From NCBI GenBank assembly GCA_032718475.1, contig JAUCBJ010000136.1, positions 1 to 54,783 of the forward strand: a stretch of 54,783 nucleotides of DNA, read 5' to 3'. The position numbers were made by a program, and so were the translations under genes. The notes beneath the pieces were generated by a model. It did not search any database and was not told where the DNA came from. It saw only the letters and a program-made list of their open reading frames with translations. Of this stretch, positions 1 through 54,783 are shown piece by piece. How positions within the stretch are numbered: the stretch's first letter is position 1; the number at the start of each line of letters is the position of its first letter. Source of the stretch: Nemertoderma westbladi (lineage: Eukaryota > Animalia > Xenacoelomorpha).

Positions 1-650
1 AAGTTAACTATTATTACCTATACTACACAGATCCTTCCGGGTCTGACATACCTGACATTGCCGTCGGTGTAAGTCCCCCCCCCCCCCCCCCCACATTACA
101 GTCGGAGCAATAACACACAGCTCATCACGATGTCCTACAACATTTCAGCTTGTAATTATTCGTTTTTTAATCAATCATTTTAAATGGCATCTAAAAACAT
201 ATCTTATTATCTTTAATTTTTTAAATTACCAGATGGTTCCGTATAGCAACGAATTAAAACATATCTGTCAGTCAGTCACCATGACCTGACCTGACCTGAT
301 TAGTCAGGTCAGGTCCCCAGATCCTGCTACCACTATGGCAGTAATGTGGTACTACCTGTAGCTGTCAGCCCAGTAGGGCAGGCTCGATAAGCATAGCCTA
401 TTCATTATTTAGTTATCAAGAGTGGGTTGGTTTTAGCACCTTTTAGGCCTGACGTGCATTCCCTTATTTGATTACCAACTATAGATTGTTACAACTGTTT
501 ACATTGTTAAAATTGTTACTGCTGTACTGCTGTACTGCTGTACTGTACCGCATATCATATTGAGTAATTGCATTGCTGTATTGACTATTTTGGTGTTTGC
601 CGGTCTACTAGCTATTGATCGATCTGGCACACTTAAGCCAGTTCGCTTCG

Positions 651-1742
651 ATGGGGGAGAGCAATGTAATCCTTGACCATGTCCTCTGCTTTGCTTGGCA
701 GAGAGTACATAAAGGCGCTGTTTTTGACGATGTTGTCGACTCCATGACCTGCTGGCCCTCGTTTAAAACGCCGGACATCGAAAACGCGAGATCATCCGTT
801 CTATCACTCATTTCCGATAGAGATGTGACTAAGAAATTTGCTACGAAATACAATGGTGATAATAAGCGCAAAAAATATATTTGCGATATCCTCTCGATTT
901 TTGAACTCCAAGCATTTAAGAACCTCGATCCTCGCCCTCAATTTGTAGTGGAGGACTTTACTCTTCTGCCGCCAGTTAACCCAGCAGCTTCTACCTTATC
1001 GCAGCTAGTGCAGGAAATGGGGGCGCTCAAAGACCGCGTTGCCTGCCTTGAGCATGGCAATAAAGTGATGGTTAGTTCCCGTTCCTTTGCCGAGGTTTCA
1101 ACTCCGGCTCCCGTTGGCAACCAGACCTCGCTTGGCCCCGATTCCAGTTCGAATCAATCACGTAACAGGCGGCAGCCGCCGAAACAAGTTAAGATGGTAA
1201 ACCGAGATCTATCGAATGGAGCACCTGCACACCAACCAGCACCGATCGATGACACTCAGGAAATTATAACGGTGGAAGACACGGGTACTGACGACGGGAT
1301 GACAACAGTTGGCCGTAATGGTCGACCTCTACGTTTCACCTCTCGCCCCCAGCCCCAGCCACACCGTCCAAAGGCAGTTATAGGCACCGGTACTACATCG
1401 GGGCTTAAATCGGTACCCCGTCGATCCTACATTTTCGTTTCCCGTTTGGACTTAGGTGAATCAACTGAACGACTGTGTCAATTCGTTAAATCTGCATTCG
1501 AGGTTGATGTAACCTGTGATGAAGTGCAGACAAGGGCCACCGAGTATAAATCGTTCAAGCTTGGCTGCTCGCATGAAACCGCAGCAATTCTAAAGGATGA
1601 AGGTAATTGCGGGAAGTGGCCATCCGGCATGGTTATCCGAGAATGGACTGGCGGCCACAGAAATCCTTCCGTCCCTGCCAAGCTTCCGCCGATATCTTTG
1701 TCTACTGCTGGGGTCGCTGGCGAAGCATCTAACACTCAATAA
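651..1742 (+). CDS. ORF1 protein of a non-LTR retrotransposon
   Basis: Long ORF (track start 615 is TTG, first ATG 651) ending 3 nt before an APE-RT ORF. C-terminal 'YIFVSRL...SFKL...WPSGMVIREW' resembles the RRM-like end of LINE ORF1 proteins. Confidence 0.8.
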   Translation: MGESNVILDHVLCFAWQRVHKGAVFDDVVDSMTCWPSFKTPDIENARSSVLSLISDRDVTKKFATKYNGDNKRKKYICDILSIFELQAFKNLDPRPQFVVEDFTLLPPVNPAASTLSQLVQEMGALKDRVACLEHGNKVMVSSRSFAEVSTPAPVGNQTSLGPDSSSNQSRNRRQPPKQVKMVNRDLSNGAPAHQPAPIDDTQEIITVEDTGTDDGMTTVGRNGRPLRFTSRPQPQPHRPKAVIGTGTTSGLKSVPRRSYIFVSRLDLGESTERLCQFVKSAFEVDVTCDEVQTRATEYKSFKLGCSHETAAILKDEGNCGKWPSGMVIREWTGGHRNPSVPAKLPPISLSTAGVAGEASNTQ

Positions 1743-1745
1743 TCA

Positions 1746-4700
1746 ATGCGAATCGCGACCTATAACGCAAACTCCGTTCGGACTCTATCAAGTAGATACG
1801 TGATTTCTGAACTCGCGAAGGCTAACGATATAATTTTATTACAAGAAACTCTCCTTACCAAACAGGACTTGGGGATTCTCGATACACTATCCATTAATCA
1901 TTACGGGCGAGGCTCCTCTCCTGTTGACTTGGAATCCGATATCCTTATCGGAAGGCCACACGGTGGCCTCGGAGTCCTATGGAATAAAAGCTTCGGTGAT
2001 GATTGTATTGAAATTGTTGATAAATCTGACCCTCGTCTAATGATAATTAAAGTTACTCCGCCTGGTACCGGTGAGGAGTTTTATATAATTAATGCATACT
2101 TACCTTATGAGTGTGCCGATAACGCTGACGATTATCTCGATTATTTAGCCAAGATAGTTACCATTGCGGAGACTCTAGATAACAATAATGTATGCATACT
2201 AGGGGATCTCAACGCTCACCCAAGTCGTCCATTTTTTCGTGAGCTCTCTAATACCTGTATGGAGTCAGGTCTCATGATACTGGACACACTCATGTTACCC
2301 TCGGAATCATTTACCTTCGTTGGAGCAGCCCAAGGATCTACTTCATGGCTGGATCACTGCGTCTGCACCGGGTCGATGAAACATAGAATAACAGATATAG
2401 TAATAAACTACTCACTAGTATTCGACGACCATTTACCAATGTGTGTTGAAATAAACTGTGAACGTATCATCCCCCTGGACAAACTGGAGCCGTCGATTCC
2501 GATTCCATTTACTCGACCACTCTGGAACTCAGCATCAGCGTTTAAACTCGGCTGCTACTCAGCTTCTACCGACACCGAACTGGCTAAAATTATTATACCA
2601 CATGAAGCCCTATCCTGTAGGGACCCATCTTGCAATAATCCAACTCATAAGGGTGAGTTAAACTCGTTATATAATGGAGTTGTGTCTGCTCTACATTCAT
2701 CAGTAACGGGTAATATCCCAGTTAGTATCCCGAAACCTGCCTGTAGTCCAACCCAAACATCTGTTCCTGGGTGGAATGACCAGGTGAGCCACCTCCATCG
2801 CATGGCCCGCTGTAGTTTCCTCGACTGGCGTGCGAACGGTAGCCCCCGGAACGGCCCACTGTTCCACTTAATGTGCTCAACGAGGGCACAATTTAAACGT
2901 CAGCTGCGCCTTATTAAACGTACCTCCGAAACAATTCGCTGCGATAAGTTAGCGGAAGGCCTATTGGATAAAAACTGTTATAAGTTCTGGCAAAATGTCA
3001 AGAAGGACAACACGATAAAGTCCCCTCCAGCGACTACAATCGGTGGAGCATCTGGCACTCAGAACATTGCTAACATGTGGGAACTCCATTATCGCACTAT
3101 ATTTAATTCGGCAACAACTCCGGTGCCCGCGCCCCCTGCGGCTTCGGTGCCCACCTGGATGCCCCCTGCAGCTTCGGTGCCCACCTGGGTGCCCCCCTCG
3201 ACTTCGCTTCCCACCTCGGCGCCCCCTGCGGCTTCGGTGCCCACCTGGGCGCCCCCTGCGGCTTCGGTGCCCACCTGGGCGCCCCCTGCGGCTTCGGTGC
3301 CCACCTGGGCGCCCCCTGTGGCTTCGGTGCCCACCTGGGCGCCCCCTGCGGCTTCGGTGCCCACCTGGGTGCCCCCCTCGACTTCGCTTCCCACCTCGGC
3401 GCCCCCTGCGGCTTCGGTGCCCACCTGGGCGCCCCCTGCGGCTTCGGTGCCCACCTGGGCGCCCCCTGCGGCTTCGGTGCCCACCTGGGCGCCCCCTGCG
3501 GCTTCGGTGCCCACCTGGGCGCCCCCTGCGGATTCAGAACCCACCTGGGCGCCCCCCTCGACTTCGGTGCCCACCGGGACGCCCCCATCGGGTTCAGTGC
3601 CCCCGCCTGCGCCCACTTCGGCTTCGATACCAACCTCAACCTGGGCGAATCCGCTGGGTGCGGTTCCCACCTGGCTGCCCACTTCGACATCGGAGCCCCC
3701 TTCGGTGTCTCCGACGGTTACCACACCATCGCTGGTGCCCCCTACGGTGCCCCCAACGATACCTAATTCCGATCCGCATGTGCACCCTTCAGTACCTCCA
3801 CCGATAGCTGAGGCAGTGTACTTAAAAGAGATTCTCTTTTCCGAGGATATGGTAGTTTCGCCAAACGAAATTGCTGAGCTCATTCGGAAGTTGGATAGAA
3901 ATAAAGCGTCCGGTCCTGACAACCTAACCGCGGAACATATTTTTTATGCCAGTAAACGGATTATGGTGCTTTTTTCATTAATTTTTACCGGTTTTAATAT
4001 TCATGGTTTTTTATCTCCTAGTATGATATCGTCTTATATATCACCGGTAATTAAAGATAAAACCGGTGATACTACAGACAAGAGTAATTACCGTCCTATT
4101 GCGGTTTCAAATATAATATGTAAAATATACGAATTGTTCATTTTAAGGCGAATTGATTGCTTACTGGCTACAACAGATAACCAATTCGGTTTCAAAGACA
4201 AACTAGGGACTGAACTTTGTGTCTATACGCTAAAAGAGATTATTAATTATTACTTAATTAATGGTTCTAATTTGTATATATCCTTCTTAGATGCTTCCAA
4301 AGCATTCGACAATGTAGATCATTCTAAATTATTTTCTAGATTATTTGAACGTAAAGTACCGATTTTTATTATTAGGGTTATTATCTTCATGTATTCAAAT
4401 CAAACCATGATCGTGCTATGGAACGGTTTTAAATCCTTACCATTCACATGCTCCAATGGAGTCAGACAGGGTAGCCCGCTTAGCCCTAAATTTTTTAATT
4501 TGTTTATTAATCAACTAAGTATTGATCTTTGTAAATCTGAACTTGGATGTTCCTTAAACGATATGTGCATTAACCATTTAATATATGCTGATGATATCTG
4601 TATCATTGCCTCTACACCTATTGCTCTACAAGAGATCATTGACATTTGTAGCAAGTTTGCATCTGCTAACGGTATGAAATTTAATGGTGCTAAATCAAAG

Positions 4701-5264
4701 TGCGTTTTTATGCGCAGTAAGATGCGAAAACATTTTGATTTCGCGTCGATAATCTTGGACGGAAAACCACTTAAAGTCGTGGAGAGCTTTAAGTATTTAG
4801 GACATATTATATCAAGTGATTTTTCTGATGACCTCGATATTGGTGCACAGACGCGTCGTTTTTATGGACGGGCTAACATGTTAATACGTAAGTTTGCCAA
4901 TTGCTCGAATCATATCAAGTTACTTCTTTATACTACATATTGCTCAACTATTTATTGTAATGCTCTCTGGTCTAAAATATATTATACGAAATCTGTTTTT
5001 AATAAGTTGCATACCGCCATAAACAAAACAGTCAGAAATTTATTTCGTTTACCTTTATTTAATGTTGAAACTGGTTTGCCTAACAGCGCCAGTGCTATGC
5101 TTGTTAATCTAGGTATTAAATCACTTATTGAAATACATAGACATGCTCTATGTAGTTTGCATATACGTGTTGATAAATCTATAAACTCAATTATCTCTAC
5201 TGTTCGCTTGGTGTGTCGCCCAGTCTCAGTATTATATAGTAACTTCATAACATTATGTAGATAG
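1746..5264 (+). CDS. LINE ORF2: apurinic-like endonuclease + reverse transcriptase, intact, with Pro-rich repeat insert
   Basis: APE motifs TYNANS, LLQET, GDLNAH, LDH, DDHLP. RT motifs [39 protein letters not shown]. No stops over 1172 aa. Confidence 0.95.
3131..3760 (+). repeat. 30-bp coding minisatellite (GCCCCCTGCGGCTTCGGTGCCCACCTGGGC) encoding [10 protein letters not shown] repeats
   Basis: About 15 near-perfect units 3131-3580, then degenerate units. A variant unit recurs at 3191 and 3371 (180-bp higher-order duplication). Confidence 0.95.
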
Positions 5265-5409
5265 TCCAATTACTAATTTAACTTATTTTATTTTACGTCC
5301 TAATTAAATTTTACTAAACTATAATACTATGTGCTAAATATTAATATATATCTTATCTTTTACTGTACCATATGGCTGCAATATGCTGAAATAAAGAAGA
5401 TTATATTAG

Positions 5410-8400
5410 CCCCGTCAACTAAATAAGTCATTGAGGGCTATAGCGCCTAGGGCACCATTGATGGCAAAGGCTTGATACGCATCTGCAATAGAGATGATAC
5501 ACGCCCCGCCCTGTCTATACTGGATGCTCCTCTACCAGTGTTCGGTAACCTAACCCAGGAGGCACACTTGGTTCAAGGTGTAACAAAGGGACCCTTACAG
5601 TCGGCAGCAGGGCTGTAGGCCATGGATAGGCGGAAGGTATTCAACCAACGGCTAGACATGCTGAAAAGGTCGGCGGCGGAAAGTAATAAACCAACGGCGA
5701 CCTACTGCGAAGACGCTTGTAGGAGTTGCGACCACAAGCGGTTTACTCTCGCAACTGAAAGATATGAGTATGAGAACCCTCCAGGAGAAATACCGGCTCG
5801 GTCGTCGCTCGGGTCAACGAGGACCGCGTCCCTCAGTGGTACACCAGGCTGGGGTCGATAAATTGGCTACTGGAACAGAAGACCGAGAAGAAAGAAGAAC
5901 CAACCTGTTGAAATGTAAAAAGACACTAAAAATTGCTACAATGAACGCACGCACACTGAAAGTACATAGCAAACAGGGTGACATGGTCGCTCTGGCAATG
6001 GAATATAACATCGACATCATCTGCATCCAAGAACATCGGATTTGTCATGAAGACACTGCCATGAAGTACAATGACATTGGAAATGGATGGACGTTAGTAA
6101 CAAGCTCAGCAGTAAGAAACTCGGCCAATGCATCAATTGGTGGAGTAGGAATTCTGCTAAGCCCATTTGTACTTAAGACACTAAACAACATCGAATCTAT
6201 AAATTCCAGGGTTATGATCGCAACATTTGATGGGAATCCCAAGGCAACAGTTATATGTTGCTACAGTCCAACCAATGCTTCAGAGCAAGAACAAGCAGTC
6301 AAGTTTTATGAAGAACTGACTGGTCTTATAAAGGACATTCCGAAACACAATGTTAAAGTCATTGCTGGTGACCTGAATGCGCAAATTGGCCCAGAAAACA
6401 TCACCTATAACACCAGTTCTAACATAAATGGGTACTTACTTTTAGACCTAATGGAAGAATGTGAATTGATACCAACAGACAACACATTCGAAAAGAGTAA
6501 GGGGAAGCTATGGACCTTTCAATACCCTAATGGAACCAAAGCACAACTGGAGTACATCCTTATAAACAAAAAGTGGAGAAACAGCATGATCAACTGCGAG
6601 GCATACAGCTCGTTCGACCTAATTGGTTCGGACCACAGAATTGTGACTGCAGAGATCAGACTCAGTTTGAGAGCCAGCAAACCCAGGACAAGCAAGCAAA
6701 TCAAATATGACTGGTTGAAACTCAGAACTGACAATGCTGTAAAGGATGCTTACACGGTAGAAGTTCAAAACCACTTTGAAGTACTTCAGTCAATGGATGA
6801 AGACCAATCCACGGATTCAATATACGGGAATATAATAACAGCCCACAAGGAATCAGCTAAGAGGCATATCCCCCAGAAATCCAAACGAAAACAGTATGTG
6901 CCATGGCAAAACTCTGAGGTTTCTTGTCAGAGAGAAGATCTTAAGATAGCCTACAAAGTTAAAACCGAACAACTAACAACATATAACATTAACAAGGTTG
7001 AGAAAGCTAAGGACGATCTTAAATTGGCCTACAACATCAGCCAGGAAAAGTACATACTGGATAAAATTGAAGCAATTACAACTGCTCACATACAGCAACA
7101 ATCAAGACTTACCTGGCAATCTGTAAATTATGTATCTGGTCGGAAAAGTTGTGTAAAGGGACGCCTAAAAGCCGATAGCCCTGAAGAACATGTTGGGAAG
7201 TGGAAAAATCACTTCATCAACTTGCTTGGGCAGCCACCAAACATCGAGGTCAGCCCTACAAGGAAAATATATGATATATGACAAGACACTACCTATAGAA
7301 ACAGGGGACTTCACACCTGCCAAACTCCAAAGAAGCATTAAAAGCATGTCCAATAATAAAGCGAGTGGATTAGATGAAATCCCAGCGGAGTTATGGAAAA
7401 CCGGAGTGCTAAACAGACCATTATTAAATGTTTGCAACCGGATGCTGGAAGGAGAAAAGCCACCACCAATTTGGACTAAAGGTCAACTAAAGCCTCTCCC
7501 CAAGAAAGGAGACCTCGGCATACCAAAAAACTATCGTGGGATCTGTCTGCTTGTGGTAGCTGCCAAAATATACAATAAAATGATTCTATATAGGATAGGC
7601 CTTACATAGAGAAACTACTGCGTAAGAGCCAAAACGGATTTCGACCAAGTAGATCAACAATAGCTCAGATACTTGCACTACGGAGACTGATTGAAGGAAT
7701 TAAGTCAAAGAATCTCCCCGCAGTCATGACTTTTGTGGACTTCAAGAAGGCATTCGACTCCATCCATAGAGGTAAAATGTTTGAAATCCTAAGAGCTTAT
7801 GGAATACCAGAAGTAATTGTTGCTGGTATTGGATTGTTATAATGTGATACAGAAGCGCAGGTACTCTCACCAGATGGTGAAACTGTGTTTTTCTCAATCC
7901 TGGCTGGAGTACTGCAAGGTGACACATTAGCACCATTACTATTTGTAATTGTGCTGGATTACGCAATGAGGACGGCCACAAAGGGTGAAGATCTGGGATT
8001 CACACTTCAAGAACGCAGAAGTAGTAGATATCCGGCAACTACAGTCACAGACACCGACTTTGCGGATGCCATCGCCCTGCTCTCTAATACGCTAGCAGAT
8101 GCACAGCTCCTACTAAATAAAGTGGAGAGGGCTGCTAAGGAGGTTGGATTGCATATAAATGCTACCAAGGCCGAATTCATGACCTTTAATGTTGATGGAA
8201 ACTTGACAACCATTGATAATAATCAACTAAGGAAGGGGTGGGGAAGGGGTCGACGACTTCCAGTACCTTGGATCATGGATAGAGATTAGCAAAAAGGACA
8301 TAGAAGTTAGGAAAGCAAAGGCTTGGGCAGCTCTATCAATAATGGATACCATCTGGAAATCAGATCTCTCCAGGCACCTGAAGACTAAATTCTTTCAAGC

Positions 8401-8684
8401 CACAGTGGAAAGTGTATTTTTATACGGGTGTGAGACCTGGACACTGACTAAATCCCTTGAACAACGAATTGATGGTTGCTACACAAGACTACTAAGGGCA
8501 GCCCTAAACATCAGCTGGAGACAGCACATGACAAATGCCGAGTTTATGGTACAATACCACCTGTATCAACCACTCTCCGTGAACGCAGGTTAAGATTCAG
8601 TGGGCACTGCTGGCGAAGAAAAGGTCATACCAGATCTACTTCTCTGGCAACCAACTCATGGAAAGCGTAGTTGTGGACGACCGG
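5410..8684 (+). pseudogene. Decayed RTE-clade LINE (endonuclease-RT in several frameshifted pieces: 5764-7281, ~7270-7609, ~7600-7840, 7885-8260, 8342-8680)
   Basis: APE motifs TMNARTL, IQEHR, YSPT, GDLNA, SDH. RT motifs NYRGI, FVDFKKAFDS, GVLQGDTLAP, YGCETWTL and C-terminal GRP. Catalytic FADD reads FADA; several frameshifts and stops. Confidence 0.9.
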
Positions 8685-9740
8685 CATTGCCGGATTAAGC
8701 CTAAGCCTCTGGTGGCCCTAAGGCACATTTTAGTAATTTCTAAAAATGGCCCGAAAATTGATATTTTTCCGCAAACCCTTTCAAAAGAAAATGCTGCTAA
8801 AAACAACTGAAATTGTTGCGAAGGAAATATAAAGTATTTTCATTGGATGACTGCTTGCAAATAAGTACTAAGTACTTTAATAATAAGTACTTTGCAAAAA
8901 TAGTTTTCATCAAGAATTGTAACATTACTAAACGGCATATTATGCTATTCCTATAAAACCTTTGCTATAAAAAGTGTAATGCTTTTGGTAGAATTTCAAG
9001 TTTTAATATTTAATATATTAATGGGACCATTACCCCAAATCTATTTGTTTTATTTATAAAGTTACTATTCTGAAACTTTAACACAATGATCTGTGATCTT
9101 TTATATACTATTAAATAGATAGCTTTCATAAACTCTTTGTTCGAAAAATATGGCACTTTTTGAGCAGGTCGGTTTTTTTCAAAAATTCTATAAATTGTGA
9201 GGCATTTATATGTAAATTAGCTCATGTTTAAAGATCTGTAATACCACCTGCATTAAAATTCTTGGCCCAAGACTTTGGTAAAATGGACCTAGATACTGTA
9301 TGTAGTCTATCTTCTATGAAAACCTTAAAACAATTTTATTAGCACAAAATTATTGTTTTTGAAAAATTTATGGGGGTTTTAGTATATCTGGGCTATATTT
9401 TGGGAATCAAATATTTTGTGATAGACAAAGTGTAGCAGTTACACAATCGGTCCTAGAATATCCAAATGGCCATGTTTTACAAAGCCAACGATAGTAGTCC
9501 TAAAGCAGCTGAACATTTTGGTATATTTTTGATGGCAATTGAGTAAAAAATAAAATAGTAGTAGGGAATTTAGTGATGAAAAAAGTCAATATTGACAAAC
9601 TGATAAAAAGTTTTTTTATACATAGAGAGTCATAAAATCAGCAATATATTATGTTGTTGAAAAGAGCTGTTTTGAGGTAAAAAAATAATTCAATGTTGAA
9701 AACCGGTATCACCTTATGAAAGTGTAAAAGCTTTTGTGGG
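8685..9740. mobile_element. Probable remnant of a non-autonomous DNA element truncating the RTE 3' end
   Basis: RTE homology stops abruptly after the GRP codons. The new sequence starts CATTGCCGGATTAAG...GGCCCTAAGGC, similar to common CAGGGCCGGATT-type MITE ends. No matching right end seen. Confidence 0.35.
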
Positions 9741-9826
9741 ATATTGTTGATATATCTTAATAATAATTTGATATTGATATTTATATTATATTGTATTGTA
9801 TTGTTGATATATCTTAATAATAATAA

Positions 9827-10507
9827 ATGGCTGACTTTAATTCAGGTCCATATAATTTAAACTTTCAAATGGGTACAAGTATGATAATTTCAGGGCCATC
9901 TGGTTCCGGAAAGTCAACCTTTGTAAGCAATTTAATTAAACACAAGAATGGTTGTTTCAACGAAGCCCCCTTGCGAGTATTGTATTGTTACGGGAGCAAT
10001 CCCCCGACTATTCCCGGTATTACTCACCTTTACAAAGGCTTGCCCGAAAATATAGATAGTTTAGTGAATAGTCGAGATTTATTAATTATAGATGATTTGT
10101 TAACAGAAACTGAGTCCAGTACAGCATTAACTGTATTGTTTACTAAGGTAGCTCATCATTCCAATATATTTATTTGTTTTATAACGCAAAACATGTTTTA
10201 CGGCGGGAAGCATAACCGTACAAGATCAATTAATAGCCATACTTTAGTATTAATGAAAAATCTGAGAGACAGTCTATCGGTTTTAAATTTCGCGAAGCAG
10301 ATGTTACCAGGACAGACCAAATTTTTAGTTGATTCCTATCAAGATGCGACAATTCAACCATTTTCACATTTCTTAATTGATTTACGACAGGAAACACCCG
10401 AACATTTAAGATTTAGATCGGATATATTTCGTAATCATAATTGTTACATTAAAAATTACATTGACTATAAACGTAGCGAAAATAATAATAATAATAATGA
10501 TAAATAA
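9827..10507 (+). CDS. Polinton genome-packaging ATPase (A32/FtsK-like)
   Basis: Walker A GPSGSGKS, Walker B LLIIDD, then HH.NI..FITQN, RTRSINS, 'LIDL...PEHLRFRS' as in Polinton ATPases. Confidence 0.92.
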   Translation: MADFNSGPYNLNFQMGTSMIISGPSGSGKSTFVSNLIKHKNGCFNEAPLRVLYCYGSNPPTIPGITHLYKGLPENIDSLVNSRDLLIIDDLLTETESSTALTVLFTKVAHHSNIFICFITQNMFYGGKHNRTRSINSHTLVLMKNLRDSLSVLNFAKQMLPGQTKFLVDSYQDATIQPFSHFLIDLRQETPEHLRFRSDIFRNHNCYIKNYIDYKRSENNNNNNDK

Positions 10508-10544
10508 TTAATATTTTGTAACAATTTTCAATAATGTTGCAACA

Positions 10545-10928
10545 ATGAATAGACTTGTGCAGAAATATCGTAACGAACTGGAATTTCTACGCAGCGCTAC
10601 CCCTCAACAAAGAACTTATTTTATTAACCATACCGCGAGTAACGAATTAATACGGCTCATTGTAAATACTGTATTAAATGTTCTAAAAGGTAACGTACAA
10701 TTAACCCCTCATTCATTTAGAAATATTCGCCGCTATAAGAAGGTATTGAAATCACTCAACCGTAAAACAAAAAATATATCAAGTTACAGAAAAAAGTTAA
10801 GCAATCAATCTGGAGGCATACTACCGTTTCTAATACCCTTACTTGGCATTGGTGCGAAACTCGCCGCGAGTGCCGGTGCCGCTGCCGCTGGAGCGGCTAT
10901 TGCGAAAAAAATTAACCGTGGACGGTAA
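10545..10928 (+). CDS. Basic virion protein with adenovirus pX/Mu-like C-terminus
   Basis: Basic N-terminal part, then QSGG-ILPFLIPLLG plus Ala-rich tail, resembling adenoviral pX 'MRGGILPLLIPLIAAA'. Confidence 0.65.
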   Translation: MNRLVQKYRNELEFLRSATPQQRTYFINHTASNELIRLIVNTVLNVLKGNVQLTPHSFRNIRRYKKVLKSLNRKTKNISSYRKKLSNQSGGILPFLIPLLGIGAKLAASAGAAAAGAAIAKKINRGR

Positions 10929-10930
10929 TA

Positions 10931-11101
10931 ATGGTTAAAACAGGAGTAACATTTAGAAAATTATATTTAGTATCGAGTAAACCGTTAGCTGTTGATTTAA
11001 AACCTCAAGATATACCTAGAGTAAATACTACAAAAAGAAAACCCTTCAAAACATCAACTTCAAAGAAAATAATTAAAAAATTTCAGTTGTTCTTACGGTG
11101 A
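10931..11101 (+). CDS. Small basic ORF (56 aa, MVKTGVTFRKLYLV...) between pX-like gene and integrase
   Basis: ATG 2 nt after the previous stop, fills the gap to the integrase. Translated by hand; below the track threshold. Confidence 0.4.
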   Translation: MVKTGVTFRKLYLVSSKPLAVDLKPQDIPRVNTTKRKPFKTSTSKKIIKKFQLFLR

Positions 11102-11152
11102 TGCCCTTTATAAGAGATTTGAATATACATATTACTTGCGGTTGTCGAAAAG

Positions 11153-12241
11153 ATGCCTCGCAAGATGAAACCGATTTTAAGCCGAAGCTTAGACAAAAAA
11201 CTGTTAAGAATTTATTTAGATCCATCATCCCCCGCGGGTTTTGCAAGTGTTGCAAAATTAGCAAAAGCTGCAAACATCAAAGCAGCCCAAGCCCAGAAAT
11301 GGTTGAGCGGGCAAAAGACATACACCCTTCACGCTCCACGTAGACATCATTATCCAACATCTAAAATATTTACGGGAGGCATAAAAGATATATATATGAT
11401 AGATTTGGTGGATATGCAGCAATATAAGTCGCAAAATAATAATTATAACTATATATTAACATGTATTGATGCCTTTAGCAGGCTTGCTTTTGGCTATGGT
11501 ATGAAAACAAAAAAGGGTGTTGAAATTATTAGTATATTGCAAAAAATATTCCAGAAAGGAAAACCAAACAGAATCGCCACGGATCAAGGTTCTGAGCTTC
11601 TAAATAAATCTGTAAGGAAATATTTAGATACGTTAGGTATACAGTATTACGTAATGTATTCTGTGAATAAGGCGGCTATTGTCGAGAGATTCAATAGAAC
11701 ATTAAAAACAAAGATGTTCAAAATTTTTACACAACAAGGAAATAATGTTTGGATTAAAATTTTACCTAAGCTTATCTCGGCTTATAATAGGTCATATCAT
11801 AGGACAATAAAAATGACACCTATTGAAGTTAATAAATTTAATGAAACTGAATTAATGAATAGATTATATGGGAAATATAGACAGATTAATCATAAGAAAA
11901 TAAAATTTAAAGTTGGAGATACAGTACGATTATCTATCGCTCGTACTGCTTTAGCTAAAGGCTATCGTGAACAATGGACACGTGAATTATTTATTATTCA
12001 TCGTGTCAGGTTGGATAGAGTACCTGCTGTAATGTTCGATATTAAGGACAGCGCTGGAGCTATAATAAAGGGCTCATTTTATTCTCACGAACTCCAAAAG
12101 GTCCACCCGAATAGTAATATTTATCTAGCAATTGATAAAAATATTGGCAAACTTAAAGAACGTGTTCGCAATGGGAAGAAAGAATATTTAGTCCGATTCA
12201 TCGGATCCAAGAAACAGTCGTGGGTACAGCATATTCAATAA
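11153..12241 (+). CDS. Polinton retroviral-like (rve) DDE integrase with C-terminal chromodomain-like remnant
   Basis: YTLH, IDLVDM, CIDAFSR, TDQGSE, KAAIVERFNRTLK, YN..YHRTIKMTP, FKVGD.VR, KGY...WT.E, YLVRF.G....SWV. Confidence 0.95.
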   Translation: MPRKMKPILSRSLDKKLLRIYLDPSSPAGFASVAKLAKAANIKAAQAQKWLSGQKTYTLHAPRRHHYPTSKIFTGGIKDIYMIDLVDMQQYKSQNNNYNYILTCIDAFSRLAFGYGMKTKKGVEIISILQKIFQKGKPNRIATDQGSELLNKSVRKYLDTLGIQYYVMYSVNKAAIVERFNRTLKTKMFKIFTQQGNNVWIKILPKLISAYNRSYHRTIKMTPIEVNKFNETELMNRLYGKYRQINHKKIKFKVGDTVRLSIARTALAKGYREQWTRELFIIHRVRLDRVPAVMFDIKDSAGAIIKGSFYSHELQKVHPNSNIYLAIDKNIGKLKERVRNGKKEYLVRFIGSKKQSWVQHIQ

Positions 12242-12493
12242 GCTTAGGTTTATACTGTATATTAATTCATTTTGGTCGCATATGACCGTAATTAATCAAT
12301 ATTAACTCGAATGATATTACTATATCTATAGTTCATCCGCTTTAAATAAAGCCAATAAAATATTGATCCCGCGCATATACTGTAGAAGATGCACGACAAT
12401 GAACGTGGTCACAGATGTCTATAATTTAACATTATACTGTATGTACAATGGAGTCAAGTAGAGAGAGAGAGAGCTTAAATAATAATAATAATA

Positions 12494-13366
12494 ATGGCCA
12501 CAGATACATATATCACTCTACTTTCAGATAGCTCATTAAACACTTACCCCAATAATAATCCTAGCGAGTTTACTGTTGATTTAGCCGAAGAATTATATAT
12601 TGGTCCAAACGCTAAAATTGGGCTTGCCGAGCTTCAATACCAAGCAACATACAGTAATATTACGCTGCAAACTCAAATCTCACTGTCAATCGGGGTAGAT
12701 GCAAAAGATGCCAAATTATATAGTTTATTTCCTGGTATGCATAACTCTATTCAAGTCATTATTGATAATATAAATAAACTGTTTAATTCTGAAGCGAAAT
12801 ATAGAGATTTCGAATTCATTTTTAATACAAATAATTCTAGAATTAAATTTAAATTTCCTAAAAAGTTGAAAAAAATACAATTAAGTCTACGTGGTGATTT
12901 AATACAAATTCTAGGCTTAAAACCGTTATTGGATCGGAATCATCCGGATATTCCGAATTGGGATATATACAGTACCACTACAGTAGATGAATTAAGCAAT
13001 ATAGAACAGCCGATATTAATTTTAAATTATAGCGGGCCAAAAATTTCGGAAATTGGCATTTTAGATTTTCCAGCTCCCACGAATATAACACGTAATAAAG
13101 ACACTATCTTTATATACACAGATATTATTAAGAACTCATTTGTTGGTGACGCTTTAGCTCCGCTCTTAAGAACCTGCCCTTTAACGCAATTAAATCGAAA
13201 ATATATTAATCATGAATACGAGAGCATTTGCTATTACCCGTTGTTGAATAAAAAACTAAAAACAATCTTAATTACTTTACGTGACGGGCAAGGCCAATTA
13301 ATTAACTTCAGTGGAGGTCGCACTGTTATAACACTTAAGTTAATACAGGGTGGTAGTGATGGATGA
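12494..13366 (+). CDS. Polinton minor capsid (penton-like) protein, copy 1
   Basis: N-terminal YITLLSDSSLNTYPNN.PSEF.V.L...IGLAE; C-terminal FIYTDII...VGD..APLLR...YYPL...I.I.LRD.QG..I.F..G...ITL. Confidence 0.85.
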   Translation: MATDTYITLLSDSSLNTYPNNNPSEFTVDLAEELYIGPNAKIGLAELQYQATYSNITLQTQISLSIGVDAKDAKLYSLFPGMHNSIQVIIDNINKLFNSEAKYRDFEFIFNTNNSRIKFKFPKKLKKIQLSLRGDLIQILGLKPLLDRNHPDIPNWDIYSTTTVDELSNIEQPILILNYSGPKISEIGILDFPAPTNITRNKDTIFIYTDIIKNSFVGDALAPLLRTCPLTQLNRKYINHEYESICYYPLLNKKLKTILITLRDGQGQLINFSGGRTVITLKLIQGGSDG

Positions 13367-14203
13367 ATTCTACGTAAGACTACCAAGTAACTCCTGTCCA
13401 ATTGATTTTCCCCGCAATAGCGCTAGTAATTATCAGATCAATTTCCATGGCGCCTTACCTATAAACCCAAACGAAAACTGGGTGGTAGGTATAAAAAGTA
13501 TATTTTACTTAGCAACGTTGCCGTCCATGTATAACAATGTAGAGAATGTTATTTTATTAAAAAAAGGAAAAAAAAAATTTGAGGATACACTTCCATCCGG
13601 TTTGTTCTACAGTATCAATGACATTATAGATTATTTGAACACGGGGGCGTTGAAAGATAAATTAAAATAGTTGAAAATACTCAGCAAAATAGGTTGCAAT
13701 TTATTTTAGGGAAAACTGTGCAAGAGTTATTTATAGGTCAACAATTAGCCTATTATTTTGGAATTACTGAAAATAATCTCGGTGCGAATTTAAATCCAAA
13801 TTTTAAAATTATTTTGAAGACGAAAAATAATATAAAGGGTTATTTAATAAAGGTTATCGGAAATGGAGAAAAAGCTTACCAGATGGTATTTTTATGCCCT
13901 CAACCACCCAATTCTATTCCAGAACCTAAGTCGAACATGTACGTGACTACTAATATAATTGAAAATCAATATATTAATGACTTTGGTTTAGCTTTACTTC
14001 GTCGTGTTGCGATACCTGATGACGTGAAATATGGTAGCGTAATTAATATAGAATTTGTCAAGGATACAATTCATTATATCCCTGTAAAAAAATCATATAA
14101 GATAACATACATTCATATTGAAATAACAGACAAAGAAGGAAAAGATTTGAATTTTGAATACGGGACAACATCTATTACATTACACTTTAAACGTATAAAT
14201 TAA
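13359..14203 (+). pseudogene. Polinton minor capsid paralog, copy 2, split by a one-base frameshift near 13660
   Basis: Same termini as copy 1 (FYVRLPSNS...FPRN; MYVTTNII...LLR...YIPV...I.I.ITD..G....F..G....TLHF). Track ORFs 13350-13670 and 13694-14203 join if one A is added in GATAAATTAAAATAG. Confidence 0.8.
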
Positions 14204-14204
14204 A

Positions 14205-14780
14205 ATGGATTCTGATTTATTTCAAAGATACAGTAAACCTCAATATGGTGGTTCAGACTCTAATCTTGCTGTTTTTAAAGGTGGTAGAAGTACCAGAGGT
14301 TCGACGCAAGTTCCTGTTTTTCGAGGTGGTTCATATATTGACCCTTACAGTCAACAAATTGGCACATTTGGTCCAAACTTAAAACAACGTCGTTTTCAGC
14401 GTTATCGTAGAGGTATGCGGGCAAATCAACACGGAGAAGGTATATTTACAGACGCTTTATCGACATTGAAAAAATTTGGTAAGCCATTAGCTAAAAAAGT
14501 TTTACAGAAAGCTTTACCATTTACCACAAAATTTATGAGACAATACGTAATACCAAAAGGTAAGCGGGTCTTACATCAGCAGGCTAATACGGTTATTAAT
14601 AAAGCATTAAATAAAATGAAACCGTCAACAAGGTCAGTTGTAGAAAAAGTTTATAGAGATTTAAAGCGACCCGCTAGACCAATGTCTATGAACATACATC
14701 ATCGATGTAGTAAAAAGAGAAATATAAAAGGCAAATTGAAACACTGCGAAAAAAGTATTTTTTATAATGTCAATTATTAA
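14205..14780 (+). CDS. Basic Gly-rich Polinton core/virion protein (pVII/pVI-like)
   Basis: Repeated xGG motifs (QYGG, FKGG, FRGG), QHGEG followed by amphipathic helix IFTDALSTLKKFGKPLAK, Arg/Lys-rich. Located just before the major capsid gene. Confidence 0.6.
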   Translation: MDSDLFQRYSKPQYGGSDSNLAVFKGGRSTRGSTQVPVFRGGSYIDPYSQQIGTFGPNLKQRRFQRYRRGMRANQHGEGIFTDALSTLKKFGKPLAKKVLQKALPFTTKFMRQYVIPKGKRVLHQQANTVINKALNKMKPSTRSVVEKVYRDLKRPARPMSMNIHHRCSKKRNIKGKLKHCEKSIFYNVNY

Positions 14781-16026
14781 GGAATTAGATTTATTTTCTA
14801 CACAGCCAATACAGACTGAATTTAAAGCAAAGCATTATGAAACAATTTACCCCGTATCTAATCTCAGAAGTGAATCTAGGGAGGTCACATTCCTTGTACC
14901 GAGATCCAATGAATTCTATACGAAACTACAAGATGCGTTATTAATTACAAAATGTACTGTACGATGGGATAGACGACTTGAAAACTCCCATATATATATG
15001 CTGAATTACCCCGCTGAAACTATGTGGAGTGATATTAAAATAGACCTTAATGAGAAGCAGGTTGAAAATAGCAATAACCATTATTTCTACAAGTCGTACT
15101 TATCCAATTTATTATTTACAACTTACGAGGATAAAAATGGGCTACTGGGTGCGGGTGGCTTTCATCAACCTTTATCTGAGCACGGAAATGAAATTGATCC
15201 CGGCGCGCATCCTATTGACGATGCCTTTAGTAAACAAATGCAATTTGTAAGTGGATTGACGATTGATTTTGATACTGAAACTAAAATAATACAACCCGGG
15301 TATGATTTAAGAATGCATTTTAGAAAAGTATCAAATTCGTTTATTTTTAAAATCACTCCAAACGCAAACGCGGTGACAAATCTTCGACTAGAATTAGATG
15401 AAATAAAGATTCTAATCCCTAGAATGGAGGTTAATCCTGTAATAGAAAGCAGTCACCTAAAAGGTTTAGAGAGTTACGATATTGAATATCAATTTCAAAA
15501 AAAGGAGGTGACAACATTTACTATTCCCGCTCAAACCACAAATTACACCCAAACAAACATATTTGATGGTAAAAAACCCAAATTAGTTATTATTGGCTTC
15601 ATAACAAATAACGCTTATTCGGGAGAATTAATTAGCAATCCCTTGAAATTTGAACATTTTAACCTTAGACGCGCGGAACTGATTGTAGACGGTCTTCCAG
15701 TAGGTGGTGTAATATACGAGCCTAATTTTACAGATGGAACATATATTTTTGAGTATACTCAATTAATGAAGAACATTAATACATATATTAACGGTTATGG
15801 AGGTAATAATATAGACCATGAAACCTACTTAGGTAATTGCCCCATCCTATCCTGGGACTTAACCGCCGACGGCTATGTTAGAGATCCGCAACCGTCGATA
15901 TATACTAATGGCCAATTAAAATTAAGATTTGCTGAACCGTTGGTTGAAACCATAAATGTAATCGTTTTTAATATTTATGATCAATCATTAAGTTTAAATA
16001 GCAGGAAAGAAATACATATCGATTAA
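14767..16026 (+). CDS. Polinton major capsid protein (double jelly-roll)
   Basis: 419 aa. ELDLFS..PIQT start, Y.YKSY...LL, P..VIIGF..N.AY.G....NP..F.HFNL, DLTAD, L.LRFAEPL...INVIV. Confidence 0.88.
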   Translation: MSIIKELDLFSTQPIQTEFKAKHYETIYPVSNLRSESREVTFLVPRSNEFYTKLQDALLITKCTVRWDRRLENSHIYMLNYPAETMWSDIKIDLNEKQVENSNNHYFYKSYLSNLLFTTYEDKNGLLGAGGFHQPLSEHGNEIDPGAHPIDDAFSKQMQFVSGLTIDFDTETKIIQPGYDLRMHFRKVSNSFIFKITPNANAVTNLRLELDEIKILIPRMEVNPVIESSHLKGLESYDIEYQFQKKEVTTFTIPAQTTNYTQTNIFDGKKPKLVIIGFITNNAYSGELISNPLKFEHFNLRRAELIVDGLPVGGVIYEPNFTDGTYIFEYTQLMKNINTYINGYGGNNIDHETYLGNCPILSWDLTADGYVRDPQPSIYTNGQLKLRFAEPLVETINVIVFNIYDQSLSLNSRKEIHID

Positions 16027-16028
16027 GT

Positions 16029-16481
16029 ATGTTATCTACAGAGGACCTTGATATGTTTCCAGTGGGTGGTCACTATTTGGGTGCGTTTCCAGCTAACAAA
16101 TTACCTAAATTAGATAATAATAAGCGAAGAGACTATGGCTTAATAGTAAATACCGATAAAGAGCATCTGCCTGGGATTCATTGGATCGCGATATATATAC
16201 GAGATAATGAGGCTGAATTATTTGACTCGTTTGGACCAAAATATCCAAACAGATGCATCGAAAAATGGCTTGAGAAAAATTCCGCAAGGTGGCGTACTAC
16301 TCGCAAACAATTTCAAGACCCTAGGAGGACCACATGCGGTCTGTACTGTCTGTATTATTTGGTAAATCGTATTCACACAATCTATCCAATGAGAGCGTTT
16401 ACAAATAATGTGGAAATAAATGAAATAATATTATATAAATGGCTTGTTAATTATTATAAAATAAACCAACAAGCGTTGTAA
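16029..16481 (+). CDS. Adenain-like cysteine (maturation) protease
   Basis: IVNTD....PGIHWIA, LFDSFG, Q......CGLYC (His-Asp-Gln-Cys catalytic set). Confidence 0.92.
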   Translation: MLSTEDLDMFPVGGHYLGAFPANKLPKLDNNKRRDYGLIVNTDKEHLPGIHWIAIYIRDNEAELFDSFGPKYPNRCIEKWLEKNSARWRTTRKQFQDPRRTTCGLYCLYYLVNRIHTIYPMRAFTNNVEINEIILYKWLVNYYKINQQAL

Positions 16482-16516
16482 TTAATTATTTAACTTGCTT
16501 TTGTTTATCAGATAAA

Positions 16517-17116
16517 ATGGATAATATTATTTTTGTTGATTTTCAATATTATAAGATAGACAATAAAGAGTATCCGGTAGTATTTAAAGAATTTGCTATA
16601 TTTGATTCTAATTACACCAAAACTAATATAAAGACGTTTTTAATTAAAGGCCCGTCTAATATTAAGTTATCAGCTTTAGATGCAGCCCACGTAAACAATT
16701 TACGGGATATGACTTCTCACTTGCCCTGGGACTACGGGGACATTTCTCAAGATGACTTTAAAAAATATATAAAGAGACATTTAAAATATAAAAAAAACAT
16801 TCATGTATTTGGGTTGCTGAAGCAGGCAATATTAGTTTCCCAACTCGATGTTCTCGCGCCAAATTCGGTGGAGAGATTGGGAATATATAAGCAATATCAC
16901 GAATATTTAACCCCCTGTCGCTTTCACGATCAATTTATTCCACTGGAAAATAAATGTGCGTTCCACTTAAACACAAAGGATAACTGTCTGCGGTATTGCT
17001 CAGCAAAACGCGTTGGGGGGTATGAGATGCTACATTTTTTCATGAGAAAGCGTTTAACTGCGACTGATGATGATGATAAACAGAAAGAAATAACTGTGGT
17101 GGAAGATGTACTGTAG
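16517..17116 (+). CDS. DnaQ/DEDD-fold-like protein with Glu-Cys-His-Cys pattern (Maelstrom-like)
   Basis: FVDFQ...FKEFAIF...F.IK.P...TSHLPWDYG...C.FH...C. The ORF itself is well supported; the fold call is by eye. Confidence 0.5.
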   Translation: MDNIIFVDFQYYKIDNKEYPVVFKEFAIFDSNYTKTNIKTFLIKGPSNIKLSALDAAHVNNLRDMTSHLPWDYGDISQDDFKKYIKRHLKYKKNIHVFGLLKQAILVSQLDVLAPNSVERLGIYKQYHEYLTPCRFHDQFIPLENKCAFHLNTKDNCLRYCSAKRVGGYEMLHFFMRKRLTATDDDDKQKEITVVEDVL

Positions 17117-17485
17117 GTTTACTCTAAGCATGTAATGTGATGGGATATAATATAATTTTATTTTGGTGATGATCTTGATGTTAATATACAAATATAATAA
17201 AATATAATTTTTTTACAACAAGTTCTCTAAAAAGAGTCAATTGCGGTAGGTTAACCATGCACATTTAACAATATGACGTAGACGTAACATGTACAGTAAG
17301 TATTCTCGATATCATTCTAATATAGATATACTGGTATTGCGAAACATCCTATACATCGCAAACTAATAACACATACAGTAGTTGACTAGTAATATTAGTC
17401 AGAAATGCAACATAAACTGTATAGGATGTAGTGTTAACCTGTTGGTACCAGTACTGATAAATTCAATAATTTATTATAAGCCTAA

Positions 17486-18290
17486 CCACAACTGTCATCC
17501 GCTTTATCAGTACTGGTAGTGTTTTACTCTTCCAACACTGTAGTCACAGTCTACTGGTATCAGTACAGCAGTAATCTGAAGCAATAGCATACTGCTGTCA
17601 TGATCTGGATTACACGCAGGGGTCTCTCATATAGGGATTAGATCACCTATCCAAACAATACAGTACTGCAGTACTGTCGTTGTTCTTGATGTAACAACAT
17701 AATCAGATAGAGCATACTGATTTCCTTTGATTAGCATTGTACCGCAGTACTAGTACTACAGTATTAATGTAACAGTACCCGCAGTAACAAACTAGGCCAA
17801 TGTATACAATATCGTGAGCCAGTTACAATCAGATGTGTACGCAGTCAGCCACACTGCGGGGGATGTGGTCAACCTCGCAGCTCCTATCCACAACTGTCAT
17901 CCATTTTATCAGTACAGCAGTAATCTGATGTAATAGCATTTGTTTTTTTTCACCTATAAGGATACTGCTGTCTACCCGAACCTTGATTAGCATACTGCTG
18001 TCATAACCTAGAAGGGACGCGTGGCTCTCACATATAGGGATTAGATCACCTACCCAAACAATACAGTACTGCAGTACTGTCGCTGTTCTTGATGTAACAG
18101 CATTGTCAGATAGAGCATGCTGATTTCTTTTGATTAGCATTGTACTGCAGTACGGTACCGGTACCACAGTATTAATGTAACAGTACCCGCAGTAACAAAC
18201 TGAGTCAATGTATACAATATCGTGAGCCAGTTACAATCGGATGTGTGCGCAGTCAGCCACACTGCTGGGAAACGGTCCACCTCGCAGCCG
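17486..18290 (+). repeat. ~400-bp diverged tandem duplication between the two Polinton gene blocks
   Basis: CCACAACTGTCATCC at 17486 and 17888; shared GGGATTAGATCACCTA and GTAACAGTACCCGCAGTAACAAACT blocks at ~400-410 bp offset. Confidence 0.85.
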
Positions 18291-18456
18291 TCTAGCCACC
18301 CTCGCAGTCAGCCTCGCGGCAGGCAGTCAGCCTCGCAGTCAGCCTCGCGGCATGCAGTCAGCCTCGCAGCCAGCCTCGCGGCACGCAGTCAACCTCGCGG
18401 CACGCAGTCAGCCTCGCGGCACGCAGCCAGCCACGCAGCTAGGCACACAGTCAGCC
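18290..18456 (+). repeat. Short GC-rich tandem repeat (GCAGTCAGCCTCGCGGCAC-like)
   Basis: About 8-10 variable units of 13-19 bp. Confidence 0.8.
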
Positions 18457-18548
18457 CGTGAGAGTCATGCTTATTCAAACGAGGTTAGTTTTCCCTAACT
18501 ACCGATTGATTGATTGATTGAAAAATAATAATGTTTAATTTTCACCTT

Positions 18549-19094
18549 CTAATCACCAACACCTAAAGTCACAACACCAAACATTAATAAATAATTAACA
18601 AGTTTACTAAATATAGGGTAATAAATGTGAAATTTGCTAGGTGAACACATTAAAGTACATTTACCGGTATGAAAGCAGCAAATGACTACGGTATTATTTA
18701 TTCTTATTTTGCAATTATTAAAAATTTCAGGTTCATATATAACTTAAAGTTGCACATTATCAAAGATAACATAAAACCCGGTATTGTTTATCAATAACCT
18801 ATAGACTACAGACTTAATACTAAAAATATAAGTACATAAATTAACAGATTTTAAAATCAAATTAATACTAGTTTTATCAAATATATGCTTTTTTACTTTT
18901 TGGAAATTATACTTACTACCTAATAATGTAATACGACCATTTTTAAATATTAATAATGTGGCACCAAATATCTTATATATAAACTGATTTGGTTTGAGTA
19001 TGTGTTTACCAGATAATTGATTTTTTAATTCTTTCAAATTAATCGCTGACACTTGCTGGCAACTTACATTCTTATTGACTATCTGATAGTTCAT
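18549..19094 (-). pseudogene. TATA-binding-protein (TBP)-like gene of the Polinton, 181 codons with one in-frame TAA (18744-18746)
   Basis: Repeat 1: IVN..VSC....AINL ... TLLIFKNGRITLLGSK. Reading past the stop in the same frame gives VIYEPEIFNNCKIRINNTVVICCFHTGKCTLM...YYPIF to TAG at 18549, matching TBP repeat 2 (YEPELF...IFVSGK...IYPIL). Confidence 0.75.
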
Positions 19095-22000
19095 TGTTTG
19101 GTTCCCGATAAATTGGTATATTGTTTTTTTTCATGGGTTTTTCGACCTTTGTTTGATAGTGACCCCAGGGAAGCGAATGATTTTTATTAACCCAATAAAG
19201 TTTATCATCAAATGCGCTGAGAGCAAACTTATCTCGTGCTATAGTATACACTTTGTGTAATTTACTCTGAAATTGATGTGTTTCTTTTGAAATTTCTTCG
19301 TTATCGTAATATGCCCTCAAATAATCTTTGTGACAAATATTTTTATCCACGACAGCTCTTGTTATTCCTTTCGCCCGTCGTATATTTGTTTCATTGAATT
19401 CCAAAATTGAATATAACTTTGGTCTTAAAAATACCGCTTGTTTAATTTCACATGAGGCTAGTTCGTCTTTACAGTAATAGAGCCTGGATTTATTTTTATC
19501 GCTGTAGAGAGGGTGATCCTTGGGGTAATTGGATGTATCTAAAATATTATTTTTAATTAAGGCTTTTAAGAAATTACTCTGTGATGTATTATAGTAACAA
19601 CCTATTAAAGAGTCCGTGTCTGATGCTACAATTTCAATTCGGCAGTTTAATTCTTTCTCAATAGGTAGCAATTTATCGTAATACAGCTGATACATATCCA
19701 ATTTAGCCAAGTCCAAGACAGTACTACCTACATAGACTGGTTTATCGAGAGTTACAGAGTCTTTCACTAATAAATGTCCCGATAAGGAATCGTTATAAAT
19801 CATGAAATTTTCATGATTTATTCGTTTGACTAATTGGTCACATTTTTCTTTACTATTTGCGATACGAAAGTTGCATCGATCCCGTATATTCTCTATAGTT
19901 TTACCAAATAAAGAATTGTTCAGCAATTTCGCGACAGCTGTTTCAATATAACTTTTTGCTAGTCGCCTTTGATTAATATTAAAATCTATATAGGGTTTAA
20001 ATACAAAGTCTTGATGGAAAGAATATAATTTATGGAGCTTAGTAACAATTAAACCTTGTTTTATATAAAATTTTAACAGTTTTAAATTTACATGATAGAA
20101 TTCTTTATCGAATTGTGTCAACATAAGTTTCGGTGCACACATCTTATACTTGCTATTAGTGCCTCTTTGTTTACAAACATTGTTAAATTGTTCCCTCATA
20201 TAAGGTGAAAGCATTGTCTCATTTATACTTAAATGTTCTGGAGCTAAGGGTAGTTCTAATGTACGATCGTGAATATCTTTGGGATATTTCAAATCGCAAA
20301 TTAAGAAAAACCCAATATCACCTTCAGTATCAAGATTTGTTAAATATTTTATCAGTTCTTCTGGAGCAGCATTCTCTAAATATGTAACATTGACTTGTTC
20401 AAAACCTGAAACAGGTAGCTTTTTACTTAAATTTCCCGAATACAAGGAATTAAAATCTATATTGAAAATATGACACTCTTCCTTGCTTGGATCATAATTA
20501 TCAGTATCTGGTATATTTGATTCTATGTAATGCTTTCGACAGAATGAAACCCCTCCTCTAATAGATGCTTCAAAATCTCTATATGTTTGGTAATCTTTTA
20601 TTAATGTTAACTTACATTTATTGTATTTCAGGGCGCAATCATAAGTGAAAGCTGCGATACTGCAATAATAAACTACTTCTAATTCGTAGTTTTGTCTACA
20701 CACTCTCCTAAAGTTCTCAAATATATCAGCGAGGAGACAAACATCGAGTTTTAAGTATGCTAAAAGATAATCCTTGAGATTCACACAGTCAAACTGACTC
20801 CATGATGCGTTGGCAAAACTATATTCCTCGGGTGTACAGGTATTTTGTGTTAATTTACTATAAAATTTGTCTATTGATGGTAATTTCAAATCATTGAATT
20901 TATTTAAATCTGTCAGATACTCGTAGGGAAATATACCTTTTCGTTTAATTGTTGCATTATTTAAATTTGGATAAAAATATTTCATTTGCTGTTCAGTAAT
21001 TGGTAGAACTGATGTTATATCCTCGCTGTCTATATCCTTTGTTGAACAATCAACTAAAGTACTTAGGGAAAAGGATAAAAATTGATATGTGTCTAAGACA
21101 CGTAGCTCGATCTTAGTTTTTTCATCTTTCACTGGTATATGCATGCTTAGTGAAATATACCTTTCAGAATTTTTAGGGATCACCTTTATATCCCAATCGG
21201 AATATCGGTTGTTGGTAAAACCAACTTGCAAAAGAAAATGCAAATCGTAGAGATTGCAGTTGTGTGCAGCAAGTATATACATGTGTCGTTTCAACGATAA
21301 AGAGCGGTTACATGCGTTACAAGCGGCCGCTATATAGTTACCAGTAATATGTGAGTGATGTTTGTTTTTCTCAGACTTATCCTTAAATAAAACATTGCAA
21401 TAAAAGCAAGTTTTAGCTTTCCAAAAACTTAACTTATCTACATCATTAAGTATCATTCTCTCTCTCGTGTGGGTTTCTGACCACTTATATAATTGGGTGA
21501 TGTCATTATATACAGAGTCTAAAAAGTCTTGAATATAGTTGTTGTCGATTGTTTTTGTAAAGGTCTTCAAATAAAATTTTGGTGGATTGATTAATTCGGC
21601 ACTAGGAACAATTAAATAACTTACAGCGCATGGAATATGATTCTGAATAAATTTACTGTTGGTGGCTGGCTCCAAAATAGATTCTATGTCAAAATATATT
21701 ACAAACAATGCTGGTAATGTTCTGTCTAAATTTCTAAAGCTAATGTGAGTTCTTTTTTCAGACGGTAGCTTCTCAACTTGACTTTTTCCTCGATAACAAG
21801 CAAGACGGTGACGTTCTAGAACATCATTGGTGTAGAAAGGCGCCAAACACCGTTCACAATATTTCCTACCACGAGTATGAAGAGCTCTTGTATTCATCAA
21901 ACGATTCAAGTTAGTTATGCAAACATAATGTGATTGTTTACTCGTATTCTTATGTTTTACAAGTAATATATTCAATAACTCTTTATCTGGAGTGATTTTA

Positions 22001-23098
22001 CTAAATGGTGCCTGTCTTAATATAGATACTCAATTGTTGTCGTAGAGTAATAAATTAATTATATATGCTGAATTCTGTTTTTCAAAAAGTTTAATTGCAA
22101 GCGGCCATTCTGTTGGATAATCTTTGTTGCCGTTGTCAAAAATGAAATGACTCATATAATTTTTGTACTGTGAAGTACGGTTTTTGTTTATCTTCACTTT
22201 GCTACTAAATTTTGTAGCTATAATTGCCCATTTAAAACAATCATTATCAGCCGTTTGTATATTTATAACACATTGTTTATACGCTAGAGCCTTAGGTAAC
22301 TCCATGTAACCGTGTGTGTCCCTTATATTCCAGTGACCTACACTTGGATTCAGCTACTTTAATTTCAACCCTTAATAAAGATTTAACACGCCACCCTGAG
22401 CCACGAGTGTTAAACATGGCTATTTTTTGCATTAATTTTTCTAATACATACTCAAACCATGTGTCAAAACTTTCATGTGAATCTACGGTATTAACTGCAC
22501 CACCTGAAGAACTAAAATAGAAAGCTTCTTCTTGATCACCCTCTGAAAAATGTGATCGATACATGAGTATATTCACACCTAGCCAGGGTCTAAGTACATT
22601 CATTTCGCTAAGTTTTCCTAATAATAAAGTTTGGATGTGAGGTAGAATTTTAATTAATGATGAATGAATATCAGGAAAATCTTCATCATTCGGAAGATTG
22701 TAAACATAGATTTCTAAACGGTTATCGTGTGCGGCCCGTTCAATGTTAAAAATTGATGAACCTTGACCAGATTTCAGTCTTTTTCTAGATACGATAGTAT
22801 TGTTTTGGTTCCGTTGTGGTGGTGGTCTAACATGATAATAACGTTGGTGACAGTCGTGACGTAAGTAATTCTCATATAAATACTCTTTATTACAAGTAGG
22901 GCATGTTTTTTCATACACGCAAAACTTCATTTCTTTACATCCCGTAGTTGATTCATGTCGTTTACATATTTCTTCACGTGAACATTTCACTCGACAATGA
23001 AAACAATTGTATTCTTGAAAATGAGATTTCACGTGTGTTAAATAATTTCGTTTAGAAATTTGAAGAGGACAAAATGGACATTTCAATTGTTTATCCAT
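19072..23098 (-). pseudogene. Protein-primed family B DNA polymerase (N-terminal Zn fingers, OTU-like segment, EndoVII-like insert), split by a frameshift (~22315) and an in-frame TGA (22030-22032)
   Basis: Exo motifs FDIES, HN...YD, YLKLDV; pol motifs DFNSLY, KLLNNSLFGK, SDTDS, KDE, RPKLY, KGI; N-terminal GSGW and DCFKWAI...HYV. ORFs 22030-22305 and 19072-21975 share a frame; 22292-23098 is shifted at a (CA)n run. Confidence 0.93.
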
Positions 23099-23720
23099 CT
23101 CTTTATTATCCTAAAAACAATTTAAAATTAATATGAATATTGTTATATATATAATCAAAAAAATTCATAAGCTACTCAATACAAATAAAATATAATATCT
23201 AAACTTTAATTAATTTAATATTTTCAGAATGAGCTCGATTGAATCAGTTGAGCTCTTTATATATATATATTTCAAGTTTCTACTTATACCAACCAATCAT
23301 AAATAACAGTTACATTGGAAACTAATATCATAAATAAAGTTGCTTTTACAACTGAATTCTTTATAATAAAATCAAGTCTAAACCAAGATGTGCATAATGC
23401 ATTTTTAATTTTCATTGATAAAGTAGGTTTTACATGCTAATGTTTTATTATGGTGGTGTAAACTCATGCATTTATATGCGAATGTTTTATACCTAATCCC
23501 GTGCTCACATTAAATATAAACTATCACCAATATTTACTCAATAAAGTCACCTTTACATGCAAATACTTTATAATAATCACGCTTTGTGATAAAAAGTTAC
23601 CTTTACAAGTCAGTGTGAAACTGAAAAAGAAAAGTCTCTAGTTAATAATAAATCAATCTGATACTGTTTTTATATGTTCCTTATTGTAATCTGCTACCTC
23701 TTCACTTGCTTTTGTAACTT

Positions 23721-24695
23721 TTATTTTCTTTGTAGGTATAGAATCATTGTTGGGAATGGAAGATGTTTGAGATGTAGATCTGCGCTTTCTATCACTCGAT
23801 GTCTCTTCGATGTATGCTTTGGATTAAATGTGGATGAAACTACTTCTGGAAATGACTTATTAACCTTAAACTTCCAAGTTGGTTGATATAGAATCGCGAA
23901 ACCGTCTGCTATATCAGTTGATGAAACCTTTAACATCATATCGTGGAGAAACTCTATATGTGGTATGTCTTTATCGTAATGTAACTGTAAATATTTGCTT
24001 TCCTTGTCTGTAATAATTACTTTTTTTTCTTGTACATTTATTTTTACTTTAAGTCGGTCAGATAAAGCTTTATCGTCCGTATCTAGCTCTGAAAAGACAC
24101 CTTCGTTACTAATTTCATAATTCCATTCATACCACAATGAATTTACTTCCGATGCTGTTAAGTTAAACCCATTATAATACCTAAGACCAATAGCGTCAGA
24201 ATATCTAGCTGAAATCTCCCATAGTCCCATATAAGTCGTTCCTTTATATTTGCTTACAAAACCAACAAAAGATGGGTTGGTTAAATTAACAACAGAACAC
24301 TGATTTATTATTTCGAGTGGTGGTGATAACAATTCTAATATTTCTGTCTTACTCTGAAGCAATAAATTAATGAGTGATTTGTTTAGAATTTGACATTTGC
24401 CTTGCTTCTGAATATATACGTTTTCAGTAATAACACAGGTGGAAATATTTAACTTTCCTCTTGTAAATTCTATATTAGGATAAATATTACCTCTTGAAAC
24501 TGGTGATTCCTTTTGTCGGTTGATTAATATTTCTAAGACGTCTAGAAGGTAGAGTGTATCCTGGTAAGAGAAGCATGTTGTTACATTGCTATCGCTTGAG
24601 AGTAATATAAAGTACTTGCCATAAACAATACTACAGGTATATTTATTACATGTAAATTTCCAAGTATTGCTTGAAGTTTTTTTAAATAAATCCAT
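23721..24695 (-). CDS. Polinton accessory protein with a PC4/Sub1-like ssDNA-binding segment
   Basis: 324-aa ORF. Central FVSKYKGTTYMGLWE...NGFNLTASEVNSL resembles PC4 'VSVRDFKGKVLIDIRE...KGISLNPEQWSQL'. Confidence 0.5.
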   Translation of the reverse strand: MDLFKKTSSNTWKFTCNKYTCSIVYGKYFILLSSDSNVTTCFSYQDTLYLLDVLEILINRQKESPVSRGNIYPNIEFTRGKLNISTCVITENVYIQKQGKCQILNKSLINLLLQSKTEILELLSPPLEIINQCSVVNLTNPSFVGFVSKYKGTTYMGLWEISARYSDAIGLRYYNGFNLTASEVNSLWYEWNYEISNEGVFSELDTDDKALSDRLKVKINVQEKKVIITDKESKYLQLHYDKDIPHIEFLHDMMLKVSSTDIADGFAILYQPTWKFKVNKSFPEVVSSTFNPKHTSKRHRVIESADLHLKHLPFPTMILYLQRK

Positions 24696-25199
24696 AATTA
24701 GAATGAAAACTATTTTGAAAAATAAAAACTAAATAAATGATTATTAGAATGTAAAACTTCTGTTTATATGGTTGCTTTAATACAACAGAGTGACTTACAG
24801 TGAGGAATATAGTAGCTTCGTGTAACAGATGCAACGTGTACAGCTAAATTTATTACATTAGCGTGAGTTAGAGAGTGAAATAGCAGTAACGTGTAACAGA
24901 TGCAACGTGATCAATGCTAGCCCTGTCATTCTAACTTATATTCAACTTAGTTGATCGACCAGTTACATCGATAAAAGAAATCGATTATTATTAATAGTCG
25001 AATTAATGTATTCTACGCTATAGTAATTATGTTAAGGAACTAGAAGCTATTTATAAACATCTGCTACCAGTGATGAAGATGAAGAATTCAATGACTATGG
25101 TATAACTCAGATATTTATCGCCTTTTTCTCTCGAGGTTGGATGGAAGAGTGATTGGTGAGTTGTGAGGAGTTATATCGGTCCCGGGTTCGAACCCTGTT

Positions 25200-25632
25200 G
25201 AATATTTTGTTATCTGAAAAATTGCAAAATTAAATTTAGTTACTAGTGAAAAATAGCGATTTGAAAAATAGTAGACGTTACCTGTAGACACTCCTAGCAT
25301 CTGTAAAATAAAGGTTGGTAAAAAATTGCGATTTGAAAAATAATAGAAGTTACCTGATGCTAAGTGTAGACACCCGAACACCTGTAAAATAAAGGTTGGT
25401 GATTGGATGCAGTACTAGCGTTGGGTGACTAATAACGCCTCTAGCGGAATAAGCGGGAACTTGAGAAGTTACCATGGTTACGGATGAAATGCTGACATCT
25501 GATTGGTTGAAATAATAACGACCACTGCAAAAGGTTGAAATGGTGGCTTCTGATTGGATGCAGTACTAGAAATGGATGGTAATGATGGACTACGGGTGAC
25601 CTTGATGCCCAGGACATGTAATATATACTACT
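25200..25632. repeat. Putative Polinton right terminal region with short direct repeats
   Basis: Duplicated GCGATTTGAAAAATA, CTGTAAAATAAAGGTTGGT and GATTGGATGCAGTACTAG; ends in ACTACT. Confidence 0.55.
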
Positions 25633-25639
25633 AATATCA

Positions 25640-26045
25640 CTAAGCTTGGTGAATGCAGCGATCCTCCCGTCGAACTGTGTCAGAAAGATGTCGGCGAGTA
25701 TGGGACCCAATGGAGACCCCATAGCGACACCATCTTTCTGACAGACGTAGTTACCACGGCGATCCAGGAATACAACATCCTTGGTAGCTAACAGCATAAG
25801 ACCAATAAATTGGTCCTTGCTGATTGGCTGGCTATCAGAGGATGCCGCTCATACAGTAGAGCCGCAGCGAGCTGCACCGCCTCCCTCAGTGGGACGTTAT
25901 GAATACTCTCACAACGTCCAGGGAGTAGAGGCGGTCCGTGGGTTCTTCTACCTCTAGTTGGGCGAGACGATCGGCAGACCCAGAGCTGTTTGTAGATATC
26001 TTACCCTCGGGCAGCACATCCAACATATCTCTGAGATTGGTTGGT
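25640..26045 (-). pseudogene. Penelope-like element reverse transcriptase fragment
   Basis: Minus-strand translation (with frameshifts) gives LYSLDV...NVPLREAV...LLATKDVVF...Y.CQKDGVAMGSPLGPILADIF, then stops before the YVDD motif at the Polinton end. Confidence 0.8.
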
Positions 26046-26132
26046 ATTTCAACTCAGTTTAAAATATAACTTCTCCTCATCTGACATACAGTTTATAAAG
26101 TTAATGCAGTTGCAGTTGCACTCATGGGAGGC

Positions 26133-26968
26133 CGGTAAATTGACCAAATTTCTAAGTGGTTTTCTCTAGAAACCGGTAAATTGACCAAATTTCTAAGTGG
26201 TTTTCTCTAGAAACCGGTAAATTGACCAAATTTCTAAGTGGTTTTCTCTAGGAACCGGTAAATTGACCAAATTTCTAAGTGGTTTTCTCTAGAAACCGGT
26301 AAATTGACCAAATTTCAAAGTGGTTTTCTCTAGAAACCGGTAAATTGACCAAATTTCTAAGTGGTTTTCTCTAGAAACCGGTAAATTGACCAAATTTCTA
26401 AGTGGTTTTCTCTAGGAACCTGTAAATTGACCAAATTTCTAAGTGGTTTTCTCTAAAAACCGGTAAATTGACCAAATTTCAAAGTGGTTTTCTCTAGAAA
26501 CCGGTAAATTGACCAAATTTCTAAGTGGTTTTCTCTAGAAACTGGTAAATTGACCAAATTTCTAAGTGGTTTTCTCTAGAAACCGGTAAATTGACCAAAT
26601 TTCTAAGTGGTTTTCTCTAGAAACCGGTAAATTGACCAAATTTCTAAGTGGTTTTCTCTAGAAACCGGTAAATTGACCAAATTTCTAAGTGGTTTTCTCT
26701 AGGAACCGGTAAATTGACCAAATTTCAAAGTGGTTTTCTCTAGAAACCGGTAAATTGACCAAATTTCTAAGTGGTTTTCTCTAGAAACCGGTAAATTGAC
26801 CAAATTTCTAAGTGGTTTTCTCTAGGAACCGGTAAATTGACCAAATTTCTAAGTGGTTTTCTCTAGAAACCGGTAAATTGACCAAATTTCAAAGTGGTTT
26901 TCTCTAGAAACCGGTAAATTGACCAAATTTCTAAGTGGTTTTCTCTAGGAACCGGTAAATTGACCAAA
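26133..26968 (+). repeat. 41-bp tandem satellite, ~20 copies (AACCGGTAAATTGACCAAATTTCTAAGTGGTTTTCTCTAGA)
   Basis: Near-identical units at 41-bp spacing (e.g. 26171, 26212). Confidence 0.97.
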
Positions 26969-27158
26969 GATAAAAAAATTTTCTAAGTGGTTTGACACGG
27001 GAACTGGTAAAATAACATAAAAAAATTCGAAAATGGCGGCCCCCCAAACAGGAACGTCCCAAGAACGATATTATATAGTGTTTACAAAATATATTGAACT
27101 CTAGTATTTTACTATATTTCGTCCATCTGCGATTCCAATTATTGTACTCTTCAACTCC

Positions 27159-27779
27159 GGGTCCTACTAAAAACCGCAACTAACCGCAACTAATTCAGTA
27201 ATTGTCATTTTCATGCAGCCTCATGGTCTAGTGGTGACAACCTTAGGCTTCCACGTAGGAGGCCCTTGTTCGATCCCTGGACCAGGCAACGATGTTTTTG
27301 CAGTGTTTAATTCAACAGTGTTTTAATACGACAAAATTTATAATTAATGCTCTAATGTGATCAATATAAAACCAATATATGTTAATAACATTACTGTTAG
27401 AGGGTCCTACCAATTAGGCCAACCCCAAAATAGTCACAAAATACCACAAAAAGGCTAAACTATTACCGGCACCCCAAAATAAGCCAACAATGTTTAGAAA
27501 CGGCGAGGGAAAGGAGCAGGTTACAGTGGGAAGTTTTTCTAACCAAAACAATAAACGAGAGTGAAGAACAAGTATTTCGGGGTATTTTGGTTTGGGGTAA
27601 TTCGTAGGACCGTTTTTAAAACACTACACAAACAGAAAACAGTGCTACACGGTCAAGGCAGCAAGGGATCGAACAGGCAGACAGGGGCCTCGTAATTGGA
27701 AGCCCATGAATTTCGCCATTAATGCAGCTGCTTGAAAATAACAACTTGTTGCGGTAAATTGCGGTTTTTAGTAGGACCG
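27159..27779. mobile_element. MITE with ~30-bp TIRs and 8-bp TSD TCAACTCC
   Basis: GGGTCCTACTAAAAACCGCAAC... / ...TTGCGGTTTTTAGTAGGACCG; TCAACTCC at 27151-27158 and 27780-27787. Confidence 0.85.
27216..27290 (+). other. tRNA-derived (Gly-TCC-like) pseudo-tRNA/SINE head inside the MITE
   Basis: A-box-like TGGTCTAGTGG, loop GGCTTCCAC, B-box GTTCGATCC; poor acceptor stem. Confidence 0.5.
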
Positions 27780-28233
27780 TCAACTCCTGATGCTGCCTTA
27801 CTCAATGTTAAATAATTTAGTGTTCTCGAATATTTATTACGTAACAAGAGAACCGCTGAACTACATAAACTAATATTGGATATTGAGTTCAGTTTTGGAC
27901 GAAGACAAAGTTGCAATAACTTTTGAGGTGTGAATGGATTTTATTCAAATTAGTTGCAAACCTTTTCTACACAAGAACCTTTTCTTTCAACACAAGTAAT
28001 AAAATTATGAAATTCCACCAAAAACAATTTCACATTTTCTTATTTTCAATGTTTTACTTTTTTTCGCAGGGAAAAACTAAAATCAATGCAATCCTATGGG
28101 TTACTTCCTCTCTAGAGAAAAAATATCTACTTTTTCCCTACGATTGACTTCGTAATAAATTTAAAAAACACAACAGTTTTGTATGAGGAATGAATACATT
28201 AAACTGTTGGATAAAGTATCATATTCGCCGAGT

Positions 28234-29664
28234 TTACCGCAACGGTGAGGAATTCCCTATCTGATTGTGTTGACTCGGCGTCAAGGAAACGCCGCCGATA
28301 TCTGCGTCCCGCGGCGGCAGTTTGACGTGCAACTGGATGCGAAGCAACGCGGCTCGCAACGTCAACGCCTTGCAACGTCGCTCGTAGTCGCGGCAGATCT
28401 CGAGCCCGCGTTCGAACGTAGCGGTACGCGCGTGCGTGTCCTTAGCGTAGACTATCTTATTGTGCGAGTCGATCCTCGCCGCGATCTTCCCGTCCAGTAT
28501 CAAGGCCATCACCTCGTCCTCCAACGATCCCACGTCCGTGTTGAACGCCGTCGCCATCGCGTTCATATCCGCGGACACGTAAGGACTGAAGTACTGACAC
28601 AACGCTTTCTTACGTATCTGGGAGTAAAGAACGCCAACGTGTTCCGCAAGGTATATGTCCACGAGGAACACGTTCCGAAGTCCATCGAGCAGCCGTAGAC
28701 ACTGGGCGTAGGACGAGGCGTAGAAGGCGGAGACCGCGTCCCGTAGTTGGGGCTCCAAGTCAAGGAACTGCTTGAAGGAGGCGCTACCGAGCACCAGTTT
28801 GTGTAGCTCCGAGCGCTCGAACGTGGCCAATGCGGTGAGTCCGCCGTAAACGGCGACGTTCCCAGGGGATAGAACCTCGGGGAAGTCGCAATAATCAAAG
28901 GAAGCAGAAACAAAGGATTTAGCCGCCGCTTTGTACTTCTTCAGACCTAATTCTGCGATCCCAGCGGCACATTTCAGTTTGGTTTCGGTAGCAGCGTCAG
29001 CTACTGCGTCCTTGCGTTCCCGGTCTGCGTAATCAGCTGTCGCCACAGCTTTGTTTACAAAACTGTTGACATGGGACCAGTTCCTCAGATAGATGCTCAC
29101 CTTGATGACATTCAGGTTCATACTGATGTGGTGTTTGGTTGAGGTGCAGTAGTCCCTGGAGCGACTGTAGCACTTGAGCGCGTTGCAGAGATCCCCGGTG
29201 TCGAGGTAGTGATCGCCAAGGTCGTCATGACCGCGCCGGATACTCTCCTTTATTGAGTTGGCCTTGTAGTTCTTGAGGTCGGTGTCGAGTTTCTCGAGTT
29301 TCAGCGAGGATTTCTTTGCGGTGTTTTCAATCCAAGTCGTGTCTAACTGCGGTGGTGACGGGAGGTTTGCGTCGGATGAGTGGGAATTGATGACGTCGGT
29401 GAGTTTGGCGTGGAGACTCTGGTAGTTCTCAACGTTGTAGGTTGTCTGAGAGTATATCAATGCGAGTCGGAGCGCATCCAGCTTAAGGGAGCCACAATGG
29501 TCGGCGAGATATTCCAGTCGCTTCACCTTCGCATGTCCAATGTACTGGGAGGCATAGCTGTCCAGGTCCAGGGTGGAAGAGTCAACAACCAACTCCTGGG
29601 GTAAACCGGCCACATTTTCATTGTCCTCCGGCAAATCAACCTGCATGGGTTCTATGCTAGCCAT
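28234..29664 (-). CDS. GPS1: COP9 signalosome subunit 1 (CSN1/GPS1), single exon
   Basis: EPMQVD start, LEKLDTDLKNYKANSIKESIRRGHDDLGDHYLD.GDL.NALKCYSR.RDYCT, YGGL.ALATF.R.EL, QYFSPYVSADM..MA.AFNT, LILDG.I.ARIDSHNKI (RPN7 + PCI domains). Uninterrupted 476 aa; AATAAA on the minus strand near 27940. Confidence 0.96.
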   Translation of the reverse strand: MASIEPMQVDLPEDNENVAGLPQELVVDSSTLDLDSYASQYIGHAKVKRLEYLADHCGSLKLDALRLALIYSQTTYNVENYQSLHAKLTDVINSHSSDANLPSPPQLDTTWIENTAKKSSLKLEKLDTDLKNYKANSIKESIRRGHDDLGDHYLDTGDLCNALKCYSRSRDYCTSTKHHISMNLNVIKVSIYLRNWSHVNSFVNKAVATADYADRERKDAVADAATETKLKCAAGIAELGLKKYKAAAKSFVSASFDYCDFPEVLSPGNVAVYGGLTALATFERSELHKLVLGSASFKQFLDLEPQLRDAVSAFYASSYAQCLRLLDGLRNVFLVDIYLAEHVGVLYSQIRKKALCQYFSPYVSADMNAMATAFNTDVGSLEDEVMALILDGKIAARIDSHNKIVYAKDTHARTATFERGLEICRDYERRCKALTLRAALLRIQLHVKLPPRDADIGGVSLTPSQHNQIGNSSPLR

Positions 29665-29890
29665 ATCATTCCTATCTTTAATACTGCTATCCCCCTATGC
29701 CTATCACATTATCAGCCTATACAGACTAAATCCAGAAATTAGTGCACAGTGAATTATGTCTGTATGTGGTATGCTTATGCTGATATGTACGTTACGTCAG
29801 TACGTACAGCGGTACAGCGTCAGTGAGTCGGAGTCGGACTGTCCGAGAATGAAGGCCTACTGAACATAAGCGGGTTCATGGAGTAGATCT

Positions 29891-30686
29891 GGGGTGAATC
29901 ATTTCGACCTACGCGTAGGTGCGCGTAGGTCGACACATTGCAGCATTGGGTCATATATCACAAGTTTCAGAGTTTTATCATTAACTACAGTACGCGTAGG
30001 TGCTACGCATAGCTACGCGTAGGTGCTACGCATAACTATGCGTAATACGACGTTTATCATTAGTACAGTAGTACTGTAGGGCTACACATATTCCAAGCGG
30101 TTCAGTACAATACTGTATGTTCAATATACAACCATCAAATGTTTTCAACGGAAATATAACCATGATTATACACTATACAGTATTATCAGCTTTCGCTTAA
30201 CCACTTCAACGGTAGACTGGAGCTTATAGTACCGGTACCGTACTGTATAATATTTAAATTATCCAATGGAAGCAAAGAAACTTGGTAATATACGTGAATT
30301 TTAAGTTTACTTTTCATTCATCCTGTGTTTGTATGTGAAAGAGCGGAATATTATTTATTACCAGTGCTGTATGTATAGAGATATGAACTTCCGATTATGT
30401 TATTCCATTTGTCTGATAATCAGATACCTGACATATACCGATACTTGCCTAACAACTCAACTGTACCGGACCTGAAATTAAAAATCATTGTTATCAGGAC
30501 TGCTACGCGTAGCACCTACGCGTAGTTTCAAAATACCTACGCGTAGTTCCAAAAATACCTAAGCGTAGTTTTAAAACACCTACGTGTAGTTTTTAAAAAG
30601 GCAGTAAGTCTGGCCCTACCTGTAAATAACAGGAATGGTAGTTACAAACTACGCGTAGCTACGCGTAGGTCGAAAAGATTTACCCC
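29891..30686. mobile_element. MITE with TIRs GGGGT(G/A)AATC.TTTCGACCTACGCGTAG, flanked by AGATCT on both sides
   Basis: The two ends are reverse complements with ~2 mismatches; many internal CTACGCGTAG palindromes. Confidence 0.85.
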
Positions 30687-30709
30687 AGATCTGCAGATTT
30701 AATTGCTGT

Positions 30710-31471
30710 GTTTGACTTTTCCACGTAGGTGTAGCCTATGGGTTTGACTTTTCCACGTAGGTGTAGCCTATGGGTTTGACTTTTCCACGTAGGTGTAGCC
30801 TATGGGTTTGACTTTTCCACGTAGGTATGTAGCCTATGGGTTTGACTTTTCCACGTAGGTGTAGCCTATGGGTTTGACTTTTCCACGTAGGTGTAGCCTA
30901 TGGGTTTGACTTTTCCACGTAGGTGTAGCCTATGGGTTTGACTTTTCCACGTAGGTGTAGCCTATGGGTTTGACTTTTCCACGTAGGTGTAGCCTATGGG
31001 TTTGACTTTTCCACGTAGGTGTAGCCTATGGGTTTGACTTTTCCATGTAGGTGTAGCCTATGGGTTTGACTTTTCCACTTAGGTGTAGCCTATGGGTTTG
31101 ACTTTTCCACGTAGGTGTAGCCTATAGGTTTGACTTTTCCACGTAGGTGTAGCCTATGGGTTTGACTTTTCCACGTAGGTGTAGCCTATGGGTTTGACTT
31201 TTCCACGTAGGTGTAGCCTATGGGTTTGACTTTTCCACGTAGGTGTAGCCTATGGGTTTGACTTTTCCATGTAGGTGTAGCCTATGGGTTTGACTTTTCC
31301 ACGTAGGTGTAGCCTATGGGTTTGACTTTTCCACGTAGGTGTAGCCTATGGGTTTGACTTTTCCACGTAGGTGTAGCCTATGGGTTTGACTTTTCCACGT
31401 AGGTGTAGCCTATGGGTTTGACTTTTCCACGTAGGTGTAGCCTATGGGTTTGACTTTTCCACGTAGGTGTA
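30710..31471 (+). repeat. 32-bp tandem satellite, ~24 copies (GTTTGACTTTTCCACGTAGGTGTAGCCTATGG)
   Basis: Near-identical units at 32-bp spacing (30742, 30774...). Confidence 0.97.
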
Positions 31472-32689
31472 ACCAACGCGTGGGCTACGCCTAGGCGATG
31501 GAATACAGTTTCGCGTAGGTAATTTTTTGCGTACGTAACCAATGAATTAATCGAATTTGAGCATTCATAAAAGCTTGGTGAATTCAAATAAGATCAATAC
31601 AGATATATCAAGTTGTTTGGTATCATCTGGCCACGAGCTACCGCGATGCAAGTAGATATATACCGCGAGTATATATAGGGATAATATATAGTTATACCCA
31701 GGCGCGGATCCAGAATATTTCTGGGGGGGGGGGGGGGGGGGGGGGGGGTCATACCCAAACAATCCCTTGCATTACCCTACAGCCCTACTGCCTGCCTTTT
31801 TACAACTAGGTACTGTAGGGTATAATTGGTTTACCACAGCATATCGGCAATGGAAATACTACAATTCTAGATTGAACGCGATTGAACGCGATTGCGGTTG
31901 TAGTGAAAGAAACCCTATACTCCTTCCGCCCCACGGGAGATTCAAATTACTCCGATAAAGTGTAGATCGCGACTTACTGGTGCGAACAACTTACGGGCAC
32001 GCCGCGGTCGTGGAACTACTGTAGAGTACAATGTTTTATCGAGTCGATATCGGATAATCCATATGATTATCGTTCCTGGGAGGTTACTTACTGGCCTTCC
32101 CCCTACAGTATGTAGAATATTTCTGTTACTAGGGAAGGAGAATTCTTACAGGTTATGCATACAAGATTTCTCTCATCTCAGGTATGATTGACAGATCAAT
32201 CAATGTTTCATAATGGGGAGGATAATTATAACATTAATCGAAGGTTGCTACACAAAAGATATTTTGGATGCAATAAAATTACAGACGTTTGAACGATGTT
32301 AAAAAATTACTGCTTTGCTCAGAATTATATTATTTTTATATTAGGGCCTACATATTTATACCATTCATACAGTATTTATCCATAATCCGTGTAGGGCCTA
32401 TTATACAGTATGAAATCTATGTTCCAAATCAAATGCAGTATTCTCGCTCTGTATTCTGCGCTAAATATATAATCACATTTTAATTTTTTTATCACTAAAA
32501 TTAATCATTTTTTCAACTAAATCTCTTCCACTATAATATTAATCATTCTTCCACTATTTTTATTGCGCTTTTTTCACTAAATTTAACCATTATCCACTAA
32601 AATTAATTATTCATAACTATTTTTTATTGGCATTGGGATTGGGATTCGAAGTAAGTACCGGGACATATTTTATTTGTTATAAAAGCTCA

Positions 32690-33170
32690 CAGCTGTAACC
32701 TGCTCCTTTCCCCAATTGGTAACAACAATGTTTATTGTTTTGGTTAAAAATCGCAACTCTGTAAACTGCTCTCCTTTAGTCCCTACCACAATTGGTAACA
32801 AAATTGTGTATTGTTTTGGTTAAAAATCCCACTTCTGTAATCTGTTCCATTACCTCCATTGTTAACAGCATCGTTTATTTGTTTTAGTTAGAAAAGCTAT
32901 CTGTTTACTGTTTTGGTTATAAAAGCCTACCTCTGTAACCTGCTCTTTCACCTGAATTGGTAACAACATTGTTTATTGTTTTGGTTGAAAAATCTCACCT
33001 CTGTAACCAGCTCCTTTACTTCAATTGATAACATCATTTGTTTATTGTTTTATGGTTAGTAAAATCCACCTCTGTAACGTGCTCCTTTCCCTCAATTGAC
33101 AACATTATTTAATGTTTTGGTTAGAAAAACGCATCATTGTAACCTGCTCTACTCTTTCAATTGGTAACTT
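32690..33170 (+). repeat. Degenerate ~60-bp tandem repeat (CTGTAACCTGCTCCTTT...AATTGGTAACAAC...TTTATTGTTTTGGTT)
   Basis: About 8 diverged units; related copies at ~27500-27560 (reverse) and ~54630-54780. Confidence 0.75.
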
Positions 33171-33299
33171 CTATTTAACGAACTAAAGCATTGTAGTCTA
33201 ACTGTAGTACAAATAGGCGTACTACACTACACGGGTACTGGAGTACGGTACACGACCAAACAGTCAGATAGGGGGAAAAACTAATAGTTAGGAATTGAT

Positions 33300-34500
33300 T
33301 TAATTTGGTGGAAAATGAATTAATTTTAGTGATAAGTGATTAATTTTAGTGATAAGAGATTAATTTTAGTGATAAGTTATTAATTTTAGTGATACGTGAT
33401 TAATTTTAGTGATAAGTGATTAATTCCAGTGAAAAGTGATTAATTTCAGTTATAAGTGATTAATTTTAGTGATAAGTTATTAATTTTAGTGATACGTGAT
33501 TAATTTTAGTGATAAGTGATTAATTCCAGTGAAAAGTGATTAATTTCAGTTATAAGTGATTAATTTTAGTGATACGTGATTAATTTTAGTTATAAGTGAT
33601 TAATTCCAGTGAAAAGTGATTAATTTCAGTTAGGTGCCATCCATAAATGACGTCACGTTTTTTAAAGACATTTTTGACCCCCCCCCCCCCCCCCCCCCCC
33701 TCGTCACAAATCGTCACGAAATGGCTAATCTCTCCCCCACCCCCTCCCCAATGTCACGTCACACTATATAAAATTAAATGATTACTCTTATATTATTAGA
33801 ACAATAAATCTGGAATAAATTTGTCAACTATAAAATATAGATATATACTAACATTACAAATTACAGTAATACGAGTTTTTCAGACATGCTCCCATGGGCA
33901 CGACAGGTGGTCTGTCATGCTTATAATTGGCCATTGGTGATACATCAGCTACTGGGTGTGGGTTCGCAGGGGATTGATAATCAAAACAGGTTTTGGAACT
34001 ACCGCTACCATGAAGGGATGTAAGATTTTTAGTAAAACTTTCGATGCAAAGTAAAGATGGCATTCTTTACAAACGCGCTCTCTAACGTTATGGAAGGGCA
34101 GTAGAGTTCGTAAGGTAAGATTTTAATGGTTATCATTGGAAGAGGTAATAGTTTAATAGTAAACACGTTAATAGTATACACGTTTAATAGTATACAAGTA
34201 TACACGTTATGTATTTAACATACAATAATTTTATCGGAAACTTATAATGTGACGTCACGATATTGCGGACACCCCCCTCCCCCTCTTCACAAATCGTCAC
34301 GAAATACAACCCCCCACCCCCCCCCCCCCCCCCCCTGTCCAGCGTGACGTCATTTATGGATGATCCCTTATAAGTGATTAATTTTAGTGATACGTGATTA
34401 ATTTTAGTGATACTTGATTAATTTTAGTTATAAGTGATTAATTCCAATGAAAAGTGATTAATTTTAGTTATAAGTGATGAATTTTAGTTATGATTTAAAA
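33300..34500 (+). repeat. 20-bp tandem repeat (TAATTTTAGTGATAAGTGAT) interrupted by a MITE
   Basis: Exact 20-bp register 33321-33630, resumes at 34371; reverse-complement units at ~32490-32620. Confidence 0.9.
33633..34367. mobile_element. PIF/Harbinger-type MITE, TTA TSD
   Basis: TIRs GGTGCCATCCATAAATGACGTCACG / CGTGACGTCATTTATGGATGATCCC; TTA at 33630-33632 and 34368-34370. Removing the element restores one 20-bp satellite unit. Confidence 0.9.
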
Positions 34501-35830
34501 TAGTGATTATTGCATTAAATGTAGTGAAAAAAATGACTTTTTTAGTTATTTTTTTAGTTATAAGTGTCATATATAATTAATGAATTGTGGTGGTGCAACT
34601 CCATTAGATAGGCTGCATCCCTCGTGATCAATGAATTATTAAATGACAGTAAACTACACACTGCCTACGTCGGCCTATAATTATTACCGGTCCATTATCT
34701 CTTGAACTTAATATCTCAATTGATTCCTTTAGGAAATGGGCGTATGAATAAATTATTGAAGCAGTCACCTGTTCATAATGCGAATATAGCCACATACACC
34801 TACAGTACGTACTGTATGTACAGAACAGTATGAGTTAGTACAGTCTGCAGTACGTAGGCCTATACTGTACCTACAAGTAAGGCGGTTTTTACTTATCTTG
34901 CTTTATTACATTAATTAAATAAAACTATAAAGATTTTATATTTTTGCTGATTCAAAGTCTCTATTTTAAAATAACATAAATCTACAGTATTGCGGTAATT
35001 ATTAGTAATTGCTTGTTTCCTAAGGGGTTAGTTATTTTTTATTCTTATATGAGAGTCATCTGAAGGACTCTCAGCACAGCGTCATTAGCATTTAGAGTAC
35101 CCAGAGAACAGCGGTACTGTACGGAGGTTAAGTGAATAAATATCATCAACATCATTAGTATTAATGAGATTTCTCATATTTTTATCAAGCAATACTTTCC
35201 TGCTACCAACGCAGCGGACACAGTACTGTAGTTGCAACTTATTGCAAAATGTAATCTTATCGCGTTCGAAGCTAAAGATAATAATTGTGGAAAAAATAGC
35301 TGCTCATTTTGAAGAGATTCTGTATAAAGTACGATTGTTCTGATTATGATTGATATGGTAATCCCATACAACACGGTTTTAGGAGCTGCGGAAAGCAACT
35401 CCTTAGAACCGAGTATCCGGGTTGGAAACCGCTTTCATCCCGATGTGCAATGGAACTACTGTAGCCAGATATTCCTCACAGGGCCAGAATTCCTTAAGGG
35501 TTTCCCTGAATCCTTACACTAATGACCACTTGAGTCACCTATTTCCCAGGCAGCGACACTTTATTGTTATCTGGATGCCAGAATGAGGCTTCCCGCATGA
35601 TACGCCCTCCTCTCGGGTACCGTTGAAACTGGTCAACTTATCCTCCACTCTAATCAGCCAGAATATGTCTAACTGCCGTGTACCTTTTTACTGCATCTTT
35701 GTGGGAGATCTCAGCTCAGGTGTCATTTTTCGCTGAACTGTTAATTACTATAGAGGATGATTACTGGATTATTATACTCAACATGTATATTACAGTAGTA
35801 CAGTATTAGTGATGGACTGCTACACCGGAA

Positions 35831-35950
35831 GGCGGGGTAGCTCAGTTGGTTGAGCGCCGGGCCTGCATGCAAACAAATGATTATAGATTCAGCCTCGCCT
35901 GGGTCCACTCAGCCTTTCATCCACGGTGGTCGATAAAATGAGTACCAGTT
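35831..35950 (+). mobile_element. tRNA-derived SINE remnant with conserved central domain
   Basis: A-box GTAGCTCAGTTGGTTGAGCG, then ACTCAGCCTTTCATCC...GGTCGATAAAATGAGTACCAG, resembling (from memory) the core of Meta/LF/Sauria-type SINEs. Confidence 0.6.
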
Positions 35951-36512
35951 AAATAACTGCGAGCAAAACTTCGGAATGGGATACGAGCCCACCCACTTCC
36001 CACCCCTACCTTCGCGGGTAGTAGCTATTGAAATGTGAGCCTTCGGGTCGCCTCCGGCTTCGGCTGACTTTGTTTGATTGCTAAACCCGAGGCGATCTTT
36101 ACTGAAATGAAGTAAAATTGTGGGGCTGAATAATAGGTATGGCTGTGGAGACTTTGACCTGCCTAAAATACAACCAGTACATGTGTGGACTTTTTTTTGT
36201 ACTTGTGGCGCCGCTGTAATAGCGATATCATATCTGCCTTCTGCTGGGAAAGTGAAGAACATTATTATTGTTTAGTACAATACAAGTGAGAACGTGGCCC
36301 TTGTCACTCACTGCGTTAAATAAAATAGATTCAGAATCAGATACCTAAGGCGAAAACATTTTCAAAGTTATTATGGCAGCAAGCATAACCGGTACTGCGC
36401 CACTGCACTGCGCGGTGGCAAACTGACAGTAAATATAGAAGGCAGCATAGCATGTCAGTTAAAACTAGTGTACTGTAGCGCTGTACAGTAGTACAGTCTT
36501 GTTCACAATTAA

Positions 36513-37611
36513 AATCCATTCTTCAATCTGCATCAATCCGAATCAATCTACTCTCGTAGAAAAATAATAGTTAGATTGATGAAATTGAACCTACGTTCAA
36601 CTTCTTCAATCCAGACTTTCTGTCTAGATTGATCAGATTTAACAGATTGAAAATGTAGAGCCGAAGTATCCCTCTGTGCAGAGATGCCATGGGTTAGTAG
36701 GGCAGTGTAGGGCAGGGGAATAAAGAGCAGGGCGGCTAGGCGGGTAGACTAAGCTCAAAGAGCATGGCGGCTGCATCAAACAACTATAGGCCAGGCTACT
36801 AATGGGATCCCGCAAAGCCTTAGATTGATTGACAGGCACTGTAACAATACAGTTGGTGTGTGTGTGGTGTTCTACTGAATTGCGGTAGTGTACTGTAGAA
36901 TACTGTAGTTAAATTCCTCCTTTCCAGTTGCAGTCTATACAATGTACTGTAGATTATTTTACTTGGCTAACCGCACTATTCCCTGCATTAAATATTACAA
37001 TAAACGAATAAACCCCTGGAAAAATGCTTGGTAGAATGTATCGTTCTGTATAAATATTTTTTCAATAAATAATTGTTTATAATTAAATATATTTATGTTA
37101 ATTATTATTCAATTATTTAATTTAAATATACAAATAAAAGCATGCAAATAACACAACAAGGAATGAATAAATATAATCATAATCATTAGATCATTATAAT
37201 GCAATCTCTTATATACAATATTTAATGTGCTGCATGTCCCTTTGATAGTTTATGTTTAGAAAAACCGTTCGTTATCGCTTTAGCCGCTTTAGATATTTTA
37301 AACGTTTTTATTTTTAAATAGTACATTTATTTGCTATACCATGTTAAATGTAATCAGTTAGTAAACATTTAATTTGTAATATACTGTAAATAATGCTTAC
37401 TAAAATACATTTACTTTATTGGCTTGCAAGTGCCCCATAATTTATCTGATCCCTGCATTAATCTACTCATTCAAATCAACAAACAGCTTTACTTTGTGGA
37501 GCCAACCACGACCGTCTGTCAATCACTCAGTAGGCTAGAAACTTGCGGTGCCATGAAAGAGTTTTACAGATTGAGGAAATTGAACAGATTGAACAGATTG
37601 AAGAATGGACT
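36513..37611. mobile_element. TTAA-flanked MITE (Kolobok-like termini)
   Basis: TTAA|AATCCATTCTTCAATCTG... and ...CAGATTGAAGAATGGACT|TTAA, with subterminal CAATCT/AGATTG repeats. Confidence 0.75.
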
Positions 37612-40600
37612 TTAATTGAGAACACAACTGTAGCTGACTTATCTGAAAGTAGCCGCCCCATTCCTGCAGTCGGAGTCGATACAGTAGGTTATCCCGACAA
37701 GGTGATACCGGGTACCAGTCCTCGCTCAAAGTCCAAAATGTTTTCGGTAAAAGTATCCGAAAAAACGATTCGTCTAATAAGTTTTGGTCCCGCGCTACGG
37801 CATTGTGTGTGGTGAGTGAAAGTTGAAAGATGATCAGTCTGCCAGAGGAGGATTTAATTCTATCGCTCCACAGGACTGTCTGGAATGGAATTATGTTTGA
37901 CAAAGTTCTTTCATGTTAACATTATCTCCGTACACGATAACTTTATCTCCCTACACGATTTACCAACTAGACTACGTTTTCCCTAATCAACCCAGTAAAC
38001 ATGATTGGTTTCCTTTTATATCATCACCTTCTCTTTATTCTAACCAATCATAGAACAGAAGGAAAGGAACCAATCTATGATGTTGTGTTCTACCGAAATA
38101 CCATTAACTGTTCAATATTTTTTTCAATTTCATTTTATTATTACTTATTTCGTTCCCATAGTAGTTTTATTACGTTTTAAGAATGTAATTATTGTTTTTG
38201 CAACTGTGTCGGAATGGATTAACCTTAAGCCGTTCGTTCCCATTAACAAATAACAATTGTAAAAAATTTGTTGCGGTCGCATTTACATATATACTTGATT
38301 TATAGGAATTTTAGGCCCGCGCTCCATTGGCAATTCGTTCGTCACAATCCATCTAGGTCAGTCTCACGTTGGGTACAGATTTACAGACCTGATTCCGGCG
38401 ACTGGACTCACGTTATGTCCAGACACGAATCGCACTGCTTGCACCCCGACACACTTTCAGCTTTCAGAGTGATAACTGAACCTGAATAAGTATAATAGTC
38501 AGCACCGAATTGTTAAATTTTATTAGTTTTGATTTTAGTTCGCACAATACCTTTTACTATTATTACAAAGTCTGCCTATAACCTTAAATATCTAAATGAT
38601 ATACATAGTTTGTCCTGCATCCTCAGATCCGTATATCAGCAATAGAGGGCCAAGGGATAAATTATTTGGTATTATAATGGTGGTTTTACTAAAAATACAT
38701 CATCTTGAAAATTAACTCCAAGCTACCTGATCTTGCTGAAGTTAATTGCTCGTTTTATATTGTGTTTGTCAGTTTGTGGGATTGTTGTCTGTTGCTTCAT
38801 ATTACTAATTGGAATTCGTTGAATAAATTTCGAAGGTCGCTGATCTGGGTAAGTCCTGTTATTCGTCTTATTAGTGAAGCAAAGATTACCTGCAAACACA
38901 ACTCTGCATTATATTTATAAAATATTTACTATTATGCATTACCGTAAATATTTGATTAGATTAAATTGGCTCGAATATTTTCAAAGGTCAGAAATGCAAA
39001 ACGGTTGAACTGTGATGAGATGCTAAATGATGTGACGCGTTGCGTCTCCTTGTTTAGCGATACACTCTTGCGAATTAATTCACACAGACATTAATGGGAT
39101 TTGAACTGAACCACCGAAACCCTGTAAAATCTTCACATTTTCAATTTTTGTAAGCTCCATGATGCCTGTTTTGTGCCGTCTTGCAGCATAATGAAGATCG
39201 CATTTGATTTACTATACTTGAACTTAAGTGGCACCATTTTTAGATATTTTTTACTATTTTATTACAAATAATTTATGATCCATATGCATCGAACAGTGTA
39301 GAGGTCCTATATATATAAAATCAATTTATTATTTGAATGGGAGAATATTTTAGGCTCCTTAGGCCAAGGAATGCTTGTTCGCTGTTTACCTCACCGTGGG
39401 TGATCTTCCACAGTAAACCCTTCCACTCCGTACAGCTGCTCTATTTATTATTTAAAGATACAGACACACTTGGAGCCTTCACGAGAGACACATGAACTCG
39501 AAATAATTTTTTCTCGCTTATCCTGAATTTAATTAAAAAGTGTTCTGAGTGTAGAAGAAGAGATTATTGGTACCATCTCACATCCCTTATGTTCAGTTGG
39601 ACAGGTTCGAAAACTAATCAATGTCCGCGTAATATGCTGAGCGAGGAAGAAGAATCCTCGCATGGGTGTTAGCCGGTCAGTATCCCCTGTCTCTTGTTAC
39701 TGTAATGACATTCGAACCTGATTAGTTTGTTTCTTTTATTGATTTAAACTTTCAATGACGCCTCGGAGCGGAAAGAAAACTATTTTAAAATTACATCGCG
39801 TTTTGTGAGAGCGTGGCACCGCACCAGAGCTTAATGATTCCATCCTGCAATTCCAACTCATTGGCCCGCCTTCAGCATAAGCAAAGGCTGGGGGACCAGC
39901 CCGCCGCTTCCATACCAGCATGCGGCGAAAGGCGGGCGGCTGCCAGGCAATTCGGGCCGTGTTTCACAGGCGAACACTATCTACAAGCATGGGAGTTTCC
40001 CGGTTAGTTGTCTCTTCCCCAACAAGAAGCTGGGATCAGCCAATGGCTGTTTGAGTTGTTGAGGCGTTGGGCGTTCCAGGATGGTCCTATGGTATATTAG
40101 GCCGCTTCACCAGTTGGGGCAGTTTTCGATGGCTCATGGCTCTTAGCTATTGGTTCCATGACCGATGATAAAACAGCCTGGCCTGCGAGGCATCCTATTA
40201 CTTGCTGCTTTTATTTTGCTAGAGAAGGTACCGGTAGGGTTCTTTCTGCACACCTATACAGAAGTCCTCTATGCTGTAAGTAATAATTGTCATGTAGGTC
40301 ACATCCCACATTCTAATCACCACGCCCTAATATTAGTGAACACCATAATAACAATACTGTGGAGATTTTATATTGTATTTTGTTTGTATTTGTATTGCAT
40401 TTTTTGGTATTTTTAAGTAATATTCAAACTGTATTTGTATATATATATATACATATATGCATATACCGGTACACAGATGCATCTTGTACGAATCCTATGA
40501 TTTCTGCAATAAACAAAAACTATCGATAGCATATGTAGCATGAAACTAAAACTTTAAGCTGCATATCGTGCGATGTTTCGGAAATTTTTTATGATTACAT

Positions 40601-41448
40601 TAGCTGTATTTTATCTGATTTCTCATCAAAATTAAACGGGTGATCTCTGGAAATTTGACAATCTCATAACTTATCATAAACAATTGTACGGAATCCAAAA
40701 TATATTCTTCAAATCACTTTAATAACTAGAAGAGTGATATGATGCGTCATTCTCATTGTCGAAATCAAAATAACGCATCTTACATGATCCATGTAAATAT
40801 AATTTTACAATTATTCTCATAGCCAATGTATTTTAACTGATATTATACTTTTACCTCGATGGTGCAATGTTAATTATTATGGAATCACATTGTTTTTCTT
40901 TTCGAATCGTTCATAGTTGAATTTGAATACACAAGAAATCGAAGGCACGGTGAGTAATTTATTCAATTGAATTTAATTAATCAATTTATAATTCATCTGT
41001 TTTCAATTACTTTTGTTCAAATGGCACAATTCCATTTAAGTATATCCATAATAAATACGCTTGGTATGTCTGTCTGTAATGTTCTTGGTAACTACGCCAC
41101 CTAGTTCAGGAATTCCTTTGTCCTTTGGCGTTATCATTTATAAAGTAACAGTATTCTTTCAGTATGATTGTAGCGTAGTCTACGGTCACGAGAACACCCG
41201 CGATATTTCACTATATTTAAATAAATGTAGGGCTTATTTCACTTTCAGGCTCTCGTTTTATATTTCACTCACTCCTTACACTCGTTCGTGGATATATTCC
41301 TATTCGAGAAGAAGTGAAATGCAATGTTACTTTATTTAAATCGAATATAAAGTTATTATTTGTGATATTGATTGTTTTTATTCATATATGTTTTTAATTG
41401 ACCCCGCCCTACTCCATATGATTGGAATAAAATCGAATATAATGTTAA

Positions 41449-42367
41449 GGTGAGAATGTACCTTTGGGGGTTTAATGGTGAAAAACCGTATCATATCTAT
41501 TTTGTTTTTGACTTATGTATTGTTTTATGGCACGGTATCTCATAAACAAAGGACTATTTTTAACATTTTGCACAGAACCAAAGTTCTACTGTCGGTCTGT
41601 CTGTCAGACTGTCGGTCTGTCTGTCAATATATATAAGGTAACTCAATTTATCGCTGCTATGGGGTTTTCCTGGTCGTTGATTTCAATTCTGGTGTCATTT
41701 TTGATGTTTGGCGGAATCTAGTATCTTTGTCTGTTTGTAGTGTGCTTCCTTATATTTTGATGGACAGACAGACAGACAACATACATACATGCAGACAGAC
41801 GGTCTAGATTATGTCTAACTTTAAAACTAATAAAGGGAATGAAAACAGTGGCCATGAAAACCCCCCATATCGGAAATTTTATTTAGCTGGTCTGCCTCCT
41901 TATATTTTGAAAATTCCGCCATTTAAATTTTAAATAAAATTGGCGGTAAGATTTGAAAACTTTAAAGGGGTTTTTCTCAGCATTTATTTTTTCGAGTTTT
42001 TTTTTGGAGACAAAGGTACACATTTCGCGAGAACGGCTTGATAAAATTTGCTAAAATTGTTGTGGTGCCCTATTGTTATCCCCGCTGTGTTTGGTACCAG
42101 CATCTAGGCAATCAACATATGTTAACATCTTTTTAACATGTTTTTTTTTTTTTTAATAAAAATAACTTATTTTATCTGAAAACTGCCATTTAAGATCACA
42201 AAAAGTGCAATATTACACGAAAAATTGGTGCCCTACCCAGTGAAAACTTTAGAACCAGACTACCCCCAACACTGACAAACAATATGGAAAAATTTCAGAT
42301 GAAACCACCAAAGTCTTTTCGAGAAATAATTTGTAAGAAGTAATTTGTCTAGGTATACATTCTCACC
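41449..42367. mobile_element. TTAA-flanked MITE (Kolobok-like, GG...CC)
   Basis: TTAA|GGTGAGAATGTACCT ... AGGTATACATTCTCACC|TTAA. Confidence 0.8.
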
Positions 42368-42508
42368 TTAAAAACATACTTTTGACGGTAATCGGCTGTT
42401 ATTGCCTCCTATCCCGAATCCACCTGAATACTTCTGTAATGTAATGTATTATAATATATGCCTTTACCTACACCGAACATGTGTTGAATATCAAAATTAT
42501 CTAAAGTA

Positions 42509-45230
42509 CTAGAAAGCCTGTGGCCCTTCGGGCCACAGTTTCTAGTGAATGTGCAGATGATATATGAATGTGTGGGAGATTGGAGAACTGCATACGGAAC
42601 AGACACCATCATTAAATAAAACACCACCCCCATAAGAGATAACTGTCAAGTTTCAACTTTAAGCAGATTGTAAATAACAAAATTTCCAGAAAATGTTCAC
42701 TTTCAGACATTTCACCCTCTACTTGCGGACTGGTGAAATGCAGGCGGCGCTGCAGTTCTGTTGAGATGGAGTTTATGGTGAAGTAAGATGCCTGCCTGTC
42801 AAGTTTGAGTTTAAACAGATTGTAAATAACAAAATTGGTGTAGATTTTCACATTCAGACATTTCACCCTCTAGTGGTTGACAGAAGAACTGTAGACTATT
42901 CTGGGACTCCGTAAAGATACAGCCTTTGCTGTAGTAGATACCTGCCAAGTTTCAGCTCAGAACGACTATAAAGAACCAAATGGTTTGAGGTTTTCACCAT
43001 CAGACAATTCGCCCTCTAGCGGCAGATGGGGGAAATGTATACGACTCTGCGACTCAGTAAAGATACAGCCTATGCAGTAGTAGATGCCTACCAAATTTCA
43101 GTCTAAATCGATTGTAAATAACAAAGTTGGAGAAGATGTTATCTTTCAGACATTTCACCCTCTAGTGGTAGACTGGGGAACTGTAGAGGACTCTGCAAAT
43201 ACGTAAAGATACAGCCTATGCTGTGGTAGATAGACACCTGCCAAGTTTCAGCGGAAAAGGAATAAAAAAGAACCAAATGGGATGACGTTTTCACTATCAG
43301 ACAATTCGCCCTCTAGCGGCAGACTGTGGAACTGTAGACGACTCCGCAAAGATATAGCCTATGATGTAGTAGATGCCTACCAAGTTTCAGACAAAGCGGA
43401 TTGTAAATAACAACGTTGGAGAAGATGTTAACTTTCAGACATTTAGCCCTCTAGCGGTAGACTGGGGAACTGTAGACAACTCAGTGACTCCGGAAATATA
43501 CAGCCTATGCTGCATTAGATAGCTACCATGTTTCAGCTCAATAGCATTAAAAACAACCAAATGAGATTAGGTTATAACTATCGGACAAATCGCCCTCTAT
43601 AGCAGCAGACGGGGGGAACTTCAGACGGCTCTGAGTATTACGTTGTAACGAGTTAGGGCGAGACCTATCTAACGAGCTATAGTAAGCGAGATTTCATCGA
43701 GATTAGATGTATAATATTAGATAAAATAATAATACAGTAAGTAGGCCTACATAAATAATCACTTTACTACAGTAAAACAATAAAAAAACTAAAATGTTAT
43801 AAACCTCTCCTTCCATGCAGCCAATGATTGAGAAAGCAGAATTAGTCTTGGACAGTTCGCAATAGACAACCCACCCCAATCAACACTCTAGCCTGGCTTG
43901 CTACTTCACTTTCACTTTCGGTTTTCACTTTCAGACATTTCGCCCCCTAGCGGCCGAATGGAGAACTGCAGTTTGTTCGGCGTACTCCCCTGACACACAC
44001 CCTATGGTGTAATACACATCTGCCAAGTGTCAGCCTAAAAGCATTATTAATAACGAAATGGGATAAGGTTTTCACTTTCAGACATTGGGCCCCTAAGCGG
44101 TAGACTGGATAAATGCAGACTGGTTCTAGCTCCTCCCCAAACACACAGTCTATGATGTAGTAGACCTCTGACAAGTATCAGCTTAAAAGCATGTTAAACA
44201 TCGAAATGGGAGAAGGTTTTCACGTTCAGACATTTCGCCCCCTAGCGGCCGAATAGAGAACTGCAGGTTGTTCGGCGTCCTCTCCAGACCCAACCCTATG
44301 GTGTAATACACATCTGTCAAGTGTCAGCCTAAAGCATATTAATAACGAAATGGGATAAGGTTTTCACTTTCAGACATTTGGCCCCCCAGCGGTAGACTGG
44401 AGAAATGAAGACTGGTTCTAGCTCCTCCCCAAACACGCAGTCTTAGTGTAGTAGACCTCAGCCAAGTATCAGCAAAAAAGCATCATAAACAACGAAATGG
44501 GTGAAGATTTTCACTTTCAGACATTGCGCCCCCTAGCGGCAGACAGAGGAATTGCAGATTGCTCAGAGTTCTACACAAACACGCAGTCTATGGTGTAGCA
44601 GACCTCTGTCAAGTATCAGCAAAAAAGCAACATAAACAACGAAATGGGAGAAGGTTTTCAGTTTCTGACATTTCGCCCCCTAGCGACAGACTGGAGAACT
44701 GCAGATTGATCAGTGTCCTCCCAAACACACAGTCTATGGTCAGGAACATCATTTAGAACAGATTGAGTCTGTTGGTGCAACCGCTGTTATAGAGTTTCCT
44801 GCTGGTTGACAAATTTGGCTGAAAATGGTTATGAAATAATAGACCAATTTGACCACAAATACGCATTCAAGCAGAAATGGTGCATAAAATTAGCGTCGAT
44901 ATAACGACGTTTCGCGTCCCTGTGCTGGGGGCAGTCTGCATCACGTAGATGCGCATCAAAAAGTACCATAATAGTCGCGACCCAACGTGAGTGACAGAAT
45001 GAACTGCTAGGCCTACTGCACTACCGCGGTACCAAATTCACGAAATTTGCATTCACGCAAACAAACACTTAAAATAAGACTCGAGATAGTGACAGTGCAC
45101 GTGCTCGTGACGAGAGCTTTCGTTCGATGTATCGCGAGCTCCGATTGGTGCTTGTGTGTAGAAACGTATAGCTTGGGCAGACAAACAAACAGACAGACAC
45201 ATGATATTTATATATACTAGAAAGACTAGA
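42509..45230 (-). mobile_element. Non-autonomous Helitron with internal ~146-bp tandem array
   Basis: Minus strand starts TCTAGT..TCTAGTATATATAAA...TGTCTGTCTG and ends with the hairpin CTGTGGCCC-GAA-GGGCCACAG followed by CTAG|T (42508-42546). Confidence 0.7.
42640..44740 (+). repeat. ~146-bp diverged tandem repeat, ~13 units in two sub-arrays
   Basis: Anchor CAGACA(T/A)TTC(G/A)CCC(C/T)CTAG(C/T)GG recurs near 42863, 43008, 43154, 43306, 43444, 43590 and 43940, 44088, 44235, 44380, 44526, 44672. Confidence 0.85.
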
Positions 45231-48021
45231 CTGTTGTGCTTGTCATTTGATTTGCACAATATATTCCGGAGATACCGTAAACAGGCACATGACATTAGTG
45301 AAGGTAAAGTGAAAGCCTTGAAGACAATCTACTTGAATGGAGGAGGTATAAGGTTGAAAGGAAGCTTTGAAAACAATTGGCAAAGAAGCCTCTTTATGAG
45401 ACAGGAAATTACTTCCTTTAAAAGCGAATTCCTTCCAGATGCCATCTTCGTTTTAATTGAAGAAATCAAAAGCTTCTTGTGGGCAGTTGCGGCCTTATAG
45501 TTCCTTTAATTAAAAAGATCTGTTACCCTTGAGGGGCAATTTTTTGTCACCGGAACCGAACATATTAAATCAATAATACTCAATCGGAGGCTAATGGTCA
45601 GATGGGGAACTTCTCACCACCTCACTGAATGCACACCGAGGCATCTAAGACAATTGCATCACTCATACGCACATGGTATCACTCACTGCCTTACTGCTTT
45701 ACACCATAACTGCGGGGCATATGCTTCCTATTTTATCATTCCTCCAATCTCTGTCCAATCAATCTTAGTCTCATGGTTCTATGGAAATCTAGGTGATTAA
45801 CGTATTCAAAACAATTTTATATTTTTCCTATTTCTCTCCTACTTCGCAATTTGGAACACATGCTCGCCACGTTTTCGATAATGTTAGTAAAACTGTATTT
45901 TAGTTATATATCTCAAATGTGACTAGGTATGTTGGTGATCATAATATCCGGGGGGGCAGAGGCCAAATCTGGGGGGGGGGGGGGCAAACCCTTAACTGGG
46001 TTTTTGGGTGGGATACAGCGAAGTGAGAGTTAATTTAGTACATAAAGTAAACTCAATATTGTTGAAGAGCGTGTGGGGCGAGCCACGAAGTTGGCGGAGC
46101 CTTGGCGAACTGACACTGTTAAGGAGTATGTCAATAATGGCAAATAGTTGTTGACGTAACAATTTCATTAACGTAACATTCAAATAACTTTGTCAGATTT
46201 AAAGCTGTCGAATTGAAAATTTGTAGGCATAAATATGTCCAAAACTTGACATTATTTAGCGACTTTTTACATCAACAGTTCAGCAGTCTCCCGCTAGATT
46301 GCTACATGTCTAAGCAATAAATGTCCTCCCATTTCTTTGCTTTTAATCCGTTTCAGCGGAAACTTGGCAGAATTGTACTAGACCATTTGCTGTGTCATTT
46401 AATCTTTTTCTGAGGTCTTAAATCGACTGCAGTTTTCCAGACTGCCTCTAGGTGTAAAGTGATCAAGGGACATCTTCTTAGATTTTGCTTAAATTTCTTT
46501 CGCGTTGACATTTACATAATTTATGTCACGTGCTGCGCGAAGGACCCACTTCAGGTATAATATGGTTAAGGTTAAGTTACAACAAATTATATATATGGAT
46601 ACAGTACCAGCGCAAGCAACCCTCAACACCTAGACTTTTAGCTGCAAGCTGGCTCCCAAATTACAGACAAATAGACAATGGGTCAACAACAAACAACCCA
46701 TGGTAGCCAATGAGAGAACCTGGAGCTTTCTGGTATTTTTAGTAATTACAGGTAGGTAGCTTATTAATGTCATGTAGTATTATATAATTGGACCAAAATG
46801 GGATGGTGGGGAGTCCGGTTAGTGTGTAAAAGTGTGTATCCTATTATAAGTGTATCAATATGTATCCAATAATATTGTTCACTGGGGTCAACAACAACAA
46901 TATTATTATTAATTAATTGTGAACAAGACGAATGAACAAGACATGTCTGGGGGGCAGTGGGACTTGTCTGGTGGGGCAGTGCCCCCAAAGCCCCCCCCCC
47001 CCCCCCCCGCACGATACGGGCCTGGAGGGTAATGGAGGGTAATTTTCGATCCATTCAAATACACATTTAATCTGAATCATTTCATACGTGGCTTATACTG
47101 TACAATATCAATTGAAAACGAAGAGTCTTTGGCGTCTTTTGACACTACATTTAATTAAATTCATGGATGAACAATCGTTAATGAACATGATGAACTTTGA
47201 TAAAATGCTGTTCACAATTGTAAACTCGGCAGATTGCCTGACCTTTATGCAAGCACTCAGCTTATTGCATTCGCAGTATTGCAGCTTACTCCATTAAGTA
47301 GGGTAAACATACCGACCGCTCTTACTCGATTCATGGCTCCTTGTTACCACTTATTCAATTGTTTCAATTCAAACTAGCCCAACAATTTTTTCTCGCACCG
47401 GCACCAACCTTGTTGCGCCACCTGTTTTAAAAAACTTTGCAGCCCCCAACCCCAAATAATGAAACAACAAAGTTATTCAGCTTAAAGTAATGGAAGTTTC
47501 CATCTTTATTATATCTTAGTTGCGGAGTCTGCATGTGCCATCTGTCGCCTATGCTAGCCTACCGGTACAGATATACTTTATTCATAATTATACACGAATG
47601 GTATACTGATTAGTTTGTTTGTCAAGCTATATATTTCATGGGAATAATTATTCTTCTAAACGAATCAATTCCAATTGTCTAATTTATTTGCCTCAATCTC
47701 CAAACCCAGAGCCGCAGCCGGCGCACCTGTTATTCCTATATGTAAATTAGTAAATATATGAAACGGATAGTTATTAGCTTAACTCACTCATCCACCCCAA
47801 ATCGCCCCACTTCAATTGCACTGATGATAAACTCTTTCGCAAATAGTTATCTTACAGGCGGTACCTTAAAGCGGTCCCTTTCGGTCTATAGAGTACTATC
47901 GTCGTTCCCCCAGATAGGGCAAAATTACAGTGGAATCTATGTGGGGGGAGCGATGTAGGTATATGAGCTTATTGTGAAATATAATTTGCGTGGGGGGACT
48001 CAGCAATTCTCCATTGGAACC

Positions 48022-51000
48022 TACCGGTTCCATGGTTCCGCTCTGTGACGAACTACCTGTTCAATGGTTCCGGTCTGTGACGAACTACCGGCTCAATGGT
48101 TCCGCTCTGCGACGAACTACCGCTACCGGTTCAATGGTTCCTCTCTGTGACGAACTACCGGTTCCATTGTTCCGCTCTGTGACGAACTACCTGTTCAATG
48201 GTTCCGCTCTGTGACGAACTACCGGTTCCATTGTTCCGCTCTGTGACGAACTACCGGTTCCATTGTTCCGCTCTGTGACGAACTACCTGTTCAATGGTTC
48301 CGCTCTGTGACGAACTACCGGTTCCATTGTTCCGCTCTGTGACGAACTACCGGTTCCATTGTTCCGCTCTGTGACGAACTACCTGTTCAATGGTTCCGGT
48401 CTGTGACGAACTACCGGCTCAATGGTTCCGCTCTGCGACGAACTACCGCTACCGGTTCAATGGTTCCTCTCTGTGACGAACTACCGGTTCCATTGTTCCG
48501 CTCTGTGACGAACTACCTGTTCAATGGTTCCGCTCTGTGACGAACTACCGGTTCCATTGTTCCGCTCTGTGACGAACTACCGGTTCCATTGTTCCGCTCT
48601 GTGACGAACTACCTGTTCAATGGTTCCGGTCTGTGACGAACTACCGGTTCAATGGTTCCGCTCTTTGACGAACTACCGGTTCCATGGTTCCGCTCTGTGA
48701 CGAACTACCGGTTCAATGGTTCTGCTATGTGACGAACTACCGGTTCAATGGTTCTGCTCATTTGAGGAACTACCGCTACCGGTTCAATGGTTCTGCTCTG
48801 TGACGAACTACCGGTTCAATGGTTCCGCTCTGTGATGAACTACCGGTTCAATGGTTCTGCTCTGTGACGAACTACCTGTTCCATTGTTCCGCTCTGTGAC
48901 GAACTACCGGTTCAATGGTTCCGCTCTGTGACGAACTACCGGTTCAATGGTTCTGCTCTGTGACGAACTACCGGTTCCATTGTTCCGCTCTGTGGCGAAC
49001 TACCGGCTCAATGGTTCCTCTCTGTGACGAACTACCGGTTCAATGGTTCCGCTCTATGACGAACTACCGGTTCAATGGTTCCGCTCTGTGACGAACTAAC
49101 GGTTCAATGGTTCTGCTCTGTGACGAACTACCGGTTCCATTGTCCCGCTCTGTGACGAACTACCGCTTCAATGGTTCCGCTCTGTGACGAACTACCGGTT
49201 CAATGGTTCTGCTCTGTGACGAACTACCGGTTCAATGGTTCCGCTCTGTGACGAACTACCGGTTCCATTGTTCCGCTCTGTGACGAACTACCGGTTCAAT
49301 GGTTCCGCTCTTTGACGAACTACCGGTTCCATTGTTCCGCTCTGTGACGAACTACCGGTTCAATGGTTCTGTTCTGTGACGAACTACCGGTTCAATGGTT
49401 CTGCTCTGTGACGAACTACCGCTTCCATGGTTCCGCTATGTGACGAACTACCGGTTCCATGGTTCTGCTATGTGACGAACTACCGGTTCAATGGTTCCGC
49501 TCTGTGAAGAACTACCGGTTCAATGGTTCTGCTCTGTGACGAACTACCGGTTCATTGGTTCTGCTCTGTCACGAACTACCTGTTCAATGGTTCTGCTCTG
49601 TGACGAACTACCGGTTCAATGGTTCCGCTCTTTGACGAACTACCGGTTCAATGGTTCTGCTCTGTGACGAACTACCTGTTCAATGGTTCCGCTCTGTGAC
49701 GAACTACCTTTTCAATGGTTCCGCTCTGTGACGAACTACCGGTTGATTGGTTCTACTCTGTGACGAACTAAGGGTTCAATGGTTCTGCTCTGTGACGAAC
49801 TACCGGTTCCATGGTTCCGCTATGTGACGAACACCGGTTCCATGGTTCTGCTATGTGACGAACTACCGGTTCAATGGTTCCGCTCTTTGACGAACTACCG
49901 GTTCAATGGTTCCGCTATGTGACGAACTACCGGTTCCATGGTTCTGCTATGTGACGAACTACCGGTTCAATGGTTCCGCTCTGTGACGAACTACCGGTTC
50001 CATGGTTCTGCTATGTGACGAACTACCGGCTCAATGGTTCCGCTCTTTGACGAACTACCGGTTCAATGGTTCCGCTCTGTGACGAACTACCGGTTCCATG
50101 GTTCCGCTATGTGACGAACTACCGGTTCAATGGTTCTGCTCTGTGACGAACTACCGGTTCAACGGTTCCGCTCTTTGACGAACTACCGGTTCCATGGTTC
50201 CGCTCTGTGACGAAATACCGGTTCAATGGTTCCGCTCTGTGACGAACTACCGGTTCCATGGTTCCGCTCTGTGATGAACTACCGGTTCAATGGTTCTGCT
50301 CATTTGACAAACTACCGCTACCGGTTCAATAGATCCGCTCTGTGACGAACTACCTGTTCAATGGTTCCGCTCTTTGACGAACTACCTGTTCAATGGTTCC
50401 GCTCTGTGACGAACTACCGGTCCAATGGTTCTGCTCTGTGACGAACTACCGGTTCAATGGTTCTGCTATGTGACGAACAACCGGTTCAATGGTTCTGCTA
50501 TGTGACGAACTACCGGTTCAATGGTTCTGCTCTGTGACGAACTACCTGTTCAATGGTTCTGCTCTGTGACGAACTACCGGTTCCATGGTTCCGCTCTGTG
50601 ACGAACTACCGGTTCAATGGTTCTGCTATGTGACGAACTACCGGTATAATGGTTCTGCTATATGACGAACTACCGGTTCAATGGTTCTGCTCTGTGACGA
50701 ACTACCGGTTCAATGGTTCTGCTCTGTGACGAACTACCGGTTCAACGGTTCCGCTCTTTGACGAACTACCGGTTCAATGGTTCCGCTCTGTGACGAACAA
50801 CCGGTCCAATGGTTCCGATCTGTGACGAACTACCGGTTCCATGGTTCCGCTCTGTGACGAACTACCGGTTCAATGGTTCCGCTCTGTGACGAACTACCGG
50901 TTCAATGGTTCCGCTCTGTGACGAACTACCGGTTCCATGGTTCTGCTCTGTGACGAACTACCGGTTCCATGGTTCCGCTCTGTGACGAAATACCGGTTCA

Positions 51001-51785
51001 ATGGTTCTGCTCTGTGACGAACTACCGGTTCAATCGTTCTGCTCTGTGACGAACTACCGGTTCCATGGTTCCGCTCTGTGACGAACTACCGGTTCAATGG
51101 TTCTGCTCTGTGACGAACTACCGGTTCAATGGTTCTGCTCTGTGACGAACTACCGGTTCCATGGTACCGCTCTGTGACGAACTACCTGTTCAATGGTTCC
51201 GCTCTGTGACGAACTACCGGTCCCATGGTTCCGCTCTGTGACGAACTACCGGTTCAATGGTTCTGCTCTGTGACGAACTACCGGTTCAATGGTTCTGCTC
51301 TGTGACGAACTACCGGTTCAATGGTTCTGCTCTGTGACGAACTACCGGTTCAATTGTTCCGCCCTGTGACGAACTACCGGTTCAATGGTTCCGCTCTTTG
51401 ACGAACTACCGGTTCAATGGTTCTGCTCTGTGACGAACTACCGGTTCAATGGTTCTGCTATGTGACGAACTACCGGTTCAATGGTTCCGCTCTGTGACGA
51501 ACTACCGGTTCCATGGTTCCGCTCTGTGACGAACTACCGGTTCAATGGTTCCGCTATATGACGAACTACCGGTTCAATGGTTCCGCTCTGTGACGAACTA
51601 CCGGTTCAATGGTTCCGCTCTGTGACGAACTACCGGTTCAATGGTTCTGCTATGTGACGAACTACTGGTTCCATGGTTCCGCTCTGTGACGAAATACCGG
51701 TTCAATGGTTCTGCTCTGTGACGAACTACCTGTTCAATGGTTCTGCTTTGTGTCGAACTACCGGTTCAATAATTCCGCCCTGTGA
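48022..51785 (+). repeat. 32-bp tandem satellite, ~117 copies (ACCGGTTCAATGGTTCCGCTCTGTGACGAACT)
   Basis: Continuous 32-bp period over ~3.76 kb with point variants and occasional CTACCG insertions. Confidence 0.98.
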
Positions 51786-53400
51786 TGCTTCTACGGCGAC
51801 TCGTGCTGCCCCAAGAGACATGAACATATACAGTATTTTAGCTGTATTGGTAAAATATATGTACATCTACAGTTAGTGATACAGCAGTTTTTTCAATGGT
51901 AGTATCTATTAGAAATAAAACGCCAACTTCACCGATTCCCATTAAGCTCAATTAAAAAGGTGGATGGATGAAAGTCAGGTAGAATCAGGATCCACGTTTA
52001 CACCCATTTAGATATCGTACGTAATTAGGACAGCCTAAGGGGAAGTGGGCCTCGTTCATTGTTAACGGGCTCCATTCGCCATTGTTCCTGCACAGCTGAT
52101 CTGAATGAACCATCTCTACAGAAGGAATAAATAGTCCTCATTAAATAAATTATTTACAGCCAATAAAAAATTAATAGGCCATTATGATACCCAACTTATC
52201 TAATTGAGATTATCTGAACATCGTCACGGAGATATTCGCGGAGCCTTGCATTGGCGCCGTTACCGGCAAGGCATGCCAGAATAAAAATATTCGTCGTATA
52301 TAGTCGGAAATTGAAAGTCAGAAAACGGAAGTCAGAAAATAATGAAGTGAGAAAAAGTAAAGGGCATTCAGGACAGATAGTAATTGTAAATCAGAAAAAG
52401 GAGTGAAGTCAGAACTGCGATGAGGTCAAAAAACGGTAGCAACAAAGTTTTCGAACTGACAACTCTTGGGGAGTTACAGCCATGAATGATGGCACATGGG
52501 ATGACACTAATCCTCTCGATGGAGCCCACCATTCCCATTTAACAATGATAAGAGGCACCTCAGACTCTCCCACCAATACTAATAATTAATAAGGTTCTAA
52601 AGAAATTTTGTTAAATTTATTAGATTAGAACCTCATGATTTAGGGTTGGGCGTTGGGTTCTGACTAACTAACCATAACCAAAAAAATAAACCAATAAATC
52701 AAAGTTACAGTGCTGTACGGATTGCTAGGCTACTACAATATTATTACTATACTGTGAGTGTATGTATAGCGAGGGGGACATTCCGCGCGGGCGCGGGGGG
52801 GGGGGGGCATATTCGTCTAGGACACCGGCAGGTGAAATGCCAATTATACCAGTTGCTCTATTGTATGTAGCACTGTAGTTAATTTACTATCAGTATTGCC
52901 TTAGTGCCTTATTACAAATACTGTAGTCCGCCCTAGGCTGTTGGATTGCAATTGTACCGGTGCAGTAGCTGTAGGCAAAAAGGTTGGCTATATTGAAGGA
53001 AATAATTTACTCTTACAACACTACACAACATTACAACAATTAAGGATATTATCGTTATTAATATTATTTATAAATTTTCAATTAATTTAATTAATTAATA
53101 TATTAATAAATTTATATCGTTATGATTAATTTATTTTTAATTTAACGAAACAAAACGAAAAGTTGAAGGAAACGAAACACTTTTTATTTCGTTTTTCGTT
53201 TCGTTTAACAGTTTTTCGTTACATTATTTCTTCGTTTCATTATTATTGCCTAATATGCATCGTTTCGTTTCGTATCGTTTTCGTTTCGTTATGCCATCCC
53301 TGGAAGTAAGTACTGTACGCAAAAAACTGAACATGGGACATCATCACATTATATAAAATTAGATTCTATAAATAATATTAAGCAGAAACGTAAAACATTA

Positions 53401-53710
53401 AGGCCCGTTCACATCCAACGGAACGGTACACCGCGCGGTGTACCGCAGGGCCAGCGGTACACCGCTGACTGTGAACGACCCAACAGGTAGTTGTGCGCTA
53501 AACCGCGCGGTTTACCGCAGCCCATTTAAACAATGTTAAAACAATTAATGTATTTTCCTGTTGAATTCACAGTACATATAGACAATCAGTTACCGCAACG
53601 GTACTGTTGGGTGTGAACGGGCACCGGATAGTAGTGTACCGCTGGCTTACCGCTTCAATACCGCCAGACTACTTTACCGCTCAATAGCACCGTTGGATGT
53701 GAACGGGGCT
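53401..53710. mobile_element. PIF/Harbinger-type MITE, TTA TSD
   Basis: TTA|AGGCCCGTTCACATCCAACGG ... CCGTTGGATGTGAACGGGGCT|TTA. Confidence 0.85.
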
Positions 53711-53714
53711 TTAA

Positions 53715-53875
53715 GGGTGTAACTCTTACGCCGACAACCGATAACCAAAGCCGGCAACCATTATTAAAGATAATTAAAGCTAATTATCAATTAAGGGAAT
53801 AAAAGACAAGATCACAGTTTACAGTGCCATTTTTGTCATTGTCGGCTGTCAATTGTTGGCGTGGCGATTCCACCC
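53715..53875. mobile_element. Possible older short MITE adjacent to the previous one
   Basis: GGGTGTAACTCTTACGCCGACAAC vs reverse complement GGGTGGAATCGCCACGCCAACAAT; degenerate, TSD not conserved. Confidence 0.4.
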
Positions 53876-54783
53876 TACCATTAATACAAATAAATACTGT
53901 AGCCCCAATTGTGTTACCAATTTCATCAGATGGCAGGTAAATCCGCACTGCCCAACAATCGACAAAAGTGGACCACTAATTACAATTTATTGTTATGGAA
54001 ATATTTATTATTTGAACTCCCTAGGAACTATGGTAGAGTGCAGAACGAACCAACGATATCTTTCCTGCTTTTAATAAACGTTATTGCGAAGATTAATCCG
54101 AGCGCCGAATCGAGTCGCAATGTCTTGCTATCATGCATTTATTATTAATTCAGTAATTACACACTGTATGCCGCCATTCAAATGTAGGTAAATTACATTT
54201 AGCGGAAATTGTTGTCGTGTTAAATAGTCGGGAGGAACATGGGGGTGCAGCATAATCAAATGTAATAGATTGAGGTATTGTTCCCTGTCCCAGTCCCAAT
54301 GGGTGGGATGAGCTTGTTGGACTTAACGATCGATATTTATGAGTGAATTCAACGCAATTACTAGCAAGTTTCGCTTGATAATGTTAAAACATTCTTGACC
54401 GTCATCATTGTCAAACATTTGTGATGTTTAATCGTTTTGTCACAAAGTGTAAACTGTATCTATTATTAATTAATTATTGTAATATAATGTCCTCATACTA
54501 TAATATATATTTGAGTGTGTATTCATGATTTCCATTAAATTTATTGTGTAATTATCATGTAGACGACAGGGGGAAAATTGACGCAAATCACATCTCTAAT
54601 ATTTCGCCTCAATGGTAAATTATCAATTAAGGGAAAGGAGCTCGTTACAGTGGCATCACGTTATTCTTCTCGCCAAAATAATAAACTATAGTCAACAGCC
54701 GATTACTCTCAAAAATAAAACCGTAACCTGTTCTATTGTGTTTTGTTTATTGTGTTGGTTAAAATGACGAGCCACTGTGACCT

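Follow-up and report, generated by a model that had tools for sequence, protein, structure and literature searches.

A TATA-binding-protein gene in a Polinton/adintovirus of Nemertoderma westbladi and its possible role in virion-gene expression

The window analysed here is the whole of the Nemertoderma westbladi contig JAUCBJ010000136.1 (54,783 nt). It contains a Polinton/adintovirus of ~15.4 kb, which is present in many copies in the host and is organized as a rightward virion arm and a leftward arm that converge on a non-coding spacer:

9557–24945, no strand: Polinton/adintovirus element, approximate extent, from GC, copy depth and an AGTAGT at 9557
9827–10507, + strand: packaging ATPase (A32/FtsK type); Pfam Pox_A32 E 1e-3, below the cut-off; relatives in 13 loci
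10545–10928, + strand: small basic core-like protein; weak Adeno_PX; relatives in 5 loci
11153–12241, + strand: retroviral-type integrase; Pfam rve E 1.7e-10
12494–13366 and 13359–14203, + strand: two probable minor-capsid genes, the second in two pieces in the window copy
14767–16026, + strand: probable major capsid protein, 419 aa; relatives in 10 loci, adjoining the protease
16029–16481, + strand: adenain-type cysteine protease; Pfam Peptidase_C5 above the cut-off
16517–17116, + strand: MAEL-like protein, 199 aa; residue pattern, Foldseek list and Atlas row; weak relative in locus L029
17200–18500, no strand: non-coding spacer on which the two arms converge; a tandem duplication of ~403 bp that contains 18-bp palindromes is followed by GC-rich repeats of 12/19/31 bp
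18549–19094, − strand: TBP-like gene of two lobes and 181 codons; in the window copy codon 117 (18744–18746) is a stop
19072–23098, − strand: protein-primed DNA polymerase B (polB); zinc fingers at the N terminus, weak insert of Endonuclease VII/HNH type; split into three in the window copy
23721–24695, − strand: 324-aa ORF, possibly tandem PC4/Pur-fold repeats; low-confidence model rows

Several features identify the element as a Polinton/adintovirus. It encodes a protein-primed polB (broken in the window copy) and a retroviral-type integrase, together with a packaging ATPase (a weak match), an adenain protease (above the cut-off), and major and minor capsid genes, the capsid genes being recognized solely from homologs and shared gene order in related loci. 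The 419-aa protein has no match in a Pfam search, and we take it to be the probable major capsid protein from its size and position; the genes at 12494–14203 are presumably minor-capsid genes, a naming by position. An earlier note had described a virus-like element of ~16 kb, with PC4-like, polB and TBP-like genes in leftward order and a MAEL-like gene last in the rightward block. The ORF positions and order hold, with the TBP-like gene starting at 19094, and so does the virus-like nature, while the extent is approximate at roughly 15.4 kb. GC is 0.31–0.33 in left and right arms alike. The depth of other copies rises at ~9.8 kb, and 23998–24945 is spanned by one contig from another run. No terminal inverted repeat (TIR) or target-site duplication was found in the window and the AGTAGT at 9557 has no counterpart at the right end of the element; the ends are possibly truncated. 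With alpha-type adintoviruses (Starrett et al. 2021, PMC8502044) the window shares polB, integrase, packaging ATPase, protease and the capsid block, and differs from them in that no TIR was found. The window copy is decayed, since both polB (by a frameshift near 22330 and an internal stop at 22030, in frame) and the TBP gene are broken. Copies are also distinguished by an indel near 13664 in the second minor-capsid gene, and by the final ~30 codons of the 324-aa ORF, which lie in differing frames.

At the level of sequence profiles, the TBP-like gene is confirmed as a real TATA-binding-protein gene. Pfam TBP (PF00352) matches the full 181 codons, with X at the stop, in two stretches (39.4 bits, cut-off 22.9, E 5.6e-10), and a profile built from the TBP proteins of the window and of two related loci, L029 and L088, matches solved TBPs at E 3e-11. 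The family had been called correctly in the earlier note; the length given there, 116 aa, corresponds to the part of the 19094–18549 frame that precedes the interruption at codon 117. This part scores 23.7 bits with Pfam TBP when taken alone and had no match in a homolog search. An intron was considered and dropped, as both lobes share one frame, which overlaps the stop of polB. The window protein carries the DNA-contact residues F38, F50, F125, F141 and N7 and the C-lobe TFIIB-contact residues E121 and E123; the second-lobe Asn is replaced (S95 in the alignment used). We presume F38, F50, F125 and F141 to be the intercalation or contact positions, partly from yeast TBP and partly from the profile alignment. 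Seven residues (E121, P122, E123, F125, F141, F50 and N7) are invariant in the three TBPs.

The TBP frame is under purifying selection among copies. Where contigs of other copies span codon 117, they do not have the stop, and 21 of 39 listed differences in the frame are synonymous, compared with an expected 19% (p 1.6e-6; the test used 39 of 66 listed sites, with runs pooled). Past the stop, 10 of 14 listed differences are synonymous. Furthermore, diverged contigs match the window solely over the TBP core (18643–19042), with no gaps.

A search with polB gave 1216 homologs at E<=1e-3, and 106 related polB loci form the survey sample. Because only 32 of the 106 reach 10 kb, the absence of a gene is weak evidence for most loci. 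TBP is present in two of them, L029 and L088. In a polB tree (FastTree, 86 rows), the window, L029 and L088 fall in one 14-row clade with SH-like support of 100, so that all three TBP bearers in the sample surveyed lie inside a single polB clade; the other 11 rows are fragments without TBP, and a shuffle of labels on the tree gave no significant clustering (47/500). A PF00352 search in 5 of 45 records yielded 0 matches, and scans of viral contigs with major capsid protein (MCP), polB, integrase, TBP and MAEL queries found none.

Viral TBPs are known from two other settings. The viral TBP of beta- and gammaherpesviruses (KSHV ORF24 and kin) is a TBP-fold protein that serves late genes at TATT promoters in viruses that, as in the Polinton, have no polymerase of their own for this. 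ORF24 is described as a large protein in direct contact with Pol II, as part of a complex of six members, whereas the Polinton protein consists of little more than the TBP core (~180 aa), in which the TFIIB-contact glutamates are kept. The TBPs of large dsDNA viruses (Ravarani et al. 2020, PMC7221094) resemble it in their two-lobed core and conserved DNA-contact Phe. According to that source, whose main text has no occurrence of "Polinton", those proteins have mostly lost the C.L3.2/C.L3.4 Glu and have a viral TFIIB partner; in contrast, both Glu are present in all three Polinton TBPs, and no ORF of the element matches TFIIB. Because both C-lobe glutamates are kept here and lost in most viral TBPs, the Polinton TBP would use host TFIIB.

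Upstream sequences in the relatives suggest a matching promoter element. In L029, CATAAAC precedes 6 of 12 genes (family-wise p 0.007) and is confined to one strand, with 12 sites on + and 0 on −; it also stands before 2 of 4 genes of a clade-mate, L089. This private box before virion genes suggests, as a sequence pattern, a late switch in L029, analogous to the TATT late promoters described for herpesviruses. In L102, where no TBP was found, canonical TATAAA occurs at 5 of 7 genes. No private motif was found in the window (family-wise p 0.2–0.57). TATAA lies in 7 of 9 window upstream regions, no more than base composition accounts for (expectation 4.5, p 0.08); an initial enrichment (p 2e-3 against whole-element background) disappeared under composition-matched shuffles. 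The AT-rich upstream tracts singled out in the earlier note likewise hold no motif beyond composition. Evidence for a late switch thus comes from the relatives only, since the window has no private motif and its TATAA is not above composition. The earlier proposal that the element could switch on its virion block with its own basal factors is supported for the TBP: the gene is genuine, its frame is under selection, its bearers belong to one polB clade, and a relative, L029, has a private upstream box.

Alternatively, the TBP might confer no switch in specificity. It could be repressor-insensitive or dominant on ordinary TATA, or serve Pol III via Brf, and so act as a general boost or divert host TFIIB. 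The window protein, which has an aromatic residue at each of the four intercalation positions whereas the F38 position is variable in L029 and L088, and the lack of a private box in the window would fit such a role. So would tRNA genes: of 48 loci scanned, the two that have them belong to the TBP clade. Viral N-lobes have also been proposed as Mot1 evaders (PMC7221094). We nevertheless regard this alternative as unlikely, given the strand-specific non-canonical box in L029 and L089; moreover, Rfam and tRNA searches of the window gave no match, so the window is without a tRNA gene.

The identity of the 199-aa ORF as MAEL-like is moderately supported. Judged by motif spacing only, it has an E-C-H-C zinc motif (E25, C147, H150, C161), and its C-x2-H...C spacing with Arg at C+4 is like that of Bombyx C290/H293/C302/R306 as given in PMC4408791. 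The active site looks disabled: D8 is kept, and the catalytic positions hold Q10 and R165. Metazoan MAEL domains (PMC4408791, PMC2628886) similarly keep the first Asp, replace the second catalytic Glu and the last Asp, and have E-C-H-C-like zinc ligands followed by an Arg four past the last Cys. The element protein differs from metazoan Maelstrom in its length of 199 aa without an HMG box, and the additional pair of His that makes up the EHHCHC motif was not located. Models (pLDDT 40) point to a likely DEDD fold: QIP, Orn, RNase AS and RNase T top the Foldseek list without significance (E>=5e-3), VIA returns RNase H-like folds at Z<=6.5, and solved Maelstrom structures are absent from both lists. 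Atlas gives one Maelstrom row (0.88, rank 22), which we treat as a lead only. A Pfam search gave no PF13017 match at E<=10, and homolog and solved-structure sequence searches had no match. The L029 relative (E 0.016 in the pair) was found by eye, a DEDD/ECHC motif scan across related loci having returned 0 ORFs.

The PC4 call for the 324-aa ORF is unproven and derives from model comparisons. Pfam, Atlas, HMM and profile searches gave no support for PC4, a homolog search gave 1 representative match (E 4e-4), and searches against solved-structure sequences and by Foldseek gave no match and no significant match, respectively. In structure comparison of a model of pLDDT 32, six chains among 50 rows belong to the PC4/Pur family (MoSub1 twice, Pur-alpha three times, T5 PC4), at Z 3.7–4.7 over residues ~1–72. 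The ORF thus resembles the PC4/Sub1/Pur-alpha family, which includes the phage T5 homolog (PMC7549692), in predicted strand-strand-strand-strand-helix units and weak structural rows, and differs from it in lacking a significant sequence or structure match and in having up to four units per chain, if these are real. Accordingly, the ranking of family calls proposed earlier, with TBP best and MAEL weakest, stands for TBP alone; we order them TBP, MAEL, PC4.

The three genes had been proposed to form a transcription and silencing-control module, in which TBP and PC4, both supplied by the element, open promoters as a pair and MAEL is linked to them for silencing control. One element does hold all three genes, L029 has TBP and MAEL-like genes together, and in L088 two unassigned ORFs, which to the eye resemble PC4, separate polB from TBP. 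However, none of the 106 related loci (many of them fragmentary) carries TBP, PC4 and MAEL. The complete, TIR-bounded elements L014 and L058 have a weak Pfam PC4 with neither TBP nor MAEL, and L014 was again the sole match when viral contigs were scanned with the PC4 query. There is no PC4 match in the 19,005 of 23,047 bases of L029 that were covered, and the L088 ORFs do not stand out against a PC4 profile, since 20 and 5 shuffles out of 200 scored equally well. Gene order, too, differs among the window, L029 and L088 and is not conserved, so the predicted co-occurrence and synteny did not emerge, and we consider this module improbable. Its claim to be an undescribed system extends at most to TBP, because the labels MAEL (four times) and MOSUB (once; both in one parsed row once) are already printed in the Supplementary Fig. 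S2 maps of Starrett et al. (2021, PMC8502044). In the text available of that paper the sole mention of TBP is in the legend of a figure that belongs to the part on MELD viruses from outside the animals, and its function is not discussed; our literature searches on Polintons and Mavericks found no paper on TBP in animal Polintons, and TBP, PC4 and MAEL terms had 0 occurrences in the Polinton papers that were checked for them. Least probable of all is that TBP alone is regulatory, with a 324-aa ORF unrelated to PC4 and a generic dead DEDD protein in a structural or packaging role: the missing sequence-level PC4 support, KhtT rather than PC4 as the top structural rows, the lack of an internal repeat signal and of a Pfam Maelstrom match speak for it, and against it stand the six PC4/Pur-family chains, the terminal, inward-pointing position that the ORF shares with the PC4 genes of L014 and L058, and the ECHC-plus-Arg pattern with the Atlas row, which favor MAEL.

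We lean, by a modest measure, toward a high-copy Polinton that separately acquired three accessories: a TBP, a MAEL-like protein that is predicted to be a nuclease-dead RNA binder and, possibly, a PC4-fold protein. The leftward arm (PC4-like, polB, TBP) would be expressed early, and the TBP would then activate the rightward virion arm, likely by binding element promoters and recruiting host TFIIB and Pol II to virion genes. The MAEL-like protein is likely made late, because its gene is the last of the virion arm and, in L029, follows the late box, and may shield element RNA from piRNA-type silencing. A PC4-fold protein would putatively coat ssDNA during replication; the phage T5 homolog is described as a replication factor (PMC7549692). 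A more specific version, which we offer tentatively and think more apt to be wrong than right, is that one polB clade of animal Polintons has a minimal switch from early to late expression. A TBP reduced to its two lobes and co-expressed with polB would bring host TFIIB to boxes that differ between lineages (near-canonical in the window, CATAAAC in L029 and L089), and a late nuclease-dead Maelstrom mimic would shield element RNA from piRNA silencing.

How virion genes are timed without an RNA polymerase of the element's own bears on the status of Polintons as real viruses. Since the TBP is small and its bearers belong to one clade, since relatives have a box to match it and since its contacts with host TFIIB are conserved, the proposal is testable with one protein and one motif. 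A Maelstrom mimic, if true, would give the transposon a means of countering piRNA silencing. The module of three genes adds little to this, MAEL and MOSUB already being in adintovirus maps with neither linked to TBP.

The spacer at 17200–18500 was also considered as the site of the element's ends in a circularly permuted arrangement, which was dropped, there being no long hairpin or joint in support. As ssDNA it folds with z = -5.4 against 20 shuffles, a value inflated by its duplication and palindromes.

The window is animal-like DNA, with LINE remnants, minisatellites and an intronless gene for COP9 signalosome subunit 1 (28234-29664, 3.3 kb from the element; Pfam RPN7, PCI and CSN1_C), and embedded in it is an AT-rich block of ~15.4 kb, the Polinton/adintovirus element. 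Two gene arms converge within this block, with a repeat-rich spacer of 1.3 kb between them:

9557..24945 (ends approximate), the whole element
Right-pointing arm (+): ATPase, small basic protein, integrase, probable minor and major capsid genes, adenain protease and a 199-aa ORF
16517..17116 (+), the 199-aa ORF, MAEL-like gene
Left-pointing arm (-): 324-aa ORF, polB and TBP-like gene
18549..19094 (-), TBP-like gene, 181 codons
19072..23098 (-), polB
23721..24695 (-), the 324-aa ORF, PC4-like gene

This copy is decayed, with polB in three pieces and one probable minor-capsid gene split, and a search of the element for TIRs found none. Over its full length the block has deep contig coverage in public DNA runs, with numerous variants, and therefore the element family has many copies. 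Summed contig depth over the element should not be read as a copy number; in runs X1 and X3 it is ~2-3 times higher over the virion arm (9800-17000) than over the polB arm (18200-24800), a measure unsuited to ranking, and the excess may reflect partial elements. Within the spacer, 17440-18450 holds a ~403-bp tandem duplication, 18-bp palindromes and GC-rich short repeats, folds strongly as ssDNA and differs in repeat copy number among element copies, as seen from contig joints; it is possibly an origin or terminator region. An exact 26-bp direct repeat (9742-9767 and 9799-9824) lies directly upstream of the ATPase start.

The TBP-like call of the earlier note is borne out. The 116-aa ORF by itself lies only just above the Pfam TBP cut-off, and a second lobe continues in the same frame beyond a stop at codon 117; translated with X at the stop, the gene scores 39.4 bits in two stretches. 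In other copies, the contigs covering codon 117 differ from the window within that codon (all of the depth in X1, X4 and X5, and most of it in X3), so the stop is atypical for the family. Among the differences listed for this frame (40 of 66), 21 of 39 are synonymous with the stop site excluded, against 19% expected, and past the stop the listed count is 10 of 14. Diverged contigs match only in the TBP core, without gaps. Two relatives were found among 106 related polB loci (L029 and L088), and a profile of the three sequences matches solved TBPs at E 3e-11. The C-lobe glutamate pair does not vary among the three, nor do three Phe; in most viral TBPs, according to Ravarani et al. (PMC7221094), these glutamates are missing and the virus supplies a TFIIB of its own. 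Because the glutamates are kept and no TFIIB match was found among the element ORFs, the element TBP probably uses host TFIIB or Brf.

The earlier note had also proposed that the TBP-like, PC4-like and MAEL-like genes form a control module around polB, and here the survey was unfavorable. Of the 106 loci, fetched with a polB alignment, 26 are viral and 80 are the best of 544 metagenome matches; 32 are at least 10 kb long. All 7570 ORFs of at least 40 aa were compared with the window proteins and with TBP, MAEL and PC4 profiles; 449 of 494 accessory candidates and one added ORF went to a Pfam scan, the other 45, mostly polB fragments and shadow ORFs, having been removed by eye. TBP occurs in two loci, a MAEL-like gene in one of these (L029), and PC4 under the cut-off in three (L014, L058 twice, and L085); the triple occurs in none of the 106, 32 of them at least 10 kb. 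L014 and L058, which bear TIRs (10 loci were checked), have PC4 and neither TBP nor MAEL. A FastTree phylogeny of polB (86 rows) places the window together with L029 and L088 in one 14-row clade with support of 100, the remaining 11 rows being fragments, and the PC4 bearers outside it; the accompanying shuffle test was non-significant (47/500). TBP is downstream of polB and co-oriented with it in all three TBP bearers, and gene order otherwise differs. tRNA-Cys and tRNA-Met genes lie downstream of polB at L029:10156-10227 and L033:6343-6414, the two loci with tRNA genes among 48 scanned, both within this clade. An ORF family of ~150 aa without Pfam match (L029:13037-13486, L029:17674-18138 and L089:4609-5133, the last adjoining the MCP) is possibly a further DNA-binding accessory of the clade.

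Most likely, the TBP would be made early and would direct host machinery to the virion-gene promoters. Neither upstream TATAA (7/9, p 0.08) nor de novo upstream motifs (family-wise p 0.2-0.57) survived control in the window. In L029, CATAAAC precedes 6 of 12 genes (family-wise p 0.007), including those for ATPase, integrase and the MAEL-like protein and excluding TBP, with 12 sites on the plus strand and 0 on the minus. It recurs before 2 of 4 genes in the clade-mate L089; L102 and L014, loci without detected TBP, use a canonical TATA. These observations fit CATAAAC serving some clade members as a late box that depends on the TBP, not demonstrably the window element. Our literature search turned up no study of TBP in animal Polintons; within portions of PMC8502044, the only mention of TBP comes in a legend that deals with non-animal MELD viruses.

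The MAEL-like ORF has no Pfam match, and its Atlas placement (unnamed arthropod clusters at 0.95-0.96, one Maelstrom cluster at 0.88) is under the usual bar for recognition. On its low-confidence model (pLDDT 40), the top Foldseek rows are DEDD exonucleases, non-significant, and those in VIA are RNase H-like folds. D8, Q10, E25, C147, H150, C161 and R165 parallel Bombyx D122, N124, E137, C290, H293, C302 and R306, which, in the parts of PMC4408791 concerned, mark a zinc-bound, inactive RNA-binding domain. The shorter L029 relative (pairwise E 0.016) likewise lacks the second catalytic Glu, and a MAEL label appears four times in Suppl. Fig. S2 of Starrett et al. The protein is most likely a late, nuclease-dead RNA binder; that it counters silencing is a guess. 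One X1 contig skips 16474-17073, almost exactly this ORF, with a short side of 28 bases, hinting that some element copies lack it.

The 324-aa ORF has one distant homolog (30% identity across residues 95-190). PC4 was not recovered with Pfam, the Atlas, profile-profile comparison or a Polinton-PC4 HMM with shuffles, and an internal-repeat test was negative too. Its single-sequence model is poor (pLDDT 32) with visible repeated strand-helix units, and six PC4/Pur-family chains align to residues 1-72 at Z 3.7-4.7, below KhtT and in the tool's noise range. The ORF is terminal and points inward, an arrangement shared with PC4 genes in L014 and L058. We put a PC4 fold at about an even chance or slightly better; if so, the protein would most likely be a replication SSB, by analogy with phage T5 as described in part of PMC7549692. 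About 490 bases upstream, 25130-25210 holds a B-box-like stretch and a possible A box, unmatched by ARAGORN or Rfam; at this end of the element they could represent a SINE head or the decayed remains of a Pol III unit. Farther out, a 41-bp unit is repeated in tandem 20 times with 97% matches (26132-26968), and a long minisatellite of 32-bp units occupies ~48000-51500.

Follow-up and report, generated by a model that had tools for sequence, protein, structure and literature searches.

Our analysis of a 54,783-nt stretch of Nemertoderma westbladi contig JAUCBJ010000136.1 (hereafter, the window) revealed that a Maverick/Polinton residing there encodes a TBP-like protein of its own, with two TBP repeats that are predicted to fold as the TBP saddle. 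The gene belongs to a multicopy element, is under purifying selection among the sister copies of that element, has homologues elsewhere in the same polymerase clade, and retains counterparts of both the intercalating Phe residues and the acidic YEPE motif of cellular TBPs. We consider a viral TBP in a small integrating element to be a real, lineage-level feature, for which a function as a promoter factor is proposed below.

The TBP-like gene and its family match

The TBP-like gene, as read from the ORFs, lies on the minus strand (19094→18549) in a single frame of 181 codons plus a terminal stop at 18549-18551, and it is interrupted by an in-frame TAA at 18744-18746 (codon 117), such that the listed 116-aa ORF at 18744..19094 (-) represents only the first 116 codons. 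The original prediction, made from the sequence alone, held that this frame continues past the TAA to encode both TBP half-repeats and that it begins inside the 3' end of the polymerase gene, with an overlap of 23 nt. Both points were borne out. Specifically, the overlap spans 19072-19094, the motifs quoted in support of the two repeats (LLIFKNGRITLLG, YEPEIF, FHTGK, and YPI) all occur in the frame, and the joined product, with an X at the break, matches Pfam PF00352 in two stretches at E 5.6e-10 (39.4 bits, above the curated cut-off of 22.9 bits), with the N half alone matching at E 4.5e-5 and the C half alone at E 8.3e-4.

Further, a TBP profile built without the window protein scored it at 55.4 bits, relative to a maximum of 10.4 bits among 2000 shuffles (1973 of which were reported) and 0.8 for the reversed sequence. 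Given the Pfam matches, and 55.4 bits set against the shuffled and reversed controls, the TBP match is not a product of chance. When the whole window was scanned with the TBP profile, the sole matches at E<0.8 were two segments of this same frame. NCBIfam returned two weak archaeal TBP matches, far under their cut-offs. Single-sequence searches with the protein gave one match among PDB sequences, which was unrelated (E 0.048), none among 73 candidates from a set of 5.8 billion sequences, and one, P0002, among 1.84 billion representatives.

The carrier element

The gene sits in a Maverick/Polinton that spans roughly 9.6-25.4 kb of the window and in which both a pPolB and a retroviral-type integrase, the pair of genes by which such elements are recognised, were found. 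The element is arranged as a plus-strand block facing a minus-strand block. The plus-strand block opens with a packaging ATPase (9827..10507; a weak Pox_A32 match at E 1.1e-3, and a homologue at E 3.7e-42 in L049, a TBP-carrying relative considered below), followed by a small basic protein that is likely a core protein (10545..10928; weak Adeno_PX match, E 0.013) and the integrase (11153..12241; rve, E 1.7e-10). Next come a putative minor capsid protein (12494..13366; suggested by position and size, with no Pfam match), a likely second minor-capsid-like gene (13359..14203), a basic protein that is likely core/PZ-like (14205..14780), and a putative major capsid protein of 419 aa (14767..16026), proposed from its size and position and having homologues in five PolB loci. 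An adenovirus-type cysteine protease (16029..16481; Peptidase_C5, E 1.7e-5) and an accessory ORF of 199 aa, whose family was not recognised (16517..17116), complete the block. For this last ORF, the leads from Atlas were eukaryote clusters without a name (0.95-0.96) and Maelstrom (PF13017; 0.88), the latter with a recognition score under the reliable range, and a weak likeness to L049:11226-11690 was also seen (E 0.016); it is possibly an RNase H-like nuclease.

Between the convergent blocks lies a stretch with no recognised gene (17120..18548), which holds a direct duplication of ~300 bp (17585-17881 / 17988-18288, 88%). GC-rich short repeats occupy 18300-18438, and sister contigs show many skips around 17585-18288. 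The minus-strand block comprises a 324-aa ORF (23721..24695; no family match), likely an accessory gene of the element, then pPolB, and finally the TBP-like gene (18549..19094). The main ORF of the protein-primed PolB encodes 941 aa (19072..21897), its last 23 nt being those shared with the start of the TBP-like gene; an upstream pPolB piece in the same frame (22030..22305) ends prematurely at an in-frame stop (22030-22032), and a C2H2-bearing ORF in another frame (22292..23098), the end of which aligns with the PolB frame of a further relative (L044), is likely the N-terminal piece. The named pPolB relatives are from coral, molluscs, and arachnids. Neither terminal inverted repeats nor a target-site duplication was found in this copy, the ends of which may be lost, given a reverse-transcriptase fragment at its right flank. 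On our reading of the sequence, fragmented reverse-transcriptase elements flank the Maverick at 5764-8593 and 25441-25797, and they may have removed its ends.

The window holds several other features. An uninterrupted 476-aa ORF at 28234-29664 (-) bears RPN7, PCI, and CSN1_C domains and reads as an intronless gene for COP9 signalosome subunit 1 or a retrocopy of it. At 651-5264 (+) is an apparently intact element that we label LINE-like from its sequence, with an ORF1 of 363 aa and an ORF2 of 1172 aa; the latter contains an in-frame 30-bp tandem array of about 16 copies (3129-3602) that codes for Pro/Ala-rich repeats. Further tandem arrays occur at 48021-51785 (32 bp, about 117 copies), 26132-26968 (41 bp), and 30710-31471 (32 bp).

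The in-frame stop and selection among sister copies

Public DNA runs of the same organism yielded many variant contigs across the whole element, including the TBP-like gene, and hence allowed the stop to be viewed against sister copies. An open frame in such copies had been named in advance as a check on the prediction, and the stop proved to be absent from nearly all sister-contig depth. Specifically, a single variant row falls inside the stop codon, and stop-free contigs account for all summed depth in runs X1 (16 contigs), X4 (1 contig), and X5 (2 contigs; a run that is RNA by guess only) and for 81% of it in X3 (3 contigs), where contig depth in the DNA runs is not to be equated with copy number. 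At an 8% threshold, the sister-copy contigs have no indel row in the TBP-like gene.

The substitution pattern among copies, the other comparison that had been suggested, reveals purifying selection across both TBP repeats. Among the rows listed (40 of 66), third codon positions hold 25 of the 39 variant rows besides the stop row (p 8e-5), namely 14 of the 25 rows that precede the stop and 11 of the 14 that follow it (p 7e-4), although these p-values overstate independence, because the rows are linked and were classed singly. There are 21 synonymous and 18 non-synonymous variants among the same rows, for a pN/pS of about 0.21.

The TBP-like gene is not the only damaged gene of this copy: its pPolB has, besides the in-frame stop at 22030-22032, a probable frame break farther upstream, and its likely capsid gene at 13359-14203 is split over two frames. 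Because the sister contigs mostly lack the stop, the synonymous bias holds on both sides of it, and pPolB is broken too, the TAA at codon 117 is ordinary private decay of one inserted copy, and neither read-through nor splicing is needed to account for it. Splicing around the stop was considered and set aside as unnecessary in view of sister copies without the stop; the one 76-nt skip came from a single low-depth DNA contig. The 116-aa product of this particular copy would be missing most of the second repeat and would form no saddle. Our results support the gene as a TBP-fold gene of the element and not a stray host pseudogene.

Relatives and the pPolB clade

The original prediction hinged on TBP profile or structure matches and on homologues linked to Polinton genes, and both were found. 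An alignment of pPolB relatives led to 109 loci (29 viral and 80 metagenomic), two of which match the TBP profile, namely L049 (E 1e-78) and L030 (E 2e-19). The L049 TBP (L049:14633-15142) is intact, at 169 aa with no internal stop, and lies in a gap flanked on the one hand by pPolB, KilA-N, and PLA2-like genes and on the other by the ATPase and integrase. The L030 TBP lies 1 kb behind pPolB, is 3'-open at the contig end, and likewise has no internal stop. A quick pPolB tree (54 rows, midpoint-rooted) places the window element, L049, and L030 within one 13-row clade (SH-aLRT 100), the other loci of which are 2-8 kb fragments and the six protein rows of which come without context. Apart from six close loci, this tree takes in only loci of 8 kb or more, and those whose PolB match is short are not part of it. 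Beyond the clade, the TBP profile matched none of the 36 loci, which include three identical pairs and of which 32 reach 10 kb or more; this absence is not proof, because the loci are partial.

Of 411 candidates recovered by searching with the two element TBP proteins, 105 were of the PF00352 type, and most of these came from short metagenome contigs that give no gene context. The window protein is 20-25% identical to other family members. In a quick TBP-only tree (39 rows), it and the L030 protein sit on long, unplaced branches, and it does not group with the L049 TBP with support. No TBP-like locus was found in viral_contigs, whether with the window protein and alignments or with the window PolB alone, or in GTDB genomes or phage records.

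Three further observations concern the wider family. First, the longest contig is 14,748 for both P0222 (TBP-like) and P0004 (PolB), which suggests a possible fourth linked element. Second, P0158 and P0230 are TBP-like proteins in different clusters that both have a longest contig of 45,383 nt; they are perhaps two elements or a gene duplicated on one contig. Third, the pPolBs of the TBP clade (L049:4239-9086, L044:1379-6463, and L030:57-4175) carry several C2H2-type zinc fingers in extended N-termini; such fingers were identified by Pfam in L049 and by a weak match in the window ORF at 22292-23098, and they are a possible second DNA-binding module.

Predicted fold and residue anatomy

With an 87-row alignment, AF2 modelled the TBP-like protein at pLDDT 81 and pTM 0.67, as compared with pLDDT 35 from single-sequence input, and the two direct repeats make up a predicted TBP saddle. 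Foldseek against the PDB gave 44 matches at E<=1e-3, and, among the matches listed, all are TBP-containing entries; the best E was 1e-8, with a TM of about 0.6 and 17-20% identity over about 180 columns. The TBP identity proposed for the joined 181-aa product thus held against solved structures as it did against PF00352 (E 5.6e-10).

The description of the protein as a divergent TBP that keeps intercalating Phe residues also stood, but three had been counted where our alignments give four, with yeast F99, F116, F190, and F207 (numbering from Table 1 of PMC12529657) corresponding to F38, F50, F125, and F141. The assignment of F38 depends on the alignment, as it is paired Phe to Phe with P0002 in one and unpaired in the 87-row alignment, and the L049 subfamily is without the first intercalating Phe. 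F50 and F125 are kept in 87/87 family rows, and Phe at 50, 125, and 141 is kept in 86-87/87. Yeast N69 and L114 are retained as N7 and L48. T124, T215, and P191, in turn, have changed to L58, M149, and N126, N159 has probably changed to T88, and the counterparts of V71, V122, L205, and V213 have changed as well. Overall, the protein agrees with TBP at about 6 of the 16 listed DNA-contact positions and differs at about 10, such that the DNA specificity is likely not that for TATAAA. Sequence-specific binding of DNA is itself not assured, given the loss of the counterparts of P191, T124, T215, and probably N159.

The acidic loop Y120-E121-P122-E123 is also kept, with E121 and E123 each present in 86/87 family rows. 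These two residues are yeast 186 and 188 when counted back from F190, whereas PMC12529657 writes E184/E188. That paper describes the acidic loop glutamates as a TFIIB contact that is absent from KSHV ORF24, and, judging from the alignment, YEPE qualifies as the counterpart of this TFIIB-binding loop. With the Phe residues and YEPE kept and the contact residues changed, the protein appears to have conserved its DNA-kinking and TFIIB-facing parts while its base-reading positions were rewired. Finally, the first repeat is 5 residues shorter (P35 to F50) than in P0002 and P0224, and the same shortening in 73/87 family rows hints at a common origin; the TBP tree itself gives no resolution.

Upstream words as candidate promoters

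In L049, the word CATAAAC lies 15-130 nt before 7 of the 13 ORFs, against a null of 1.1 (post-hoc-corrected p 0.004; dinucleotide shuffle p 0.0005). Across the locus the word occurs 12 times, each time on the sense strand and never ahead of the TBP gene. We view CATAAAC as a candidate promoter word for the L049 TBP. L049:11153-18662 contains 11 copies of the word, again only on the sense strand, and in 9 cases an ORF starts 11-168 nt downstream.

For the window element, no shared upstream word passes, either among exact 5-8-mers (corrected p 0.38-0.93) or among gapped 7-8-mers in 130 and 220 nt (corrected p 0.48-0.97). Canonical TATA patterns gave no promoter word either: TATAA precedes 9 of its 12 genes, which is no more than the AT content gives (p 0.13), and ATAAAC precedes 4 of 12 at a marginal, uncorrected p of 0.045. 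Of 36 TBP-less loci that reach 10 kb, two passed the word test at p<=0.02, with the low-complexity AT words ATATATA and TTTAAAA; hence, a locus can pass without carrying a TBP. A promoter code is, at the level of sequence, supported in the relative L049 and not in the window element, where a word could be masked by decay, long leaders, or a less strict specificity.

Proposed function and its alternatives

We propose, with about even confidence, that the gene encodes a promoter factor of the element that binds an AT-rich box and recruits host TFIIB and Pol II. The product of an intact copy would likely bind AT-rich promoters of the element, where its saddle would kink the minor groove of an element-specific box and its YEPE loop would dock host TFIIB, thereby recruiting host RNA polymerase II. 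Such a factor could allow structural and packaging genes to be started without TFIID, in a way akin to the late TBP mimics of herpesviruses, except that it would act through TFIIB, and its placement directly behind pPolB suggests that it may be co-expressed with replication. More tentatively, and with the balance of our judgement against it, a minimal TBP that evolves fast may serve a deep Maverick clade as a transcription switch made of a single gene, with the TBP of each sub-lineage co-evolving with its own word. If these proposals are correct, host TFIIB and Pol II would be recruited without TFIID, an integrating virus of 15-25 kb would gain a private late-gene programme, and the clade would offer natural orthogonal TBP-promoter pairs (for example, with CATAAAC in L049).

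Several alternatives can be weighed against this promoter factor. It is unlikely, in our estimation, that the protein acts as a decoy or dominant negative, in which the TFIIB-facing loop titrates host TFIIB or TBP regulators and dampens host transcription or defence while the promoters of the element go unread. An almost invariant YEPE loop next to mostly changed base-reading residues, and a window element without a promoter word, would suit such a decoy, yet a pure protein decoy needs none of the Phe residues that are kept at 50, 125, and 141 in 86-87/87 rows, and the strand-specific upstream word of L049 speaks against it as well. Rather unlikely, too, is a low-specificity substitute that would supply TBP activity at ordinary TATA-like sites where host TBP is scarce (e.g., in the germline), with no private code. 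The count of TATAA before 9/12 element genes, which together with the four Phe counterparts invites this reading, does not rise above the AT-matched null (p 0.13), an identity of about 18% to cellular TBP is unexpected for a plain substitute, and the word in the relative L049 is not a TATA word.

A DNA-bending architectural factor, binding the AT-rich ends or the central non-coding region and aiding protein-primed replication or packaging rather than transcription, would leave the conserved TFIIB-side glutamates unexplained. We find this improbable, as the L049 word stands in front of genes and not at ends and this copy yielded no terminal inverted repeats, even though the gene overlaps the pPolB stop in the window, adjoins the packaging ATPase in L049, and has kept its Phe residues with the loss of base-specific ones. 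Last, a captured host TBP fragment carried as a dead hitchhiker, or a programmed read-through with a functional TAA, is largely refuted and very improbable, since, although the stop does stand in the sequence and about 19% of the summed X3 depth at the codon falls outside the listed variant, the synonymous bias extends to both sides of the stop, nearly all sister-copy depth is free of it, damage in this copy extends to pPolB and a likely capsid gene, and L049 and L030 have no internal stop.

Maverick virions were unobserved as of PMC8097293, according to the part of that work at hand, and the literature searched held no account of how Mavericks time or restrict capsid-gene expression. That such elements encode a conserved TBP of their own suggests that viral expression is run as a regulated programme, which could be put to the test with a single small protein and short pieces of promoter. 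Further, naturally re-specified TBP saddles, at about 18% identity with the Phe residues and TFIIB loop kept and the base-reading residues changed, lend themselves to the study of how TBP specificity evolves. The decayed copy described herein is of value as a highly divergent member that widens the family.

Comparison with known systems

The window element resembles canonical Mavericks/Polintons, with their eight core genes (PMC8097293, as far as its accessible text goes), in its pPolB, integrase, ATPase, protease, and putative capsid genes, in its convergent blocks, and in being intronless, but its gene order differs, its TBP lies outside the core set, and no terminal inverted repeats were found in it. 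The terms "TBP" and "TATA" are absent from the main text of PMC8097293, in the portion available, and from 10.64898/2026.10.13.758929 by term search. The original prediction left open whether such a gene had been reported, and we find it partly anticipated: a "TBP" label appears for a MELD virus, a midsize linear dsDNA element with an adintovirus-like PolB, in the Fig. 5 legend of Starrett et al. 2021 (PMC8502044). In the part of that paper at hand, the label comes without analysis or element name, and its identity with the window family cannot be told. This figure-legend label was the one mention found of a TBP gene in Maverick-type elements, and subscription papers, figures, and supplements may hold more. 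Mirusvirus-like elements without PolB also carry TBPs, according to the accessible text of PMC10675990. Divergent viral TBP folds are known from nucleocytoviruses as well, and those in BFVD (HaV01 A0A1C9C511, EsV-1-53, Terrestrivirus, and asfa-like B263R) match the window protein by Foldseek at E 2e-7 to 1e-4, but at 11-17% identity, which is no closer than cellular TBPs.

Many nucleocytoviruses with a TBP encode their own RNA polymerase and TFIIB. Neither an RNA polymerase nor a TFIIB gene was recognised among the ORFs of the window element.

Relative to the cellular TBP core (PF00352; 1ytb, 1cdw, 1mp9, and 2z8u), the window protein shares the two-repeat predicted saddle and counterparts of F99/F116/F190/F207, N69, L114, and YEPE, whereas it is only 17-20% identical, has a shorter first repeat and no N-terminal extension, and is encoded by a mobile element. 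From the canonical minor-groove set of N69, N159, T124, T215, and P191, it has kept only N69.

A further parallel is KSHV ORF24 and its TATT box, which, in PMC12529657, combine a virus-encoded TBP-like domain, four required Phe residues, a variant box, and the hijacking of host Pol II. There, ORF24 is described as a protein of 752 aa with Pol II- and ORF34-binding domains that does not have the TFIIB glutamates and acts as part of a complex of six proteins. The window protein, in contrast, consists of the core alone, at about 170-180 aa, and has kept the glutamates, with no partner genes recognised. The late TBP mimic of beta- and gammaherpesviruses may serve, by analogy, as a working model for the window gene.
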